Source: a virus | Virus record (IMG/VR): IMGVR_UViG_3300047157_000229 | Location: 1-64,000 of that record | DNA length: 64,000 nucleotides | Direction: 5' to 3' (one strand) | Shown here: piece by piece, positions 1 to 64,000 of the stretch | Layout of the letters: the number at the start of each line of letters is the position of its first letter | Numbering within the stretch: position 1 is the stretch's first letter | The notes under the pieces: generated by a model | The model's input: only the letters and a program-made list of their open reading frames with translations | Database searches by the model: none | What the model was told of the DNA's origin: nothing | Made by a program: the position numbers and the translations under genes

Positions 1-1774
1 GGGGTGGGTATTTTTTTATAGAGGTAGCTTATTTCTTCATCGTTGATCGGTCTATTCCATACTGCCCAAGGCCCAAGCGCACCATTCATTGAAGTTGTGT
101 GAGGTGTTGTGGGAAGTTCATAACCTCTTCTTCCTCCATAGAATTCTACCGCACCCAACATAAATGTTTGAGGTAGCGCTATTTCGCCATCAGTACCCCA
201 ATTCATATTTTTTCTTTGAGTTAAACTGGCGAAATTACCTTGTTTATTCGCTGCGTTTGCGGTGCTAATAGTATTGGCGTTTTTGGGGTCTGATAGAAGT
301 TGCCCATCCACGTAAAATTTAATTAATGTATTCTGGTCTTCCCCGCCCCCATTAATAACAGAATCATCTTTACTATGTGTTATTACATACTGGACCCATT
401 CTCTTGAATCTCCAGCATTTTGCTCTTTGCTTAGATTTATAGTCCTATAAGCATTGCTATTTGGATGATCCGTACTTGGGCTTATCTTATAACCAAAATA
501 ACTAGCTGATATTTGATTGGTCTTATCCCCTCTTTTGTAGTTTTGTGAGGAACTTGTTATATTAAGTAGGCTAGTATTAGCATTGATATTTAGATATTGT
601 GTATTGGGCCAGAACTGATCGTCTCTCGGCGAAGTGCTTAATATTCCTGCTCCAGCTGGGCTATTAATGTCGATATTAACCCAACCCATAATAGTGAATT
701 CACCTGTGAGTTGACCTGTTAATCCTAGCTCGTTAGTATGAAATAACCCTGTATTCGTCGGGATATCATCCCCCTCGCTTTTCATACCAGAAATTTTTAC
801 TGCATTAAAACCGCTATTGATATTTTGCCCCTCTTCGAATGCTACTAAATCTATAGTATTAAACCTTTTTCTACATGCGGAGAGTCTTTTAGTGCATCCG
901 TCTCTTTGCCAGAAACTGGGATTACCTTCTGGAGCTTGCCCTTTATTATTCTGTACGCATACATAAGCGGTCTTTAGAGGTTCTCCTTCTAAATTTGGAT
1001 TGGGGTTCGCTAAAAAATAGTTGGACTTTTCGTCATAACCACATCGCCTTTGACATAGTCTCTTGAACTGCTCCATATCGCAGACTGGTCATTAAAAAAT
1101 GAAACTGGCGAACCGATTGGTGGGGAATAATTTGGAGAGACTCCATTCCCATCTAGATCTTGGAATTTCTCACCATCATCCCTTTCTATAGGTAAACCTT
1201 GATATCTACAACCCTCCCCTCTATATTGCCAGTAGCAGAATTTAGAAACTACGCTACGAGAATTTATACTAGAACTCTCTAAGTCTAACGGTGAATTAAG
1301 TTCGAACTCGACAAATAATTTAGATTCCTGAGTTTTTCTACCCATCAGCCATGTCTCGTCTGTTAGTTCTGCTTTCGGGTCTGCCTCTCCAAAGGGGTTA
1401 CCGCCCTCGAAGTTTTCATCATCGATGAATTTTACAGATACTCTCTTCCTTACAAATTTGGCGTTCTTAAAGTCCTTGTGGACCTGTAATAGTTGAGTTA
1501 TTATATTATTTTCATTAGCTACCCGGACTTTAGGTCTCGCTAACTTACCATCCCCCAATATGTCGAAGCCTTCGCTCTCCATAGCTAAAGGTTCATATTT
1601 AGTAACCTTGCCAATTGTATACAGTCAGAATATATGGAGCCTCCATGAAAACCCAGCCATTGAATCTGGCTTATGTTGATCCTGTCGGGGTAAACCCTGA
1701 ACATCTCCAATATTGCGGTTGGCTGTAGATCTAACAGAGCTACGCGCTACTTTATTCTTTCCTTCTTCCGCCAT
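1..1774 (-). CDS. Tail tip protein, lambda gpL-like, with C-terminal LamG/concanavalin-like domain (apparent indels near 1012 and 1590-1740; runs off window start)
   Basis: ORF 1010-1582 has gpL-like motifs (RPKVRVAN, FELNSPLDLE, CYWQYRGEGC). The next frame continues DGCTKRLSACRKRF (remaining gpL Cys), then FTIMGWV...WVQYVITH...FYVDGQ...WAVWNRPI (LamG-like). ATG at 1774 is preceded by GTGTAA. Confidence 0.75.
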
Positions 1775-1815
1775 AATGTAATTTACACTTTATTAGTATA
1801 TAATATTAAAAAGAA

Positions 1816-2548
1816 GTGAAAATTACACATCTAAAAGGACATGATGAGAAGCTGGAGTTTGAGTTCTACAACTTCTTCTTAAGCTCTAAGCCTTACGATT
1901 TAGATCATATACGGTCTTCGGCATTTGAGGAGGCAAAAAATAGAGACTTTATTCGCCAACGTACTGTCAAAACCTGTGAGGTCTATACTGTCGAAGAAAA
2001 TTCTAAACTCAAAGCGGCTGCTTTTCTTCTCGGACGCTCGGGGATTACCTAGACCTTGACCTTTATATTCATGCGTTACGCAAACACTTCACAAGTCCTA
2101 AATCTGATGGCTACTGCTCGACAGTATTTTTAGACCACGCTAGTGGACACAATTGGGTAAAAATTACGTTAAGAGCGAGATATCAGAAGGAAAGCATAAA
2201 GTTCACTCCTACAAAAAATTCATTGAAAGGTATGATAAAAAAGTCATAATATTTAACGACGATAATAATACCGTCGTTTGGTGTAATAGAGATATAATGA
2301 CAATTAAATTTAAAGTTGTAGGGGCTAATAAGACTACTGCTCATCTTATGGGTAAAGATCTTTTGTTGCGAGGGACAAAAAAGATCAAGCATGGGCTGTT
2401 AAGAGAGTTCTCTGACGGGGAGGATACTTACCTTCTAGATGAAAAAGGTATTGATTTTTTGTCTAAGGCTGTTATTATCTATGGGCATCTGTCAGACAAC
2501 AAACAGAATGTCGGTAATATTTCTCTAGAATTTATTCCTAACAAATGA
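1816..2548 (+). CDS. Hypothetical protein(s), broken by apparent indels
   Basis: ORFs 1816-2052 and 2153-2548 in a tightly packed + strand block. Confidence 0.4.
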
Positions 2549-2739
2549 AAACAAAAACAATTCTTTACAAAGTTTACACTCGGAAAGGCGAATATCATCA
2601 TGCTTACAGCGCTGAACTTAAAGGCTCTCGCGATTGGGCTATTGATTGTGCAAGAGCAGTCGATGGTTATGTGACTCAAGTATCTGATGATTTACAGAGA
2701 ACAGAGAAAAAAATCTATACTCATGGGGTTGAGGCTTAA
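2545..2739 (+). CDS. Hypothetical protein
   Basis: Start and stop overlap neighbouring genes. Confidence 0.6.
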   Translation: MKTKTILYKVYTRKGEYHHAYSAELKGSRDWAIDCARAVDGYVTQVSDDLQRTEKKIYTHGVEA

Positions 2740-3008
2740 TGTTGACGTTAATAAAATCTATTTTAAAATCTTTAGAATTGTTTTTAGCTCTTAAAAATAA
2801 ACAATTTTACTATGATTTGCACAATAAACACAAGAAATTAGAATATGAAATTATTCAAGAAATCGAAGATCTTAGGCAGCGCGGCGGTAGTAATGACTCT
2901 GATCGGGCTGACCTCTTGCGCGAAAGACTTATCTCAGAGCGTTCAAGATTTAAACATTTATCAGCCTTCTACTCTAAAACTTCAGAAGGGTCAGCCGATT
3001 CAGACTGA
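2739..3008 (+). CDS. Putative inner-membrane spanin (Rz-like)
   Basis: Weakly hydrophobic N-terminus plus coiled coil, overlapped out of frame by a lipoprotein gene. Confidence 0.5.
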   Translation: MLTLIKSILKSLELFLALKNKQFYYDLHNKHKKLEYEIIQEIEDLRQRGGSNDSDRADLLRERLISERSRFKHLSAFYSKTSEGSADSD

Positions 3009-3105
3009 AGAAGGTATTTACACTCCGCAAAAAAACGAAGTCTGGCATTCTGATGCTAGGTTTCGCAAACTTGAGAGGCAACTTTATTTCCCCAGTGGGA
3101 AATAG
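2845..3105 (+). CDS. Putative outer-membrane spanin lipoprotein (Rz1-like)
   Basis: Signal peptide with lipobox LTSC; overlaps 2739-3008 in another frame. Confidence 0.6.
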   Translation: MKLFKKSKILGSAAVVMTLIGLTSCAKDLSQSVQDLNIYQPSTLKLQKGQPIQTEEGIYTPQKNEVWHSDARFRKLERQLYFPSGK

Positions 3106-3118
3106 TTTTGATTAAATA

Positions 3119-3949
3119 TTACCATCTTCTTCTTTGACTTAAAAGGAATATTGTGGATATGGCACTCAAGAGAATTAAATGTGCTTCTGGAATTGCAGTG
3201 CCTGTAGTGCCATTAAACTTCAAAATAGAAGGATTTTGGGAGAAGGACACACCGTTTAAGTAGATATCATTCCCTTGTTCCGAAAACTCCTTTACTGAAT
3301 TTAAAGTAAGTCTGGCGTTTGGAGACAAATTGACAATAGACCTTTCTGTTTGGCTATTTATTGAGTCCCCAGCCCCTCGGAGCGTCAAGCTGCTAGTTGA
3401 ATCTACGTTTATCTTTAGGCCGATTGCAGAAAACATAGCGTCCATACTCGATCCTTCAGTTATATTCAGAGTAGAGTAAACACCATCATCATCCTTCACT
3501 CCAGTAAAACCATTGTTGTTTTGGAAAGTAAAATCCGTAGATTTTAACGTAACTGAAAACCCATTTCCAATTTCAATGTTAGAATAAGAAGGGCTATCCT
3601 CAAGTATTTTAGCATCTGTTATGGTTAGTATGCTAGTGATGGCAGAATCTCGATCCAACTCTTTCAAGTCTGATTCTGAAAAATCCCAATTCGGAGCATC
3701 ATAAAAATCATAAATATCCTCTTCTTCTGCATCCCAAGTAATAATTGAATCTTCTTTTTTATCTTCGCTTTCAGATGTCTCTACGACTTCCTCACTACTA
3801 ATCGAGGTAGGTCTTATAGGATTAATCACAGGGTTAATAGTAGGGTTCCCTGTTGGGTCTATTTTTCGTATTATACCTCCTGTAGAGATTATAACGGCAG
3901 ATTTAGCTACAGAAATAATTGAAAGTAAAGTTATGAGTGTGCGCTTCAT
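3119..3949 (-). CDS. PEP-CTERM-like sorting-signal surface protein
   Basis: N-terminal signal peptide; C-terminus TAIPEA + hydrophobic helix + RRR. Confidence 0.75.
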   Translation of the reverse strand: MKRTLITLLSIISVAKSAVIISTGGIIRKIDPTGNPTINPVINPIRPTSISSEEVVETSESEDKKEDSIITWDAEEEDIYDFYDAPNWDFSESDLKELDRDSAITSILTITDAKILEDSPSYSNIEIGNGFSVTLKSTDFTFQNNNGFTGVKDDDGVYSTLNITEGSSMDAMFSAIGLKINVDSTSSLTLRGAGDSINSQTERSIVNLSPNARLTLNSVKEFSEQGNDIYLNGVSFSQNPSILKFNGTTGTAIPEAHLILLSAISTIFLLSQRRRW

Positions 3950-4137
3950 TTCTTCTTTTTTAGTATAAAGTTTTTAAGTTTAGTTAGATTCCCCGTCAAC
4001 TTACCTAACAACCTACCTAGCTTACTATCTTCAGGTACAATATAAGAAAGCGTCCCCAATAAACCCAAGATAGAAATAATAAACTCAGGCATTGATCCCA
4101 TGTAAGGAGCAAGTATTTTTTCAAATAAATCTTCCAT
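3946..4137 (-). CDS. Small membrane protein
   Basis: One hydrophobic helix, basic tail, overlapping stop/start. Confidence 0.6.
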   Translation of the reverse strand: MEDLFEKILAPYMGSMPEFIISILGLLGTLSYIVPEDSKLGRLLGKLTGNLTKLKNFILKKKK

Positions 4138-4142
4138 AATAA

Positions 4143-5354
4143 CTATTTTCTGATCATGTTGGGGAGTTTAATCACATCAGGGACTTGAGTGACTTGATCA
4201 TCTTCTTCTAGTTCAAATGTCTCTTCTGAATTCTCAATATCTGTTTTTTCCTCTTCGCCCTCTTCAGACTGTTCTTCAGGCTCCTCTTTTTCTTCAGGCT
4301 CACCCTCTTCAGATTCTTCCTCCACTTCTTCTTCTTCTTCTTCTTCTTTTTCTTCTTCTTCGGGTTTTTCCTGTTCAGGCTCCTCCTCTTTAGTCTCATC
4401 TTCGCTTTCTTCTTTAGATTCCTCTTCAGATTCTTCTTTGGTCTCTTCTTCTTCAGATTCTTCTTCACTTTCGGATTCTTCTTCGGATTCTACAGAGTCT
4501 TCCTCTTTAACTGCTTTTTCTTCACCTTCTTCATTACTTTCTTCTGTAGGCTCTCCTTCATTTCCTTCTCCCTCATTAGAGGCTTCTTCATTTGACGTTT
4601 CGCCCTCTCCTTCTTCACCACTAGATCCTTCACCTTCTCCTTCTTCGTCTCCTTCGTAACCTTCTTCAGATGTACCGACGACATCTCCATAACCTTTTTC
4701 GGCGTATTCTACAATCGCCTCGGTAACGCCACCAAAAGGTTGGAAACCAATTGTTGTCTCAGTAAAATCGTTTAAATTAGAAAATACTTTATGCTCTTGC
4801 TCTGCCACAACAGCTATTTCAGTACCCTTTTCTTTTGTCGTTTTGGCTTGAAAGTAGGCTCCACTACCTATGGACATAGTACCAGCGATTCCAATCGTCC
4901 CTATTTTTTGAGCCGTCTCTTGCACAAAAGCACTTAAACCAGTGGCAGCACTTGCAGTTTGGGTTGTTACTCCAGCCGCTGCTGCAGCCGCCGTGCCTTT
5001 TGCGGCTTTATCTAAAATATCTTTATTTTTTTCAGCTATTTCTCCAAGTTTATCCATAGTAGAAGTCTCAGGGGTTTCACCTTTGACTTCTTGATTTTTA
5101 TTTTTTTCGACTTGGGCTTCTTCTCTCTCTTCCTCTTCTGTAATCTCTTCGGTTACAGTTTCTTCTTCTACTTCAGAGCCACATTCTTCACAAACACAGG
5201 ACTTTCTTTCTAAATGTTTTATCCTTTGAAGTAATGTCCATGCTGTTTCTCTTGCATGGCGATCTAAATCAGAAATAATGTCGCTATCTTCTGGATTACA
5301 GTATTTTTTAGCAAAAGCTTTTGCTTCTGAAATATCTTTACTGTGTTTGTCCAT
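4143..5354 (-). CDS. Very Glu-rich low-complexity protein with central Ala/Gly-rich hydrophobic segment
   Basis: 403-aa ORF; GTGTAT 11 nt upstream of ATG. Confidence 0.75.
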   Translation of the reverse strand: MDKHSKDISEAKAFAKKYCNPEDSDIISDLDRHARETAWTLLQRIKHLERKSCVCEECGSEVEEETVTEEITEEEEREEAQVEKNKNQEVKGETPETSTMDKLGEIAEKNKDILDKAAKGTAAAAAAGVTTQTASAATGLSAFVQETAQKIGTIGIAGTMSIGSGAYFQAKTTKEKGTEIAVVAEQEHKVFSNLNDFTETTIGFQPFGGVTEAIVEYAEKGYGDVVGTSEEGYEGDEEGEGEGSSGEEGEGETSNEEASNEGEGNEGEPTEESNEEGEEKAVKEEDSVESEEESESEEESEEEETKEESEEESKEESEDETKEEEPEQEKPEEEEKEEEEEEEVEEESEEGEPEEKEEPEEQSEEGEEEKTDIENSEETFELEEDDQVTQVPDVIKLPNMIRK

Positions 5355-5404
5355 ATTAATAATATATACACATATTTGGTAGCATTTTGTGTAAGTTAAT
5401 TTAC

Positions 5405-5719
5405 ATGGACCTAAAAAATCTAATGAGAGAATTTCTGGATGGCGGATGGGTTATTCCAATAATTGGGGCTGCAGGAATGATAGCTCGTATGCTGAACTCG
5501 AAAGTAGAATACTGTTGGAAGGAATTTGCAAAAAATGTTAGTTCTGCAGCAATACTCTCTATGATTTTATGGTTCATTCTGCATGATGCTCCCATAAGTG
5601 ATTTAGTTAAAGCTGTTTCATATGGTGTTGTTGGTGTAATTAGTCCTGAAATCATAAATGGTTTGATTGCATTAGCTAAAAAATATGCAAAAAACCCTGA
5701 AAAAATAATTAAAAAATAA
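5405..5719 (+). CDS. Putative holin
   Basis: Three hydrophobic segments and basic C-terminus directly upstream of the endolysin; ATG 5405 preceded by GTGTAA. Confidence 0.65.
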   Translation: MDLKNLMREFLDGGWVIPIIGAAGMIARMLNSKVEYCWKEFAKNVSSAAILSMILWFILHDAPISDLVKAVSYGVVGVISPEIINGLIALAKKYAKNPEKIIKK

Positions 5720-5724
5720 TTAAA

Positions 5725-6345
5725 ATGGACTTTAAATCAAAAAAAGAAGTTGTTAAAACCGTTCAAAAACTATTAGGTGTTTCTGCTGATGGATCTGATG
5801 GTCCAGTCACTTGGAACGCTATACTAGCTAAGTTATCTACAGATGAAACGGAAGTTTCTGGAAGTAGTATTTCCGAGAAAATGGTTAATTTAGCTCGCGG
5901 AGAAATTGGGGTATCAGAAATTGACGGTAGTAACTGCGGCCCAAGGGTTGACGTATATAAAGCCGCTACTTGGTTGGACCCTGATAAGGGGTGGCCTTGG
6001 TGTGCAGCCTTCATCTGTTGGTTGGTTAAAGAAGCTATTGAAGGGCAGGATGTTTCATTCAAAAGACCTCAAACAGCAGGAGCTTGGGATTTTGAAAACT
6101 GGGCTAGAAAGCAAGGCTCAAAAGGGGTTGATTTGCGGAAGCCTACAAATGAGGACATTAAAGCTGGTGACATTGTCGTCTTTTCATTCTCTCATATAGG
6201 TCTAGCTGTTAAAGATATCGACTCAAGTGGTTATGTAGTTACTATTGAGGGTAATACTAACGGAGCTGGCAGCAGAGAAGGAGGATCTGTTTTAGAAAAA
6301 CGTAGGCATGTCTCGAAAATAAGGAGTAGAATTAGAATTTTCTAG
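5725..6345 (+). CDS. Endolysin: peptidoglycan-binding N-terminus + CHAP domain
   Basis: VQKLLGVSADGSDGPVTW; PWCAAF (Cys), SHIGL (His), TIEGNT. Confidence 0.9.
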   Translation: MDFKSKKEVVKTVQKLLGVSADGSDGPVTWNAILAKLSTDETEVSGSSISEKMVNLARGEIGVSEIDGSNCGPRVDVYKAATWLDPDKGWPWCAAFICWLVKEAIEGQDVSFKRPQTAGAWDFENWARKQGSKGVDLRKPTNEDIKAGDIVVFSFSHIGLAVKDIDSSGYVVTIEGNTNGAGSREGGSVLEKRRHVSKIRSRIRIF

Positions 6346-6364
6346 TAGAAATAAAATCTCATTA

Positions 6365-6670
6365 GTGGAATATAGTTTGATGTCTAAAGTAAACATAGAA
6401 GTCGATCCTAACTATATATTCTCATACGTAGTGGGTAATTCTTTGTTTGAGCCTATAGAAAAATGTATAGACTCTACAAGGTATGAAGTTTATGATGCTT
6501 TCATCTATGATTTAAAAACTCAAAATTATTTAGATCAGAATGAGGAATATCAAAAATTTTATTGGGAAGTCGTGAAATTAAAAAGGCTTGCTAGAGAAAT
6601 GTCTTCTAGAGAGATAAAAAGTCTTTGTGAGGAGATAGCTGAGATTGCTCCCAAATACGTAGAAATATAA
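6365..6670 (+). CDS. Hypothetical protein
   Basis: ORF track, packed context. Confidence 0.55.
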   Translation: MEYSLMSKVNIEVDPNYIFSYVVGNSLFEPIEKCIDSTRYEVYDAFIYDLKTQNYLDQNEEYQKFYWEVVKLKRLAREMSSREIKSLCEEIAEIAPKYVEI

Positions 6671-6672
6671 TT

Positions 6673-6810
6673 ATGGCTAAAAAAACATCAGGATCAATGG
6701 CTCCAACCAAGAAAAAGGTTAAAAATAAAGGGGTCCATTCAAAGAATAAAAACTCTTCCAATAAATCTAGTAAGAATTACAAGAAGAAATATAGAGGGCA
6801 AGGTCGATAA
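6673..6810 (+). CDS. Small basic protein (45 aa, ends KKYRGQGR)
   Basis: Read from sequence: MAKKTSGSMAPTKKKVKNKGVHSKNKNSSNKSSKNYKKKYRGQGR; fills the gap exactly. Confidence 0.7.
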   Translation: MAKKTSGSMAPTKKKVKNKGVHSKNKNSSNKSSKNYKKKYRGQGR

Positions 6811-6814
6811 TATC

Positions 6815-8122
6815 ATGTTCTGTAGTATAATTAGAAAATTAATAAAGAGTCTTAAGTCTTCGTTAAAAAAATTGGAAGATTTGGAGGACAAGGCTTCTGG
6901 CATTGGCATCGGATCGTCTAGCGTTGGTATCGGATCGTCTAGCGTTGGTATCGGATCGTCTAGCGTAGGGATCGGATCGTCTAGCACGGGGATCGGATCG
7001 TCTAGCACGGGGATCGGATCGTCTAGCACGGGGATCGGATCGTCTAGCACGGGGATCGGATCGTCTAGCGTTGGGATTGGGTCTTCTATTCCTAATTTAG
7101 ACTCTAATTCTTGGCCTAGATTTAAATATCTAGAAGGCGAGATAGTAGGGAATCTAACTAAGACACGCACTATGGGTTTAGACGATAGTGGGGTTATACA
7201 TTCGTTAGGTTATAAATCTGATATGCATATCGAGACTGATACATCTACAGATTCTATAAAAAGAAATAGTGTTGGTTATAAAGGTTTCATTGGGAATGTC
7301 GAAGCTTCCGATGGTTATACATATTTCTTGCCAGCTTACCAGACTTCTATTGGTAAATTAGGTAGGAAGACAGGTTCTATAACTTTAGAAAAGAAATTCA
7401 CTTCTTGCCCTCAAATTAGATCTGGGGCAGAAGGTAATGATGGAATTATTTATATGCCCTCTTATACGAAGACCTTGCATATCTTTTCTTATAACACAAA
7501 TACTGGTGAAGTAGCATCTATTACTCCCCAGAAACCTAGTCGGTATACATTCTGTAATCATATCTGGGGTGCTGCCGTAGATAAAAAAGGCGAGATATAC
7601 ATGCCTCAAGTATTAGGTACTAGTGTCGCTAAGATTGATAAGTTTGGTATTTTTTCTTACTTGGATGGGCCTCCAGCTACTTCAGGAGTTTCAGGGTGGA
7701 CTCATAAATACGTTGGTGCGATTTATGTAGAAGCTGTTGACAAAGTGTTTTGTTTGCCAAGGCAAGGCAAAAAGATTTTAATTGTTAACTGCGCTGATGA
7801 TACTTATGAAGAGGTAGATTTACCACAAGATTACCTTGCAGTAGCTAATAAGAACAAAAATTTTCATGGGTTCTTAGCTCCTGATGGCTGGATTTATAGT
7901 GCATTCTGGGCAGATACTAAGTGTTTTCGAATTAATCCAGAGACTTACGAGGTCCAGTGGAAAGATTATGAGCATGAATTCATGGACGGTAAGCCTACAG
8001 CCAAAGAAGGTTCTGGTATTATGAGTCTAGGAACTGGCTATTCGACAACAGCCTTGGTTAAGGGTAGCGATGTTTACTTAGGGTTGGCTGGCACTTCTAG
8101 AGCGATTAAGCTTGAATTTTAA
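6815..8122 (+). CDS. Protein with (GSSS[VT]GI)8 linker followed by a beta-propeller-like domain
   Basis: Repeated blade-like motifs (DGYTYFLP, DGIIYMP, GEIYMP, KVFCLP, DGWIYS). Confidence 0.7.
   Translation: MFCSIIRKLIKSLKSSLKKLEDLEDKASGIGIGSSSVGIGSSSVGIGSSSVGIGSSSTGIGSSSTGIGSSSTGIGSSSTGIGSSSVGIGSSIPNLDSNSWPRFKYLEGEIVGNLTKTRTMGLDDSGVIHSLGYKSDMHIETDTSTDSIKRNSVGYKGFIGNVEASDGYTYFLPAYQTSIGKLGRKTGSITLEKKFTSCPQIRSGAEGNDGIIYMPSYTKTLHIFSYNTNTGEVASITPQKPSRYTFCNHIWGAAVDKKGEIYMPQVLGTSVAKIDKFGIFSYLDGPPATSGVSGWTHKYVGAIYVEAVDKVFCLPRQGKKILIVNCADDTYEEVDLPQDYLAVANKNKNFHGFLAPDGWIYSAFWADTKCFRINPETYEVQWKDYEHEFMDGKPTAKEGSGIMSLGTGYSTTALVKGSDVYLGLAGTSRAIKLEF
6911..7078 (+). repeat. Eight tandem 21-bp repeats (GGATCGTCTAGCRYDGGKATY)
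   Basis: Directly visible, in frame, 7 aa per unit. Confidence 0.95.
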
Positions 8123-8124
8123 AA

Positions 8125-8334
8125 ATGAAGAACTACAGGCAATTCCATATCATTGTGAAGGATAGAGGATTCAAATATGAACTAATTGCTAACACTCCAG
8201 AGTTTAATAACGAAAAAGAAGCTTTAGATTACTGGGTTTGTAATAAAGGTAGAATACAAGATTGCAATTTTTACAATGACCCTATTGTTATTATTAGAAG
8301 AGAAGTGAATAATGTGCTTGCCAAAGAGCTTTGA
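8125..8334 (+). CDS. Hypothetical protein
   Basis: ORF track. Confidence 0.55.
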   Translation: MKNYRQFHIIVKDRGFKYELIANTPEFNNEKEALDYWVCNKGRIQDCNFYNDPIVIIRREVNNVLAKEL

Positions 8335-8345
8335 GCCGCTATAAT
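8318..8345 (+). promoter_or_regulatory. sigma70-type promoter, near-leaderless
   Basis: TTGCCA-16-TATAAT, 8 nt before ATG 8354. Confidence 0.65.
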
Positions 8346-8353
8346 GGGGGCGT

Positions 8354-8776
8354 ATGAAAAAGACAATATTATTCTTATCTGTTTGTTTGCCCTTGTGGGG
8401 CGTAGCTGCTTGGCATGGTTACAAAGAGCCAAAGGTTCAAGTTAAAGAGACTGTCAAGGTTGTTCCCCCAGAGAAAGTGGATGCCCATGTTTTTCTGACT
8501 AAGTGGCAGCTTACGAAGATGCTGAAGACGTTTGAGGAAGATGCTCACCCTGCTGAGACTTTAAAATTCAAAACTGTGGTTAAGAGCGATGGTAAGGGTT
8601 GGAGAATCTCTTCTACTCATTTAGCAAGGGGAGCAGAACCATACCCGATTCCAGAAGGGAAGTATTTTGTTATTGATTCTTCTTATGTAGATCACGCTGG
8701 AGACTTTAAATCTTGTGTTGAGTATGCTGATAGCTACAAGAGCTTTCACGATTATATTGTAATTAGCGCAGAATGA
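8354..8776 (+). CDS. Hypothetical exported or membrane-anchored protein
   Basis: N-terminal signal-like hydrophobic segment. Confidence 0.65.
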   Translation: MKKTILFLSVCLPLWGVAAWHGYKEPKVQVKETVKVVPPEKVDAHVFLTKWQLTKMLKTFEEDAHPAETLKFKTVVKSDGKGWRISSTHLARGAEPYPIPEGKYFVIDSSYVDHAGDFKSCVEYADSYKSFHDYIVISAE

Positions 8777-9003
8777 GTTTTAGATACGATAGCAGGGTCA
8801 TCGGCCCTAACGGATATAAAGAGTTGATGATTGCTGTCTTGAATGAACAAGACAACCCTATTGATTCTTGTTGCCACAAGCTTGATTCACCAGATATATA
8901 TGACATTGAAAGTGCTGAGACTGGAGCGCATAATTTTGGTATCAAAGGTTGGGAGTTAGATCCTGCTGATCAATACCAAGGTTATGCTACACCCGTAAAA
9001 TAA
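8773..9003 (+). CDS. Hypothetical protein
   Basis: ATGA overlap with the upstream gene. Confidence 0.55.
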   Translation: MSFRYDSRVIGPNGYKELMIAVLNEQDNPIDSCCHKLDSPDIYDIESAETGAHNFGIKGWELDPADQYQGYATPVK

Positions 9004-9004
9004 G

Positions 9005-9757
9005 ATGAATATAACAATAACAGGATATGGTTTTGTAGGTAAAGGCTACGAAAAACTACTTTCAAAGAGTCTGCAGGAATATAAAGTAACAGTAAGTGAT
9101 CCAGCATTTTCTCAATATAATCAAGGCGTACCTAGTGATACAGATGCGGTTGTGATTTGTGTTGCAACTCCTCAACAAGAAGATGGTTCTTGTTACATGG
9201 GGCATGTATTTCAAGTTATCGAAGAAAGTCCAGATGTCCCCATTTTGATCAAAAGCACAATATGTCTAGAAGGTTGGAGGGAATTAAAAAGCAAATTTCC
9301 AAAATCTAATTTAACATTTAGCCCAGAATTTTTGAGGCAGGATTCTTGGTTACAAGACATTTTAGACATGAAATCTATTTTAATGGGTGGGGATGATTTT
9401 CCATTTTGGTCAGATATTTTTCGCGATTTAGAGTGTATCGAATCTGAAGCCGAAGCTTTAATTATTACCAAATACGCGAAAAATAATTTTTTAGCTCTAA
9501 AAGTCTCCTTTTTCAATCAGATGTATGATTTATGTGGTAAGTTGGGAGTGGACTACGATGAGGTGAGGAAACATACAACTTCTGATTCTCGTATAGGAGA
9601 TAGCCACTCTTTCATAACCGAACAAAGAGGGTTTGGAGGGCATTGTTTCCCCAAAGATACATCAGCTTTAGTAAAGACTTCTGAGAAATATGGTAGTTTT
9701 TTATCTATTATGCACCACGCAAGATTATATAATAATACATTAAGGGGTTATGAGTAA
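9005..9757 (+). CDS. UDP-glucose/GDP-mannose dehydrogenase family protein (short, no C-terminal domain)
   Basis: GYGFVG Rossmann motif, ICVATP, KSTI, SPEFL, GFGGHCFPKD. Confidence 0.85.
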   Translation: MNITITGYGFVGKGYEKLLSKSLQEYKVTVSDPAFSQYNQGVPSDTDAVVICVATPQQEDGSCYMGHVFQVIEESPDVPILIKSTICLEGWRELKSKFPKSNLTFSPEFLRQDSWLQDILDMKSILMGGDDFPFWSDIFRDLECIESEAEALIITKYAKNNFLALKVSFFNQMYDLCGKLGVDYDEVRKHTTSDSRIGDSHSFITEQRGFGGHCFPKDTSALVKTSEKYGSFLSIMHHARLYNNTLRGYE

Positions 9758-9808
9758 ACGATTAAAACAAACTGCTTCATAATTACTTTAAATAGTGTAA
9801 ATTATAGT

Positions 9809-9991
9809 ATGGACGTAATTATTCAACTGGTTCAAGATAATCCTTGGTTTGGCGTAGTGACTGCTGGAATTGCTTTTGCATCTGCAATCGCTGCTGCAAC
9901 CCCAACCCCAAAAGAGGGAACGCTCTGGGCAAAAATCTATTCTGTAATTGACTGGGCGGCGCTAAATGTTGGTAAAGCCAAAAATAAATAA
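9809..9991 (+). CDS. Small membrane protein (holin-like)
   Basis: Hydrophobic helix, ATPTP motif; GTGTAA 8 nt upstream. Confidence 0.65.
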   Translation: MDVIIQLVQDNPWFGVVTAGIAFASAIAAATPTPKEGTLWAKIYSVIDWAALNVGKAKNK

Positions 9992-10009
9992 TCTAGGTTA
10001 CCCTAGATC

Positions 10010-10050
10010 AACCTCCTATCTGTAAAGGATAGGGGGTTTTTTATTTTTTT
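10010..10050 (+). terminator. Intrinsic terminator
   Basis: AACCTCCTATC...GATAGGGGGTT hairpin followed by T run. Confidence 0.75.
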
Positions 10051-10086
10051 TCTTGCAATTTTTAATTACATATATATGATATTTAT

Positions 10087-10626
10087 ATGATCTCTAATAA
10101 AGCTAAAGGTTTGTCAGGTTCTAATCATGTTGCTCATACAAAGAAGCTTATGGATGAGTCTACAAAACGTTACCATCACTCATGCTTGTCAGCTGGGTTA
10201 GTGATAAAAAAGACTGGTAAAATGCAAGATATAGGCCATGTCGATTTTATTGTCGGCGGCGAGACTGTGGACTTAAAAGGTATTAAGAACTCCACGCGAG
10301 AAGGGAGAATACTCTTAGAGTTCACTAATGTCAACGGTAAGACTGGCTGGTGTAATGAAAAAGGTACTCCTGTTTGGATAGCTTTTGATGTCGGAGCTTT
10401 TTTTCTCCATGTTAAAAACATTGATCTTTACAATCTGGCTAAAGACAAATGTGATATGCACGATAGAGCTACTAAAGTCAGTGATTGTTTGTATAAAGGA
10501 TACCAGCGTAACGGTAGAAAAGACTGGATGTCTATGGTGACTTTAGGAGATGTCTTATCTAACTGCGAACATTGGTTTTTACCTTACCAAGAATATGAGT
10601 TACCTATCGAACAGGTTCAAGGGTAA
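10087..10626 (+). CDS. PD-(D/E)XK nuclease-like protein
   Basis: HVDF...VDLKG...LLEF motif; TTGCAA-16-TATGAT promoter 6 nt before ATG. Confidence 0.6.
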   Translation: MISNKAKGLSGSNHVAHTKKLMDESTKRYHHSCLSAGLVIKKTGKMQDIGHVDFIVGGETVDLKGIKNSTREGRILLEFTNVNGKTGWCNEKGTPVWIAFDVGAFFLHVKNIDLYNLAKDKCDMHDRATKVSDCLYKGYQRNGRKDWMSMVTLGDVLSNCEHWFLPYQEYELPIEQVQG

Positions 10627-10895
10627 TTGCGGAAATTGCCTTCACCTATATAGCTTAGACCATCATTATAGGGTTCAATAAATAGTCCAGTGGTGACAGG
10701 GGAAGTGCCAGTCCAGCTTTCATACCTATCATTTATATTCTTGTTGTATTCTCTTATTAAGTGTTGAGAATCCCATTCTTTGTTAGCTTGGCCACTTAAG
10801 AGATACATGCCTGTTACTTCAGCCCTAAAGTTCGCCCAGTCTCCTGATGATACTGATGTGCTTGAGTGTATTTCGCTTAATAATTGTTGAGGCAT
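10617..10895 (-). CDS. Hypothetical late protein
   Basis: GTGTAA 8 nt upstream of ATG. Confidence 0.6.
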   Translation of the reverse strand: MPQQLLSEIHSSTSVSSGDWANFRAEVTGMYLLSGQANKEWDSQHLIREYNKNINDRYESWTGTSPVTTGLFIEPYNDGLSYIGEGNFRNYP

Positions 10896-11043
10896 ACTTA
10901 AATTTACACTTTTTTTATTAATCTTGAAAAAATTCTCTTGACCCTAGCTAAGTATTGTTTAGGATTATCCCCAAGCTCTTATAGATATTTATTGCTACCG
11001 CCTGGGTAACCTCCTAAAATATCTTTAGCGTTTATAATTTCTT

Positions 11044-11304
11044 ATGAATATGAATTATTTAAAAGTAGAATGCTTGTTCTTTACGATTTTTGTTGGCTTG
11101 ACGTTTGGTGTGATGCTAGCCGTGGTCAGCTGTATAAGTGTTTTTATAAAAACCCTTATAACTTTTCCGATTGAGTTCTATAATATAAGGATGAGATCGC
11201 ATTTGCAGAGACGTATAGAAGCGTTGGAGGAAATCCCAGAAGATATCTGGGATAGACATATACAGAGAATGGAACAAAATAAAAAGAAACAAAACAATGA
11301 ATAA
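11044..11304 (+). CDS. Hypothetical membrane protein
   Basis: N-terminal hydrophobic segment. Confidence 0.55.
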   Translation: MNMNYLKVECLFFTIFVGLTFGVMLAVVSCISVFIKTLITFPIEFYNIRMRSHLQRRIEALEEIPEDIWDRHIQRMEQNKKKQNNE

Positions 11305-11608
11305 CTTTGAAACATTAGTAGCTAAGGTTGTAATTTGGGCCGATGAGCGTGGCATCTTCGATGCTGCTGATCCTTTGGCCCAGTTAGATAAGACTCAAGA
11401 AGAGTTAAATGAAACAATAGATGCCGTTACTGAATCGGCATTTGATAATCCAGAGGTGGCAGATGGCATAGGTGATATGTTGGTGACGATCATTATTGCA
11501 TCCAAGATGCTTAAACTAGATCCTACTTATTGTTTGAGTCTAGCCTATGACGAGATCAAAGATCGGAAGGGTAAAATGGTTGATGGTAAGTTTGTAAAAG
11601 AGAAATAA
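11297..11608 (+). CDS. MazG-like nucleotide pyrophosphohydrolase
   Basis: KTQEELNE...DGIGDMLV...AYDEIKDRKG. Confidence 0.85.
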   Translation: MNNFETLVAKVVIWADERGIFDAADPLAQLDKTQEELNETIDAVTESAFDNPEVADGIGDMLVTIIIASKMLKLDPTYCLSLAYDEIKDRKGKMVDGKFVKEK

Positions 11609-11609
11609 A

Positions 11610-11951
11610 ATGAATACAAAAGAGTTACTAAAGCTGCATGACGAGACATGTAAATCTTGTCGTGGGATAATGGAACAAAAAAATAGTGATTATACTGGCG
11701 GCAAATCATCTACAGATCCTTTCGCCAATTTCAATGCGTCATCTATCCTTGACATCCACCCAGTTCAAGGGCTGTTGTTGCGTGTGATCGATAAGATTCA
11801 GAGAATCCGCTCATTCACTAATGATAAAGAACTAAAAGTTACTAATGAATCAGTAGAAGATGCGTGTGATGACATTGTTAATTACGCTATCTTAGCTAAG
11901 GCTATGCTAATGGAAGAAAGATCCCAGATCGAACAGAATAAAACCAAATAA
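11610..11951 (+). CDS. Nucleotide-modification-associated domain protein (DUF1599-like)
   Basis: KNSDY...DPFANF...DKIQRI...ESVEDACDDIVNY. Confidence 0.7.
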   Translation: MNTKELLKLHDETCKSCRGIMEQKNSDYTGGKSSTDPFANFNASSILDIHPVQGLLLRVIDKIQRIRSFTNDKELKVTNESVEDACDDIVNYAILAKAMLMEERSQIEQNKTK

Positions 11952-12106
11952 GCTATGAAACCAAAACCCAAATTTGATTTTGATGTCAACCCAGAACAAA
12001 GAGAAAGATTAAAAAAGCTTTTTGGCTGGTCTAAAGATATGAAATTCGCTGATTTTAAAGTTCGTCCAGAAGAAGAGGAGGCTCATTCTAAAAAAAGAAA
12101 AAGAAA

Positions 12107-12337
12107 ATGAGCGTTGAAGAGAAACTAAATTTAATTAAGAAGGCCGCTGAAAGAATTCGTCAGATCGATATAGACTCTAATAATCAAAAAAAAAGAATTT
12201 ATAAGAGTTTAAAAGAAGAGCTGAACGCTTCTGCGACTATAGAGCCTTATCTATGGGATTGTGTCGTTTTGGGTTTAAGGTTTTGCGAATACGATATCGA
12301 AAAAATATTGAAAGAAGATGTTGACAAACAGAACTAG
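12107..12337 (+). CDS. Hypothetical protein
   Basis: ORF track. Confidence 0.55.
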   Translation: MSVEEKLNLIKKAAERIRQIDIDSNNQKKRIYKSLKEELNASATIEPYLWDCVVLGLRFCEYDIEKILKEDVDKQN

Positions 12338-12358
12338 TTTCTTCAGGGTCTCCTTGAG

Positions 12359-12886
12359 ATGAACATATTCGTTACAGATAAAGATCCATATAAGGCGGCG
12401 CAAAACCTCTGCGACAAACATGTATCTAAGATGGTTGTTGAGACTGCTCAGATGTTAGCTAACTGCTTTACTCTTGAGACCTTGGCTGAGCCTGATTGCC
12501 CAAGAAGCCAAAAAGGTAATCCCCGCAAACATTCATACGCCAAGCACCCATGTAGTATCTGGGCTGTAAAAACCAAAGAGAATATGAGATGGTTAATTCG
12601 TCATGGTATGGCTATGGCTAGAGAGAAAAAGTTTAGAACAGAGAAAGAACACTTCTCTGCCCAATTCATCCAGTGGTGTATGCTTAATATGCATAGGTCA
12701 ACTGTCCCATATGGACCTCTTACAGAATTTGCTGTAGCGATTAGTCAAGATCAGAGATGTCGCACTCACCCTCAGTTTGAGAACCTCTCTATTGTTGAGA
12801 AATATAGAGAGTATTACAACTATGACAAGTCTCGCTTCGCCAAATGGACTAAGAGGGATGCTCCAAATTGGTATTCACCAGTATAA
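12359..12886 (+). CDS. Pyrimidine-dimer DNA glycosylase (DenV/endonuclease V)-like protein
   Basis: MNIF...DKHVSKMVVETAQML...HPCSIW...YREYY...KWTKR. Confidence 0.75.
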   Translation: MNIFVTDKDPYKAAQNLCDKHVSKMVVETAQMLANCFTLETLAEPDCPRSQKGNPRKHSYAKHPCSIWAVKTKENMRWLIRHGMAMAREKKFRTEKEHFSAQFIQWCMLNMHRSTVPYGPLTEFAVAISQDQRCRTHPQFENLSIVEKYREYYNYDKSRFAKWTKRDAPNWYSPV

Positions 12887-12890
12887 AAAC

Positions 12891-13184
12891 ATGATTAAAA
12901 AGATTGTATACAACCCAGAGAAGCGTAGAGAGCGTTACCTCAAGAATAAAGAGAAGGCTCAAGAGTATTACCAGAAGAACAAGGAGCAGAAAAAAGAATA
13001 TCAAAACAAATATTACGAAGAAACCAAATATAGTTACTTACGTAAGATGGAACTAAACAAACATGAAGCGCCAGATGAATATTGGGCGTTTAAAAACAGA
13101 GTTAGCGACTACAATAAAAAATACTATCAAGACAACAGAGAAGAGATCCTAGCGAAGAGAGCAGAAAGCCGCAAAAAATCATGA
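12891..13184 (+). CDS. Basic Tyr/Lys-rich helical protein
   Basis: Repeated YYQ.NK motifs; likely start ATG 12891. Confidence 0.6.
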   Translation: MIKKIVYNPEKRRERYLKNKEKAQEYYQKNKEQKKEYQNKYYEETKYSYLRKMELNKHEAPDEYWAFKNRVSDYNKKYYQDNREEILAKRAESRKKS

Positions 13185-13630
13185 ATCAATTAATAAAAAT
13201 ATCAATATCCCTTTTCGTAGTAAGTCTTCTCCTAAAATTTGGAGTAGAGACGTATCTAAATAGAGGGGCAGATTATCCAGATGGTCCGAGAGTGAATGGA
13301 GAAGAATTATTTGTTGACACTTACGCTACAAATACATTTTATACGTCATCGAAGACATGGGCGCAGATAAATTATTTACTGGAACTTCTGTCAGCTATGG
13401 CATGGCAATGGTAATATGCTTGCTAAAGCTGGCATCCTTGAACGGTAAACTTCACGGTCCTTTTGATTCTTGGTATGATAATGGTCAGAAGCAGATGTCT
13501 CTTATTTGGAGTAATGGAGAAAAAGTATCGGAAGTTTAGTGCTTACTACTCAAATGGGGAAAAGATCGAAGGGGGATGGTAATGAGATAGTCGTAAGAAG
13601 GTATTCTCTGGTGAAATGATACTAGAATGA
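13181..13630 (+). CDS. MORN-variant (YwqK-like) repeat membrane protein, frameshifted
   Basis: LFTG..VSY, NGKLHGPFDSWYDNGQKQ split across frames. Confidence 0.55.
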
Positions 13631-13849
13631 TAGAAGAATCAGAAATGCTGGTTATGGATCGGCTACGACGATTGTATCGTTGGGACGGTCGAGAGGTTTG
13701 GCCAGCCCACTATTTATTGCTATGACAAACAAAAAGTAATTAATCGCTTACAGTCTGATGGCATGACCGAAGATGAAGCTTTTGAATTCTTTTACTTTAA
13801 TCAAATTGGAGCATGGATGGGTGATACAACCCCATGCTTTCCTCTCTAA
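13627..13849 (+). CDS. Hypothetical phage protein, frameshifted
   Basis: GYDDCIVG...YDKQKVI...GMTEDEAFEFFYFNQIGAWMGDTTP. Confidence 0.55.
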
Positions 13850-13881
13850 AACCAAATAAAACAAAAAACCTAATTAATAAA

Positions 13882-14088
13882 ATGAGATTGACATACGAAC
13901 CAACGACAGATAACTGGTCTTCTAAGAGAGATCCTAAGTTCATGCAAAGCACTTTAAGTCTTGAGCATCCAATGGATGACATGACCCTTCCAGACTTCAT
14001 GGACACTATGGTTGTCCCTATGTTAAAGTCTATGGGTTACTCTCAAGTAAGCATTAACGCAGTCATTGATACAGATGAAGATACTTAA
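13882..14088 (+). CDS. Hypothetical protein
   Basis: ORF track, start reassigned. Confidence 0.55.
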   Translation: MRLTYEPTTDNWSSKRDPKFMQSTLSLEHPMDDMTLPDFMDTMVVPMLKSMGYSQVSINAVIDTDEDT

Positions 14089-14287
14089 AAGTATACTTAA
14101 TTTTAGGATGTTCCATCCTGCTCAATGGTTTGTTGAGCGGGATAGTAAGATCGACCCCAAAGTCCTTGATCCTCCATCTTGGAGAGAGAGGCAAGTCCAG
14201 AACCAAATGATAGACAAGCAATACGAAGAGTCTATTAGGGCTGAAGCAGACAACGAAGAGCCTCCTTGGACTGAGAAATATAAATGA
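14075..14287 (+). CDS. Hypothetical protein
   Basis: ORF track, start reassigned. Confidence 0.55.
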   Translation: MKILKSILNFRMFHPAQWFVERDSKIDPKVLDPPSWRERQVQNQMIDKQYEESIRAEADNEEPPWTEKYK

Positions 14288-14298
14288 TGATTTTAAAT

Positions 14299-14371
14299 GC
14301 GCTTGTAGCTCAGCGGTTAGAGCAGGGGTCTCATAAACCCTTGGTCACTGGTTCGATTCCAGTCAGGCGCA
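14299..14371 (+). tRNA. tRNA with CAT anticodon, most likely tRNA-Ile2 (lysidine type); CCA not encoded
   Basis: Acceptor GCGCTTG/CAGGCGC, D arm GCTC...GAGC, anticodon arm GGGGT-CTCATAA-ACCCT, T arm ACTGG-TTCGATT-CCAGT. Confidence 0.9.
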
Positions 14372-14387
14372 CTAATTAAAAAATATT

Positions 14388-14804
14388 ATGGAAGAAGACT
14401 GGGAAAATCTATGCCAATCGGAATTATTTGTTGATTTTAATTCTGTTAAGCAGGAAAAAACACATAAAACATGTGTTTATTGTGGAATTTCAAAAGGTCT
14501 CTCTTGTTTCAATAAACATATTGGACACAAAGACAACTTAGATACTAGGTGTAGAGATTGTATGAAGAAACAATCGAAGATAAGGAGAGATCTTTACAAA
14601 ACCGCACCTCAAAAACCAGAATTCTGTGAGTGTTGCGGCGAAAAACCTAAGAAGTGGACGTTGGATCACGATCATAATGATAATTCTTTCAGAGGTTGGG
14701 TGTGTGACCATTGTAATTTAGCTATAGGGCTACTTGGTGATGATATAGCTGGAGTAGAGAAGGCTTTGAAATACCTAAAAACCCCCAGATCGAGTGATAT
14801 TTAG
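14388..14804 (+). CDS. Endonuclease VII-family protein
   Basis: CECC...LDHDH...FRGWVCDHCNLAIG. Confidence 0.85.
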   Translation: MEEDWENLCQSELFVDFNSVKQEKTHKTCVYCGISKGLSCFNKHIGHKDNLDTRCRDCMKKQSKIRRDLYKTAPQKPEFCECCGEKPKKWTLDHDHNDNSFRGWVCDHCNLAIGLLGDDIAGVEKALKYLKTPRSSDI

Positions 14805-14913
14805 CCAAATAAGGCATCTGCAATATTTTAAATTAAAAAAAAATAATAAAAAAGTTTTAAAAAGATTTTTAATTTAATAAAAAGTTTATTTTTTCTTTAT
14901 AATTAGTAAAAAC

Positions 14914-15072
14914 ATGAAAAGAATTTGGAGATTGTGGTGCAAAACGATGGGCGAAAAGATATCTACAGAAAAACATGAATCAGATTTTGCGGCTATCATC
15001 AGAACATTCTGGTGGCTGCTGCATATTACAACCTGCGGTTTTATAATCGCGAATACCATCAGACATTGGTAA
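14914..15072 (+). CDS. Small membrane protein (52 aa)
   Basis: MKRIWRLWCKTMGEK...IIRTFWW...IIANTIRHW, read from sequence. Confidence 0.65.
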   Translation: MKRIWRLWCKTMGEKISTEKHESDFAAIIRTFWWLLHITTCGFIIANTIRHW

Positions 15073-15087
15073 AAAACTAAAGTAAAA

Positions 15088-15576
15088 ATGCATTATACTA
15101 AATTACCCCCATTAGAAGAATTAAAAAAAGCCCTTTTTTATAATCCAGATACTGGTTTATTCATTAGGAAACACAAAGTAGGGACTAAAAAATTCCTTAA
15201 AGCTAAAAATCATAGAGGTTACGTATGTGTTGGGTTTAAAAACAAAACTTATTATGGCCATAGATTAGCTTATTATATGCACTACGGTGTTGATCCTATG
15301 GAAAAAGTCATTGATCACATAAACCATGATATTTCTGATAATAGAATTAAAAATCTTAGATTAGTGACCCAGAAGAGGAATTCTCTCAATCGAGATGCCT
15401 CTAAAACACAAAGTGGTATAGTAGGAGTTACATGGGATGCTAAAATGCAGAAATGGTTAGCGCGGCTCACGATTGGTTTAGGCTCTTTTGAAGACGTTGA
15501 AGAAGCTAAAGCGGCTCGCGTTGCAGCAGAGAAAAGATACTATGGATGCCTTATAGAAGATTTAGAGGATATATAA
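15088..15576 (+). CDS. HNH-AP2 homing endonuclease
   Basis: YGHRLAY...IDHINHDISDNRIKNLR...SGIVGVTW...LGSF. Confidence 0.9.
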   Translation: MHYTKLPPLEELKKALFYNPDTGLFIRKHKVGTKKFLKAKNHRGYVCVGFKNKTYYGHRLAYYMHYGVDPMEKVIDHINHDISDNRIKNLRLVTQKRNSLNRDASKTQSGIVGVTWDAKMQKWLARLTIGLGSFEDVEEAKAARVAAEKRYYGCLIEDLEDI

Positions 15577-15656
15577 TGACCATATTATAAATTTAAATTC
15601 AAAAAAAACATAAAAAAGGCTTGCATGGGGTTCGATATCCTATAGAATGCTTGCGT

Positions 15657-15893
15657 ATGAACGAAACACCCAAGAGAAGAGGACGGCCCAAAGGCTCATC
15701 ATCATTTGTAAAGATGAATCTAAAGCATTTGGTTAGTCAGTTAGGTAAAAATGCCAATATCATGGTATCTAAGAAGCACCTCGACCAATTAGAGGAGCTT
15801 GATATGTTTGAATACCCCATCGATGAGGCAGCTAAGCCCCCCAAGGAGCCTGAAGAGAAGATTCAGTTCTCTATTAACACCTTCAACGACTGA
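15657..15893 (+). CDS. Small AT-hook-containing protein
   Basis: KRRGRPKGS; TTGCAT-16-TAGAAT promoter 8 nt before ATG 15657. Confidence 0.7.
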   Translation: MNETPKRRGRPKGSSSFVKMNLKHLVSQLGKNANIMVSKKHLDQLEELDMFEYPIDEAAKPPKEPEEKIQFSINTFND

Positions 15894-15897
15894 TCTT

Positions 15898-16815
15898 ATG
15901 ACTAAAAGTGAAATGTTCGAAGGTTTAATCGGTCAGGAGACAATCAAAACTCGTTTAGAGTTTTATACTCAGGCCCAGAAAGCTACAGGAACTCTCCCTT
16001 TTCTTTTGTTCAATGGTGCGAAGGGGCTTGGTAAGACAGAATTTGCAAAATCATTTGCGAAGTCTCTGGGTAAGCCATGTATAGAGATTAATTGTTCCAC
16101 GATCAGGAATGCTGAGCAGTTCTTCGATCAGGTTTTTATCCCTGCTATCCTAGACAGAGAGATAACAGTTCTTTTGGATGAGGCCCATGCCCTACCTAAA
16201 GATTTAGAAAATGCTTTTCTTACTATCTTCAATGTCGAGGATGCTAAGACTAAGAGGTTTGAATTTGGGGAATCTAGCTTTTTGTTTGATTTCTCTAAGC
16301 AGACATTCTTATTTGCCACTACTGAACTGGATAAATTGTTTCCTCCTTTTAAGGATCGTCTCACCCAGCTAGACTTCGAACCGTATGATGGTGTCGAGCT
16401 TGGTGCTATCATCCAAAAGAAACTTGATTGGTTATCATTCGAAAAAGGTTTAATCAATAAGGTTTCTCAGACTGTGAGGGGCAATGCTAGATCTGCAGTT
16501 AAAAGAGCTTTGGAGATCAAGGCATATGCAGAAGTCCACAACAAAGCCTCATTCAATAAAAAGGATTGGAGTAAGTTGTGTGGTCTACTGGGTATCATGC
16601 CATTTGGTATCAATGCTACCGAACTCCAGGTTATGAGAATCCTCAAGGATCGAGGAGCTTGCACCTTACAAATGCTCTGCGCTGTAACTGGGATGTCAAG
16701 GACTGCTTTACAGAAAGAGGCAGAGATCCACCTACTCAAGAATGGGTTCATGAAGATCGATGGTAAAAGAGAGATCACTGGTAAAGGTGTAAAAGCATTA
16801 GAAAGAATAGGTTAA
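15898..16815 (+). CDS. ruvB: RuvB-like AAA+ Holliday junction helicase
   Basis: LIGQE, GAKGLGKT, LLDEAH, FATT, DRL, RGNAR, C-terminal winged-helix-like region (REITGKG). Confidence 0.8.
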   Translation: MTKSEMFEGLIGQETIKTRLEFYTQAQKATGTLPFLLFNGAKGLGKTEFAKSFAKSLGKPCIEINCSTIRNAEQFFDQVFIPAILDREITVLLDEAHALPKDLENAFLTIFNVEDAKTKRFEFGESSFLFDFSKQTFLFATTELDKLFPPFKDRLTQLDFEPYDGVELGAIIQKKLDWLSFEKGLINKVSQTVRGNARSAVKRALEIKAYAEVHNKASFNKKDWSKLCGLLGIMPFGINATELQVMRILKDRGACTLQMLCAVTGMSRTALQKEAEIHLLKNGFMKIDGKREITGKGVKALERIG

Positions 16816-17135
16816 TGGCAAAGAGGAAAAGAATATATAAGCTCCCTCCCAAGATCTTGGTTGGGGGCATGGAGTTTAAGATTGTTTTTAAAGACACTGA
16901 AGACTATGGTGCGATGCACTTCGATGAGAAGATTATTTACATCAGGAAGGGGTTGACAGAGGAGGAGCAGTTGGATACTTTGATTCATGAAGTTCACCAC
17001 GCAGCCCTTAGCATCAGCGGAGTATCCCACATCCTTGATGATGACAATACAGAGGAGGCACTGGTTAGACTTGTCGAGCATATGGTTATGCCTATAGTAA
17101 AGAAAGAATATAAAAAGTTTATTCAAACACAATGA
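16815..17135 (+). CDS. HEXXH metallopeptidase-like protein (IrrE/DUF955-like)
   Basis: TLIHEVHHA...EE. Confidence 0.7.
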   Translation: MAKRKRIYKLPPKILVGGMEFKIVFKDTEDYGAMHFDEKIIYIRKGLTEEEQLDTLIHEVHHAALSISGVSHILDDDNTEEALVRLVEHMVMPIVKKEYKKFIQTQ

Positions 17136-17389
17136 AGAGTAAGATATTTATAGTAAGAGATGAAGTTGAGCAGCAGAAAACTGTCTGCTGGCTTGGGGAT
17201 GATAAGTTCTCAGAGGATATTAAGCACTTCGACCCAGAAGATCCTAATGACTTCGATCTAGCTACATTAGACTCTACCGTAGCTAGATACTTTGAGATGG
17301 GAGAGTTAACAGAAGATAAAGATTTGATTGGCCAAGAGTTAGATGGCTTAGAGATTAAAGCAATCACATACCAACACGAAATTAATTAG
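17132..17389 (+). CDS. Hypothetical acidic protein
   Basis: ORF track. Confidence 0.6.
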   Translation: MKSKIFIVRDEVEQQKTVCWLGDDKFSEDIKHFDPEDPNDFDLATLDSTVARYFEMGELTEDKDLIGQELDGLEIKAITYQHEIN

Positions 17390-17395
17390 TATATT

Positions 17396-17701
17396 ATGAA
17401 AGCACAGATAAACATAACAGAAACAATGCTCAATAAGAGTATTATCGACGCAAACAAATCAGTTTGTGAGTTAGCCAAGAAGTTCTCTTTTGATTATTCA
17501 GAGGCAGAATGTGGGCAAAAGCATTTGGTTTCGGGCAAGTATCCTGATGGAACCGAAGCAAAAGTTACATTTTATAAGGCTAAGACTAGGGGAGATAAAA
17601 GAATATCTATTACCAAGTTAAAGCATCACACCCAAGCAGGAGATGTTGTTACTCTCAAGGGATTTCGGGGAGCCATTAAGATTCTAATCAATGAAGATTA
17701 A
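17396..17701 (+). CDS. Possible stand-alone B3/EcoRII-N-like DNA-binding domain
   Basis: ITETMLNKSIIDA...FYKAKTRGDKRI...GDVV. Confidence 0.45.
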   Translation: MKAQINITETMLNKSIIDANKSVCELAKKFSFDYSEAECGQKHLVSGKYPDGTEAKVTFYKAKTRGDKRISITKLKHHTQAGDVVTLKGFRGAIKILINED

Positions 17702-17933
17702 ATTTTCTTTTAACAAGATAGTGGACGCTGACTCTATAGAAGAAGCTTACAATAAGATTATTGGAGAGTTGAAGCAGGGAACTCAAGAACTCATTACCCA
17801 TGAACGTACATATCACAGTCACTTGTCTGATGCCTCAATCTCAATGCGTACTCATGGCGTTAACTATTTTACCTTTGAGAGATTAAAGACCCACACTGGC
17901 TATGGAGAAGGATCAGTAGATTACGATTACTAA
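17691..17933 (+). CDS. Hypothetical protein
   Basis: ORF track. Confidence 0.6.
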   Translation: MKIKFSFNKIVDADSIEEAYNKIIGELKQGTQELITHERTYHSHLSDASISMRTHGVNYFTFERLKTHTGYGEGSVDYDY

Positions 17934-17937
17934 ACCT

Positions 17938-18120
17938 ATGAACTCAGATAGCCAAAACTTATTGTTTGATATATTAGACCTCGTCTCCGAGATCGAAACC
18001 CTCTTGCAAGACAGAGAGCCACGAGCTAGGGAACTACTACGACAGATAAATCAACGTATAGTTCACAACAAACCTACCGATCAGAACGATACACCCTCCC
18101 ATTACGATTTATTTAACTAA
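17938..18120 (+). CDS. Hypothetical protein
   Basis: ORF track. Confidence 0.55.
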   Translation: MNSDSQNLLFDILDLVSEIETLLQDREPRARELLRQINQRIVHNKPTDQNDTPSHYDLFN

Positions 18121-18466
18121 TCATTTGTAATTACCAAACACTCTCCATCGCCATACGTTTGTATACATACTATATATAGATTACCATAGGGGAGAATATA
18201 AAAGAAATCATTGTAGGTATCAGGAAAACTTAGATTTGAGAAAATTACCAGCTCCTACGCCTTTTTAATTATTTAAATACATTTTTTAATCATTTAAAAT
18301 ACTTATGAACGGATTTGACATCTTTATGACAATCGTATTATTCTTTTTGTTGCTTTATAGTGCGCTTAAGAACGGTGGTAGGACCAGTCATCGTGATGAG
18401 GAGATCGACGATTATTGGTCTGACGGTTAGCCCCGCCAATAAAAACAAATAAATAAAAGAAAAGCT

Positions 18467-18696
18467 AGGTCGTGATATAAGCCGCAAATAAACAAATAGG
18501 CGATTAGCCGCAGGTCAAGAGAAAAGCCCCAAATAAACACAGGTCAACCGAAACATTCTAAATAAGCGATTAGCCGCGATTTTTTCCTTGACTCCCACCG
18601 AAGGTGGGAGTAGAACTATAGCGTAAGATACAAATAAGGCAGGTCGTGATATAGACCCCAAATAACCCAGATCTAAATAAACCCCAATAAATAACC
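18467..18696 (+). repeat. Cluster of AG(G/A)(T/A)C-N13/14-(C/T)AAATA direct repeats
   Basis: Starts at 18467, 18512, 18541, 18612, 18641, plus a degenerate copy at 18669. Confidence 0.7.
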
Positions 18697-18699
18697 CTC

Positions 18700-18722
18700 C
18701 TGCACAATCGCAGGTTTTTTTT
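18700..18722 (+). terminator. Intrinsic terminator closing the rightward block
   Basis: CCTGC-ACAATC-GCAGG + T7. Confidence 0.6.
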
Positions 18723-18751
18723 GTGTCAGATACTCGCAGATAAAAAACGCT

Positions 18752-18828
18752 GTAAGTCACTGATTAGTAAGGAGTTACAGGCCAGCTGCGGCCCGTGGGC
18801 CGTAACTCGCTGATAGTCAACGAGTTAC
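18752..18828. repeat. 77-bp double-palindrome element R1
   Basis: GTAAGTCACTGATTAGTAAGGAGTTAC-23bp-GTAACTCGCTGATAGTCAACGAGTTAC. Confidence 0.95.
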
Positions 18829-18835
18829 GAGGTTT

Positions 18836-19012
18836 TTATTTAATGTATTCTTTTACAGAGAGACAGTTAAACTCCATTGCCCTTTGATCGGTAGGATCTC
18901 CAGCCTCTCCAACCTCAACCAAGTCGATAGCCTCAGCCTCCGAAGAGGCTTCAACTTCAAACTGCAAGCGGTTCACTTCCTCCATTATAACCAAGTAGTT
19001 TTTAATCTTCAT
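18836..19012 (-). CDS. Hypothetical early protein
   Basis: FEVEASSEAEA motif; start reassigned. Confidence 0.6.
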   Translation of the reverse strand: MKIKNYLVIMEEVNRLQFEVEASSEAEAIDLVEVGEAGDPTDQRAMEFNCLSVKEYIK

Positions 19013-19448
19013 CTGGCAATGGCTCCTTTCCATAGTCGAGGTAATGCATATGTTGCTTGGCATACTGGTAAACCTTAGTCATTGCTTCCTTAACCTCTTC
19101 TCTTTCTTGATAAGCTTTATCCCAAGCCTCATCCCCAAGAGGGTAGTAATCCCTTTGATGGAAGTCCGTATCATAAAGGAGTTTAATCTGCGCTTGGCTT
19201 ACAGCGTCAAACAATTCGTTGTATTGTCTGCGTAGACTGTCCTCATCTGATCCATTCATGTGGATGCATGGCATTGTGTATTTTTCAATCATAGTCTCAC
19301 CCTTTAATCCATCAATGAATTTTGTGGCTTGATCAAGTGTTGTCAACAGGGTGCCGTCTCCGTTGTAGATTTGTCCTAGGTCATGAGTCTCAATGTAAGA
19401 GTGGAGGAGAGCCTCAAGTAGTTTCTTTGTGCTTATTTCTGTATTCAT
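19002..19448 (-). CDS. Hypothetical early protein
   Basis: 148-aa ORF. Confidence 0.7.
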   Translation of the reverse strand: MNTEISTKKLLEALLHSYIETHDLGQIYNGDGTLLTTLDQATKFIDGLKGETMIEKYTMPCIHMNGSDEDSLRRQYNELFDAVSQAQIKLLYDTDFHQRDYYPLGDEAWDKAYQEREEVKEAMTKVYQYAKQHMHYLDYGKEPLPDED

Positions 19449-19451
19449 AAT

Positions 19452-19628
19452 TTAACTCTTTTTCTTTTCTATTCTCGAAAGGAATACACTGCCATGCACC
19501 TCTTCAAAAGTGAAAGCTGTTACGTCTTCATTCTTCGCTACTTCATTGCAGAAGTCGATAAGCAAGTCATAAGCTTGCTCTTCGTTTTCAACGTCGAGGA
19601 TGTCCTCGAAGGTTACTTTGATTCTCAT
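19452..19628 (-). CDS. Hypothetical early protein (58 aa)
   Basis: MRIKVTFEDILDVENEEQAY..., read from sequence. Confidence 0.6.
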   Translation of the reverse strand: MRIKVTFEDILDVENEEQAYDLLIDFCNEVAKNEDVTAFTFEEVHGSVFLSRIEKKKS

Positions 19629-19735
19629 TTAAATCCTTTCTTTTACTTGTTCAATGACTAAGTTTATAATTAGGGTGCCAAGTTGGGAATTCTACTTTTG
19701 GGGCCAATTCTGTATACCCTAGCTCTGTGAAATGT

Positions 19736-19897
19736 TCATGCAATGTAAACTGCTCCATGCAAGCTCACTTCAAAAAAAACTTTTTTCTTTTCGTCAGTAT
19801 ATTCAAAGCAACAATCTGCTCTCCCCGTCTCACACTTAGTTGCTCTAAATGTTTTAGGGAATACTCCTGTCAATTTAATTGTTTTTGGTTCGTTCAT
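19736..19897 (-). CDS. Hypothetical early protein (3' end possibly frameshifted)
   Basis: ORF track, start reassigned. Confidence 0.45.
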   Translation of the reverse strand: MNEPKTIKLTGVFPKTFRATKCETGRADCCFEYTDEKKKVFFEVSLHGAVYIA

Positions 19898-20138
19898 CTC
19901 TTGCTTGTTGTATTTTTTTCTTTCTGTCGTTTCTGTCATGGAACCATGCGGAACCATATCTAATGTTTCTTGATTTAAAGAATTCATCGCAAGCTTCGCT
20001 CACTGTGCGAGCAATGTTTGCGGGTAAGACATCATACATCCCAAAGTTTCCTTGCGAGGATTGCTTAATTATCTCTTTCTTTTCAACCGCTTTGCGGAGA
20101 AACTCATCTTTGAGGGCGTGGTAATCTTTTGATTTCAT
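19875..20138 (-). CDS. Hypothetical early protein
   Basis: ORF track, start reassigned. Confidence 0.6.
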   Translation of the reverse strand: MKSKDYHALKDEFLRKAVEKKEIIKQSSQGNFGMYDVLPANIARTVSEACDEFFKSRNIRYGSAWFHDRNDRKKKIQQARDERTKNN

Positions 20139-20199
20139 CTTATTCTGTAAGTTATTAGGCAGACTAAGCATAAACAAAAAGTGATTATGAATTCTATGC

Positions 20200-20925
20200 T
20201 CATTTCGGCTCCACAACAAAACCCGTTTCGTCTTTTTTAGCAAGACCTTTCTCAACTAATCCAACGATCACACCTTTAGGATCTTTAAAGCGCAGATCAC
20301 TTTCATCTCCATCTATCACTTTATAGCCTAGGTAAGTTTTAGGAAGTGAACCACGGAAGACGACGGCGACGTTCCCACCTAACTCAAGGATTGTTTTCAT
20401 TTTGTTATCACTAGTTGCTTCACTGCGAGAAAAGGTGAGGTGATAGTTGTCGGGCATTTTGCCATCAAGCCAAGCTCTCATCCTGTAAAACCCTTTGGTG
20501 TAATCGTAGAAACTCACATTTGGGAATTCCTCCATAACATTCAAAGAGCAGATAGGTGGCTTTTCTGTTCTGCCCTTTCGGATATTCTCCCAAGGAATGT
20601 CGCTTGTGAGATTAAGACGGAAGCAGGGAATCATTTGTTTTTTTCCTGCGCTAATGATTGCCTTGGCGATCTCCGTTCTAAGATCCGACATAAAACCGAA
20701 GTTATCCTTAAAGAATCTTTTAGTTTTATTGATTCTAGAAGTTTGCACGTTTGACATACAACCGCGCCCCGCAGTATCTAAACAAGCGGCGCGACAACCC
20801 GCGCTTGCCCATTGGCAGACATTGAATCCTGATTTATTAGAGGGGGAAAGGTGGAGACCGAAAGTGCGATATCCTAGAACCTCTCCCTTTAGTGTTTTGG
20901 CGTTGCCTTGATTTAGTAGTTTCAT
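20200..20925 (-). CDS. GP88-family protein
   Basis: NVCQWASAGCRAACL...RLNLTSDIPWE...FYDYTK...NYHLTFS...DGDESDLRF. Confidence 0.8.
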   Translation of the reverse strand: MKLLNQGNAKTLKGEVLGYRTFGLHLSPSNKSGFNVCQWASAGCRAACLDTAGRGCMSNVQTSRINKTKRFFKDNFGFMSDLRTEIAKAIISAGKKQMIPCFRLNLTSDIPWENIRKGRTEKPPICSLNVMEEFPNVSFYDYTKGFYRMRAWLDGKMPDNYHLTFSRSEATSDNKMKTILELGGNVAVVFRGSLPKTYLGYKVIDGDESDLRFKDPKGVIVGLVEKGLAKKDETGFVVEPK

Positions 20926-20941
20926 AATTGTTTTTTTTGTT

Positions 20942-21292
20942 TTACCACCAGCAAGTGTAAAAAACCTGATCGCCTTCTGAGATAGCTTCTCTAGCTTTTG
21001 CCACAAACTCTAGATCATAATCTTGGCGCGTTGCGTCGTGACTAGTATCACTCCCAAAGAAAAAGCCTTGGGTTTGCGGTAATGTTTGGTGCTTAATGCA
21101 AGTCCAGAGTTGGTCTAGATCTTCGGTGGTGATTTCAAGATCTTGGCAATTAAGATCACTTTCTGATTTGCCAGTTTTAATGGCCCAGAGTTTTTCCATC
21201 CAACCTTGCAAAGCATTATGCTTGCGCCAGGAAGAAAGCTCAGTTGACTCACCATTAGAGTCCCTTCGGTGTGCATATTGGTCTAATCCCAT
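20942..21292 (-). CDS. Hypothetical phage protein
   Basis: MGLDQYA...WRKHNALQGWM...LPQTQGFFFG...YTCWW. Confidence 0.8.
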   Translation of the reverse strand: MGLDQYAHRRDSNGESTELSSWRKHNALQGWMEKLWAIKTGKSESDLNCQDLEITTEDLDQLWTCIKHQTLPQTQGFFFGSDTSHDATRQDYDLEFVAKAREAISEGDQVFYTCWW

Positions 21293-21301
21293 AACAAAAG
21301 T

Positions 21302-21329
21302 ATTTTGACAGGTTTGGGTTTGGGTGCAA
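21302..21329 (-). promoter_or_regulatory. Early sigma70-type promoter with AT-rich UP element
   Basis: TTGCAC-16-CAAAAT, 9 nt before ATG 21292. Confidence 0.65.
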
Positions 21330-21384
21330 GTGTATTTTAAATGTTTTTTTATTATTTTTTAATGCTTGACACGAAAAAACCTCT

Positions 21385-21461
21385 CTAAGTCGTTGATTGA
21401 TAGGGAGTTACAGGGCGGCGGCGGCGGCTCGCCTGTAAGTCATTGATACACAGCGAGTTAC
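21385..21461. repeat. 77-bp double-palindrome element R2
   Basis: CTAAGTCGTTGATTGATAGGGAGTTAC-23bp-GTAAGTCATTGATACACAGCGAGTTAC. Confidence 0.95.
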
Positions 21462-21466
21462 AAAGG

Positions 21467-21503
21467 AAAAAGCCCCGCCCCCAACATGAAAGGGACGAGG
21501 CTT
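21467..21503 (-). terminator. Intrinsic terminator
   Basis: GC hairpin with T run on the minus strand, abutting R2. Confidence 0.65.
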
Positions 21504-21523
21504 TGCTTATGTCTACCAAAAAG

Positions 21524-21637
21524 CTAGAGAGCCATCCTGATAAGTTGGATGAGGCCGAAAGCGGTGACTAGTCCAGAAAGTATAATCGCACAAGTAAAAA
21601 CGACATTTTCGGTAAAGGTTCTGTCTTGATCTTTCAT
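21524..21637 (-). CDS. Small membrane peptide (37 aa)
   Basis: MKDQDRTFTENVVFTCAIILSGLVTAFGLIQLIRMAL. Confidence 0.5.
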   Translation of the reverse strand: MKDQDRTFTENVVFTCAIILSGLVTAFGLIQLIRMAL

Positions 21638-21671
21638 GATAAGGTTGCCCCCCTTTCGGGGGGCGTTATGG

Positions 21672-22436
21672 CTATGCAGGTAAAACTAGAGCTGACTCCT
21701 TATCCTCTTGAGAGATAATCTCTGGAGTGTGATTGGCGAACTTGTCAAAGATAGATTGCATACGCATAGTGCGGTCTGCGAGCTTGGTAAGATCGCCACC
21801 CTTGAGATTCTCAGTGATGGAATTGTAGAGGGTCCAGAGAGAACCGCCCTTGAATTCCTCATGGCGAGGATTGCGGAACTCCTCGACGGCCTTGTAGATG
21901 TCGCGAGCAGGGAAAGCCTTGGCATCAACCAAGTCAACAATCATAGAGGCGGCATCACGGACCTCGGTTTGCTGGTAAGCACCAATGCGCTTACCCATAT
22001 CCTGCCAGTGGGAAGTGACACGGGCAACGGCTGAAGCCAGAACACGGGGAAGGTCACCCAAAATGTGGGTGGTGTGACGGCGAGCAAGCTTGACATCCGA
22101 AGAGAAGCAAAGGTTTTCGCAAACCATCATCTGGTTACCTGCAGCAATAGAAGCGGCGAAAGACTTGTCGTGAGCATTGCGAAGGCCCAAGACAATGCGG
22201 CGATCATCGCCAGTGACATCCTGACCCTTGAGGGCGAAACCCCCGAAGTAACGCTGGCCACCACGGGCAAGAGCGTGTTCCTCTTCAGTCACCTCAAGAC
22301 CTGCGCGGTCAAGAGTTTCACGGGTCATCTTCACCAAGTGGTGATGCGGGATTGGAGTATGGGAAGCTGTCCCCTCTGGGGTTTGAACTCCAGCAAGTTG
22401 CTCCGAATCGACTTTGTTTTTTGCGTAGATAAGCAT
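21672..22436 (-). CDS. DUF932-family protein
   Basis: HTPIPH...LRNAHDKSF...VCENLCF...RRHT...LWTLYNSITE. Confidence 0.8.
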   Translation of the reverse strand: MLIYAKNKVDSEQLAGVQTPEGTASHTPIPHHHLVKMTRETLDRAGLEVTEEEHALARGGQRYFGGFALKGQDVTGDDRRIVLGLRNAHDKSFAASIAAGNQMMVCENLCFSSDVKLARRHTTHILGDLPRVLASAVARVTSHWQDMGKRIGAYQQTEVRDAASMIVDLVDAKAFPARDIYKAVEEFRNPRHEEFKGGSLWTLYNSITENLKGGDLTKLADRTMRMQSIFDKFANHTPEIISQEDKESALVLPA

Positions 22437-22481
22437 AATAGTAGTTAGGTTAAAAACGAGAGACTATCTCTCGACAGGGGA

Positions 22482-22509
22482 ATTATGACAGAAAACAGTT
22501 TGTGTGCAA
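22482..22509 (-). promoter_or_regulatory. Early sigma70-type promoter
   Basis: TTGCAC-16-CATAAT with A-rich UP element. Confidence 0.7.
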
Positions 22510-22616
22510 TACCTTTTAAAGTTTTTTTGTCTTTTTTTTGTAGGTCAGGACATTTCGCAACAAATAGGAATAAAAAGCTTGACTTGCCCCAATCCACCGA
22601 GTGAGGAAAAACCTCT

Positions 22617-22693
22617 GTAAGTCACTGATACTCAAGGAGTTACAGGGCGGGGGCGGCGGCTGGCCCGTAACTCGCTGATAGTCAACGACTTAG
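22617..22693. repeat. 77-bp double-palindrome element R3
   Basis: GTAAGTCACTGATACTCAAGGAGTTAC-23bp-GTAACTCGCTGATAGTCAACGACTTAG. Confidence 0.95.
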
Positions 22694-22705
22694 AAAGGTT
22701 TTATT

Positions 22706-22736
22706 AAAAAGAAACCCGCCCCCTTTCGGGGACGGG
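22706..22736 (-). terminator. Intrinsic terminator
   Basis: CCCGTCCCC-GAAA-GGGGGCGGG-TTTCTTTTT on the minus strand. Confidence 0.8.
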
Positions 22737-22750
22737 CTGAATTTAGTGCT

Positions 22751-23761
22751 TTACTTATTATACAGTTTATACATATCAAAGAAAAGTCTCTGCCAGCAGT
22801 TAGCTTTTCTTTTAGAGACTCCTTTAATATCTCTGGATTGATATTGAACAGTAGCGGATTCGAATTCAAACCATGTGTTTAGTTTGTCTTTTCGTGGGTG
22901 ATTTCCACCTATACCCCAAACACCATTTTTGATAGCGTTTTTAACTGTATCAATATCATACGATCCTCCTAAACCCCTATCCTCTATCGAGTCTAATAGG
23001 AATTGAGGTAATCCAGACCACATTTGCATTCCGAACTTTTTTTCATCTCCAATCTCATCTCGGAAAACATAATCAATTATATTTACAGTGTCTTCCATAA
23101 CTTTCTTAGTGATGGCGGCTTTCTCTTTTGGCACTAACAATCTGTTTTTTAACATACTGTTAATAGCGGCTAAGATCTGTCCGTGGAGTGCTGCAACATT
23201 AGAGCCAAGATCAAGAGCTTTCTCCTTTGTTGGATTCAATGGGTTGTAGCCAAGCTTTTTGAAAAGTTTGATTATACCATGGATGTTATCAGGATCACTT
23301 TCGTTAAGCCTAGTGATCGCTTCAGCATGACCCCAGAACCTAGCATTTACTTCCCATTGACTTTTTGTCTTTGGGTCATTGGCTCGTAAGCACCTTGTGA
23401 TTGATGCCAGTGTATTAACTACCCTACAATCAATAACCTGATGAGGAGAGGCGCAAATTCTATGCTGACCATCAGTGATTTGAGGATAGTATTTACCTTT
23501 ATATTCGTGCATGTAAAGGTTAGGCAAATCGCAATCATCATCATCCCAATTCTCATGGATGTTTCTGATTTGTTTTTTGTTCAATGCCCTTTGGAAGCCA
23601 TTGTCAATTCCAATGTTTTCCTTGTTTATTTGCACTATATTATAGATCCCTACCTTTTTGACCTTTGGAGCCTTGGATAGAGGTTTAGCCATGAGGTTAT
23701 ACTCTGGCACTGCATTGTGGGAGTTCTTATAGAACTCCATCTTTTTTTTCTTCGTGTTCAT
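22751..23761 (-). CDS. DGQHR / ParB-Srx-like domain protein
   Basis: FQRAL...IHENWD...ITDGQHR. Confidence 0.75.
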   Translation of the reverse strand: MNTKKKKMEFYKNSHNAVPEYNLMAKPLSKAPKVKKVGIYNIVQINKENIGIDNGFQRALNKKQIRNIHENWDDDDCDLPNLYMHEYKGKYYPQITDGQHRICASPHQVIDCRVVNTLASITRCLRANDPKTKSQWEVNARFWGHAEAITRLNESDPDNIHGIIKLFKKLGYNPLNPTKEKALDLGSNVAALHGQILAAINSMLKNRLLVPKEKAAITKKVMEDTVNIIDYVFRDEIGDEKKFGMQMWSGLPQFLLDSIEDRGLGGSYDIDTVKNAIKNGVWGIGGNHPRKDKLNTWFEFESATVQYQSRDIKGVSKRKANCWQRLFFDMYKLYNK

Positions 23762-23827
23762 AAGTTATCTTATTTTCTACTTAATGGTTAAATGCCCCCG
23801 AATCAGTTGTTCATCAGCGACATCCAC

Positions 23828-23855
23828 AGTATAACTAGATTTGATTCCTGTGCAA
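23828..23855 (-). promoter_or_regulatory. Early sigma70-type promoter
   Basis: TTGCAC-16-TATACT. Confidence 0.7.
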
Positions 23856-24004
23856 CACTTTTCTCCTATTTTTTTGATTTTTTTTTATTTTAAAATGCAG
23901 CTCAGCATATTTTGCGACAAATAGCGTAGGTCAGGATATTTTAGGCCAAATAGCGCAATAAAAGGCTTGACTTGCCGCGATTTATCAGGTCATAAAAAAA
24001 CCCC

Positions 24005-24081
24005 GTAACTCACTGCTAATCAATGAGTTACAGGGCAGGGGCGGCGCGTGGCCCGTAACTCGCTGATACACAACGAGTTAC
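24005..24081. repeat. 77-bp double-palindrome element R4
   Basis: GTAACTCACTGCTAATCAATGAGTTAC-23bp-GTAACTCGCTGATACACAACGAGTTAC. Confidence 0.95.
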
Positions 24082-24344
24082 GAGGATTTTGGTCTTGCCA
24101 AAAAGTAATACCCAGCATCCCCGTCGGCTGCGGCTGCTCCCAGTTGGAATGCTCAACTTCGGCCACCCACTCTTGAGCGCTGGCATAGGCTGTTCGCCAA
24201 ACCCCCATAGCCAACTCCCCGTCTTCAAACATTTCTGGGATCACCCACCCCCGATAAGACCTTGGGCAAGTCATGCTCTCCTGCCCTTTGAGTCCTGCCT
24301 GATAAGCGAAGTCATATAACTGATGTACGTGTTAGTGTAGCCAT
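24020..24344 (-). CDS. Hypothetical early protein (one apparent indel near 24325; reads into R4)
   Basis: TTGCCA-17-TACTAT-6-ATG at 24344; QLYDFAYQAGLKGQES joins the ORF 24020-24274. Confidence 0.6.
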
Positions 24345-24442
24345 GAGGGGATAGTAGCCGAAGAATTAGTTTTTGGCAATAACTATTTTGATTTATTTTT
24401 TTATTTATTTCCTAACAAAAGGCTTTAAGAAGTTTGCACCCT

Positions 24443-24519
24443 GTAAGTCACTACTAATCAGTTAGTTACAGGGCGGGGGCGGGGCGCGGCCCGTAACTCG
24501 TTGATACTCAGTGACTTAG
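24443..24519. repeat. 77-bp double-palindrome element R5
   Basis: GTAAGTCACTACTAATCAGTTAGTTAC-23bp-GTAACTCGTTGATACTCAGTGACTTAG. Confidence 0.95.
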
Positions 24520-24711
24520 AGCGTTTTTTGAAGTCTTCTGGCAATGGGTCGCGAGTGCTGGCCTCTGCGAGTATCGCCAAGCGCTGCATGGCGCGGTCAT
24601 ACTCTTCGCGCTCTGCGGCTGTCAAGTTTATTTTTTGATTTGGCATCTTTTTTTTTACATGTGAGAACCCGCCCCCCACCACAGGGGACGGGCAATACAC
24701 ACAACACACAA

Positions 24712-25134
24712 TTACAAAAAGAATCTGAACATGGCTACCCAACGGCTTCTGACATTTGAGATCCCAGCGACTTGGAGGGTGCGAAACTTGCGTTCCCCTC
24801 CGTCATCGAGGTCACGGGTAGCAGCTACAAGGTAGCGCTTATTCATAGCGGAGAACGCATCTGTCTCTATGCTTTCTACTAGGAAGTTTCTGATTCCACT
24901 CACCTTGACGGTGGAGGCTCCAGAGTTTACATAAGTCACAATGCTATTCGTGAGAAGCTGCTCCAACTCAGAAGGGGGCATCTTGTAGAAGTTGCGGAGC
25001 TTCTGCTTGTCAGACAGGTTATCCCAGAAGATAACGAAAGCGGAGATCAGAGCAATGATGCCGATGATGGCAAAAGCTACTGGTGTTAGGTTTGAGGAGA
25101 GGACTTGTTGGATGGTGTCTAGTGTTGTTTGCAT
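24712..25134 (-). CDS. Membrane-anchored protein with WYL/SH3-like C-terminus
   Basis: TM helix; ...KFRTLQVAGI; TTGACC-17-TAAAAT-6-ATG. Confidence 0.7.
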   Translation of the reverse strand: MQTTLDTIQQVLSSNLTPVAFAIIGIIALISAFVIFWDNLSDKQKLRNFYKMPPSELEQLLTNSIVTYVNSGASTVKVSGIRNFLVESIETDAFSAMNKRYLVAATRDLDDGGERKFRTLQVAGISNVRSRWVAMFRFFL

Positions 25135-25278
25135 AACGGGATTTTAGTTGAATAGGTAGTTGAGGTCAATGCTTTTTTGATTTCTTTTTCGAGATCTTCG
25201 GAGTGGTCGAGCATCTCCAAGTTGCCAGCGATGACAAGCGTGAAGATAACTCCTGCGATGGTGAGTATAGTGTTCATA

Positions 25279-25437
25279 TTACTTAGAGGCTTTTAGGATT
25301 TGTTTTTTCTTTTCAGCAATTAACTTTTTTGCATGGAGGGTGCAAAGACCGTAGGACTTGATTTTGATCAGACCTTCTTCCATGCCTTTTAGTTCTGCTT
25401 TATACATTCTTACTGTCCAGTTGTTGGTGTCGCTCAT
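25279..25437 (-). CDS. Hypothetical early protein (52 aa)
   Basis: TTGCAC-17-TAAAAT-6-ATG; MSDTNNWTVRMYK... Confidence 0.65.
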   Translation of the reverse strand: MSDTNNWTVRMYKAELKGMEEGLIKIKSYGLCTLHAKKLIAEKKKQILKASK

Positions 25438-25495
25438 GTGGGAATTTTAGTTGAATTGTGGGTTGGGTGCAAGCACTAATCGCATCTTTTTTAAT

Positions 25496-25750
25496 TTATT
25501 TTTCGACGACTGGGCTGGGCTGGAAACGACGCATACCGACGCGATCAATACATCTGAAGCGGAGAGTCTTGAAAACTTGCTTGTTACCAGTCTCGCTATT
25601 GTGGCTCTTGTCCACGACCTTGCACACTGCGAACCCGTCACCAATGCGGTCAATGCTTTTGAGGATATACATACGAGCATTTCCATTATTAGAAGTATAG
25701 TAAACAAACTGTTTCCCTGTCAGGCTAGTGATGTTGTCTTGGTTGATCAT
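25496..25750 (-). CDS. Small WYL/SH3-like protein
   Basis: FVYY...ARMY...FKTLRFRCIDRV; TAAAAT-6-ATG. Confidence 0.65.
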   Translation of the reverse strand: MINQDNITSLTGKQFVYYTSNNGNARMYILKSIDRIGDGFAVCKVVDKSHNSETGNKQVFKTLRFRCIDRVGMRRFQPSPVVEK

Positions 25751-25867
25751 GGGGATATTTTACTCTAATCGGCAGAGAATTAAAAGCTTTTTCTGCATAT
25801 ATTTAATCTTTTTTTTTATTTAAAAAGGCTTGACATAGGCTAGCTATAGAGTAGGGAGAAAAGCCTC

Positions 25868-25944
25868 GTAAGTCGTTGATACTCAATGAGTTACAGGGCG
25901 GGGCGGGGGCGTGGCCCGTAACTCCCTATCGCTCAGTGAGTTAG
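25868..25944. repeat. 77-bp double-palindrome element R6
   Basis: GTAAGTCGTTGATACTCAATGAGTTAC-23bp-GTAACTCCCTATCGCTCAGTGAGTTAG. Confidence 0.95.
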
Positions 25945-26130
25945 AGCGTTTTTTATTTAAATGTTTTTATTTACTTTTTTTACCCTAAAAGGCTTGACAC
26001 TCTCACCGTGTCTGATTTAAAATGGTGGCATATTTCTGCGAGGGCTATGCCAGACCCACGATCACTCCTTATTTAACGTCTTACGGATCGCTTAACCGTG
26101 TTTATACTCACTTGACGAAAGTTTATTGAT

Positions 26131-26286
26131 CTAGGTTTTTGGCTTTTCTTCTTGGTCATAAAGATTGTCTATGTCTCCCAAGTATCCATCACACGCATGG
26201 TCTTCATCTTTGGGGCAATCCCCATTACAATATAAACATTTAATTTGTTTAAAGGTTCCTGATAAGTCTATTTTATCTTCGTTCAT
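26131..26286 (-). CDS. Small Cys-containing protein (51 aa)
   Basis: CLYCNGDCPKDEDHACDGY, read from sequence. Confidence 0.6.
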   Translation of the reverse strand: MNEDKIDLSGTFKQIKCLYCNGDCPKDEDHACDGYLGDIDNLYDQEEKPKT

Positions 26287-26297
26287 ATTATTTTTAT

Positions 26298-26522
26298 TTA
26301 CTTGCCGTAGATCCAGCGAAGCTCATCGCTCCACTCCTTGACCATCTCAGCCTCATGACCCTTTGGGTTCTTGCAAGCTGCACCGATCCACTTTCTGATC
26401 ATGCGCTGGAGCTTTTTCATCCTGCGCCATTCCATCCAATGCACACCAATGGCGAAAGGGTAAGTGAGAATGAGAAGGGCTTTGCCCTTGGCGTCTTGGT
26501 CTTTGAAGTTGTGTAGGTTCAT
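26298..26522 (-). CDS. Hypothetical early protein
   Basis: ORF track. Confidence 0.65.
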   Translation of the reverse strand: MNLHNFKDQDAKGKALLILTYPFAIGVHWMEWRRMKKLQRMIRKWIGAACKNPKGHEAEMVKEWSDELRWIYGK

Positions 26523-26789
26523 AGTGTTAGTGTGTTAGTTTAGTGTAATGCTTTTACTTTGTTATCTCTGATTTGCCGAAGCGTCGTTTAGGTCTCCTTG
26601 GCAATGTGAGGGTCAGTTGCCCTGAGAGCCAGATAGCCTCGGAAACTTTATAGTCTAATTGCAAGGGCGGCTTTCCGCTGCCTGCATAAAGTGAGGATCA
26701 TATTGAGGTTGGCTCTCTCTTGGGCGTGGTTCAAATGCTGTGTCAGTCATGGTAGTATTCTAGTATAGATTTGGGGCTAATGAAAAGGT

Positions 26790-26960
26790 TTATTTTGTTT
26801 TTCTTGGAGCGGGGGAAGCCCAAGGGCAGTCACTAAAGAAAGGGAATGGCTCTCGCTTGGCTAACTCCTCAGAATTCTTTCTGAACTGAGCTTTGCGCCG
26901 ATCAATGAGATCTTGAACTTCTTGTGAGCGAGTGGCGGGGTAAGGCTTGTTTTGCTTCAT
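26790..26960 (-). CDS. Hypothetical early protein
   Basis: TATAAT-6-ATG at 26960. Confidence 0.65.
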   Translation of the reverse strand: MKQNKPYPATRSQEVQDLIDRRKAQFRKNSEELAKREPFPFFSDCPWASPAPRKTK

Positions 26961-27017
26961 GTGAGAATTATACATTAAAAAGTGATTTAAAAAAGCTTTT
27001 TCTGCTATTATTTTAAT

Positions 27018-27239
27018 TTATTTACTTACCCAACCGAACTTAAAAAAGTCAAAGTGACCATTGTCATCTCCATACTTCAGATATTCCTTGGCGATCTCTG
27101 AACCATACTTGTCTTCGATGTCTTTATACATACTACCAGCAAAAACCTCATCCATGATCTGAAAGAATAAACTCTTGTTCATGCCTCCACCATCTTCGTT
27201 GGCGTAGTTAAAAGGCTGCATCTCTTCTTGTTGCTTCAT
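27018..27239 (-). CDS. Hypothetical early protein (first gene of the leftward block)
   Basis: TAAAAT-6-ATG. Confidence 0.7.
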   Translation of the reverse strand: MKQQEEMQPFNYANEDGGGMNKSLFFQIMDEVFAGSMYKDIEDKYGSEIAKEYLKYGDDNGHFDFFKFGWVSK

Positions 27240-27529
27240 GCGTAGATTTTAACACAGTATCGACTAAAAGAAAAGCTTTTTTTACTATTATTTTTTAAAT
27301 ATATTTTAATTTAATACTTGACAAGCCACCCCACCCCATTTCTGAAAAAATTAGTTAGCGTTTGCGTAGCATAATCGCGGGGGGAGTCCGACTTCAATTT
27401 CTCAATGGCCAAACCCCCACCCATTATTGGACCAGTCGCTGACGTTTTTATTATTGATAATAGTTATTTAAAAAAAAATACACCCCCCTATAATTATAAC
27501 GGGGTACAAAATTAGTGTAATAACAACAA

Positions 27530-28375
27530 ATGAGTCTACCATACAGTGAATTTCCAGTTTACATAGGTCAAGCTGGAGCAGTTACGCCGCCGAATGAGCC
27601 TAACGGCTATATTCCAGCTACGCAATTGAACGTTAGCTATAGCACTTCGTCTAGTGCTAGACGTAAATTGGGTAAGAGTGTTGATGCCTCTGATCAGTTT
27701 ACATTTAATAGTGCATTATCTGCAGATATATCGGTTAGTTGTTTATTGCAATCGGGGATGGTTTCGGGGTTGGATTTTTTATTGGATGCTAATCAAGATG
27801 ATTTTGTGACTATGAAGTTGGGTAGTGGTATATACAACAAGTGTTATGCTAAAGATGTGTCGTTGAGCATAAGTCCATTTGAGCCAGTGGTTTTGAGTGC
27901 TAATTTTGTTTCATTAGATCCTGCTGTGGGTGGGACTATTACTGGGGATACTGATGCATATCGTGGTGAATTTCCGCCATTAGATACTGATATTATTGTT
28001 TATGGTCATACGTGTTCTGTTAATGATAGCGCACAAGTATTGGGGGATGTTCAATCACAAATAAATTTCAAGAGAGCATACACCCGCACCCCAATTTACG
28101 GTTTAGGTTCTGTGAATGCGTCTTCTATGTTGTTGGATGGAGTGGAAGAGGAGATATCTGTATCATCTACAGGTTTAAATAGCTTGATAGGGTTTAGTGG
28201 TGAAAAGTTGAATAACGTTTTACAAGTTGACCTTAAATATTTGGGGGATAACACTCCTTTAATAAATAATTTTATTAAGTTCCCCGCTGGCGCGAGAGTC
28301 TTGATGGAAGCGTATTCTGCCCAAGGAGGAGAAGTGATGCAAACAACTGCGACAATTAAACAGGTAAAACTGTAA
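27530..28375 (+). CDS. Tail tube-like structural protein (paralog)
   Basis: RTPIYGLGS motif resembles RTPIDRLGS in 41311-42465; GTGTAA upstream. Confidence 0.6.
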   Translation: MSLPYSEFPVYIGQAGAVTPPNEPNGYIPATQLNVSYSTSSSARRKLGKSVDASDQFTFNSALSADISVSCLLQSGMVSGLDFLLDANQDDFVTMKLGSGIYNKCYAKDVSLSISPFEPVVLSANFVSLDPAVGGTITGDTDAYRGEFPPLDTDIIVYGHTCSVNDSAQVLGDVQSQINFKRAYTRTPIYGLGSVNASSMLLDGVEEEISVSSTGLNSLIGFSGEKLNNVLQVDLKYLGDNTPLINNFIKFPAGARVLMEAYSAQGGEVMQTTATIKQVKL

Positions 28376-28398
28376 ATTCAGTGTAATGTATATTACAT

Positions 28399-29115
28399 AT
28401 GGGAGTTAAGAAACTGTCTAATATTCAGTTGGAACCTCACAACTTTTTTTCAATAAAGTTTAAAGAGAGGAAATTTAAATTTACCGCAAATCAACGCAAA
28501 TTTCTAGATACACTACTAGATCCAGAGGTAAAAATCATGTTTGTGTCTGGACCAGCTGGTTCTAGTAAAACTTACATGTCTTTATATGGTTGTCTTAGAT
28601 TAATGTCTGAAGATAGAGATAAGGATCTATTATACATTAGAAGTATTGTAGAAAGCGCTGATAAAGGTCTAGGTAGCCTTCCTGGAGATATGTCTGAGAA
28701 ATTCAACCCTTTTACGTTGCCTCTCTATGACAAACTAGAAGAAATCATACATGAGGGCGATACAGCCTACCTGAAACAAAAGGAACGTGTCAATGCTATA
28801 CCTATAAACTTTTTAAGGGGGGCTAACTGGGAAAACAAACTAATTGTAGCTGACGAAGCGCAAAACTTTACATTTAAAGAGTTGACCACTTTGATTACTC
28901 GTATTGGTGAAAATACTAAGTTAATTATCTGCGGAGACTTTATGCAAAGTGATATTGATGGTAAGACAGGCTTTAAAAACATGGTTGATATATTTTCAGA
29001 CGAAGATTCTAAAGCTAATGGTATTGATACCTTTCAATTTACCAACAAAGATATTGTTAGAAGCAAAATTTTAAAATTCATCATTTCTAAGTTAGAAAAT
29101 TGGAAGAAAGTGTAA
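28399..29115 (+). CDS. phoH: PhoH-family ATPase
   Basis: GPAGSSKT, LGSLPG, FLRG, DEAQN, TRIG, GDFMQSD, DIVRS. Confidence 0.95.
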   Translation: MGVKKLSNIQLEPHNFFSIKFKERKFKFTANQRKFLDTLLDPEVKIMFVSGPAGSSKTYMSLYGCLRLMSEDRDKDLLYIRSIVESADKGLGSLPGDMSEKFNPFTLPLYDKLEEIIHEGDTAYLKQKERVNAIPINFLRGANWENKLIVADEAQNFTFKELTTLITRIGENTKLIICGDFMQSDIDGKTGFKNMVDIFSDEDSKANGIDTFQFTNKDIVRSKILKFIISKLENWKKV

Positions 29116-29234
29116 TAATAATATATAAACAGGAAAATGCGTCAACGCGAAAGCGGCGAACAGCTTATAAACAAAAGGATGCATCAAAACTTGTTTTTTT
29201 TGAAAATTAATTCATAAACAGTAAAATATATAGT

Positions 29235-29579
29235 ATGGCTCACATATTTTGTCAAAGTTGTGGAAGTAAAATTTCTTACGCTAACGCAAAGCCCAACTTC
29301 TGTACGAAGTGCGGCCAGCCTCTGAATTCTAGAGCTTCTACTGTTTCAACGAATACTTCTGTTACAGAGACAATAAAATCTTCAGTTATCTCGTCTGACG
29401 AGACAGATGCTGAATTTGTCCCTGAGATTACCGATTTTCAAGTAGATTTTGAAGTCTCTAATATTTCTAGTAGAACACTAGGGTCATTAATAGGTGAGCC
29501 AACTCCTAACACAACGAGTAGGAGGCGCGAACCTAAATCTGTTAATGACTTTATTGATGAAAAGAAAAAAGGGAAGTAA
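29235..29579 (+). CDS. Zinc-ribbon protein
   Basis: CQSCG...FCTKCG. Confidence 0.75.
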   Translation: MAHIFCQSCGSKISYANAKPNFCTKCGQPLNSRASTVSTNTSVTETIKSSVISSDETDAEFVPEITDFQVDFEVSNISSRTLGSLIGEPTPNTTSRRREPKSVNDFIDEKKKGK

Positions 29580-30231
29580 TTATACATATGAAGACTTCTC
29601 CGAAGTAATCGATTTAGCGATAAAGAAACAGCAGTATAAATGGCGGCTGAATGCTGTTAGGTGGTTTGACTTTGAAGATGTAGAACAAATCATAAAAGTT
29701 CACATTGCTAAGAAGTGGGACATGTGGGATCAAGAGCGACCTCTTGAACCGTGGATAGGTAGGATTATATCTAACCAGATAAGAAACCTAGTTAGAAATC
29801 ACTACGGCAACTATGTAAATCCTTGCCTGAATTATCAAGAGCCAGATCATGACTCATCTACCTGTCCGATTTGTCAGAAGTGGGAAAAGTCTAAGAAAGC
29901 GGGGTTAGAATTGAAAATACCGCTTTCTACGGAGGATTTCATAAAAGAAGTAACAAATAAAGAATATTTAGACTTCGACTTCTCTTCATCACTTGAAAAG
30001 CTTAATTTCGAGATGCAATCCCGCCTGAAGGATAATCATTACATAGCTTACAGGATGTTGTATTTTGAAAGTAGTAGCGAAGAAGATGTAGCTAAATTTA
30101 TGGGATATAAGATCTCCCCGCAAAAAAGAAAGCTTGGTTACAGGCAAGTAAAGAATCTTAAGAAGAAATTCCTACAAGTAGCTATAGAGATACTAAAGGA
30201 GCAAGATATTATAGGTGATGGAGCTGAATAA
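29557..30231 (+). CDS. Phage sigma-factor-like protein
   Basis: Region-2-like DFEDVEQ...PWIGRIISNQIRN; Cys insert; region-4-like HTH (EEDVAKFMG). Confidence 0.6.
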   Translation: MKRKKGSNYTYEDFSEVIDLAIKKQQYKWRLNAVRWFDFEDVEQIIKVHIAKKWDMWDQERPLEPWIGRIISNQIRNLVRNHYGNYVNPCLNYQEPDHDSSTCPICQKWEKSKKAGLELKIPLSTEDFIKEVTNKEYLDFDFSSSLEKLNFEMQSRLKDNHYIAYRMLYFESSSEEDVAKFMGYKISPQKRKLGYRQVKNLKKKFLQVAIEILKEQDIIGDGAE

Positions 30232-31267
30232 AGATCAAAAAGAGTTTTTAAGAGTTAATTCTCAAGATATGCCAGATCTTATTGATTTGACAAAAAAATG
30301 CTTTGGCGATGAATCTTTGGATGGCAGATCTAAGGAAGGCCGCGCTGTTCGCAAGTTCTTAGTAGAGAACTCTATAAAATTCAAAACAACAAGTAGAATA
30401 CCTGCTGAAGTTATAAATTTAACAAAAGAGCAAGGAGAATTCATTCTGCAGCAAGCGGAAGAGGGATTGTCTTCATTGGAGATAGCTAAGATAGTTTTCC
30501 CGTCTAGAAATGTAAAACCTCTAAGTTCTGAACAACGTGTAGTCTTAGAGAAAATTAGAGAGGTAAACCCAGATATTTTACCATCTCAAGATTCGGGAGC
30601 GTTAAATTCTTACATTTCTCCAAAATCTCCATCACGAATCATAAAAAAAGTAAATGATGCTACAGGACTAACATTAAACGAGCAAAAACTCAACAGACAA
30701 AAACAAATTTGTATAGAGAAGCTTAAAGTAAACCTTTCTAACTCTAGATTTTTAAAGATTATTAATAATTTTTTAAACGAAGAAGATAGAGTTTTGTTTG
30801 AACATGAATTTGTTAGATTGACATGGGATAAACCAGATCTAACGGCTGATGAATTGAATCTTTATTTAAACGTCTGTAAAGAGGTTATAAACTTAGAAGT
30901 TATAAGCGCTCACCTAAATAAATTGAACAGTATGTTCGATGACGCTGATGAGCAACAGGAAATGTCTATCCGTTTAGCAGAGATTATAAAAACTAAGAGT
31001 AGCGAGTATCATCAGTGCGAAACCCGCATTGAGAACCTCACAAAGAAGCTTCAGGGCGACAGGGGAGAGCGCATGAAGAAAATGCAGAAGGAGAACGCAT
31101 CTTTTCTATCTATCGTCCAATTATTCCAAGAACAGGAAGAAAGAGAGACAATGATACGAATAGCTGAGATGCAAAAAGAATCAATCAAAGAAGAAGCTGA
31201 AAGGCTAGAGGGTATGGCGGAATGGAAAGCTAGAGTTCTAGGAATAAGTCAAGAAGATGCAATTTAA
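30215..31267 (+). CDS. Hypothetical coiled-coil protein (terminase small subunit candidate by position)
   Basis: HTH-like GLSSLEIAK; two genes upstream of TerL. Confidence 0.45.
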   Translation: MMELNKDQKEFLRVNSQDMPDLIDLTKKCFGDESLDGRSKEGRAVRKFLVENSIKFKTTSRIPAEVINLTKEQGEFILQQAEEGLSSLEIAKIVFPSRNVKPLSSEQRVVLEKIREVNPDILPSQDSGALNSYISPKSPSRIIKKVNDATGLTLNEQKLNRQKQICIEKLKVNLSNSRFLKIINNFLNEEDRVLFEHEFVRLTWDKPDLTADELNLYLNVCKEVINLEVISAHLNKLNSMFDDADEQQEMSIRLAEIIKTKSSEYHQCETRIENLTKKLQGDRGERMKKMQKENASFLSIVQLFQEQEERETMIRIAEMQKESIKEEAERLEGMAEWKARVLGISQEDAI

Positions 31268-32273
31268 ATGTCAGGAATGCGGCAAGGAGTTTAAAAGCCG
31301 AAGAAGCTTACATACTCATATAAAAGTCCATGATTTATTTGTGGGGGACTATTATGTGAAATATTACCCACGTTTTGATAAGTTAACTAATCAACCGATA
31401 GAGTATAAAAATTACGATCAGTATTTCGCTACTGACTTCATCAATATATCTAATATGAAAAAGTGGTGCGATCAGGCTCCGCGAGAAGAGGTTAGAGAAT
31501 TTATAAAAAAGTCTTTAAAAGAAAAGCTAGGAGCCAAGGGCATTCAAGCAGGTCCACCGTCCACTTACCTACTAACGGGTGGTCTTCCCGATATTGACAT
31601 CTGTAAACAGATGTTCGGCAGTTATCGTGAAACCTGTCAGCATATCGATATGCTCCCCATGCTATCAGCGTCTTTACCAAAAGATTTCCAAAAAGATTAT
31701 AGTGATACACCTATACTAATTGACACTAGGGAACAACAGCCATTATCTTTTAATAATTCTGACTCATTGAAATTGGATGTGGGTGACTATGCCGTGGGCG
31801 GTGATCTATATGACTATACATTTGTGGATAGGAAGTCTTACCAGGATTTTTGCTCTACTATTACAAACGGTTATTCGCGTTTTATCAAAGAGTTAGAAAG
31901 ATGTAGATCTATTGGTTGTTTTCTTTATATAGTTACAGAAACAGCTTTTGATGATATGTGGGCCACTAATAAAAAAGGCTTCAAGAAATTTAAATTAGAT
32001 TATGTTTATCATCAGATGCGTTCTATACAATCTGAGTATACTGATTGCTGTCAATTTGTGTTTAGTGGCTCTAGGGAGAAAAGCGAGGAACTTATACCCA
32101 AAATCCTTGTTTTAGGAAAGAAGCTATGGAAAGTAGACCTTCAATATTTTTGGGACAAAGAAATTAAAAAAGATGGCTTGGGAAACAGGAAAACAGAAAC
32201 TCCACAGAGATTACAAGGATATAAACAAACTCATTCTAGAAAAAGAGGGGTATTTAGAAGAAACGGAAGCTAA
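31257..32273 (+). CDS. C2H2 zinc finger + ERCC4/XPF-type nuclease
   Basis: CQECGKEF...LHTHIKVH; IDTREQ, GDY, VDRKS. Confidence 0.8.
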   Translation: MQFKCQECGKEFKSRRSLHTHIKVHDLFVGDYYVKYYPRFDKLTNQPIEYKNYDQYFATDFINISNMKKWCDQAPREEVREFIKKSLKEKLGAKGIQAGPPSTYLLTGGLPDIDICKQMFGSYRETCQHIDMLPMLSASLPKDFQKDYSDTPILIDTREQQPLSFNNSDSLKLDVGDYAVGGDLYDYTFVDRKSYQDFCSTITNGYSRFIKELERCRSIGCFLYIVTETAFDDMWATNKKGFKKFKLDYVYHQMRSIQSEYTDCCQFVFSGSREKSEELIPKILVLGKKLWKVDLQYFWDKEIKKDGLGNRKTETPQRLQGYKQTHSRKRGVFRRNGS

Positions 32274-34038
32274 GATCCTTCTTTATAAATTTTTTAGGGA
32301 GAATCCTTCTTTCGCTTGTGAGTTACTCACTGGGGTGAAGTTATTCCCTTTCCAGCATATGGCCATCAAGTCCATGATGGAGTCCGATTACTTTTTGGGG
32401 ATCTGGAGTCGCGGAATGTCCAAAAGCTTCTCTACAGGCGTTTTCGCGCTATTAGACGCTATTTTTAATCAGGGTGTCCAGATAGGTATTATATCAAAGT
32501 CTTTTCGACAATCTAAAATGATTTTTAAAAAGATAGAGGATATTGCTAAAAGTCCCAAAGCGACATTTTTTGCTCAGTGTATCACTCGCACATCCAAAAT
32601 GAATGATGAATGGGTTATGGAGATAGGTCGGAGCAGCATAAGAGCGTTACCTTTAGGTGACGGAGAAAAGTTAAGGGGTTTTCGTTTCCAAAGGATGATT
32701 ATTGACGAATTATTGTTGATGCCTGAAAAAATTTACAATGAGGTGATTATACCCTTTTTGTCTGTTGTGGAGAATCCTACTGAGAGACAAGAGGTCTACG
32801 ATCTAGAGACTAAGATGATAGAGCAGGGTAAAATGAAGGAGGAGGAAAGGAAACGCTGGCCAAACAACAAAATTATTGGTTTGTCTTCAGCCTCTTACAA
32901 ATTTGAATACCTTTACAAGATATATCAAAAATACGAATCTCTAATATTGAATGAAAACAATCAGGACGGAGCGCATAGAACGATAATGCATTTTAGTTAT
33001 GATTGTGCGCCACAGCAACTTTATGACCAAAGCTTAATCAATCAATCTAAATCAACCATGAGTCAATCTCAGTTTGATAGAGAATTTGGAGCTATATTCA
33101 CTGATGATAGCTCAGGGTACTTCAAGGTGAGTAAGATGGCTAATTGCACCATACCTGACGGTGAGGGCCAATCTGTGGAAGTTATAGGCAATCCTAGAGA
33201 TGAATATATATTAGCTTTTGACCCATCGTGGTCTGAAAGTGAAAGTTCTGATGATTTTGCCATGATGCTTATAAAACTAAACAAGCAAACTAAGAAAGGC
33301 ACAATAGTCCACAGTTACGCTTTATCAGGTGCTAGCTTGAAGACTCATATTAAATATATAGCTTACGTGCTTACTCATTTCAATATATCTGCAGTGGTTG
33401 GTGATTACAACGGAGGTGTCCAATTTATTAACTCTTGTAATGAAAGCGATATATTTAAAAAGAAGAATCTTAATTTAGGAGTGATAGAGGCTGATCTTGA
33501 TAAGTCTAAAGACTATAATAAAAATCTAAGGAGACTGAGGAATCAATATAACAAATCAGATAAAAATTTTGTATTCTTGAGGAAGCCGACATCAGCTTGG
33601 ATTAGATTAGCTAACGAATCTTTACAATCAGCTTTCGATCACAAACGTATATTCTTCGCTGGTGCAGCAATGAATGATGACTACAACAATCAAAGGAAGT
33701 CTAGAGTCCCAATTGAACAGTTGAAATTCATAAGAAATGATCAAAATGAAAAAGGGCCAAAAGGGGCTAGAATGATTGATTTTGTAGAACACCAGAGAGA
33801 TATGATGGATCTAATCAAAGTCCAGTGTGCTATGGTTCAAATCACAACATCTTCACAAGGTACGCAGAGCTTCGACCTCCCCCCTAACCTAAGAAAGCAA
33901 ACTGGTGCTGATAAAGCCCGTAAAGACTCTTATTCTGCCTTGGTGCTAGGTAACTGGATGATGAATGTATTTTATGATATGGAATCAGATGATATTTCAG
34001 ATCAACAGAATACCTTCACTCCAATGTTTATTTCTTAA
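32173..34038 (+). CDS. terL: Terminase large subunit
   Basis: LFPFQ, SRGMSKS (Walker A), MIIDE (Walker B), LSSA, AFDP nuclease motif, KDSYSA. Confidence 0.9.
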   Translation: MAWETGKQKLHRDYKDINKLILEKEGYLEETEAKILLYKFFRENPSFACELLTGVKLFPFQHMAIKSMMESDYFLGIWSRGMSKSFSTGVFALLDAIFNQGVQIGIISKSFRQSKMIFKKIEDIAKSPKATFFAQCITRTSKMNDEWVMEIGRSSIRALPLGDGEKLRGFRFQRMIIDELLLMPEKIYNEVIIPFLSVVENPTERQEVYDLETKMIEQGKMKEEERKRWPNNKIIGLSSASYKFEYLYKIYQKYESLILNENNQDGAHRTIMHFSYDCAPQQLYDQSLINQSKSTMSQSQFDREFGAIFTDDSSGYFKVSKMANCTIPDGEGQSVEVIGNPRDEYILAFDPSWSESESSDDFAMMLIKLNKQTKKGTIVHSYALSGASLKTHIKYIAYVLTHFNISAVVGDYNGGVQFINSCNESDIFKKKNLNLGVIEADLDKSKDYNKNLRRLRNQYNKSDKNFVFLRKPTSAWIRLANESLQSAFDHKRIFFAGAAMNDDYNNQRKSRVPIEQLKFIRNDQNEKGPKGARMIDFVEHQRDMMDLIKVQCAMVQITTSSQGTQSFDLPPNLRKQTGADKARKDSYSALVLGNWMMNVFYDMESDDISDQQNTFTPMFIS

Positions 34039-34087
34039 CTTTTAAAAGTTGAAAGTTAACTTTGAGGTGTAAGATAATTTATATCTC

Positions 34088-36058
34088 ATGTCTAAAAGAA
34101 AATATACTAAACGCTCTGAATATTGGAAAAAGTTTAACATTTCAGACCACCCATCTCAGGTAGAAGATAATACCGAAGAAGCCTCTCCTGAGCTATTAGG
34201 GGAGCCTTTTTACACTTCAGACGCTTCTTACAGCGGAGTATCAGAAGCTAGAAGGCAAGGGGCATCAACCAGCGGCTTTTCAGGTTCTAGAACGAATCGA
34301 GCTGCTTATACTAATTTACATAATCGTTATTCTAGTATTAGGTTAGGTCTACTACCTTACGAATATTCTTCTGAGGGTATTACCTGCAGAGATGCTATAG
34401 AACTTTGTCAAAAAGCTTATTGCAACGTAGCTGTATTCCGAAACGCAATAGATATTATGTCAGAGTTCACCAACACTGATATCTACTTAGAAGGTGGCTC
34501 CAAGAAGAGTAGGGAGTTTTTTTATGAATGGTTTAAAAAAGTTAATATTATAGCTCTTAAAGATCAATACTTCAGAGAGTATTATCGCAGTGGTAATGTT
34601 TTTCTTTACCGCATAGACGGAAAGTTTAAAGCTGATGATTACGCTAGACTTATCAATCAAGTCGGATCAATTGGCACATCAACCAATAAAATACCACTAA
34701 AATATATTCTTCTCAATCCGTATGATGTAATTGCAAAAAGGGCTACAACTTTTACATATGGAGGAGTATATCAGAAAGTTTTATCTGAATATGAATTAGC
34801 TAGGCTGGCTAACCCACAAACAGAAGAGGACATTGCTATATTTGAAGCTTTGGATGACGAGATTAAAGAATCTATACAAAGAGGATCTTTTACAAATAAA
34901 GGTATCAGTATAGACTTAGACCCTCAGAGGCTTTCATATTCTTTTTATAAAAAACAAGACTATGAGCCATTTGCCGTGCCATTTGGTTTCCCAGTACTTG
35001 ATGATATCAATGCGAAGCTTGAATTAAAAAAGATGGATCAATCCATTACCCGCACAGTAGAAAATGTGATATTGCTTATCACTATGGGTGCAGACCCAGA
35101 AAAGGGAGGGGTTAACCCAAACAATATGGCTGCTATGCAGAACCTATTTAAGAATGAAAGTGTAGGTAGAGTTTTAGTTTCGGATTATACCACAAAAGCT
35201 GAATTTATTATCCCTGAACTAAATTTAGTACTTGGGCCTGAAAAGTATCAGATACTCAATGAGGATATTAAACAGGGATTGCAAAATATTGTAGTAGGAG
35301 AAGAGAAATTTAATTCTACTCAAGTAAAAGCTCAAATATTTATTGATAGGCTACAGGAGTCGCGATATGGGTTTTTAAATGATTTTTTAAACAAAGAGAT
35401 AAAAAGGATAGCTAAAGACTTGGGTTTCCGCTCTTGGCCTGAAGCTAAGATGAAAGATATAGACATGAGGGATGAGGTTCAACTTATGAGAGCTTCTACT
35501 CGACTTATGGAATTGGGAATCATTACTCCTAAACAGGGAATGGAGATGTTCCACAATGGAAAGTTCCCAAATCCCGATAAATTAGAGCCAGCTCAAAAAG
35601 AATTTCTTGAAGAGCGTGAGAAGGGGCATTTCAATCCTCTGGTCGGTGGAGTCCCTGTATTCGACCCTTCAGGTAGTTCATCAGGCCCAAGAAAAGAGAG
35701 TGGTAGGCCAGAGGGGACTACTGGTATTCCTTTAGCTAACGCTACTTATTCTAGGGCTAATATTCAAGAAACAATCTATTCTATAGATAGTTTTATCCAT
35801 GACTCTAAGGCAAAAATGGCTTCTCATTTAAAAGTCGAAGAGCTTAGTCAATCTCAAGAAGAGATGCTCTCTAGCCTCTGCGAATCTATAGTTTGTTCAC
35901 AGAATAAAGAATCTTGGGACGAAACCCTTGAATCATGTGTAAAAGATTTTAATAAAATAGAGGATTTAGATACTTTACGGGAAGTTTTAGATATATCGTC
36001 TGAGCATTCTTTAGAGACTTATCCTGCAGCAATTCTATATCATAGCCATGAAAAATAA
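34088..36058 (+). CDS. Portal protein
   Basis: Follows TerL; 656 aa; FRNAIDIMSEF, YYRSGNVF, FAVPFGF. Confidence 0.8.
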   Translation: MSKRKYTKRSEYWKKFNISDHPSQVEDNTEEASPELLGEPFYTSDASYSGVSEARRQGASTSGFSGSRTNRAAYTNLHNRYSSIRLGLLPYEYSSEGITCRDAIELCQKAYCNVAVFRNAIDIMSEFTNTDIYLEGGSKKSREFFYEWFKKVNIIALKDQYFREYYRSGNVFLYRIDGKFKADDYARLINQVGSIGTSTNKIPLKYILLNPYDVIAKRATTFTYGGVYQKVLSEYELARLANPQTEEDIAIFEALDDEIKESIQRGSFTNKGISIDLDPQRLSYSFYKKQDYEPFAVPFGFPVLDDINAKLELKKMDQSITRTVENVILLITMGADPEKGGVNPNNMAAMQNLFKNESVGRVLVSDYTTKAEFIIPELNLVLGPEKYQILNEDIKQGLQNIVVGEEKFNSTQVKAQIFIDRLQESRYGFLNDFLNKEIKRIAKDLGFRSWPEAKMKDIDMRDEVQLMRASTRLMELGIITPKQGMEMFHNGKFPNPDKLEPAQKEFLEEREKGHFNPLVGGVPVFDPSGSSSGPRKESGRPEGTTGIPLANATYSRANIQETIYSIDSFIHDSKAKMASHLKVEELSQSQEEMLSSLCESIVCSQNKESWDETLESCVKDFNKIEDLDTLREVLDISSEHSLETYPAAILYHSHEK

Positions 36059-36527
36059 TTTTGAGTATACAGAAAACGGTATCGAAGTCGATATATCTGA
36101 AGCGATGCATTGCGGAGATAAAAACAAAGAAAGTCAATCTAAAAAGAAAAAATATTCTAGTTATGGTTCTCCAGATGTCGATAAACACTATTTTGATTCT
36201 AAAGAAAAAGCTATGGCTGACGCTAAAAAAATGGGACTTAAAGGTTTCCATTCACATAAAGGTAAAGACGGCAAGGTTGTCTACATGGCTGGTCCCGATC
36301 ACGCATCGTTTATGAAAAAACATAAAGAGATGATAAAAGAATCTGAAGCGGGAATGTCTCCAAAACAAAAAGCTGCTCTTGATAAGAATAAAGATGGCAA
36401 GGTAACCAAGGAGGATTTCGAACTTCTACGTAAAAAAGGGAAAAAGTCAGAGAGTAAAGAGGAGAAACCTAAGAAAAGCTATGCTAATCTTTTAACTGAC
36501 ATAGCTAACAAAGAAGACTCCGAGTAA
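36048..36527 (+). CDS. Basic head-associated protein with EF-hand-like loop
   Basis: DKNKDGKVTKEDF; between portal and protease genes. Confidence 0.65.
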   Translation: MKNNFEYTENGIEVDISEAMHCGDKNKESQSKKKKYSSYGSPDVDKHYFDSKEKAMADAKKMGLKGFHSHKGKDGKVVYMAGPDHASFMKKHKEMIKESEAGMSPKQKAALDKNKDGKVTKEDFELLRKKGKKSESKEEKPKKSYANLLTDIANKEDSE

Positions 36528-36529
36528 AT

Positions 36530-38020
36530 ATGGATTACAAATACACCGCGACTTTCGAAGCTCCGCTGTTATCTTGTGAGATAAATAAAGCTTCGTTTAT
36601 TTCAGAGGCTTCTCTAAAAAACTTAGAGCCTCTCATACCAAAAGAGATAGACTACAATGAGAATGTAGATCTTATGGGTGTGGCTTTTAATGCTGCCGTC
36701 ATAAATCAATTCAATAAGAATGGTGATGGTATGGATGCGGCAACCGCTGTTAAATACACTAATAAGTTTATTCATAAACCCACTAATATCGAGCATGATA
36801 AACAAAAAGTTGTGGGCCATATTGTTTCAGCTGGTTACAGTGACTACAAATCTAGCGAACTTATAGAAGAAGAAGCCGCAGCTTCTATGAAAGAGCCTTT
36901 TAATATAGCTCTTGGGGCTGTTTTATATAAGACTATAAACTCTAGTTTTACTAATTTAGTTGAAAAATCATTAGACGAAAATAGCAAACAATATCAGAAA
37001 GTATCTGCTAGCTGGGAGGTGGGTTTCAATGATTATGTTTTAGCTGTAGGGAGTGATCGTTTGAGCGAAGCGCGTATTATCTCTGACCCTGAAGAGATAT
37101 CGGAAATGCAGGGCTTTTTGAGGAGCTATGGTGGAAATGGTAAGACAGATAAAGGGGAGACTATAAATAGGTTAATCAAAGGAGATATATACCCATTGGG
37201 TATCGCTTACACTTTGAACCCAGCTGCAGATGTTAAGGGTTTGTATGCCCCTTCTGAAGAAACTAAAAAAGTTTTTATATCTGATAAAAGGGATAAAATT
37301 TCACAAAACAGTAATTTAAATGTAAACAACGAAAAGAACATTATTGATATGGAACTTGAAAAAACTCTAAATGAACTAAAGGATCTTCTTAGTGAGAAGA
37401 AATTCTCCAAAGAAGCGGTAGCTTCTATGACCGATACCTTTGCTGATGCAATCCGTCAACGGGACGAACAATACCGTAAGGATCTTGAAGCAGAGAAATT
37501 GGAGAAAGAAGAAAAGATCAAAGAATATGAAGACCTCAAAGCTTCGGTTGCAGAACTGGAAGCTAAATTTGGCGAAGCCAGTGAGCGAATCGTTTCTTTT
37601 GAGAACGAAAAGAAAGCTGAAGAAGCTATTGCTTCGTTCAATACTCGTATGGACCAGATTGACGAGAAATTCGAACTTGATGACCAAGATCGTGAATTCC
37701 TCGCTTCTGAGCTTAAAGGTCTTGGAGACGAAGCTGCTTATGAGGCATTTGCTTCAAAACTCGACATCCTTTGGAAGACTAAAAATAAAGAGGTTCAAGA
37801 AGAGTTCAACTCTCAAATTCAAGCTCGTATTGATGAAGAAGTTGCTAAAAAACTTTCAACCGCTTCAACCGAAGAGGTTAAAATCGAAGACGCTCTCGAC
37901 GCTGCTGAAGTGGTGGATGCGGAAGTATCCAATGCTAACGAAGCTGTAGCTTCTCAAGAGCCTTCATTGCGCGATAAGTTCGCATCAGCTTTCTCTCGCG
38001 AAAACATTCAAATTTCTTAG
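36530..38020 (+). CDS. Prohead protease-scaffold fusion
   Basis: NKNGDG, KPTNIEH...VVGH, SASWEV; C-terminal coiled coil. Confidence 0.75.
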   Translation: MDYKYTATFEAPLLSCEINKASFISEASLKNLEPLIPKEIDYNENVDLMGVAFNAAVINQFNKNGDGMDAATAVKYTNKFIHKPTNIEHDKQKVVGHIVSAGYSDYKSSELIEEEAAASMKEPFNIALGAVLYKTINSSFTNLVEKSLDENSKQYQKVSASWEVGFNDYVLAVGSDRLSEARIISDPEEISEMQGFLRSYGGNGKTDKGETINRLIKGDIYPLGIAYTLNPAADVKGLYAPSEETKKVFISDKRDKISQNSNLNVNNEKNIIDMELEKTLNELKDLLSEKKFSKEAVASMTDTFADAIRQRDEQYRKDLEAEKLEKEEKIKEYEDLKASVAELEAKFGEASERIVSFENEKKAEEAIASFNTRMDQIDEKFELDDQDREFLASELKGLGDEAAYEAFASKLDILWKTKNKEVQEEFNSQIQARIDEEVAKKLSTASTEEVKIEDALDAAEVVDAEVSNANEAVASQEPSLRDKFASAFSRENIQIS

Positions 38021-38040
38021 AAAATAAACAAAAATAGATT

Positions 38041-38709
38041 ATGGCATTACGAATTCTACCATTCAGACAATATTCTGACCACGATGTTGTGAACATGTAC
38101 TCTGTCATTGGCAGTGACGTTCTCACAAGCACTACCGACACAGGCGCTGGCGATGCTGGCGTTTTCGTGAAGGTATCAGACGGAAACTTCGATAACGATC
38201 CTGTAACCTACCAGACGAACAGCTACTTGGGTAAAACCGATTATCCTTTCGTTGGTACTACAGAGATGTATCCTGAAGTTAATATTAAAGTTACAGGCGC
38301 TAAAGACGAAGATCACTGCTTAGGCATGACTCTTTATCAAACTGCTAAAAACGACGAAAACGGAGAAAAACTTCTCTATAACCCACAGAAGCAAGAAGAA
38401 CTCCAAGCTATGCTCCCAGGACAAGCTGTCCCTATCGCTACAAAAGGAATTTTCACTTTAGCTTCCACTGCGTTTGACGGACCTATTTCCAGCTACGCTC
38501 CAGGAAACAAGATTAAACTTTCCTCTAATGCTGGTAAAGTTACTGGTTTTGCTTCTATCGCACTTAGCGCTCTTACAACTGGTGATTTAGTAGACGAAAC
38601 TAAGATATTTGGTCATGTTCTTGGAACAGGATCTCGCGCTAGTGTCGGACCTACCACGGACCAGTTTGCTGGTAATTACATCGTTGTATCCTTTGACTGT
38701 AACTCTTAA
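38041..38709 (+). CDS. Head decoration/cement protein
   Basis: Between scaffold and capsid genes; Gly/Thr-rich beta-type sequence. Confidence 0.6.
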   Translation: MALRILPFRQYSDHDVVNMYSVIGSDVLTSTTDTGAGDAGVFVKVSDGNFDNDPVTYQTNSYLGKTDYPFVGTTEMYPEVNIKVTGAKDEDHCLGMTLYQTAKNDENGEKLLYNPQKQEELQAMLPGQAVPIATKGIFTLASTAFDGPISSYAPGNKIKLSSNAGKVTGFASIALSALTTGDLVDETKIFGHVLGTGSRASVGPTTDQFAGNYIVVSFDCNS

Positions 38710-38730
38710 TAATAGAAAGGACTTTATAAT

Positions 38731-39888
38731 ATGAAAATTACTTTAAAACGTACCCCAGAACAAGTCGAGCTTGTGAAAGCTATGGCTTCTCGCAACCGCA
38801 CTGTTGCACATGAGGCTCAAGTAGCTCTTGCTGATTTCATCGGACCAGTTTTGGCCGAGGTTCTCAACAACGCTCCTACTATTAGCACTCTCTTCCAGTC
38901 GCTTCAATTTGACGCTGACGACAATCCTAGCATTCCACTTGATCTTTACTATGACATCTCTGATGAAGATTATGTTAAAGTATGGAGCCAAAGCCATGCT
39001 GGTGGACTTCCAAGTAACCAAGTGCTTCCTACAGCTTCCGAGCTGAAGCTTGCTACTTACACTCTTGATTCCGCTGTTGACTTTGATCGTCGTTATGCTG
39101 CTAAAAGCCGTATGGATGTTGTTGGTAAGACTTTCTCCCGTGTCGCACAGGAGATTCTTCTTAAGCAGGAGCGCACTTCCGCTTCCTTAGTCATGACTTC
39201 GCTTGCTAACGCAACCATCAATACATCTCCACTCGCTGGCGATGCTCAGGTTTTCCGTTCTGCTCTTGCTGGCTCATTCCTTATTGATGACCTCAATAAG
39301 CTTATGACTCTTGCTAAGCGTATCAATACTTCATGGATTGGTGGAACTCCTACCACTCGCACTCGCGGTATTACTGACCTTATTGTTTCTCCAGAAGTTG
39401 TTGGCAGTATTCGTGCTATGGCATATAATCCTGTTAACACTCGCGGCGGTGACGGTGCAGGTGCAGCTGGTGACGCTTCTACAGCTAACCCAATTGCAGC
39501 TCCAGAGTCACTTCGTGAAGATCTTTTCCGCAACGCTGGACTTGATAGCTTCATGGGTCTTAACATTCTTGAGTTTAACGAGATGGGTAAAGGGCAGAAG
39601 TTCAATACTATCTTTGATACTGCAGCAGGAACAACAAACTACTCCAAGTTTGATGGGACTGGCACAGCGCAATTCAACGGCGCTACTACCGAGATTGTTG
39701 TCGGGGTTGATCGCACTCGCGATTCCCTCATGCGTGTTGTTGCTACTGATCCAGATAGCAATAGCGAGATGAACTTGATTGCAGATGACCAATACAGTGT
39801 TCGCCAGAACAAGATTGGTTACTACGGTCAAATCGAAGAAGGTCGTGTTGTCCTTGACAACCGTGTCCTCCTTGGATGTATCGTCTAA
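38731..39888 (+). CDS. Major capsid protein
   Basis: 385 aa, strong codon bias, TDLIVSPE, followed by a terminator. Confidence 0.85.
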   Translation: MKITLKRTPEQVELVKAMASRNRTVAHEAQVALADFIGPVLAEVLNNAPTISTLFQSLQFDADDNPSIPLDLYYDISDEDYVKVWSQSHAGGLPSNQVLPTASELKLATYTLDSAVDFDRRYAAKSRMDVVGKTFSRVAQEILLKQERTSASLVMTSLANATINTSPLAGDAQVFRSALAGSFLIDDLNKLMTLAKRINTSWIGGTPTTRTRGITDLIVSPEVVGSIRAMAYNPVNTRGGDGAGAAGDASTANPIAAPESLREDLFRNAGLDSFMGLNILEFNEMGKGQKFNTIFDTAAGTTNYSKFDGTGTAQFNGATTEIVVGVDRTRDSLMRVVATDPDSNSEMNLIADDQYSVRQNKIGYYGQIEEGRVVLDNRVLLGCIV

Positions 39889-39911
39889 GCTAGACTTAAC
39901 ACTTATAAAGA

Positions 39912-39941
39912 GAGCCACTCCTTCGGGGGTGGCTTTTTTTT
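39912..39941 (+). terminator. Intrinsic terminator
   Basis: AGCCACTCC-TTCG-GGGGTGGCT + T run. Confidence 0.9.
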
Positions 39942-39973
39942 GTAATTTTTTTATTTAGTGTATATAATACTGT

Positions 39974-40423
39974 ATGGCTGAAGAAGAAAACAAACAAGAG
40001 AATGGAATGCCTTTCAATGAGGTCACTACTGGGCAAGAGATCCCCCCTAAAAAGGGTTTGTTGGAAGAGTTAGAGGAGCTTAGGGAAAGTGGTCAGACTA
40101 GCACAGCTAGATATCAAGAAGTGATGAAAGAGGTAGAAGTTATCTTCGGGACAGGGGAAACTAATAGATTCGGAACTAATGATATTAATATTCTTAAGGA
40201 GAAGCTAAACAAAATGAGCAAAGCTGACCTCCAAGCTTTCTCTAGGAAGGTGGGAGTTAATCCATACTATGAAAAAAGCGCTGTCCATGATAATATTATT
40301 AAGGAGTTTAATAGATATAATAGCAGAGGGAATATCGCTACTGCACCCCAGCCAGTTCCAGCTGTGGAACTAGACCCTAATAATCCTAAACATAAAGAAG
40401 TTCTTGATTGGTTAAATCAATAA
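39974..40423 (+). CDS. Hypothetical late protein
   Basis: GTGTAT 10 nt upstream. Confidence 0.7.
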   Translation: MAEEENKQENGMPFNEVTTGQEIPPKKGLLEELEELRESGQTSTARYQEVMKEVEVIFGTGETNRFGTNDINILKEKLNKMSKADLQAFSRKVGVNPYYEKSAVHDNIIKEFNRYNSRGNIATAPQPVPAVELDPNNPKHKEVLDWLNQ

Positions 40424-40442
40424 AGATGGTGTAATACACTAT

Positions 40443-40928
40443 ATGCCGAATGTATTAGAAGACCTCGCTTCAGGGATTGTCACCACGGAATTCGATGGTG
40501 ATACAGGGATAGCTACAGTCGCTAGTGTTAGCGGGTGGCTTTATGAGAATTTAGGACAAGTCAATACTTACCTCTATACAAACTTTAGCGGAGATAACGC
40601 TCAGGGGACTTATGGTCTGATGGATATTGAGGCTCAAAATGTCCTAAAAGAACTATACCTTTCTAATTACTACAATAAAGAGGCTAGGAACGCCCTCAGA
40701 GGCATTACTAGGTCGTCTGTGAGTGGAGACAACGTTTTGTCCCTAAGAGACGGTGACAGCGCTGTGACGTTCATTAATCGTAATGAGGTATCTAAAGTCT
40801 ATCGAGGGTTAGCCAATGACTGTATGGACAAGGTAACTAAGATGGCAGCTCAATATAACATCTACCAAGCCCAACCTAGACAGTTGGGTGGTATAGATGC
40901 TAGTGGGATAGGTATCGTTTATACCTAA
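40443..40928 (+). CDS. Putative head-tail adaptor
   Basis: Position, size; GTGTAA 8 nt upstream. Confidence 0.5.
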   Translation: MPNVLEDLASGIVTTEFDGDTGIATVASVSGWLYENLGQVNTYLYTNFSGDNAQGTYGLMDIEAQNVLKELYLSNYYNKEARNALRGITRSSVSGDNVLSLRDGDSAVTFINRNEVSKVYRGLANDCMDKVTKMAAQYNIYQAQPRQLGGIDASGIGIVYT

Positions 40929-40929
40929 A

Positions 40930-41139
40930 TTACTTACCTTGTAAAAGAGCTTTATTCTTAAGGTATTCAGCGCGAAGAGCGTCATCCTTTTCAGGGTTAG
41001 CTTTACGGGCTGCTACAAACTCCTTTTTTAGCTCGCCAAGAGTTTTAGCTGTAGGCTTAGGAGCTTCTACTTTTTTAGGAGCTTCTACTTTTTTCTCTAC
41101 AGCCTTTTTGGGGGCCACTTTCTTTTTTGAATCACTCAT
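40930..41139 (-). CDS. Small Lys/Ala/Pro-rich protein
   Basis: KKVEAP repeats. Confidence 0.6.
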   Translation of the reverse strand: MSDSKKKVAPKKAVEKKVEAPKKVEAPKPTAKTLGELKKEFVAARKANPEKDDALRAEYLKNKALLQGK

Positions 41140-41144
41140 AGCTT

Positions 41145-41309
41145 TTAGTGGAAATCTTTCCAATCTCTACCGTCATTACAGATTTTGTTTGGTCTACGCC
41201 CCTCGTAACCGCCTGAAGATTTAGGTTCTTCTTTCTTTGGTTGCTCAGGCTTAGACTCCCCTTTCGGGGAGAAAAATGTGCTACTTTCTTTTTTATCTTG
41301 ATCAGACAT
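41145..41309 (-). CDS. Small hypothetical protein
   Basis: ORF track, start reassigned. Confidence 0.5.
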   Translation of the reverse strand: MSDQDKKESSTFFSPKGESKPEQPKKEEPKSSGGYEGRRPNKICNDGRDWKDFH

Positions 41310-41310
41310 A

Positions 41311-42465
41311 TTAGATAAAGACTGGGTTAACTCCAACACCGCTCATAAATACGCCATTAAGCTGGTCTTCGGGTCCACCTATTTGAGTAGAAAATGTAAT
41401 ATCTACGGTTTTATTCGATCCAATGCTAGAAGAGAAAGACTGGCTATCGACTTTCAAGCCTTTAAGAGTATACTTAATAGCTTCTTTGCTTTCGGAATCT
41501 TTAACTGAAACGCTTGCTTCTTGGACTCCAGAACCTAGTAAATTTGACAAGTTTGCTACTTGAGCTTCAGCTACTATAGCGCTTATGTTAAGTGTTGCAT
41601 TGACGGGGAAATCGACTTCTCTTGCAAATGGGAATCGGCTACCAAGTCTATCGATAGGAGTTCTTGAAAGAGGCAGTGAAATAGAAGCGCTTTGAATATG
41701 CGCTCCATCACTACCATCTAGTTTCACTAGAGATACTCCATCTATAGCTGTCAGGTCAAGTGTTACATCTCCTGGACGCAATGCTGTAATAGCAGTGTCA
41801 CCAGCTGATCCAGTAATTCCTCCGTCATCAGTTGGGTTAGGTAGAGTAATCGTACTAGCTGTATATATAGTGCCAGCTTCTTGATCTATCGCTGGATTTT
41901 GAAATTCAGGGCCACCCGTGACAGAGTTCATGTTAGCTCCTTCGACTGTTACGTTGACAGTAGGTAGAGAACCTACAGATAGATCTACACTATAATCGCT
42001 AAGGTAGCAATTTCCTATGCCAATAATAGTATCGGCATTATCGACGGCTGCACCTGCACCCGCCTGATTTAAATCAACGCCGTTAGGAGAAGTTACAATA
42101 AAAAAGTTCGTTCCAGAATTAGCGACTAACTGACCAGAAGCGAAATTACCTTTTCCATATGCAGGTGTCTTTATTTCACGTTGAGTATTTGCCCCGCTGT
42201 TTTCAACGAAGAAACCTAAAGATCTTTCGTTGAAACCATCTGTAAGGTAGTAGCTAAAGTCTAGAGATACGGTAGGTGGATCAAGAACCAAGGAATCAAT
42301 CCTAGCTAAGTCTCCAAATTGGTTAACGTCTTGACGATTAATCGTAAAACTATAGTTAGCGCTTTGAACGCGATTCAACTGTTCGTGAGATACTGCAGAT
42401 CCCGAAGCGGATGAAATGCTCGTGAATAAGCCTTCTGATTGGTAAATTACTCTGTTTCTTGACAT
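41311..42465 (-). CDS. Major tail tube protein
   Basis: RVQSANYSFTINRQDVNQFG and a second HIQSASISLPLSRTPIDRLG half. Confidence 0.7.
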   Translation of the reverse strand: MSRNRVIYQSEGLFTSISSASGSAVSHEQLNRVQSANYSFTINRQDVNQFGDLARIDSLVLDPPTVSLDFSYYLTDGFNERSLGFFVENSGANTQREIKTPAYGKGNFASGQLVANSGTNFFIVTSPNGVDLNQAGAGAAVDNADTIIGIGNCYLSDYSVDLSVGSLPTVNVTVEGANMNSVTGGPEFQNPAIDQEAGTIYTASTITLPNPTDDGGITGSAGDTAITALRPGDVTLDLTAIDGVSLVKLDGSDGAHIQSASISLPLSRTPIDRLGSRFPFAREVDFPVNATLNISAIVAEAQVANLSNLLGSGVQEASVSVKDSESKEAIKYTLKGLKVDSQSFSSSIGSNKTVDITFSTQIGGPEDQLNGVFMSGVGVNPVFI

Positions 42466-42515
42466 AATTAAAGATTCTTTATTTTGTTTACAGTTTTAAT
42501 ATTAAAATATGAAAT

Positions 42516-43367
42516 TTATTGGAAGCGATATCTATATTGTTCTATGTCGAAATCCACAAATCCGACATAAAGTTCATTTGCAAGAACATTTCTAGTCCTA
42601 TCTGTTAGTTTTGAGGTCTTTACTTTCTCTATGCAGAACTTAGTTTCCCCTTTATAGGATTCAGCTAAACTCGTATAATTAAAGTCTCCTTCTTTTAAAT
42701 CTCCAAATTCTGTGATTGGGTAACCTGACATTGGTATAGCTGCAATCACTTCATCTACAGAATCCATAAAGATAGACATAACTCCATCTAATTGGTATGT
42801 GTCCTCTGCGAGAATAACAGCTTTTGCTTGGACTTTTGTTTCTTGCATACCACCCAAAGCAAATGGGCATTTTCCGCTTGAGAAACAGACAGGAAAATAG
42901 CAGGAACTACATCATCATAAGGCTCAATATAAGTCAGAGGGCCAGATGGCAGTCTTGAATTAACAACATATTTGTTTTCTACTATTAAGTCATCTTCAGT
43001 ATCATTAGTAAGATAAACATTAAAATCTTTTACCGCGAACTCTCCTGTGACTAGTCATGCTTGTATTATCTCCCGAAAACAAAGCTCTGCCATTTTCAAA
43101 ATCAAAAACTACCCCGTCATCTCGACCTGATGTGCCAGCCCCTACCACTGAAACCCCTGTAGGTATAACAGCTCCAGCTATTGATGAATCTGTCACCCAT
43201 TGTTTATATGGGCTTCCATAAGCTACATATCTAGAATCTAATCTTGGATCAGCATAGTTAAATAGCTCTCCAGTCTTATTGCTATAAGCTTCACCTTTCT
43301 TTAGTAAGAAATTATCGAACCACAAAAAGAAAGATGAGGTTAGTTTATGTTGGAATTGTTCAATCAT
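42516..43367 (-). CDS. Tail-completion-like structural protein, broken by indels (~43040, ~42870)
   Basis: ORFs 43020-43367 and 42516-42857 with coding-like sequence between them. Confidence 0.55.
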
Positions 43368-43948
43368 TTCAAGTTTTCAAATCGTTTTCGGTATCTTTTT
43401 ATCAAAGAAGATATATAAGGTCTGTTCTGAAATCTACCGCTTCTTACTCTTTTTACACGACTTTGTATCGCAGCCCCCGATCTTCCCTCACTTTTCCTTA
43501 ATAAATATCCTAAACCTGACAAGCCTCTTTCTATACCTTCGGCCCAACTTCTTCCAGAAGCCCAAGGTAAAGGTGTGACCATGAATATATCTTCTGCTGT
43601 AGGCAAGGACACTTCAAATTCAACTCCTATACCCCTCTGTTTTATTTCTTGTTTATAAATTATTTGAGTTCCCTCTAACATGTTTAATATTGGAGATATT
43701 GGTTGCTCTCCTGAATTAAAACCTATAAATGCAAATAAATTACTAATACCACCAAGAGTACCACTAATGTTTGATGCTCCAGCTCCTTCTAGCAGCTCTA
43801 TAGTAACGGGGTCAGTCAAGAACTCTTTGATCATTTCATTTTTTAGATCTTTGAATTTCTTGTTTATCTCCTTTTCAAAGTCTCTTCTTAGAGCTTTTGG
43901 AGCTTGCCTTTTTAAAGCATTCTGGACATCTATAGGTAGTTTCGCCAT
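43364..43948 (-). CDS. Putative neck protein
   Basis: Position in operon. Confidence 0.5.
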   Translation of the reverse strand: MAKLPIDVQNALKRQAPKALRRDFEKEINKKFKDLKNEMIKEFLTDPVTIELLEGAGASNISGTLGGISNLFAFIGFNSGEQPISPILNMLEGTQIIYKQEIKQRGIGVEFEVSLPTAEDIFMVTPLPWASGRSWAEGIERGLSGLGYLLRKSEGRSGAAIQSRVKRVRSGRFQNRPYISSLIKRYRKRFENLK

Positions 43949-44416
43949 TTATTCAGTTGGGCTTAGAACGAAGGTGTAGAACTGATTAGAGGTGAAACCT
44001 CTAGGCTTACCATCGCTTTCTATTATAAACATTGTTCCATCAAACTCAACTCTACGAGCTTCGCTAAGATAGTTGTAACCATCTACTTTAACTACTATTC
44101 TTACTGTGCCATCAGACACTACCACTTTGTTTTGAGTACCAGCTTGATCTGCTGGACCATCATCTGTCAAATACGATGTATCCATGTCATCATAATAGAT
44201 ACGAGCTTGAAACGTTTGAGATTCGGTAGAATATTCTACTGAGCTATCAGAGCCAGTATTAGTTCTTCCATACAAAGAGTTCCAAGAGCTATTAGAAGCT
44301 ATGAGGGTTTTCTTAGCATTCTTGTAAACTGTTATAGTCCTCGCAAATGTAGTATGTAAAGTATCAGCTAAGTTCTGAACTTTTGTTATTTGGTCGCTTG
44401 ATAAAAAACCTGCCAT
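43949..44416 (-). CDS. Putative head-closure protein
   Basis: ARTITVYK...RVEFDG; GTGTAA 8 nt upstream. Confidence 0.5.
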   Translation of the reverse strand: MAGFLSSDQITKVQNLADTLHTTFARTITVYKNAKKTLIASNSSWNSLYGRTNTGSDSSVEYSTESQTFQARIYYDDMDTSYLTDDGPADQAGTQNKVVVSDGTVRIVVKVDGYNYLSEARRVEFDGTMFIIESDGKPRGFTSNQFYTFVLSPTE

Positions 44417-44460
44417 GTTGATTTTTACACTATTATTTATATAATAAGATAGGTTTAAGG

Positions 44461-44748
44461 ATGAACGCTAAAAAAAATTTAGAAAAGTTGTCTAATGATG
44501 AGATTTCTAGGCTTTTCAAAATGATGCTTATCATGGTCGAAGATATGAAGAAAGATCACGATTTTCATTATGAGAAGCTTTATAAAAATATCCCAAAGAA
44601 GTATCACCCAATTATAGATACCGCAGATCACTTTACCCCTGATAAGGCGGATTGGATTCGAAAAAGAATTTTAGATTGCGGCAATGAATCTATTAGAAAT
44701 TTGTGTTCTAGAATTGATAATTATCAGGTAAGTTTTACATTTAAATAA
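44461..44748 (+). CDS. Hypothetical protein
   Basis: ORF track. Confidence 0.65.
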   Translation: MNAKKNLEKLSNDEISRLFKMMLIMVEDMKKDHDFHYEKLYKNIPKKYHPIIDTADHFTPDKADWIRKRILDCGNESIRNLCSRIDNYQVSFTFK

Positions 44749-44759
44749 GGAAAAAGGTT

Positions 44760-45515
44760 ATGGCATTTAAAGAATTGTATTCGTTCACTATCGAAGAAGA
44801 AAAAGAAGTAGAAAAAACTTCTAAAAGAAAAAACAAGAAAACTGGAGAGGAGACTACTGTCACTAAGAAAGTGAAGCAGAAAGTCCCGATCCAAATCTCG
44901 ATTAAACGTCCTTCTCGTAGAGAGCTAGAAGAGGCTGAGCTAGAATACTCTGTAGAAATGAGCCGTTGTGTCAAAAAAGGTATTTTGACTAAGGCTATGC
45001 TATATAAGAAATATAGTGATACTGGTGGTGTCTGGACTGAAGATGAGGCTAAAGATTATGGGGTTTTGTATAAAGAGACTTTTGAAATACAAAATAAGTA
45101 TGTCAGACTAGAGACTATCGAAAAAAAGACTGATGCTCAACTAAAAGAGTTGGACCAGTTGAAGACTGACCTCGCAGAGATTCGACGGAAACTTGTAGAC
45201 GCTGAGACTTCTATGGAGAGCTTGTTCAACCATACCGCTGACAATAAAGCTCAAAATAGATTGCTTCTTTGGTACACCCTAATGCTCACAAACATCAAAG
45301 CTGATGCTGATGGCGAATTCTCTCCTTACTTCAAAGGTGATGATTTTGATGAAAAAATTGAGGATTACTACAAGAAAGAGGACGAGGCTTCCGCATTTTA
45401 CTCAGACGTTGTAAAGAAAGTCACCACTGTCTTAGCTTTCTGGTTCTTTAACCAAGCATCTTCTCCTGACGAATTTAATAAACTTATTGAAGATGTCGAA
45501 AAAGGTGAGGTTTGA
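44760..45515 (+). CDS. Putative tail assembly chaperone
   Basis: Helical protein upstream of the tape measure. Confidence 0.5.
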   Translation: MAFKELYSFTIEEEKEVEKTSKRKNKKTGEETTVTKKVKQKVPIQISIKRPSRRELEEAELEYSVEMSRCVKKGILTKAMLYKKYSDTGGVWTEDEAKDYGVLYKETFEIQNKYVRLETIEKKTDAQLKELDQLKTDLAEIRRKLVDAETSMESLFNHTADNKAQNRLLLWYTLMLTNIKADADGEFSPYFKGDDFDEKIEDYYKKEDEASAFYSDVVKKVTTVLAFWFFNQASSPDEFNKLIEDVEKGEV

Positions 45516-46486
45516 AGGATGAATTCTATATCTCTTTAATAGGGGAAGCTTTTGATGGCTACACAGAGGCATCTTTAGGTGATGATATTGTTTACATTAA
45601 ACACGTAAATATTAGAGATCAAAGGTATCTACACAAGTATTTTGAAAAATATAAAGATTTAGCTCTCAAGAGGGGTCTTGAGACAGAGGCTGAGAGAATA
45701 AAATACGTCTTGAAAGAGAAGCTTTGGGAAGAAAAAGACGATATGAAAATCGCTTCTCTAGAAGGCGAGATCACAAATCTAAAAAAAACTGTAAACCAAC
45801 TATTGTTAGCCTCTCAAAGAGAAGAGTATAATAAGTTGATATTACAAAGAGCTGAAGAATTATACGAATTAAAGAAAAGCCGTTCTGAAGTCGTTGGTAA
45901 AACTGCGGAAGATTATGGAACTGGGAGAAGTTCAGATGAATTATTAAGATTCTTATTGTTTAAAGATAAAGACCTAAAAGAGAATCTCTATACAGAAGAA
46001 GAATTTGCGGAATTAGAAGGTTGGGAAATAAAACAATTAACTGACTTACATCTAGATATACAATCTAGATTAGCTGATGACAAGATACAGAAGGCTGTTC
46101 TGAGGCCATTCTTTAGTATGTATCTATCTCTTTGTGAAGATGCTTACGGATTCTACCAGAAACCTGTAACAGAATTAACTATATATCAACTACGAGTAGT
46201 ATTGTTTGGCAGGATGTTCTTTAACATCTTCCAACACACAGAAGATATACCTGATAATATCCGAGATGATCCTGAAAAATTACTAGCATACTCCCAGAGT
46301 AAATCTAGCGGTAACACAGGTGGAATTAGAGATGACGCTGATAGCTCTGTTGTCTTCGGGGCTACTAATCAAGATGTCAAAGAACTTGGTGGAGAGAAAG
46401 CTGTTTCTCTTTCTGAGGAAGCTAAAAAACATGGTGGTCAACTAGATATGACACAAATGATGCGATTAGCTGGGCATGATGTGTAA
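45512..46486 (+). CDS. Putative tail assembly chaperone 2
   Basis: Directly upstream of the tape measure. Confidence 0.5.
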   Translation: MKDEFYISLIGEAFDGYTEASLGDDIVYIKHVNIRDQRYLHKYFEKYKDLALKRGLETEAERIKYVLKEKLWEEKDDMKIASLEGEITNLKKTVNQLLLASQREEYNKLILQRAEELYELKKSRSEVVGKTAEDYGTGRSSDELLRFLLFKDKDLKENLYTEEEFAELEGWEIKQLTDLHLDIQSRLADDKIQKAVLRPFFSMYLSLCEDAYGFYQKPVTELTIYQLRVVLFGRMFFNIFQHTEDIPDNIRDDPEKLLAYSQSKSSGNTGGIRDDADSSVVFGATNQDVKELGGEKAVSLSEEAKKHGGQLDMTQMMRLAGHDV

Positions 46487-46519
46487 ATCTTTGTGTAATT
46501 ACATTAAAGGTTAACGGAT

Positions 46520-49500
46520 ATGCCAGTAAGAATACCAGTAGTACAAACAGGATTAGAAGCCAGCATCGAGGCGGCAGCTAAAAAAGCAGGTAGAAACCTC
46601 AAGATAAATATGGGCGGAAACGCCAAAAGTATCGAGGGGTTGTCTCAACCTTTAGGTCGAATTACTGGTAAGGCCGATCAGTTTACTAAATCTATGGAAG
46701 CTGCTAATGCTCGCGTGTTAGCTTTCGGGGCTTCTGTTGGTATTCTATCTTCCGTCACTAGAGGTTTTCAAGATCTCATTAGGGTGACCATTGATGTAGA
46801 AAAGTCTTTAACTAGTATTAATTCTATTTTAAATGTCACAGCCAAAGAACTAGATTCTTTTAAAAGCACTATCTTTAGTGTCGCTAAAAACACAGAGCAA
46901 TCTTTTAGCGTAGTAGCTGAAGCTGCTTTGGAATTAAGTCGCCAAGGTTTAAAGGCTGAAGAGGTTACTAAGAGACTGAATGATGCTTTGATTCTAAGCC
47001 GTTTATCTGGTTTAGGGGCTTCTGAAGCTGTCGCAGGTTTAACAGCGGCTATAAACTCTTTTAATCAATCTGGAATTACAAGCGCTGAAGTTCTTAATAA
47101 GTTGTCAGCTGCTGCTGTTTCTGCTGCTGTTTCTGAAAGAGATCTTATTGAAGGTATTAAGCGTTCAGGATCGGTTGCTACTCAAGCTGGTGTCTCATTT
47201 GATGAATTAGTTGGTGTGATTACAGCTGTCCAAGCTAAAACTGCGCGAGGTGGAGCGGTTATCGGTAACTCCTTCAAAACGATATTCACCAGAATACAAT
47301 CTATAGACAAGCTGCGAACTATGCAGAATTTGGGTGTAGAAGTAACAGACGCTTCTGGACAAGTTTTAGGAGCTACGAAATTAATTCAAAACTTAGCTAA
47401 ATCTTTAGAAGCGGTTCCAGATGCGCGAAAATTGCAGATAGCTGAAGGTTTGGTAGGGAAATTCCAAGTTGCTCCATTCTTGGCTATACTTGACGATTAC
47501 AGTTCTAAGACCTCCAAAGCTATAGAGGTAACTAAGGTATCTCAAGGAGCTTTTTCAGAAGCTTATAATCGAAATGAAGCTCAGAACATAACTCTTTCTG
47601 CAGCTATCAATAAAACGACTGTGAGTGTTGCTCAATTAGCGGAAGCGTTAGGTAAGATTGGTGTCACTGACAACCTTAAATCTATGCTTGGTTTCTTTTC
47701 TACTGTTGTAGACGAGATACAAGAGATTTTGGACGGAGACGGTGTGGGGAGCAAATTTGCTAAAGGCATCGTCGCGGGTATAGGAAATATTATTACTGGA
47801 CCTGCATTCGCTGTATTCGCTGCTGTTATTGGTAAACTCGTAATTGATTTAGTTAGATTTGGGGCTGGATCTCTTAAGACATTTTTTGGTTTAAATAAAG
47901 CTGCAAAAGAGCAAGCTACCCTACAAGGACAGATAGCCTCTACTCTTTTAGGTAATAAAACTATTCAAAAGAAGATCTTAGATATTGAAAATTCGCAGTT
48001 AAGCACTGCAGATAAAAGGAAAGCTCAAGTAAATTTTTTCACAACAGCTTTAAATGAGCAAGTGGGGATAATGACTAGGATGCAAGGTATTGCAGCTACA
48101 ATAGCTCCTGGAGTTATGACTAATACCAGAAAGCTTAAAGGTCGCGGTGCTGGAGGATTTATTCCGAATTACAATGCTATTGTTGGTTATGGGTCAGAAA
48201 GCTCAGATATTAGTAAGGGTGTAGGAGGCGCTCCTTCTTCAGCGAGACCAGTAACTATACCCAACTTCAATTTTGGAGGTGGACAAAAAGGAACTATGGT
48301 CGCTAACAGTAGCGAATACATAGTTCCTAATTATGCTGGAGGAGATGGGTCAGCTATCTTTAATCAAGATATGGCTGCTTCTATAGGTCTTCCTCCAAGA
48401 GCTAGGAAGATTGGTGCAGCTGGGGGTTATATACCTAACTTCGTTAATGAAGACAAAAGGCTAGTAATGTTCTCTGGAGACGAAACACCAGCTGGTAGAG
48501 GGGTAGATACAGAAAAAAAGTTTTATGTCGGCAAAACTAAAAAAAACGACACAGCGGCTTATGCAACACAATCAGCGGCTAAGGCGGCTAAGTTGAAGCC
48601 GACAAGTATTCAGCCTGTTACTGTTCCTGAATATAAGTTAGGACCAAAAGGCACGAACAAAAGCCCCTTATCTATAAAAACTATTAGGGACAAATTATCT
48701 GCATCTTCTACATCTACAGCAATGGACTTTGCAAAAAGCTTAGCTCCAAAAAGTGGTATCCCTAATGTAAGCAGAGCCAAAATAAAAGAATTGTTTAACC
48801 CAGGAGCTTTCGAAGGCATGTCTGGAACTATTTTTGAAGTGGCTTTAAGTGGTGTTTTATCTGATGCTAAATTTGATGACTACGCGAGTAGAACTTCTAC
48901 TTCTAGAATAGATTTACCTTATGATAAAAAACTTTTTGACTTGTTTGGCACTAAAGGTGCGGGGACACTGGGGGCAGAAGTTAAAGCTAATAGCACATTA
49001 GCCAAAGCTGCTTCTATAAAGTTTTATGACGTATTATTTGGTGGAGGTGTTGCAGCTGATTATAAAAAAACAGTTCCAGTTTACGATAAAAATGGGAACC
49101 AAATAGGCACTAGAGATACCGCTTTAGGCGCTCAAGTTAGACAGAGCGAAATAGGAAATAGAATGGCTGGGATTGTAGGCTCAAACGGTAAACAAGTAGG
49201 ATTTCAGGCGCTTCAAAAAATGTTGGGGGGTAGAGTGACTGTCGGGGGATTAAGAAATTTGAGAACGCAACAGGGTCTCCCTAATTTTGCTGGAGGATAC
49301 CTTCCTAATTTTGCTGGTGGGTTACAAGATGCGATAGGAAGAGAAAAATCTGCTGGCTTACCGATCAATCAGATTCGCGTAAACCAAGATCCCAAACTTA
49401 GAAACTCTGGTAACCCAATGGGGTTAGCTGTCACGAATACTAGAGACGAACCTACTGGGGCTATACCTAACTTTGCTAAGGGATCAAAGCCATCTACTGG

Positions 49501-52500
49501 AAATGATGGAGATGGAATAAGTGGAGATTTCCTCACTAAGATATTTGCTGTGCAAATAGGTATGTCTGCTCTTAGTGGGGTGTTGGGAGAAGTGACCGAA
49601 AAAAATAAAGCTGTAGCTAATAGTTTGACTGCTCTAAATGTAGTGATTAGCGCAGCTATGACCGCGCAAGCTTTTGGGGGTTTCAAAAGTGTAGGCGCAA
49701 ATTTAGCGAGTACTTTTTCTCTGGGTAGAGGAAGGGGGGGAACGATTGCTGGGACAGGGTCTCTGGCTATGATGAGAGGGGGCAGAGGTGTTAGTCAAGG
49801 GATTGGTGATGCTGCGTCAAACTTAGGGGCTGCGTTTGGTCCAGGTGCAACTGGTCTTGGGGCTAGAGCTGGAATGGTTACAACAGCAGCAGCAGGTGCT
49901 GGGGGAGCATTAATGGGTGGATTAAAAGCAGCTGGCGGAGCGCTTTTAAGATTTGCTGGACCAATAGGAGTCGCTGCAACTGCTGGATTTGCAATTAGTA
50001 AAGCAATGGATCTATTCAGCGGTAGGAATGAAATAGCTTCAATTCAAACTAAACAGCTTGGAGAAAACGCTAAACTGGCAAGTGAAAAATTAGCCTCTAT
50101 AGAAATTCCGCAGGAATTAAAAGCGCGAATAGTTTCACGAAGTGAGAGCAGAGCGAATACAGCTTTGGAAGGTCTAGCTCCAGAAAGAGAAGGATTTATT
50201 GAAAATCTAAAAAAAGAAATATTTAGTTTTGATAAAAAAGGTATTACAGATTTTACTGGAGTTGGATTAATTGCAGATGTTTTTGGGTCTATAGGTGGGA
50301 ATATAGAAGGATCAGTAGACAGTAAATTGGAGGCAAACGTTAAGGAAGTTGTTAGACAAGCTGGAATATCTGGTTTAAATCCTCAGTTCATCGCTAAACA
50401 AGAGGAAATTATGGATGCCTCTAGACGCTCTAGAGGTGATGACGCACAGCTAAAAGGAGAAGAAATACAAAATTTCGTGAGTAGTCTTCTACAACAGATG
50501 CAGAGCTTAAATCCACAAAAGATAATCAGCCAAGTATCTGAATCTCTAAGTTCTGAGGATCTTAGTTTGATAAGGGAGGCTGAGCAACTTAAAAAAGATG
50601 CTAAAAAATCTGGGCGCACTTTAGGGGGGGCTGATCTGTCTAAAACTCAAGAAGCTACAGCAATCATCGCAGAGGCTTTTAAGAATTTCCAAACAAAAAA
50701 CCCCAATGCAAAAAATATCAATCCCGCGATTTTATTTCCAGGCGTAGCACAAAGAGCTTCTACAGGAGATACTAGAACAGGAGCAATTGAGAAGATAAGA
50801 GGAGATCTAGGAAAGGAACAATTAAAAAGCGCTATAGATCTAGCAAAATTAAGAGCTGCAGAATTATCTGTAGAAGAAAAGTTACTAAATGGTGATAAAT
50901 TCAGAAAAAATTTAACTGCTGTAAGGAAAGCTGAATTACAAGAGGTGGTCGCTCTACAAAAAATAGACCTTAACACAAATAAACAAATTGCAGACTCAAT
51001 TAAAACAAGGATTGATTCTCTAGAATCTGTAGATTTTAATGAAGAAGAACAAGCCTCATTGAAACAAAAAATAAATGATCTTACTTTAGAACAATTGACC
51101 GCAGAAGGTATGGTCGCAAGACTCATTGATGAAACTCTAGATTTAGATGGGAAGAAAAAAGATGAAAAACAGGAGTTAATAAAATTACTAAATGAGGAGA
51201 TAAGTAGGACGAGAAAACTCGGCGAAGAGGAGCGAAAAAATGAAAAAGATAAGAGGAAACCCGAAAAAGAGGGCATTAATTTTTCGGATAGGCTATCGAG
51301 AGCAACGAGTGTAGATATTAATAATATTGAAAGAGCTGCAATTCAAAGAAGTATCTCAGAAAGTGGAATCCAGAATCAGCTTAACATTAGGAAAGCTGCA
51401 CTAAATCCTAATCTACTTCCTTTGGAAAAATTTAGACAAGAAGGTTTAATTGATAAAGCGTTTCGGGATGAAGAAGAAAAGAAGTCGGGTGCAGATCTGT
51501 TAGATAAAACAAAAATAGCTGTAATAAATTTAAGAGACGAAATGCCAAGTCTAAAAAAGCAGTTTGACGAATTACTCGGTGTGATTGATAAAGAAGGACT
51601 AGAGAGTTTAGATAAGGTGGCAACCGCTATACAACTAATAGCTAATGGGGCGACGTTTAAAGTAGGAAAAGAGACAGATATTATTACGTTTGAGGATACC
51701 AATACTGTTAAAAAAGGCGAAATTAAACCACAGCCGAAAAAAGCGATAATAGAGGCTCAGGAAGCACTTACTGAACTTGAAAGGGGTCGAGCTAATAACA
51801 AAATACTCAAGGAAGGAAATCAGGCAATAGGGGATGCTAGAGCGGAGCAAGAAAAATATATAGAAGGATTCAGAACTTTTAGTCAGCTCCTTACTAGATT
51901 TACTTTCGATCTAAAACAGTCCACAGAAGACCTAAAGTTGGATCTCCTATTGGCTAAAGATGGTGCTAGTGCTATCTCTAATATCGACCAGAGATTATTT
52001 AATGTTGATGCGAGAGCTGGTGGACCACAAGCTACAGCTAGAGCTTCAGATAGTCTAGCATTGAGGGGGGCTACCGATAAAATAACATTAGCTAGAACTA
52101 GTGTAGAACGACGAGCTGCGATAAAAAACAGAGATATCCTCGCTAAAGAATTAGAAATTAAAACAGAGGTAGCTGAGAAACAAAAAGATGGAGTAGAGGA
52201 CACTAAAGAACTTGTTGCTCTTAGAGAGAGGCTTGTAGAATTAGAAAAACAAAGATTAGCGATTGGCACATCTAGAGCTGAATTGTTTGAAAATGAATTT
52301 GTCTTTACCCAAGAAGAAATACAAGAAGGTTTAGATAAAGCTTTAGTGCAAAATGCTAGAACATTTGTAGATACAATCAGAGATGGTTTAGTCGATGCTA
52401 TATCTAAAGGTCAAGACTTAGGTGATACTTTAAAACAAGCTGGAGCGAATTTCTTTAATCAACAAGCTAACGCTAATCTGGGTGCTGCATTTAAGAACAT

Positions 52501-53521
52501 CTCATCTTCGGGATTTGTTCAAAATATTGCATCAGTGTTCTCTGGTAATCCCAATGCTAAAGGGGGGCCAGTTACAGGGGGGTCGGGATCTAAAGACGAT
52601 GTGCCAGCTTTGCTTATGGGTGGAGAATTTGTGATGAAAAAAAGTGCTGTTCAGAAATACGGTTCTGGATTCATGAACTCTTTGAACTCAGGTAACATCC
52701 CCGCTATGGCTAGAGGGGGGTTGTTCACCCCAGGAACTTATGGTCAAGGAGAAATGAAGGGTACACGAAATCTATTAGATTTCGCGACACAATCATTCAC
52801 TACAGGAGCTTCTGATAAATTTAATTCTGGTTCAGGATTCGCCTCTATAGGTTTAGAGCCTCAGAGCGCGGCTCTAACGATGTTTGGACGTAGAAACAGC
52901 CCAGCATTCCAAAGGGAGCAAGCGTCTAAGCGGAAGGCGTTTGGATTGTTTACTAGGGCGGTAGAACAAGAAAGAGCGGAAAAAGAAAGGGGGAGTGGAT
53001 TCTCTGAAATCTTGAAGAAGTCCCTGTTATCCTTTGGAGCGAGTTTTGCATTCAAGGAACTCACGAATTTATTCGGTAATAAAAGCCCAACAGCTAATAT
53101 AACACAAGACTTCTCAGACCCGACTCAGTATGATAATGGATATGCATTTTCAGCTACAGGAGGATCAATTCCTTATGCAGCTGGAGTAGATACAATCCCT
53201 TCTATGTTGTCTGGTGGTGAGTTCGTCATGAATGCCGCTGCAACCCAGAGAATCGGCAGAGGTAATTTAAACGCTCTAAACTCAGGTGGTGGTGGTGGAT
53301 CTGGTGACGTAGTAAGTAAACTAGATGAACTTATTTCTGTTTCTGATAATTCTGGAGAGACTGTGATCAATATCACCGTTAACTCTGATGGGTCATCTAA
53401 CTCTGAAGGTAGTGGAGACGATCAGCAAAATTCATTAGCGATGAAGATAAAAGATGTAGTTAAACAAGTGATTGATGACGAGAAAAGACTGGGAGGGTCA
53501 CTAAGACAAGCTAGAGCATAA
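46520..53521 (+). CDS. Tape measure protein (TP901-like core)
   Basis: 2333 aa; ELSRQG, GVSFDEL, IGNSFKTIFTRI; two D.[VI]P..L.GGEFVM motifs. Confidence 0.92.
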   Translation: MPVRIPVVQTGLEASIEAAAKKAGRNLKINMGGNAKSIEGLSQPLGRITGKADQFTKSMEAANARVLAFGASVGILSSVTRGFQDLIRVTIDVEKSLTSINSILNVTAKELDSFKSTIFSVAKNTEQSFSVVAEAALELSRQGLKAEEVTKRLNDALILSRLSGLGASEAVAGLTAAINSFNQSGITSAEVLNKLSAAAVSAAVSERDLIEGIKRSGSVATQAGVSFDELVGVITAVQAKTARGGAVIGNSFKTIFTRIQSIDKLRTMQNLGVEVTDASGQVLGATKLIQNLAKSLEAVPDARKLQIAEGLVGKFQVAPFLAILDDYSSKTSKAIEVTKVSQGAFSEAYNRNEAQNITLSAAINKTTVSVAQLAEALGKIGVTDNLKSMLGFFSTVVDEIQEILDGDGVGSKFAKGIVAGIGNIITGPAFAVFAAVIGKLVIDLVRFGAGSLKTFFGLNKAAKEQATLQGQIASTLLGNKTIQKKILDIENSQLSTADKRKAQVNFFTTALNEQVGIMTRMQGIAATIAPGVMTNTRKLKGRGAGGFIPNYNAIVGYGSESSDISKGVGGAPSSARPVTIPNFNFGGGQKGTMVANSSEYIVPNYAGGDGSAIFNQDMAASIGLPPRARKIGAAGGYIPNFVNEDKRLVMFSGDETPAGRGVDTEKKFYVGKTKKNDTAAYATQSAAKAAKLKPTSIQPVTVPEYKLGPKGTNKSPLSIKTIRDKLSASSTSTAMDFAKSLAPKSGIPNVSRAKIKELFNPGAFEGMSGTIFEVALSGVLSDAKFDDYASRTSTSRIDLPYDKKLFDLFGTKGAGTLGAEVKANSTLAKAASIKFYDVLFGGGVAADYKKTVPVYDKNGNQIGTRDTALGAQVRQSEIGNRMAGIVGSNGKQVGFQALQKMLGGRVTVGGLRNLRTQQGLPNFAGGYLPNFAGGLQDAIGREKSAGLPINQIRVNQDPKLRNSGNPMGLAVTNTRDEPTGAIPNFAKGSKPSTGNDGDGISGDFLTKIFAVQIGMSALSGVLGEVTEKNKAVANSLTALNVVISAAMTAQAFGGFKSVGANLASTFSLGRGRGGTIAGTGSLAMMRGGRGVSQGIGDAASNLGAAFGPGATGLGARAGMVTTAAAGAGGALMGGLKAAGGALLRFAGPIGVAATAGFAISKAMDLFSGRNEIASIQTKQLGENAKLASEKLASIEIPQELKARIVSRSESRANTALEGLAPEREGFIENLKKEIFSFDKKGITDFTGVGLIADVFGSIGGNIEGSVDSKLEANVKEVVRQAGISGLNPQFIAKQEEIMDASRRSRGDDAQLKGEEIQNFVSSLLQQMQSLNPQKIISQVSESLSSEDLSLIREAEQLKKDAKKSGRTLGGADLSKTQEATAIIAEAFKNFQTKNPNAKNINPAILFPGVAQRASTGDTRTGAIEKIRGDLGKEQLKSAIDLAKLRAAELSVEEKLLNGDKFRKNLTAVRKAELQEVVALQKIDLNTNKQIADSIKTRIDSLESVDFNEEEQASLKQKINDLTLEQLTAEGMVARLIDETLDLDGKKKDEKQELIKLLNEEISRTRKLGEEERKNEKDKRKPEKEGINFSDRLSRATSVDINNIERAAIQRSISESGIQNQLNIRKAALNPNLLPLEKFRQEGLIDKAFRDEEEKKSGADLLDKTKIAVINLRDEMPSLKKQFDELLGVIDKEGLESLDKVATAIQLIANGATFKVGKETDIITFEDTNTVKKGEIKPQPKKAIIEAQEALTELERGRANNKILKEGNQAIGDARAEQEKYIEGFRTFSQLLTRFTFDLKQSTEDLKLDLLLAKDGASAISNIDQRLFNVDARAGGPQATARASDSLALRGATDKITLARTSVERRAAIKNRDILAKELEIKTEVAEKQKDGVEDTKELVALRERLVELEKQRLAIGTSRAELFENEFVFTQEEIQEGLDKALVQNARTFVDTIRDGLVDAISKGQDLGDTLKQAGANFFNQQANANLGAAFKNISSSGFVQNIASVFSGNPNAKGGPVTGGSGSKDDVPALLMGGEFVMKKSAVQKYGSGFMNSLNSGNIPAMARGGLFTPGTYGQGEMKGTRNLLDFATQSFTTGASDKFNSGSGFASIGLEPQSAALTMFGRRNSPAFQREQASKRKAFGLFTRAVEQERAEKERGSGFSEILKKSLLSFGASFAFKELTNLFGNKSPTANITQDFSDPTQYDNGYAFSATGGSIPYAAGVDTIPSMLSGGEFVMNAAATQRIGRGNLNALNSGGGGGSGDVVSKLDELISVSDNSGETVINITVNSDGSSNSEGSGDDQQNSLAMKIKDVVKQVIDDEKRLGGSLRQARA

Positions 53522-54330
53522 TGTACGGAACAACACTAAATTACGATTGTCATTTTTTTATCGCAGGGGCTGATGGAAGTCCCAGCGCTAGAGAGCTTTC
53601 TGGCGTTAAGAGCTTAGACATAGGTTATTCTAACAGCAGTAATATTTCGACTCCTTTAGGATCGACTCGCGGTGTAACTACGGTAGGTGGTCCTACAAAT
53701 CAAACTGTTTCTTTCTCAAGAGATTTAATTTATGAAGATCCTATATTAGCTTTTACAGGTGAATCTGAAGCTATGAAGGGGAGTTTTAATTATAAAAATA
53801 ATACTTCTTATGGATTTAATAGCGGCTATTTAACTTCTTATTCTGTTAATTGCGCTGTTGGTTCCATACCTAAAGTAAATACGTCTTTCGTTGTTTACGA
53901 CGAAATGAAGACTGGAATTAATGCGACTGGGGTAACCCCTACTCCTATTTACATACCAAGTCAAGGATCTATAAGCGCTACTTGTGATAATAGCTCTAGT
54001 AATCGTGTCATCGGTTTTGATTATTCTTTAACAATGAAGAAAATACCGTATTATACTATTGGTTCTGAAACCCCAGTGGAAGTGAAACACATAAATCCAA
54101 TTCAATATTCTGCAGCTGTCCAAATGGAAGTAGATGATACATTTTTAAAAAGCGGTTTTGATTTTTTAAATGCGAGAGAAGATAAAACTGTAAGTTTTTT
54201 ATTGTCATCTAGAGATGGAGATGGAATACAGCTGCTCACAATACCTAACGCATCACTTGTTTCTGAGCAATTGAATAGTAGTTCAGATGGCTCCGTGAGA
54301 TTAACCCTTAACTATATTGGACACTCATGA
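53521..54330 (+). CDS. Tail tube-like / distal tail protein (paralog)
   Basis: YLTSYSVNCAVGSIP, IPYYTIGS. Confidence 0.6.
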   Translation: MYGTTLNYDCHFFIAGADGSPSARELSGVKSLDIGYSNSSNISTPLGSTRGVTTVGGPTNQTVSFSRDLIYEDPILAFTGESEAMKGSFNYKNNTSYGFNSGYLTSYSVNCAVGSIPKVNTSFVVYDEMKTGINATGVTPTPIYIPSQGSISATCDNSSSNRVIGFDYSLTMKKIPYYTIGSETPVEVKHINPIQYSAAVQMEVDDTFLKSGFDFLNAREDKTVSFLLSSRDGDGIQLLTIPNASLVSEQLNSSSDGSVRLTLNYIGHS

Positions 54331-55283
54331 GTGAAGATTTATTTTACAACAGAGATCGTAACATAAGTGGTATAACTGCGCCTTCAAAACTCGCAGATCT
54401 TAGCCTTACACCAGTTTATGGATCTACTGTAGAATTCCAAGCTAAGAATCATAGATATACTACTGATGATTTTTATTATAATTTAATACCTCTTTCCGTT
54501 AATAGTTTGGTAGCGAGGTTTTCTTTGAAGTATGAAGTAAATGAAACTAATGCCAGAAAGCTCGCCAACTTTTTTGAAGCTCAGTCTGGGAATTTATTTA
54601 TAGAATTTTCGCCAGATAACTCAGGAGTTTATAAGACTGTTTCTGGTTTCTGTGATAATTATGCTATTAATTTTATTAATAATCAACACTTTGAAGTAGC
54701 AACTAGTTTGACAGTTGATCAAGCTCCTACTTTGTTAAAGTGGTCAGGGATGGGATGCTTTCCGAACTTAGAATTCGATGATTATAATTATTCGGAGTCT
54801 TATAAAAAATATGATATTGTATATACGGGAATAAATCAGAATAAACTAGATAATTTTTATTACTGCACAGGAGATCATACTTCTACTGTTTCTAATTCGC
54901 CAACAGGATCGGCCTCGGCGTGGACGAGGGATTTCTTTTTTGAACCTGATATTGGAACTCAAAACAACGTAGAAATTAAATCTGATAAGTTAGAATTTAA
55001 AAACTCTTTCACTCAAAGATTTAAGACTAATAATAATATTGCGACATTCGATATGGATTACAGTTTTAATAATATCTCTGATAAACAATTAAAAACCATG
55101 ATTCATTTTTTAGAGAACAAAGGTGGATACCGTAGATTTAAACATCAAATTCCTTCTGTATACAATAGACCGAAGGTATACTATAGCCCTAAGTGGACTC
55201 ATACATGGAACTATGCTAATTCCAATACCTTAAATGTAGAACTTAAAGAAGACCCTATGGGTGTAATTCCAACAGGAACTTAA
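54327..55283 (+). CDS. Minor tail protein, duplicated lambda gpM-like domain
   Basis: LANFFEAQSG and MIHFLENKGG halves. Confidence 0.55.
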   Translation: MSEDLFYNRDRNISGITAPSKLADLSLTPVYGSTVEFQAKNHRYTTDDFYYNLIPLSVNSLVARFSLKYEVNETNARKLANFFEAQSGNLFIEFSPDNSGVYKTVSGFCDNYAINFINNQHFEVATSLTVDQAPTLLKWSGMGCFPNLEFDDYNYSESYKKYDIVYTGINQNKLDNFYYCTGDHTSTVSNSPTGSASAWTRDFFFEPDIGTQNNVEIKSDKLEFKNSFTQRFKTNNNIATFDMDYSFNNISDKQLKTMIHFLENKGGYRRFKHQIPSVYNRPKVYYSPKWTHTWNYANSNTLNVELKEDPMGVIPTGT

Positions 55284-55284
55284 T

Positions 55285-56385
55285 ATGTCTAGAAATATAA
55301 TAAGAAGCAATAATGCTATTGTAGCTACTCAAGATTCTACTACTGCTTTTTCCACCAGCAATAAGAATCTAAAACTGCATAAGTTAGCTCAGACTTTTAA
55401 TTATTCAATTAATTATCCGAGACAACAATCTAAACAAATTGGTTCCCAAAAACTATCTACTAATGATATATATAATCAGCCAGATGTATCTTTAAATATT
55501 AGTTACATACCAGAACCTAACTTCTCTAATGAAGTTCAAAGTCGATTTCTAAATTCAACCCCTAAAGATGAATTTAAAAACATTTTTGATGCTGACGATG
55601 CACAAGAATCAACTAACTTTTACGTTTTAGTTTCTGAGAATCAAGAAGATTCCCTTATCGATTCTCTAGGTTTTGGAAGTCCAGCTAATAATTTTAATGG
55701 CAATGACGCTATCGCTTTTGGCAATTGTTTCCCTCAATCTTATAATCTAAGTTATGCTGTAGGGGCTTTACCCGTTGTTAATACTTCCTATATTTGTTCT
55801 AATGCAGTATTTGATAATTTAGTAGGGACTTCTATGGAGATGCCAGCTATAAATATGACAGGGGGTAATAATGATAATGTAGGTAGATCTCAATTTTATT
55901 TTAATCAAGATTTGTCTACACCAGCTTTAGAAAAAGCGCCCCCTATAGTTAATCCTACTAATAGTGGTAGTGATGTTAGTTTACAAAACTTACAAGTTGG
56001 AGGGCAAGCTATATCAGGTAAACACCTAGTTCGATCTGTAGATATGAGTGTATCTATACCAAGAGTATCAGCTTACGGACTAGGTAATGATTATGCATTT
56101 GGAAGGAAAAGGCAGTTTCCAGCTAATGGATCATTTTCTGTTTCTTCTCAAGTTTCTGGATTTGAGAGTGGGGCTATGACTGGTGTTTTAAATTCAGATC
56201 AGCTATATCAATTTGACCTAACTCTAGAAGCTAGTGGTAAAACCATGATATACAGAATAGAAGATGCAAAATTAGGATCTTACAATTATTCTATGGACAT
56301 TAATGGTAGAATGAACTTCGATGCAGCTTTTACTTTTGAAGTGACTCAGAATAAAGGTTTAAAACTAAGTGGGACTTACTATTAA
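55285..56385 (+). CDS. Tail tube-like protein (paralog of 41311-42465)
   Basis: MSRNII, FGNCFPQSYNLSYAVGALP, RVSAYGLG. Confidence 0.65.
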   Translation: MSRNIIRSNNAIVATQDSTTAFSTSNKNLKLHKLAQTFNYSINYPRQQSKQIGSQKLSTNDIYNQPDVSLNISYIPEPNFSNEVQSRFLNSTPKDEFKNIFDADDAQESTNFYVLVSENQEDSLIDSLGFGSPANNFNGNDAIAFGNCFPQSYNLSYAVGALPVVNTSYICSNAVFDNLVGTSMEMPAINMTGGNNDNVGRSQFYFNQDLSTPALEKAPPIVNPTNSGSDVSLQNLQVGGQAISGKHLVRSVDMSVSIPRVSAYGLGNDYAFGRKRQFPANGSFSVSSQVSGFESGAMTGVLNSDQLYQFDLTLEASGKTMIYRIEDAKLGSYNYSMDINGRMNFDAAFTFEVTQNKGLKLSGTYY

Positions 56386-56771
56386 TCGTAATCCACTTTA
56401 ACGTCTTTACTCTCGTAGCCTTTTTCTTTAATCCTATTTGGATGCTCTGTCCCATTACGCTCTTTAGCGTAATTATTATAGAACTTTTCCTTAACAGGGT
56501 CTAGACCCCCAGCTTTCTCTGCCCTTTGTGCGCTGAGTTCTGCTGAGTAGTCCATCATATCGCCTATCGTGCCTTTTTTATTGTAAGTAGCGTCAATGTA
56601 TTGCTGCTTATTAAAAGGGTCTATAGAGCTATCTATGGAGGCATGGGGGATGGTCCAAACCCTCCCCCACTCCACACCAAATTCGTCTATATATATATGT
56701 TCGTCATTCATCCCTTGAACTACCTCAAGGTGTTCGTCTGTATCAGGATGTTTGTAAACATATATCGCCAT
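56382..56771 (-). CDS. FmdB-like small protein
   Basis: MAIYVYKHPDTDE N-terminus. Confidence 0.55.
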   Translation of the reverse strand: MAIYVYKHPDTDEHLEVVQGMNDEHIYIDEFGVEWGRVWTIPHASIDSSIDPFNKQQYIDATYNKKGTIGDMMDYSAELSAQRAEKAGGLDPVKEKFYNNYAKERNGTEHPNRIKEKGYESKDVKVDYD

Positions 56772-57094
56772 TATTTTATATCTATTTTTTTAGCTCCTTT
56801 AACAGCTTTTTTAGGTAAGGTCAAATGAAGCATACCATTCTTCAGAGAAGCCGAAATGTGTTCTTCAGATACTAAATCATATAAATATAATTCATAGTTT
56901 CTAGATCTATCTTCATTCTTAGCTGATACAGTTAGGACATTGTCGATAACACTGAGAGTTACATCTTTTTTAGAAAAGCCAGCTAATTCAAATTCTGCAA
57001 AATAAACATCTCCAGAGTCTTTAATTCTGTCATAAGCTTTCTGTTTGGGGTAACTAGTAATGTCGTTAAGTAGGTTGTTAATTAATGTATTCAT
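56771..57094 (-). CDS. Small heat shock protein (Hsp20)
   Basis: ELAGFSKKDV...ASLKNGMLHLTLPK. Confidence 0.9.
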   Translation of the reverse strand: MNTLINNLLNDITSYPKQKAYDRIKDSGDVYFAEFELAGFSKKDVTLSVIDNVLTVSAKNEDRSRNYELYLYDLVSEEHISASLKNGMLHLTLPKKAVKGAKKIDIK

Positions 57095-57127
57095 AATCAC
57101 AATATATATAACACTACTTGTGCCAAA

Positions 57128-58216
57128 TTATTTTCCCTTGTAGATAAGGGATAAAATGGCTTCGGTAGTCTTTTCGTAAGTCATAGTGTCTCCCAATTTG
57201 ACTCCCTCTGCGTTAATTTGTCCCACTTTAGTCTCAGCCTCTTCCATAGCTTTGATGACGGTTTCTTCATCCCAGTCATAGAAGTTTCCTTGATTATAAT
57301 CAGCACCTTTATTGAAGAATACACCGTCTGCACTAGGTACAGTCTGTCCTGTAGATTCGATTAAAATACAATTGTCTTCTGTAGCCCAATCTTTATGGGA
57401 AGTTTCATTTAGAACAATGCTCCATTTACCTAAACAGGTAGCATTGAATGCAGGTAAGTTCCAACCTTCGCCACCAGAAAGACCAGTAAGGTCAATATCT
57501 ATAGCGTTAAGAAGTTCGTTTACTTCTGCATTCTTTGCAAGGTGGGGTATAATGTTAAGATTATTATAGTTTTCACCTTTAGTGATATCTTGCCAAACAC
57601 CATGCATTTGTTCTGGTTTGAAAAACGGGTTGTTTATGCAGCAAGATAATTGATATTTAGGGTTATTACCATATTTAGACAACCAAGTCTGGATAATCTT
57701 TTTGGTATGTTTTCTATTTTCGAATTTGCCCATTAGACCAAAATGGACAATATCTTTTAAGTATTCTCTATCAGTCCTTTTAAACTCCTCATCAAAGCCT
57801 AAAGGTATGAAATGGGTGTTATCACAACCTTCTTCCTCAAACATATCTTTCGCATATGTGGAGGAAAAAATTGTAGAGTCTTGAACCGCGCAAGTAGCCT
57901 TCTCAATCTTAGTAGGCTCACTACACTCATAGAAAGTAAACAGATGTTGATGTTTATTTTTTCTATTTTCAGACCCATTAAAATGCCAAAGTCTCAAAGA
58001 TGGAATCTCTTTATCAACAAAACTCCATCTTTCGTTTATAGCATTATCAATGTATTCTTTTAAATCTTCACTAACATCGAATGCGGAAAGATCCACGTTA
58101 TCTCCCGTAGGAAATAATCCTATCTCGACATTTAGCCTTTTTAATTCTTTGATAATATTATAAGAAACATTACCAAAACTGAGGCTGTTTAGAGGTGCTT
58201 CTAAAAGAAGTTTCAT
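57128..58216 (-). CDS. GT-B glycosyltransferase (GT4-like)
   Basis: IPLGFD, GKFENRK, SGGEGWNLP. Confidence 0.8.
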   Translation of the reverse strand: MKLLLEAPLNSLSFGNVSYNIIKELKRLNVEIGLFPTGDNVDLSAFDVSEDLKEYIDNAINERWSFVDKEIPSLRLWHFNGSENRKNKHQHLFTFYECSEPTKIEKATCAVQDSTIFSSTYAKDMFEEEGCDNTHFIPLGFDEEFKRTDREYLKDIVHFGLMGKFENRKHTKKIIQTWLSKYGNNPKYQLSCCINNPFFKPEQMHGVWQDITKGENYNNLNIIPHLAKNAEVNELLNAIDIDLTGLSGGEGWNLPAFNATCLGKWSIVLNETSHKDWATEDNCILIESTGQTVPSADGVFFNKGADYNQGNFYDWDEETVIKAMEEAETKVGQINAEGVKLGDTMTYEKTTEAILSLIYKGK

Positions 58217-58582
58217 TTAAAATGGAACGTCATCACTATCGCCACCACTAGATCCTGAATTAGAATCACCATCTTCAGACTTCTTTGAGCCTAGAAACTG
58301 GAGGTCTTTACCGCGAATGAAGTATTTGCTAAATTGCTTACCATCTTTTTCCCAAGATGACATACAAAGCTCTCCATTTACAATAAATTCTCTACCCTTG
58401 GAGAGATATTTCTCAGCGATTTCCGCTGTTTTATCCCAATATTCGATATCTACGAAGCACTTAGTCTTGGCATTTGATGTTGAGATTCCAGCGCGAAGGC
58501 TGACTACTTTTTTCCCATTGCTGGTATTACGAACTACTGGATCTTTTACCAAATAGGCTGCTGCTGTTACTGAATTATACAT
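58217..58582 (-). CDS. ssb: Single-stranded DNA-binding protein
   Basis: OB-fold motifs, YLSKG, acidic DDVPF tail. Confidence 0.92.
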   Translation of the reverse strand: MYNSVTAAAYLVKDPVVRNTSNGKKVVSLRAGISTSNAKTKCFVDIEYWDKTAEIAEKYLSKGREFIVNGELCMSSWEKDGKQFSKYFIRGKDLQFLGSKKSEDGDSNSGSSGGDSDDVPF

Positions 58583-59159
58583 AATTTATTTCGCTCTTTA
58601 CTTTGTTTATAAACTTATTGTGGATGTTTATACACCCTTGAATGCTAAGGTCAAGACTATTTGCGATAGCTCTCCAAGGAGTGAGCTTATTATTAGGTGA
58701 ACCGTATCGCATGTCAACTATTTTTTTTACTCTATCGTCAGATTCCTTTTTTAAGCACTCTTCGAATAGTATCATCGCCTCGTCTTTGTTGATATCTGGG
58801 ATGAAAGATTCGCAGTGAGGCTCTACATAACTATTCTCGTCGTCAATAAAATACTCTTTACATTTTCGTTTTTTATTGAGGGCATTTAGACACTTCCATT
58901 TAGTCTGGTTTGCTAAGTGTGTAGAAAATTTAGTGTTGCGATTTGGATCATAGTTTAAAGCCGAATCGTAAATGGTTAAATCTTTTTCTCCTACGATCTG
59001 ATTCTTATCTAATGTGAAATTTGGGTGAGACATGTAATGATTCACCATTGTGTGGAATATCCCAGAGTGCCTGTCTATCAGAGCTATGAGGCTATCCTCA
59101 TCGCAATGATTTTCTTGTATTTTTGAGATTAATGTGAGGTCGCTATCCACTTCCACCAT
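58575..59159 (-). CDS. Phage sigma-factor-like protein
   Basis: YDPNRNTKFSTHL (region 2); IVDMRYG...WRAIANSLDLS (region 4). Confidence 0.75.
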   Translation of the reverse strand: MVEVDSDLTLISKIQENHCDEDSLIALIDRHSGIFHTMVNHYMSHPNFTLDKNQIVGEKDLTIYDSALNYDPNRNTKFSTHLANQTKWKCLNALNKKRKCKEYFIDDENSYVEPHCESFIPDINKDEAMILFEECLKKESDDRVKKIVDMRYGSPNNKLTPWRAIANSLDLSIQGCINIHNKFINKVKSEINYV

Positions 59160-59310
59160 TCTACGTTCTCAAGCCAGTTTTTCTACTTTTTTTTCAGAAA
59201 AAAAATCGTTATATTTTATAATATATTTATAAAACGTAATCAATATAGGATAACGTATACTCAATCTATAACGTAAAAGGTATAAATTACGTGTAGCCCG
59301 TTTCACGGTA

Positions 59311-59338
59311 ATTATGAAAACAAAATGTCTTCTGTCAA
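59311..59338 (-). promoter_or_regulatory. sigma70 promoter for the sigma-like/ssb operon
   Basis: TTGACA-16-CATAAT. Confidence 0.65.
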
Positions 59339-59399
59339 GAAAAAAAAATTGTGAAAATACTCTTGCCTCTGAGCAGTGCTGAGTGTAAAATCCTTTAAC

Positions 59400-60425
59400 A
59401 TGATTGCTGAAGAAAAAACAAATGAGATGGCTACGAAAAATACGAATAAAAAACTCATTTTTGAAGAGCAATTATCTAGAAAACCTGACCAATTCCCTTG
59501 GGCGCAAGACTTTATTGACGCTATGCATCAGGGGTTTTGGACGGATAAAGAATTTAGCTTTAGCAGCGACATACAAGACTTCAATGTAAATTTGAATCCT
59601 ACAGAAAAAGAAATTATCGTAAGAACTCTTTCGGCTATCGGGCAGATAGAGGTAGCTGTTAAGAAGTTTTGGAGTAAGCTGGGAGACAATTTGCCTCACC
59701 CTAGCCTCACTGATCTTGGTTATGTTATGGCCAACACTGAAGTCATTCATAATAATGCTTACGAGAGATTATTGACTGTTTTGGGTCTGGAAGAAGTGTT
59801 CGAAGAGAATCTCAAACTAGACTTTATTGAGGGGCGCGTAAAATATCTCAGGAAATATAACCATAAGTTTTACAAAGATTCTAAAAAGCAATATGTTTAC
59901 GCCCTAACGCTCTTTACCCTTTTTGTTGAGAACGTGTCACTATTTTCCCAATTTTACATCATTAATTGGTTCAATCGCAACCAAAATGTCTTAAAGGATA
60001 CTGGTCAGCAAGTCAAATACACTCGTAATGAGGAAAACATTCACGCTTTAGCTGGGATTAAAATTATCAACACTATTCGCAGTCAATACCCTGAGCTATT
60101 CGACGATGAACTGGAAGAACGTATTCTTTCTGAAGCTCAAGCCGCTTTTATCGCGGAGAGTAATATTGTAGATTGGATGATTAATGGATTTAATGAAAAA
60201 GGATTGAACGCTGACATTTTAAAAGAATTCATCAAAAATAGGATAAATGATTCTTTAGAGAAAATTGGTTTTCATTCGGCGTTTGAAGTTGACACTTCTT
60301 TGCTTAAAGATACAATGTGGTTCGAAGAAGAATTGATTGGTAATAATGCTACAGATTTCTTCCATTCACGCCCTGTGGAGTACTCGAAAAATTCACAGAC
60401 CTTTAACGCAGACGAATTGTTTTAA
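59400..60425 (+). CDS. nrdB: Ribonucleotide reductase beta subunit (class Id-like)
   Basis: QIEVAVK, EVIHNNAY, VENVSLFSQF, EENIH; TTGCCT-17-TAAAAT promoter. Confidence 0.93.
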   Translation: MIAEEKTNEMATKNTNKKLIFEEQLSRKPDQFPWAQDFIDAMHQGFWTDKEFSFSSDIQDFNVNLNPTEKEIIVRTLSAIGQIEVAVKKFWSKLGDNLPHPSLTDLGYVMANTEVIHNNAYERLLTVLGLEEVFEENLKLDFIEGRVKYLRKYNHKFYKDSKKQYVYALTLFTLFVENVSLFSQFYIINWFNRNQNVLKDTGQQVKYTRNEENIHALAGIKIINTIRSQYPELFDDELEERILSEAQAAFIAESNIVDWMINGFNEKGLNADILKEFIKNRINDSLEKIGFHSAFEVDTSLLKDTMWFEEELIGNNATDFFHSRPVEYSKNSQTFNADELF

Positions 60426-62068
60426 TGACTGACTATTATTGGCTAAATGAGGACTCAAGAATATTTCTTGAGAGAGGTTACCTAAAAGGGGAATCTCCTG
60501 AACAGAGGATAAAAGATATAGCTGATACCGCAGAAGGGTATTTGGGTATTTCTGGTTTCTCAGATAAATTCGTGGGTTACATGAAGCAGGGTTTTTACTC
60601 TTTAGCTTCTCCTGTCTGGTCTAATTTTGGTAGAAAACGTGGGCTACCTATTTCTTGCAATGGGGTATATGTTCCTGATAGAATGGACGGTATCCTAGCT
60701 AAACAAAGCGAGGTTGGAATGCAAACTAAACATGGTTCTGGGACTTCAGCTTATTTCGGGGAACTTAGGGGAAGGGGAGCTAAAATTAATTCGGGTGGCG
60801 AGTCTTCTGGTGCTGTCCATTTCATGGAATTATTTGATAAGGTAGCCTCTGTTGTTTCTCAAGGGAATGTGAGGAGGGGATCTTTTGCTGCGTATTTGCC
60901 TATTGAACATCCTGACGTAAAAGAGTTTTTGCGTATTCGTAGTGAGGGTAATGCTATTCAGGAAATGTCTTTTGCAGTTACTGTTACTGATTCTTGGATG
61001 CAAGAAATGATTGATGGTAATAGAGATAAACGGCAACTCTGGATGAATGTAATAAAAAAGAGGTATGAGACTGGATACCCCTATATCTTCTTCCAAGATA
61101 ACGCTAATAATCAAGCTCCAGATTGCTACAAAGATAAAGGCATGAAAATCTACGCTTCTAATCTCTGCAATGAAATCAGCTTACCCTCTAAAGAAGATGA
61201 ATCTTTTGTTTGTTGTTTGTCATCTCTAAATCTAGTCCAGTGGGACGAGATAGTAAAAACAGATGCTATAGAAACTCTAACAATGTTTCTAGATGCTGTT
61301 ATGGAGGAATACATCCAGAAGACAGAATCTATTCCATTTATGGAAGCTTCTCATAATTTTGCTAAACGTCATAGAGCTATTGGGATGGGCGTTTTAGGTT
61401 GGCATTCATATCTTCAGAGTAAGATGATCAGCTTCGAAAGCATGGAGGCAAAACTCTTAAATAGTTCCATCTTTAAGAGGATAAGAAAATCTAGTGATCG
61501 AGCTACAGAAGATTTAGCTAATCGTTTAGGTGAACCATTGTATTGTCAAGGTTATGGGCGCAGGAACACAACTACTCTAGCTATTGCTCCTACTACTAGT
61601 AGTTCTTTTATATTAGGCCAAGCTTCTCCATCTATTGAGCCTCTAAATGGAAACTATTTCACTAAAGATCTAGCTAAAGGTAAATTTTCTTATAGGAATC
61701 CTTATTTAAAATCTCTATTGGCAGAGAAAGGTAAGGACACAGATGATGTTTGGATAAGCATTCTTAATTCTGGGGGGTCAGTTCAAAGGTTATCTTTTTT
61801 AAGTGATGAAGAGAAAGATGTCTTTAAAACTTTTGGCGAAATTTCTCAAAAAGAAATTGTTATTCAAGCAGCTCAAAGGCAAAAATTCCTTGATCAAGGG
61901 CAGTCTTTAAATTTGATGGTTAGTCCAGAAACCTCTTATAAAGAAGTCAATCAGTTAATGATTTACGCTTGGGAAAATGGCGTAAAAGGTCTATATTATC
62001 AAAGAAGCGCTAATCCTAGCCAAGAATTAGCTAGATCTATACTTAATTGCTCATCTTGCGAAGGTTAA
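60425..62068 (+). CDS. nrdA: Ribonucleotide reductase alpha subunit (no ATP cone)
   Basis: PISC, RRG, SNLCNEI, CCLSSLN, APTTSSS, GLYY, C-terminal CSSCEG. Confidence 0.95.
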   Translation: MTDYYWLNEDSRIFLERGYLKGESPEQRIKDIADTAEGYLGISGFSDKFVGYMKQGFYSLASPVWSNFGRKRGLPISCNGVYVPDRMDGILAKQSEVGMQTKHGSGTSAYFGELRGRGAKINSGGESSGAVHFMELFDKVASVVSQGNVRRGSFAAYLPIEHPDVKEFLRIRSEGNAIQEMSFAVTVTDSWMQEMIDGNRDKRQLWMNVIKKRYETGYPYIFFQDNANNQAPDCYKDKGMKIYASNLCNEISLPSKEDESFVCCLSSLNLVQWDEIVKTDAIETLTMFLDAVMEEYIQKTESIPFMEASHNFAKRHRAIGMGVLGWHSYLQSKMISFESMEAKLLNSSIFKRIRKSSDRATEDLANRLGEPLYCQGYGRRNTTTLAIAPTTSSSFILGQASPSIEPLNGNYFTKDLAKGKFSYRNPYLKSLLAEKGKDTDDVWISILNSGGSVQRLSFLSDEEKDVFKTFGEISQKEIVIQAAQRQKFLDQGQSLNLMVSPETSYKEVNQLMIYAWENGVKGLYYQRSANPSQELARSILNCSSCEG

Positions 62069-62108
62069 TCGTTCATTTTTAATATTTAAAAGTGTAAAAG
62101 TTTTCTAG

Positions 62109-63086
62109 ATGGAATACGATTTTTCAGATAAAGCGAAGGACTTCTTGGAGAGTCAGAGCGCTAAACGCTCTGGTCCAAAAGGATCGGCTCAAACACCCGC
62201 CAAGCCCTCTGAGAGAAAGAAGGGGTCTTCGAAAAATGAAAAAGGATCTGCTGGTGGAGATAAAAAAGCCCCAGCTATCACTTTTTCAGATAAAGTTATA
62301 ACTTCTTTGAAGAATAAAGTAAAAGAGCATAACGAAAAATCTTCAAAAAAAGTAAGTCTAAGTCAGCTTAAAAAAGTCTATCGTAGAGGTTCAGGAGCTT
62401 TCTCTAGTAGCCACCGCCCTGGAAAAAGTAGGGGCCAGTGGGCTATGGCTCGCGTTAATACATTCTTAAAGATGGTTCGTGGTGGTAAAGTAAAAGAATC
62501 TTATCGGGCTGCAGATGGAGATATAGCCAGAGGTAGTGAAGACTATTATGTGGAGGAAATTGGCAATGCCTTTACTGATTTCGACGAGTTAGAATTCGGT
62601 CTCGCTAAAATTGATCTCTTAAAAGCTGGTGTTTCTGAATTGGATATGGATCAAGATATCGAAGATATTGATTATTCAGAAGCGGAAAAAAAAACTCTTA
62701 ATAAGCCTTTTAGACTAAAAGGTGGTAAAAAGAAATTTGGGGTATATGTAAAAAGCCCAAAAACTGGGAATACTATCATGGTTAAATTTGGTGATCCTAA
62801 TATGGAAATCAAAAGAGACGATCCTGATAGAAGGCGTAGTTTTAGAGCTAGGCACAAATGCGATACAGCTAAGGACAAAACTACACCTCGTTATTGGAGT
62901 TGTAGGTTCTGGTCGAAGAAACCTGTAAGTTCAATGGCTTCTGAAGAAGCTATAGAATGGGATGACGAAGAAATTTTGAGTGAGTGGGCTTGGGATGATG
63001 AGGGGTTTGCCGAGCATCAAGATCTACTAAACGCTTACCCGTTTCTTACTGAGATTAAGTTAGTGGTTGAAGAAGAAGAATTGTAG
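62109..63086 (+). CDS. Modular late protein (possible internal head protein)
   Basis: VYRRG.GA..SSHRPG...QWAMARVN and VKFGDP...RRSFRARHKC...RYWSC modules; GTGTAA upstream. Confidence 0.7.
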   Translation: MEYDFSDKAKDFLESQSAKRSGPKGSAQTPAKPSERKKGSSKNEKGSAGGDKKAPAITFSDKVITSLKNKVKEHNEKSSKKVSLSQLKKVYRRGSGAFSSSHRPGKSRGQWAMARVNTFLKMVRGGKVKESYRAADGDIARGSEDYYVEEIGNAFTDFDELEFGLAKIDLLKAGVSELDMDQDIEDIDYSEAEKKTLNKPFRLKGGKKKFGVYVKSPKTGNTIMVKFGDPNMEIKRDDPDRRRSFRARHKCDTAKDKTTPRYWSCRFWSKKPVSSMASEEAIEWDDEEILSEWAWDDEGFAEHQDLLNAYPFLTEIKLVVEEEEL

Positions 63087-63105
63087 GTTATAATAACCTC
63101 ACTAG

Positions 63106-63951
63106 ATGAGGGTATTATTCATTTCCGACTTCACGCTGGAAGATAATTCTGGTGGCGCACAAGTAAGTAATAAAATTATAATAGATAAAGGTCGAGAGCT
63201 TGGCTATGAGATTAAGGAGCATAGCTACAGATCATCAGCTACCGATTTTTTGTCTTCTTATGATTTGGTTGTGAATTCTAATCTGGAGGTAATAAGTAGA
63301 ATTACTCCAGAAAAAATCCCCTTGATCTTAAGAATGCCTAATTCAGTTAGGCTTGAGCATGACTCCTGTAGTTATTTAACTGACAGTCTTAGAGAACACT
63401 TTTTTAGTAAAGCCGAAAAAAATTTCTTTCTAAGCAATTATCATCTAGAGTTTTTCCAAAACTTATATGGTGACTACTTCCATAATGTGGAGATAAATTA
63501 TGACCCTATCGATACTTCACTTTTCACTAAATCTGAAGATTCTAAAGAGTATGATGTAGTTTATTGCGGTTATCTGCACCCGCTAAAAGGATTTAACAAT
63601 CTATTAGACTTTGCTAAAACAAATCCTGACAGGCAAGTAGATGTGTTTGGGTGGGGCGAAGCTTCTGCGGAGCGGTTTTTTAAAGATATTAAAAACATTA
63701 AATATCACGGATTGCTATCTCATAATGAAGTAGCGGAGGTATTTAAGAAATCTAAAGCTTTATTTCATTCTCCAATAGTAAACGAGCCTTTTTGTCGAAT
63801 GGTGGGAGAAGCATTATTATGTGGTATTGATGAGATTATAGGTGACACATCAAAGATAGGGTCTTATAAGGAGTTCAATAAAGTTGGTTACGACAAATTC
63901 AAAGAGGGTTGTCAAAACGCAGCTTCTAAATTCTGGGAAAAAATAAAATGA
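63106..63951 (+). CDS. GT4-like glycosyltransferase
   Basis: GGAQ, GYLHPLKG, EPFCRMVGEA. Confidence 0.85.
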   Translation: MRVLFISDFTLEDNSGGAQVSNKIIIDKGRELGYEIKEHSYRSSATDFLSSYDLVVNSNLEVISRITPEKIPLILRMPNSVRLEHDSCSYLTDSLREHFFSKAEKNFFLSNYHLEFFQNLYGDYFHNVEINYDPIDTSLFTKSEDSKEYDVVYCGYLHPLKGFNNLLDFAKTNPDRQVDVFGWGEASAERFFKDIKNIKYHGLLSHNEVAEVFKKSKALFHSPIVNEPFCRMVGEALLCGIDEIIGDTSKIGSYKEFNKVGYDKFKEGCQNAASKFWEKIK

Positions 63952-64000
63952 ACTTTCTATGTGGGACATATTTTAAGCATCAATGCGGGTTACAGTTAAC

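Follow-up and report, generated by a model that had tools for sequence, protein, structure and literature searches.

Paired palindromes resembling IHF sites, at phage-specific spacing, recur between the small early genes of uncultured phages

Introduction

The closest known systems to the repeated units described here are the PeSLs of T4-type phages and the RIB/RIP repeats of Escherichia coli. PeSLs (promoter-early stem-loops) are repeated intergenic motifs of ~100 bp found in the early region (PMC2839356, PMC4122927). PeSLs and our units alike combine a TTGACA-type promoter with an AT-rich stretch and a stem-loop in which runs of G precede runs of C; both flank small genes of unknown function in variable early regions, and at both, relatives appear to have swapped cassettes by homologous recombination. 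PeSLs nevertheless lack the two 27-bp palindromes, putative protein sites at fixed spacing, that are seen in the units. In addition, the promoter box of the unit faces the stem-loop and runs mostly against the genes (58 versus 12 cases) rather than driving the downstream cassette gene, breakpoints at the units are not enriched over other intergenic DNA, and the phage that carries them is long-tailed with a tape measure protein rather than a T4-type myovirus.

The RIB/RIP repeats (BIME-1), reportedly described by Boccard and Prentki and by Oppenheim et al. in 1993, are said to consist of a REP, an IHF site, and a second REP. They resemble our units in being repeated extragenic elements at the 3' ends of transcription units, with GC-rich palindromic stem-loops and IHF-consensus sites, although the order is inside out, the phage units being built as site, GC dyad, site. 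The units also differ in being phage-borne rather than host-chromosomal and in having sites with a mirror-symmetric double consensus. We know of no REP-associated transposase for the phage unit.

Classical IHF sites (lambda attP H', oriC, the pSC101 and R6K origins, and the ihfA and ihfB promoters) have the half-site WATCAR-N4-TTR in common with the units, and their settings are echoed by solitary copies of our motif next to iterons, at an integrase-tRNA junction, and upstream of an IHF-like gene. However, classical sites lack symmetry, the consensus occupying one half and an A-tract the other, whereas the sites in the units match the consensus in both halves, show additional conserved bases (T6, C7 and G21, A22), and are rigidly paired. 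In the phiC31 CIRs, the L5 stoperators, and the P1 C1 sites, a single protein site is likewise repeated many times through early intergenic DNA, near promoters and terminators. These are bound by the repressor of a temperate phage and are not known from unrelated bacterial genomes; in contrast, our motif is shared with bacteria of several phyla, and we identified no repressor.

Results and Discussion

Six units of identical geometry lie between small early genes. The window analyzed here is a stretch of 64,000 nt from an uncultured long-tailed phage (positions 1 to 64,000 of IMG/VR virus record IMGVR_UViG_3300047157_000229). It contains six 77-bp units with a 27-23-27 layout: in every one, a GC-rich spacer of 23 bp separates two imperfect 27-bp palindromes whose starts are exactly 50 bp from each other. 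The geometry and the six start positions are those that a preliminary description of this DNA had given. Unit 1 (18752 to 18828, minus strand; palindromes 18752 to 18778 and 18802 to 18828, spacer 18779 to 18801) marks the junction of a plus-strand gene block and a minus-strand block. Its orientation is opposite to that of units 2 to 6, the G-richness of its spacer falling on the other strand in relatives L001 and L004. The remaining units all lie on the plus strand: unit 2 at 21385 to 21461 (palindromes 21385 to 21411 and 21435 to 21461), unit 3 at 22617 to 22693 (22617 to 22643 and 22667 to 22693, with a G-rich spacer), unit 4 at 24005 to 24081 (24005 to 24031 and 24055 to 24081), unit 5 at 24443 to 24519 (24443 to 24469 and 24493 to 24519), and unit 6 at 25868 to 25944 (25868 to 25894 and 25918 to 25944).

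When the 64 kb were searched with the motif GTAASTC-N13-GASTTAS, allowing up to two mismatches, all 12 palindromes were recovered (chance expectation, 2.2 matches). Just three further matches appeared, all of them weak and unpaired, such that there is no seventh unit and the earlier statement that no copies occur elsewhere holds for the window. A-tracts on the left and T-tracts on the right, reported for most units, were present at five of six units on each side. Both of the folds that had been proposed, two hairpins or one long hairpin with a bulged A, are predicted (z-scores, -3.7 to -6.6). Within a unit, the left palindrome differs in sequence from the right one. A CRISPR mini-array was rejected as an identification given this difference within units and given that the "spacer" is a conserved GC dyad.

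The spacing is fixed within a phage but varies across the family. We found ~360 units of this family on more than 120 stretches in IMG/VR. The units occur in six to fifteen copies, at almost every one to three small genes, and for 332 of 363, any overlap with a called ORF is 45 nt or less. Approximately half of the loci belong to one phage clade with common conserved unannotated proteins and a sigma-like protein. Family-wide, the start-to-start spacing was 50 bp in 225 pairs, with further spacings of 34, 40 to 44, 46 to 53, and 58 to 62 bp. Spacer length was the same for every unit in 41 of 62 loci, even though the spacer sequences differed; between phages, the spacings of 34, 42, 50, and 58 bp do not keep one helical phase. 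The claim that the spacing never varies therefore applies to the window phage and its near relatives, but since it ranges from 34 to 62 bp between phages, invariant geometry is not a property of the family. In the literature searched, we found no published description of the unit, in agreement with the earlier impression that the element was not a described one, and Rfam covariance models gave zero matches at the units at E-values up to 1.

The copy number also bears on whether the units serve DNA entry, replication, or packaging, either as pause sites for stepwise injection like that of T5 or as multiple origins. The units lie in the early region of a long-tailed phage, and the T5 injection stop region is similarly dense in repeats and palindromes that are bound by a host protein (DnaA boxes) (10.1101/866236). 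The bacterial copies of the palindrome, moreover, adjoin the origin repeats (iterons) of plasmids. Nevertheless, six to fifteen copies at almost every one to three small genes suit transcription-unit boundaries better than a single stop or origin, and neither DnaA boxes nor iterons accompany the units in the window, making such a function very unlikely in our estimation.

Sequence rather than base pairing is conserved in the palindromes. Strong folds are predicted for the units on both strands, and these, together with the flanking A- and T-tracts, raise the possibility that the unit acts mainly as RNA. It could be a stable bidirectional intrinsic terminator or 3'-end protector, or a ~90-nt hairpin RNA gene that runs from the promoter-like box at -38 (described below) to the T-tract and is antisense to the 3' ends of early mRNAs. 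We compared 140 units with column-shuffled controls (500 shuffles). The local palindrome hairpins were paired at 83.3%, versus 82.3% in the controls, whereas the long hairpin was paired less often than its controls (77.2% versus 79.1%, with 500 of 500 shuffles at least as high). No base-pair covariation was found in the palindromes of the 140 units, the G/C position 5/23 was mismatched in ~47% of cases, and G-U was not in excess over A-C on either strand. The GC spacer, for its part, covaried as a small dyad (62.1% versus 53.0% paired; score of 0.341 versus 0.214); 0 of 500 shuffles were as high, and slid controls gave 0.15 to 0.20. This covarying stem would suit an RNA, but the palindromes make up 54 of the 77 bases and lack compensatory change, the pairs lack the strand bias of G-U over A-C, and the would-be apical region is rigid in length, which a hairpin does not need to be. 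The conserved feature of each half-site is its sequence, not its pairing. Given palindromes without covariation and a spacer whose length is fixed per phage while its sequence varies, selection appears to favor an arrangement of protein on DNA over a folded RNA, in line with the protein-DNA complex that the preliminary description had supposed.

Each half-palindrome fits the IHF consensus. The IHF consensus WATCAR-N4-TTR was confirmed from the literature. It is matched by each half-palindrome, and 11 of its 18 matches in the 64-kb window fall inside the 12 palindromes. The invariant palindrome positions A3, A4, T10, A18, T24, and T25 correspond to the CAA and TT of this consensus, and in the mirrored layout the T9-T10 and A18-A19 steps lie 9 bp apart, the distance between the two kinks of IHF-DNA complexes. 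Judged by their sequence, the palindromes read like mirror-symmetric docking sites of the IHF type, at which a protein would bind and bend the DNA. Conservation is equally strong at T6, C7, G21, and A22, which fall in the unspecified "N4" stretch of the consensus, and the specificity of the binder may therefore be narrower or different. We found no gene for an HU/IHF protein in the window or in those portions of related phage contigs that were examined, which makes a host protein the most likely binder. In Fibrobacter, Akkermansia, and a Flavobacteriaceae MAG, the IHF-like paralogues fall short of the curated IHF cut-offs.

A promoter-like box faces into many units. In 77 cases, the palindrome edge is preceded at exactly 38 bp by a TTGAC box that faces into the unit, running against the flanking genes in 58 cases and with them in 12. 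The region upstream of this box is rich in T and A, and the inward promoter has a -10 element (TAnnGn) that does not end in the usual T. The palindrome covers the predicted start point of this promoter; the sense promoters of the genes are separate, ~100 bp away. Within the window, such boxes were present on the plus strand at unit 3 (22579 to 22607; TTGACT 38 bp before the palindrome, N17, TGAGGA, against minus-strand genes), unit 4 (23967 to 23995; TTGACT at -38, N17, TCATAA), and unit 6 (25830 to 25857; TTGACA at -38, N16, TAGGGA). The TTGACA box of unit 2 is merely 19 bp off the palindrome edge, so its -10 part is missing, while the inward promoter of unit 5 is present in relatives L002, L004, and L005 and truncated in the window.

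Some of these features bear on the proposal that the unit is primarily an RNA. A T-run follows 50 of the 70 distinct units with a promoter box at exactly -38, and unit 4 scores as an intrinsic terminator on the minus strand, both of which favor it. The covarying GC stem of the spacer, however, is not followed by a U-tract. An ordinary GC-hairpin terminator of the 336-aa gene (22713 to 22738, minus strand) lies immediately upstream, in the sense direction, of unit 3, which is therefore not the sole terminator at its boundary; a second ordinary terminator, after the 43-aa ORF (21469 to 21504, minus strand), is in the same position relative to unit 2. Because several minus-strand genes have their own simple terminators beside a unit, termination may not be the unit's main job. 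Considering also that the palindrome occurs in bacterial promoter regions and plasmid origins and that no Rfam family matched, we regard a primarily RNA-based role as quite improbable. The position of the units between terminators and promoters fits the earlier suggestion of an insulator between promoters.

The placement of a palindrome over the predicted start of a box at a fixed 38 bp would also be expected if the palindromes were operators of a different dimeric regulator, encoded by phage or host and distinct from IHF/HU, that silences the inward promoters or the early region. Many dispersed operators act in this way in phiC31, P1, and the mycobacteriophage L5. The conservation of T6, C7, G21, and A22 beyond the IHF consensus argues for such a regulator, as does the concentration of about half of the loci in the clade that has common unannotated proteins and a sigma-like protein. 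Conversely, the motif is also found at 10 to 15 sites in Fibrobacter and Akkermansia, at plasmid origins, and at an integrase-tRNA junction, across unrelated phyla, a spread for which a phage-specific repressor would not account, and the conserved protein clusters that we scanned yielded no DNA-binding candidate. On balance, we consider a regulator of this kind unlikely.

Relatives exchange cassettes at the units, as they do elsewhere between genes. Cassette content varies among close relatives. At unit 4, two unrelated left flanks were combined with at least two right flanks, all combinations being present (a four-gamete pattern), and the junction lies within the element. Homology end points were 2.3 times more common within 20 bp of units than over the whole sequence, but relative to other intergenic DNA the difference was only 20.5% versus 17.6% (P = 0.05, with end points that are not independent). 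None of 680 junction queries returned an empty site, and no integrase, transposase, or RAYT-type gene was detected among the proteins scanned. Exchange thus occurs at the units but not more often than elsewhere between genes, and the lack of both a recombinase and empty sites points to ordinary homologous exchange rather than a dedicated shuffling system. The preliminary description had listed recombination sites as one candidate role and breakpoints in the element among relatives as a check; the variable gene content and the junction inside unit 4 agree with this, whereas the lack of enrichment over intergenic DNA tempers the idea of cassette shuffling.

We likewise give very little credence to a specialized recombination or mobility system acting at the units, whether they are viewed as attC-like cassette sites or as a mobile repeat of the REPIN/MITE kind that relocates early-gene cassettes. 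Such a system would explain the differing cassettes, the flank combinations at unit 4, and the end points near units, but it is at odds with the near-background frequency of end points, with the missing empty sites and mobility genes, and with the 3-bp centre of the palindrome, which is unlike the core sites of tyrosine or serine recombinases. Integron attC sites were rejected because RYYYAAC...GTTRRRY core sites are absent and no integrase was found in the region, and mobile repeats of the REP/BIME, REPIN, or MITE type were rejected on the basis of the 0 of 680 empty sites and the lack of a transposase among the scanned proteins.

A model for the units as boundary elements. We see about an even chance that the units are boundary elements that dock a protein of the IHF/HU (DNABII) family, probably the host's, and thereby insulate early cassettes from one another; binding, bending, and insulation are all inferred. 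In this model, each unit would act as double-stranded DNA, as a composite boundary element in which a short GC-rich dyad, able to form a stem-loop, sits between two palindromes that present a dimeric DNA-bending protein with high-affinity, mirror-symmetric sites. Two dimers bound at the spacing fixed for that phage would fold the DNA between neighboring early transcription units into a set shape, and the whole unit with its A- and T-tracts would stop transcription from both sides. In many copies, the TTGACA box at -38 would direct transcription into the unit and counter to the genes, from a start point that the protein site covers. Combined, these features may insulate the small early-gene cassettes. 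As conserved patches of ~80 bp, the units would also be substrates for ordinary homologous cassette exchange.

More tentatively, it is possible, if somewhat doubtful, that a large clade of uncultured aquatic phages partitions its early region with a dedicated architectural element made of paired docking sites for a host IHF-like protein at rigid, phage-specific spacing, a GC stem-loop, and an inward promoter. The nucleoprotein fold would then be a transcriptional and topological insulator, with the inward promoter possibly a source of supercoils, and the same motif would define the regulon of an IHF-like protein in Fibrobacter and Verrucomicrobia. If so, these phages would rely on a nucleoid protein of the host for shaping and separating the genes that they express first, and the unit would be a modular element without description in the literature searched, from a class of phage regulatory elements without a described counterpart. 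It would also predict a binding motif and autoregulation for the IHF-like proteins of Fibrobacterota and Verrucomicrobiota, phyla without such studies. The 77-bp unit offers a defined system in which to study how neighboring promoters are insulated by a stem-loop and paired DNA bends, and its sequence can serve to tag a large group of phages that are uncultured.

The palindrome occurs as solitary copies in bacteria. Solitary sites with the palindrome motif were found in many bacterial genomes of several phyla, including 10 to 15 dispersed sites in the genomes of Fibrobacter and Akkermansia. The preliminary description had named identity with a known host repeat as a result that would count against it; this applies by half, in that the motif does occur singly in many bacteria, but the palindrome is not a host repeat family. 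An IHF-alpha-like gene is preceded, at 34 to 64 bp, by a solitary copy in 10 of its 11 closest Fibrobacteraceae orthologues, and the copy directly follows a sigma-70-type promoter. The association with an IHF-like gene was confined to Fibrobacteraceae and was not seen in Akkermansia or a Verrucomicrobiales MAG. Other solitary copies sit beside iterons, the origin repeats that accompany Rep3 and RPA plasmid initiator genes, and still others lie next to a tRNA fragment with an integrase or at the 3' ends of tRNA genes. The solitary bacterial copies therefore sit in settings where IHF is known to act. Their association with sigma-54 promoters was weak (7 of 64 sites, versus a background of 5.7%).

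Six paired-palindrome units occupy one region of the window

Inspection of the sequence confirmed that the window carries six 77-bp units, each built from a 27-bp imperfect palindrome, a 23-bp GC-rich spacer, and a second 27-bp palindrome, within positions 18650 to 26100 (units 1 to 6 start at 18752, 21385, 22617, 24005, 24443, and 25868, respectively), as the preliminary description had stated. A repeat search of the window placed all six in one six-member family. The absence of copies outside this region was also borne out, as a degenerate palindrome pattern (2.2 matches expected by chance in the window) matched all 12 palindromes and no further pair anywhere along the 64 kb. The A-run on the left and T-run on the right that had been ascribed to most units are each present at five of the six. 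Comparison with relatives showed that unit 1 is inverted relative to units 2 to 6; it lies at the meeting point of a plus-strand gene block and a block of small minus-strand genes (18836 to 25750). The coding strand of the small open reading frames (ORFs) beyond the units, at 26131 to 27239, is ambiguous.

Two minus-strand small ORFs (24020 to 24274 and 24458 to 24646) extend 62 nt into units 4 and 5, respectively, and both stop with TGA at the identical spot, positions 16 to 18 of the left palindrome. Their ends are either unit-encoded C termini or artifacts of a stop-free, GC-rich stretch.

The units belong to a family spread across phages

A spacer-anchored pattern retrieved five contigs from IMG/VR, all close relatives whose units without exception have a 50-bp spacing (the start-to-start distance of the two palindromes), while a palindrome-only pattern retrieved at least 120 stretches. 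The resulting family set of 124 sequences (123 IMG/VR loci plus the window; 1.02 Mb) contains 794 palindromes, which form ~360 pairs, 333 of them distinct. The spacing is 50 bp in 225 pairs, with 34, 40 to 44, 46 to 53, and 58 to 62 bp also represented. The spacing that was thought never to vary is constant within a locus but differs between phages, from 34 to 62 bp; all units were equally spaced in 41 of the 62 loci that have three or more. Certain phages have a unit after nearly every one to three small genes, and 332 of 363 units overlap no called ORF by more than 45 nt. Since about half of the element-bearing contigs share with the window a module that includes PhoH (28399 to 29115), a 245-amino-acid (aa) protein that weakly matches sigma-70 region 2 (29494 to 30231), and an ERCC4 nuclease with a C2H2 zinc finger (31257 to 32273), most loci fall in one broad phage clade.

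The palindromes resemble mirrored IHF sites

The half-site of the palindrome, T-A-T-C-A-A/G-N4-T-T-A, corresponds to WATCAR-N4-TTR, which the literature confirms as the IHF consensus. The 12 palindromes make up 0.5% of the window and contain 11 of its 18 matches to this consensus, whose CAA and TT are the invariant palindrome columns. A profile of partner sites, picked regardless of their sequence, gave the same conserved columns. The two half-sites are mirrored about a 3-bp center, with the T9-T10 and A18-A19 steps 9 bp apart; in the IHF-DNA structure, two proline-induced kinks are 9 bp apart. T6, C7, G21, and A22, which the E. coli consensus does not require, are conserved too. To our knowledge, none of CIRCE, FNR, HAIR, dif, Ter, parS, and the other consensuses considered fits the palindrome. 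Since a profile built from 17 IHF-like proteins detected no HU/IHF gene in the window or the compared phage loci (best E value, 0.05), the binder would be a host protein.

The palindromes behave as DNA sites and the spacer as a stem-loop

To ask whether the palindromes are conserved as DNA sites or as RNA stems, pairs were tallied under three candidate structures in an ungapped alignment of 140 distinct units with spacing 50. Folding as two local hairpins paired 83.3% of cells, compared with 82.3% when partners were shuffled, and a long hairpin joining the left with the right palindrome paired 77.2%, compared with 79.1% (500 of 500 shuffles were at least as high). At the G/C position 5/23, A or T never occurs and nearly half of the 140 units have a mismatch. 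Nor was there any strand bias, G-U and A-C mismatches being equally frequent whether strands were set by G-richness or by the promoter box. Given these pairing counts and the lack of strand bias, the palindromes are conserved as two half-sites rather than as stems.

When the 23-bp spacer was treated as an 8-bp dyad, 62.1% of cells paired, compared with 53.0% after shuffling, and its covariation score was 0.341, compared with 0.214 (no shuffle was as high, and slid controls scored 0.15 to 0.20); G lies mainly on the 5' arm. Since the palindromes are conserved as half-sites and the spacer covaries, the unit consists of a protein-type site, a GC stem-loop, and a second protein-type site. No tRNA-like or known RNA was found at the units. 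An R-loop or G-quadruplex role for the spacer was discarded, as its G-richness is strong in the window but weak family-wide (786 G versus 637 C in the promoter direction).

Solitary copies in bacteria occur in settings typical of IHF

A scan of 185,579 species genomes yielded 80 stretches. Part of these matches are phage-like contigs in metagenome-assembled genome (MAG) bins, with paired units on one or two contigs only, and the remainder are solitary copies, which number ~11 in one Fibrobacter genome, ~15 in one Akkermansia genome, and ~7 in one Verrucomicrobiales MAG, where a reversed control pattern gave 0 or 1 matches. Since some solitary copies, such as those in Zixibacteria or the perfect hairpins that follow tRNA genes, could have arisen by chance given the millions of terminator hairpins, we base our reading only on the conserved and multicopy cases.

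In Fibrobacter, an IHF-alpha-like gene has one copy 19 bp upstream of its start codon. Among Fibrobacteraceae (L222 to L232), 10 of the 11 closest IHF-alpha-like orthologues have a recognizable copy 34 to 64 bp upstream, directly following a TTGAC-N17-TATAAT-type promoter. Both Fibrobacter and Akkermansia encode paralogues scoring best against IHF models, yet below the curated cutoffs. In E. coli, ihfA and ihfB are autoregulated via sites in their own promoters. The copy upstream of the IHF-like gene, together with the dispersed copies, suggests autoregulation and a putative regulon of ~10 to 15 sites in Fibrobacter and Akkermansia.

Further solitary copies separate origin repeats (iterons) from a Rep3 initiator gene (contig L189), adjoin an RPA initiator gene (L188), sit where a tRNA fragment meets a tyrosine integrase (L190), or are found at tRNA 3' ends. 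The IHF-like gene, origin, and integrase-tRNA settings are the classical settings of IHF action. An association of bacterial copies with sigma-54 promoters was weak. Paired units on Verrucomicrobiales-binned contigs, along with the copies dispersed in the Verrucomicrobiales MAG and Akkermansia (L154, L182, L188, and genome G050 in all), provide a lead toward Verrucomicrobia as the phage host.

A predicted promoter points into the unit

TTGAC peaks sharply at a distance of 38 bp from the palindrome edge, in the flanks (51 cases on one side, plus 26 in mirror image on the opposite side), and the flank logo reads T-rich, A-rich, gGC-TTGACA, N16, T-A-n-n-G-n, AAAA, C-C-T-C, palindrome. The predicted start point would thereby precede the protein site by a few bases, as is also seen at the IHF-like gene of Fibrobacteraceae. 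In 58 cases the box faces the opposite way to the flanking genes and in 12 the same way; in 50 of 70 cases the unit is followed by a T-run. In the window, inward boxes are found at 22579 (unit 3), 23967 (unit 4), and 25830 (unit 6), and those of units 2 and 5 are truncated. Since the inward -10 element, unlike that of sense promoters, lacks the usual final T, the activity of the predicted promoter is uncertain.

A second repeat motif, AGGTC-N13/14-CAAATA (repeat families D5 and D6), forms tandem copies at 18462 to 18665, 22542 to 22569, and 23899 to 23955. These adjoin the upstream side of inward TTGAC boxes and also lie left of unit 1; the motif may be the site of another regulator of back-to-back promoters.

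The units take part in homologous exchange

The units had been proposed to be recombination sites that shuffle early genes. In relatives, unit 4 lies between either of two unrelated left flanks (A and B) and one of three right flanks (1, 2, and 3), with A1, A2, A3, B1, and B2 all represented. The right palindrome and the spacer end do not differ among these, which places the junction within the unit. Across all loci, ends of long homology blocks occurred within 20 bp of a unit at 2.3 times the frequency that sequence length predicts, but this excess largely disappeared once intergenic DNA alone was the comparison, with units receiving 20.5% of intergenic end points against 17.6% of intergenic bases (P = 0.05, for points that are not independent). 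A mobile-element reading was likewise rejected, as no empty sites were found. Homologous exchange does involve the units, yet they bear no mark of a dedicated shuffling device.

Comparison with described elements

A literature search found no published description of this element. The closest described elements are the promoter-early stem-loops (PeSLs) of T4-type phages, repeated composites in which an AT-rich stretch and a sigma-70-like promoter are combined with a polyG-polyC stem-loop; they act as terminators and as sites through which cassettes are exchanged (PMC2839356, PMC4122927). The present unit differs in having two rigidly spaced protein-type sites in addition and a conserved promoter turned toward the stem-loop. 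The RIB/RIP repeats of E. coli share both ingredients with the unit but arrange them in the opposite order. The injection stop region of T5, where DnaA boxes are used, is a looser parallel (10.1101/866236).

Taken together, the unit is a real, widespread phage boundary element. The evidence favors a reading in which the two palindromes, one on each side of the GC stem-loop, would dock an IHF-type DNA-bending protein, and the unit would have a putative insulating or terminating role between early cassettes.

Phage and neighboring genes

No cultured phage with a DNA match to the region, to a unit, or to a perfect palindrome was found, and the window's terminase (32173 to 34038) is only ~25% identical to that of any cultured phage; judged by these comparisons, the window is a phage without a close cultured relative. 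It also encodes a ribonucleotide reductase, a RuvB-like ATPase (15799 to 16815), and a tape measure protein of 2,333 aa. The identity of this last ORF ruled out N4-type hairpin promoters for a virion RNA polymerase. The genes between units, which include those for a GP88-family protein and a DUF932 protein, are preceded by sigma-70-type promoters of their own, and several also end in a simple terminator of their own.

The region's best sigma-70 match (25994 to 26023, plus strand; TTGACA-N18-TAAAAT, 11/12) is located immediately to the right of unit 6, faces rightwards, and has no unit beyond it. Directly upstream of unit 2, a minus-strand 43-aa ORF (21509 to 21639) with a hydrophobic C-terminal half is flanked by two ordinary terminator hairpins. 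The DUF932 gene has, in its 5' leader between promoter and start codon, a further terminator-like hairpin with a T-run (22457 to 22473, minus strand), which could be an attenuator.
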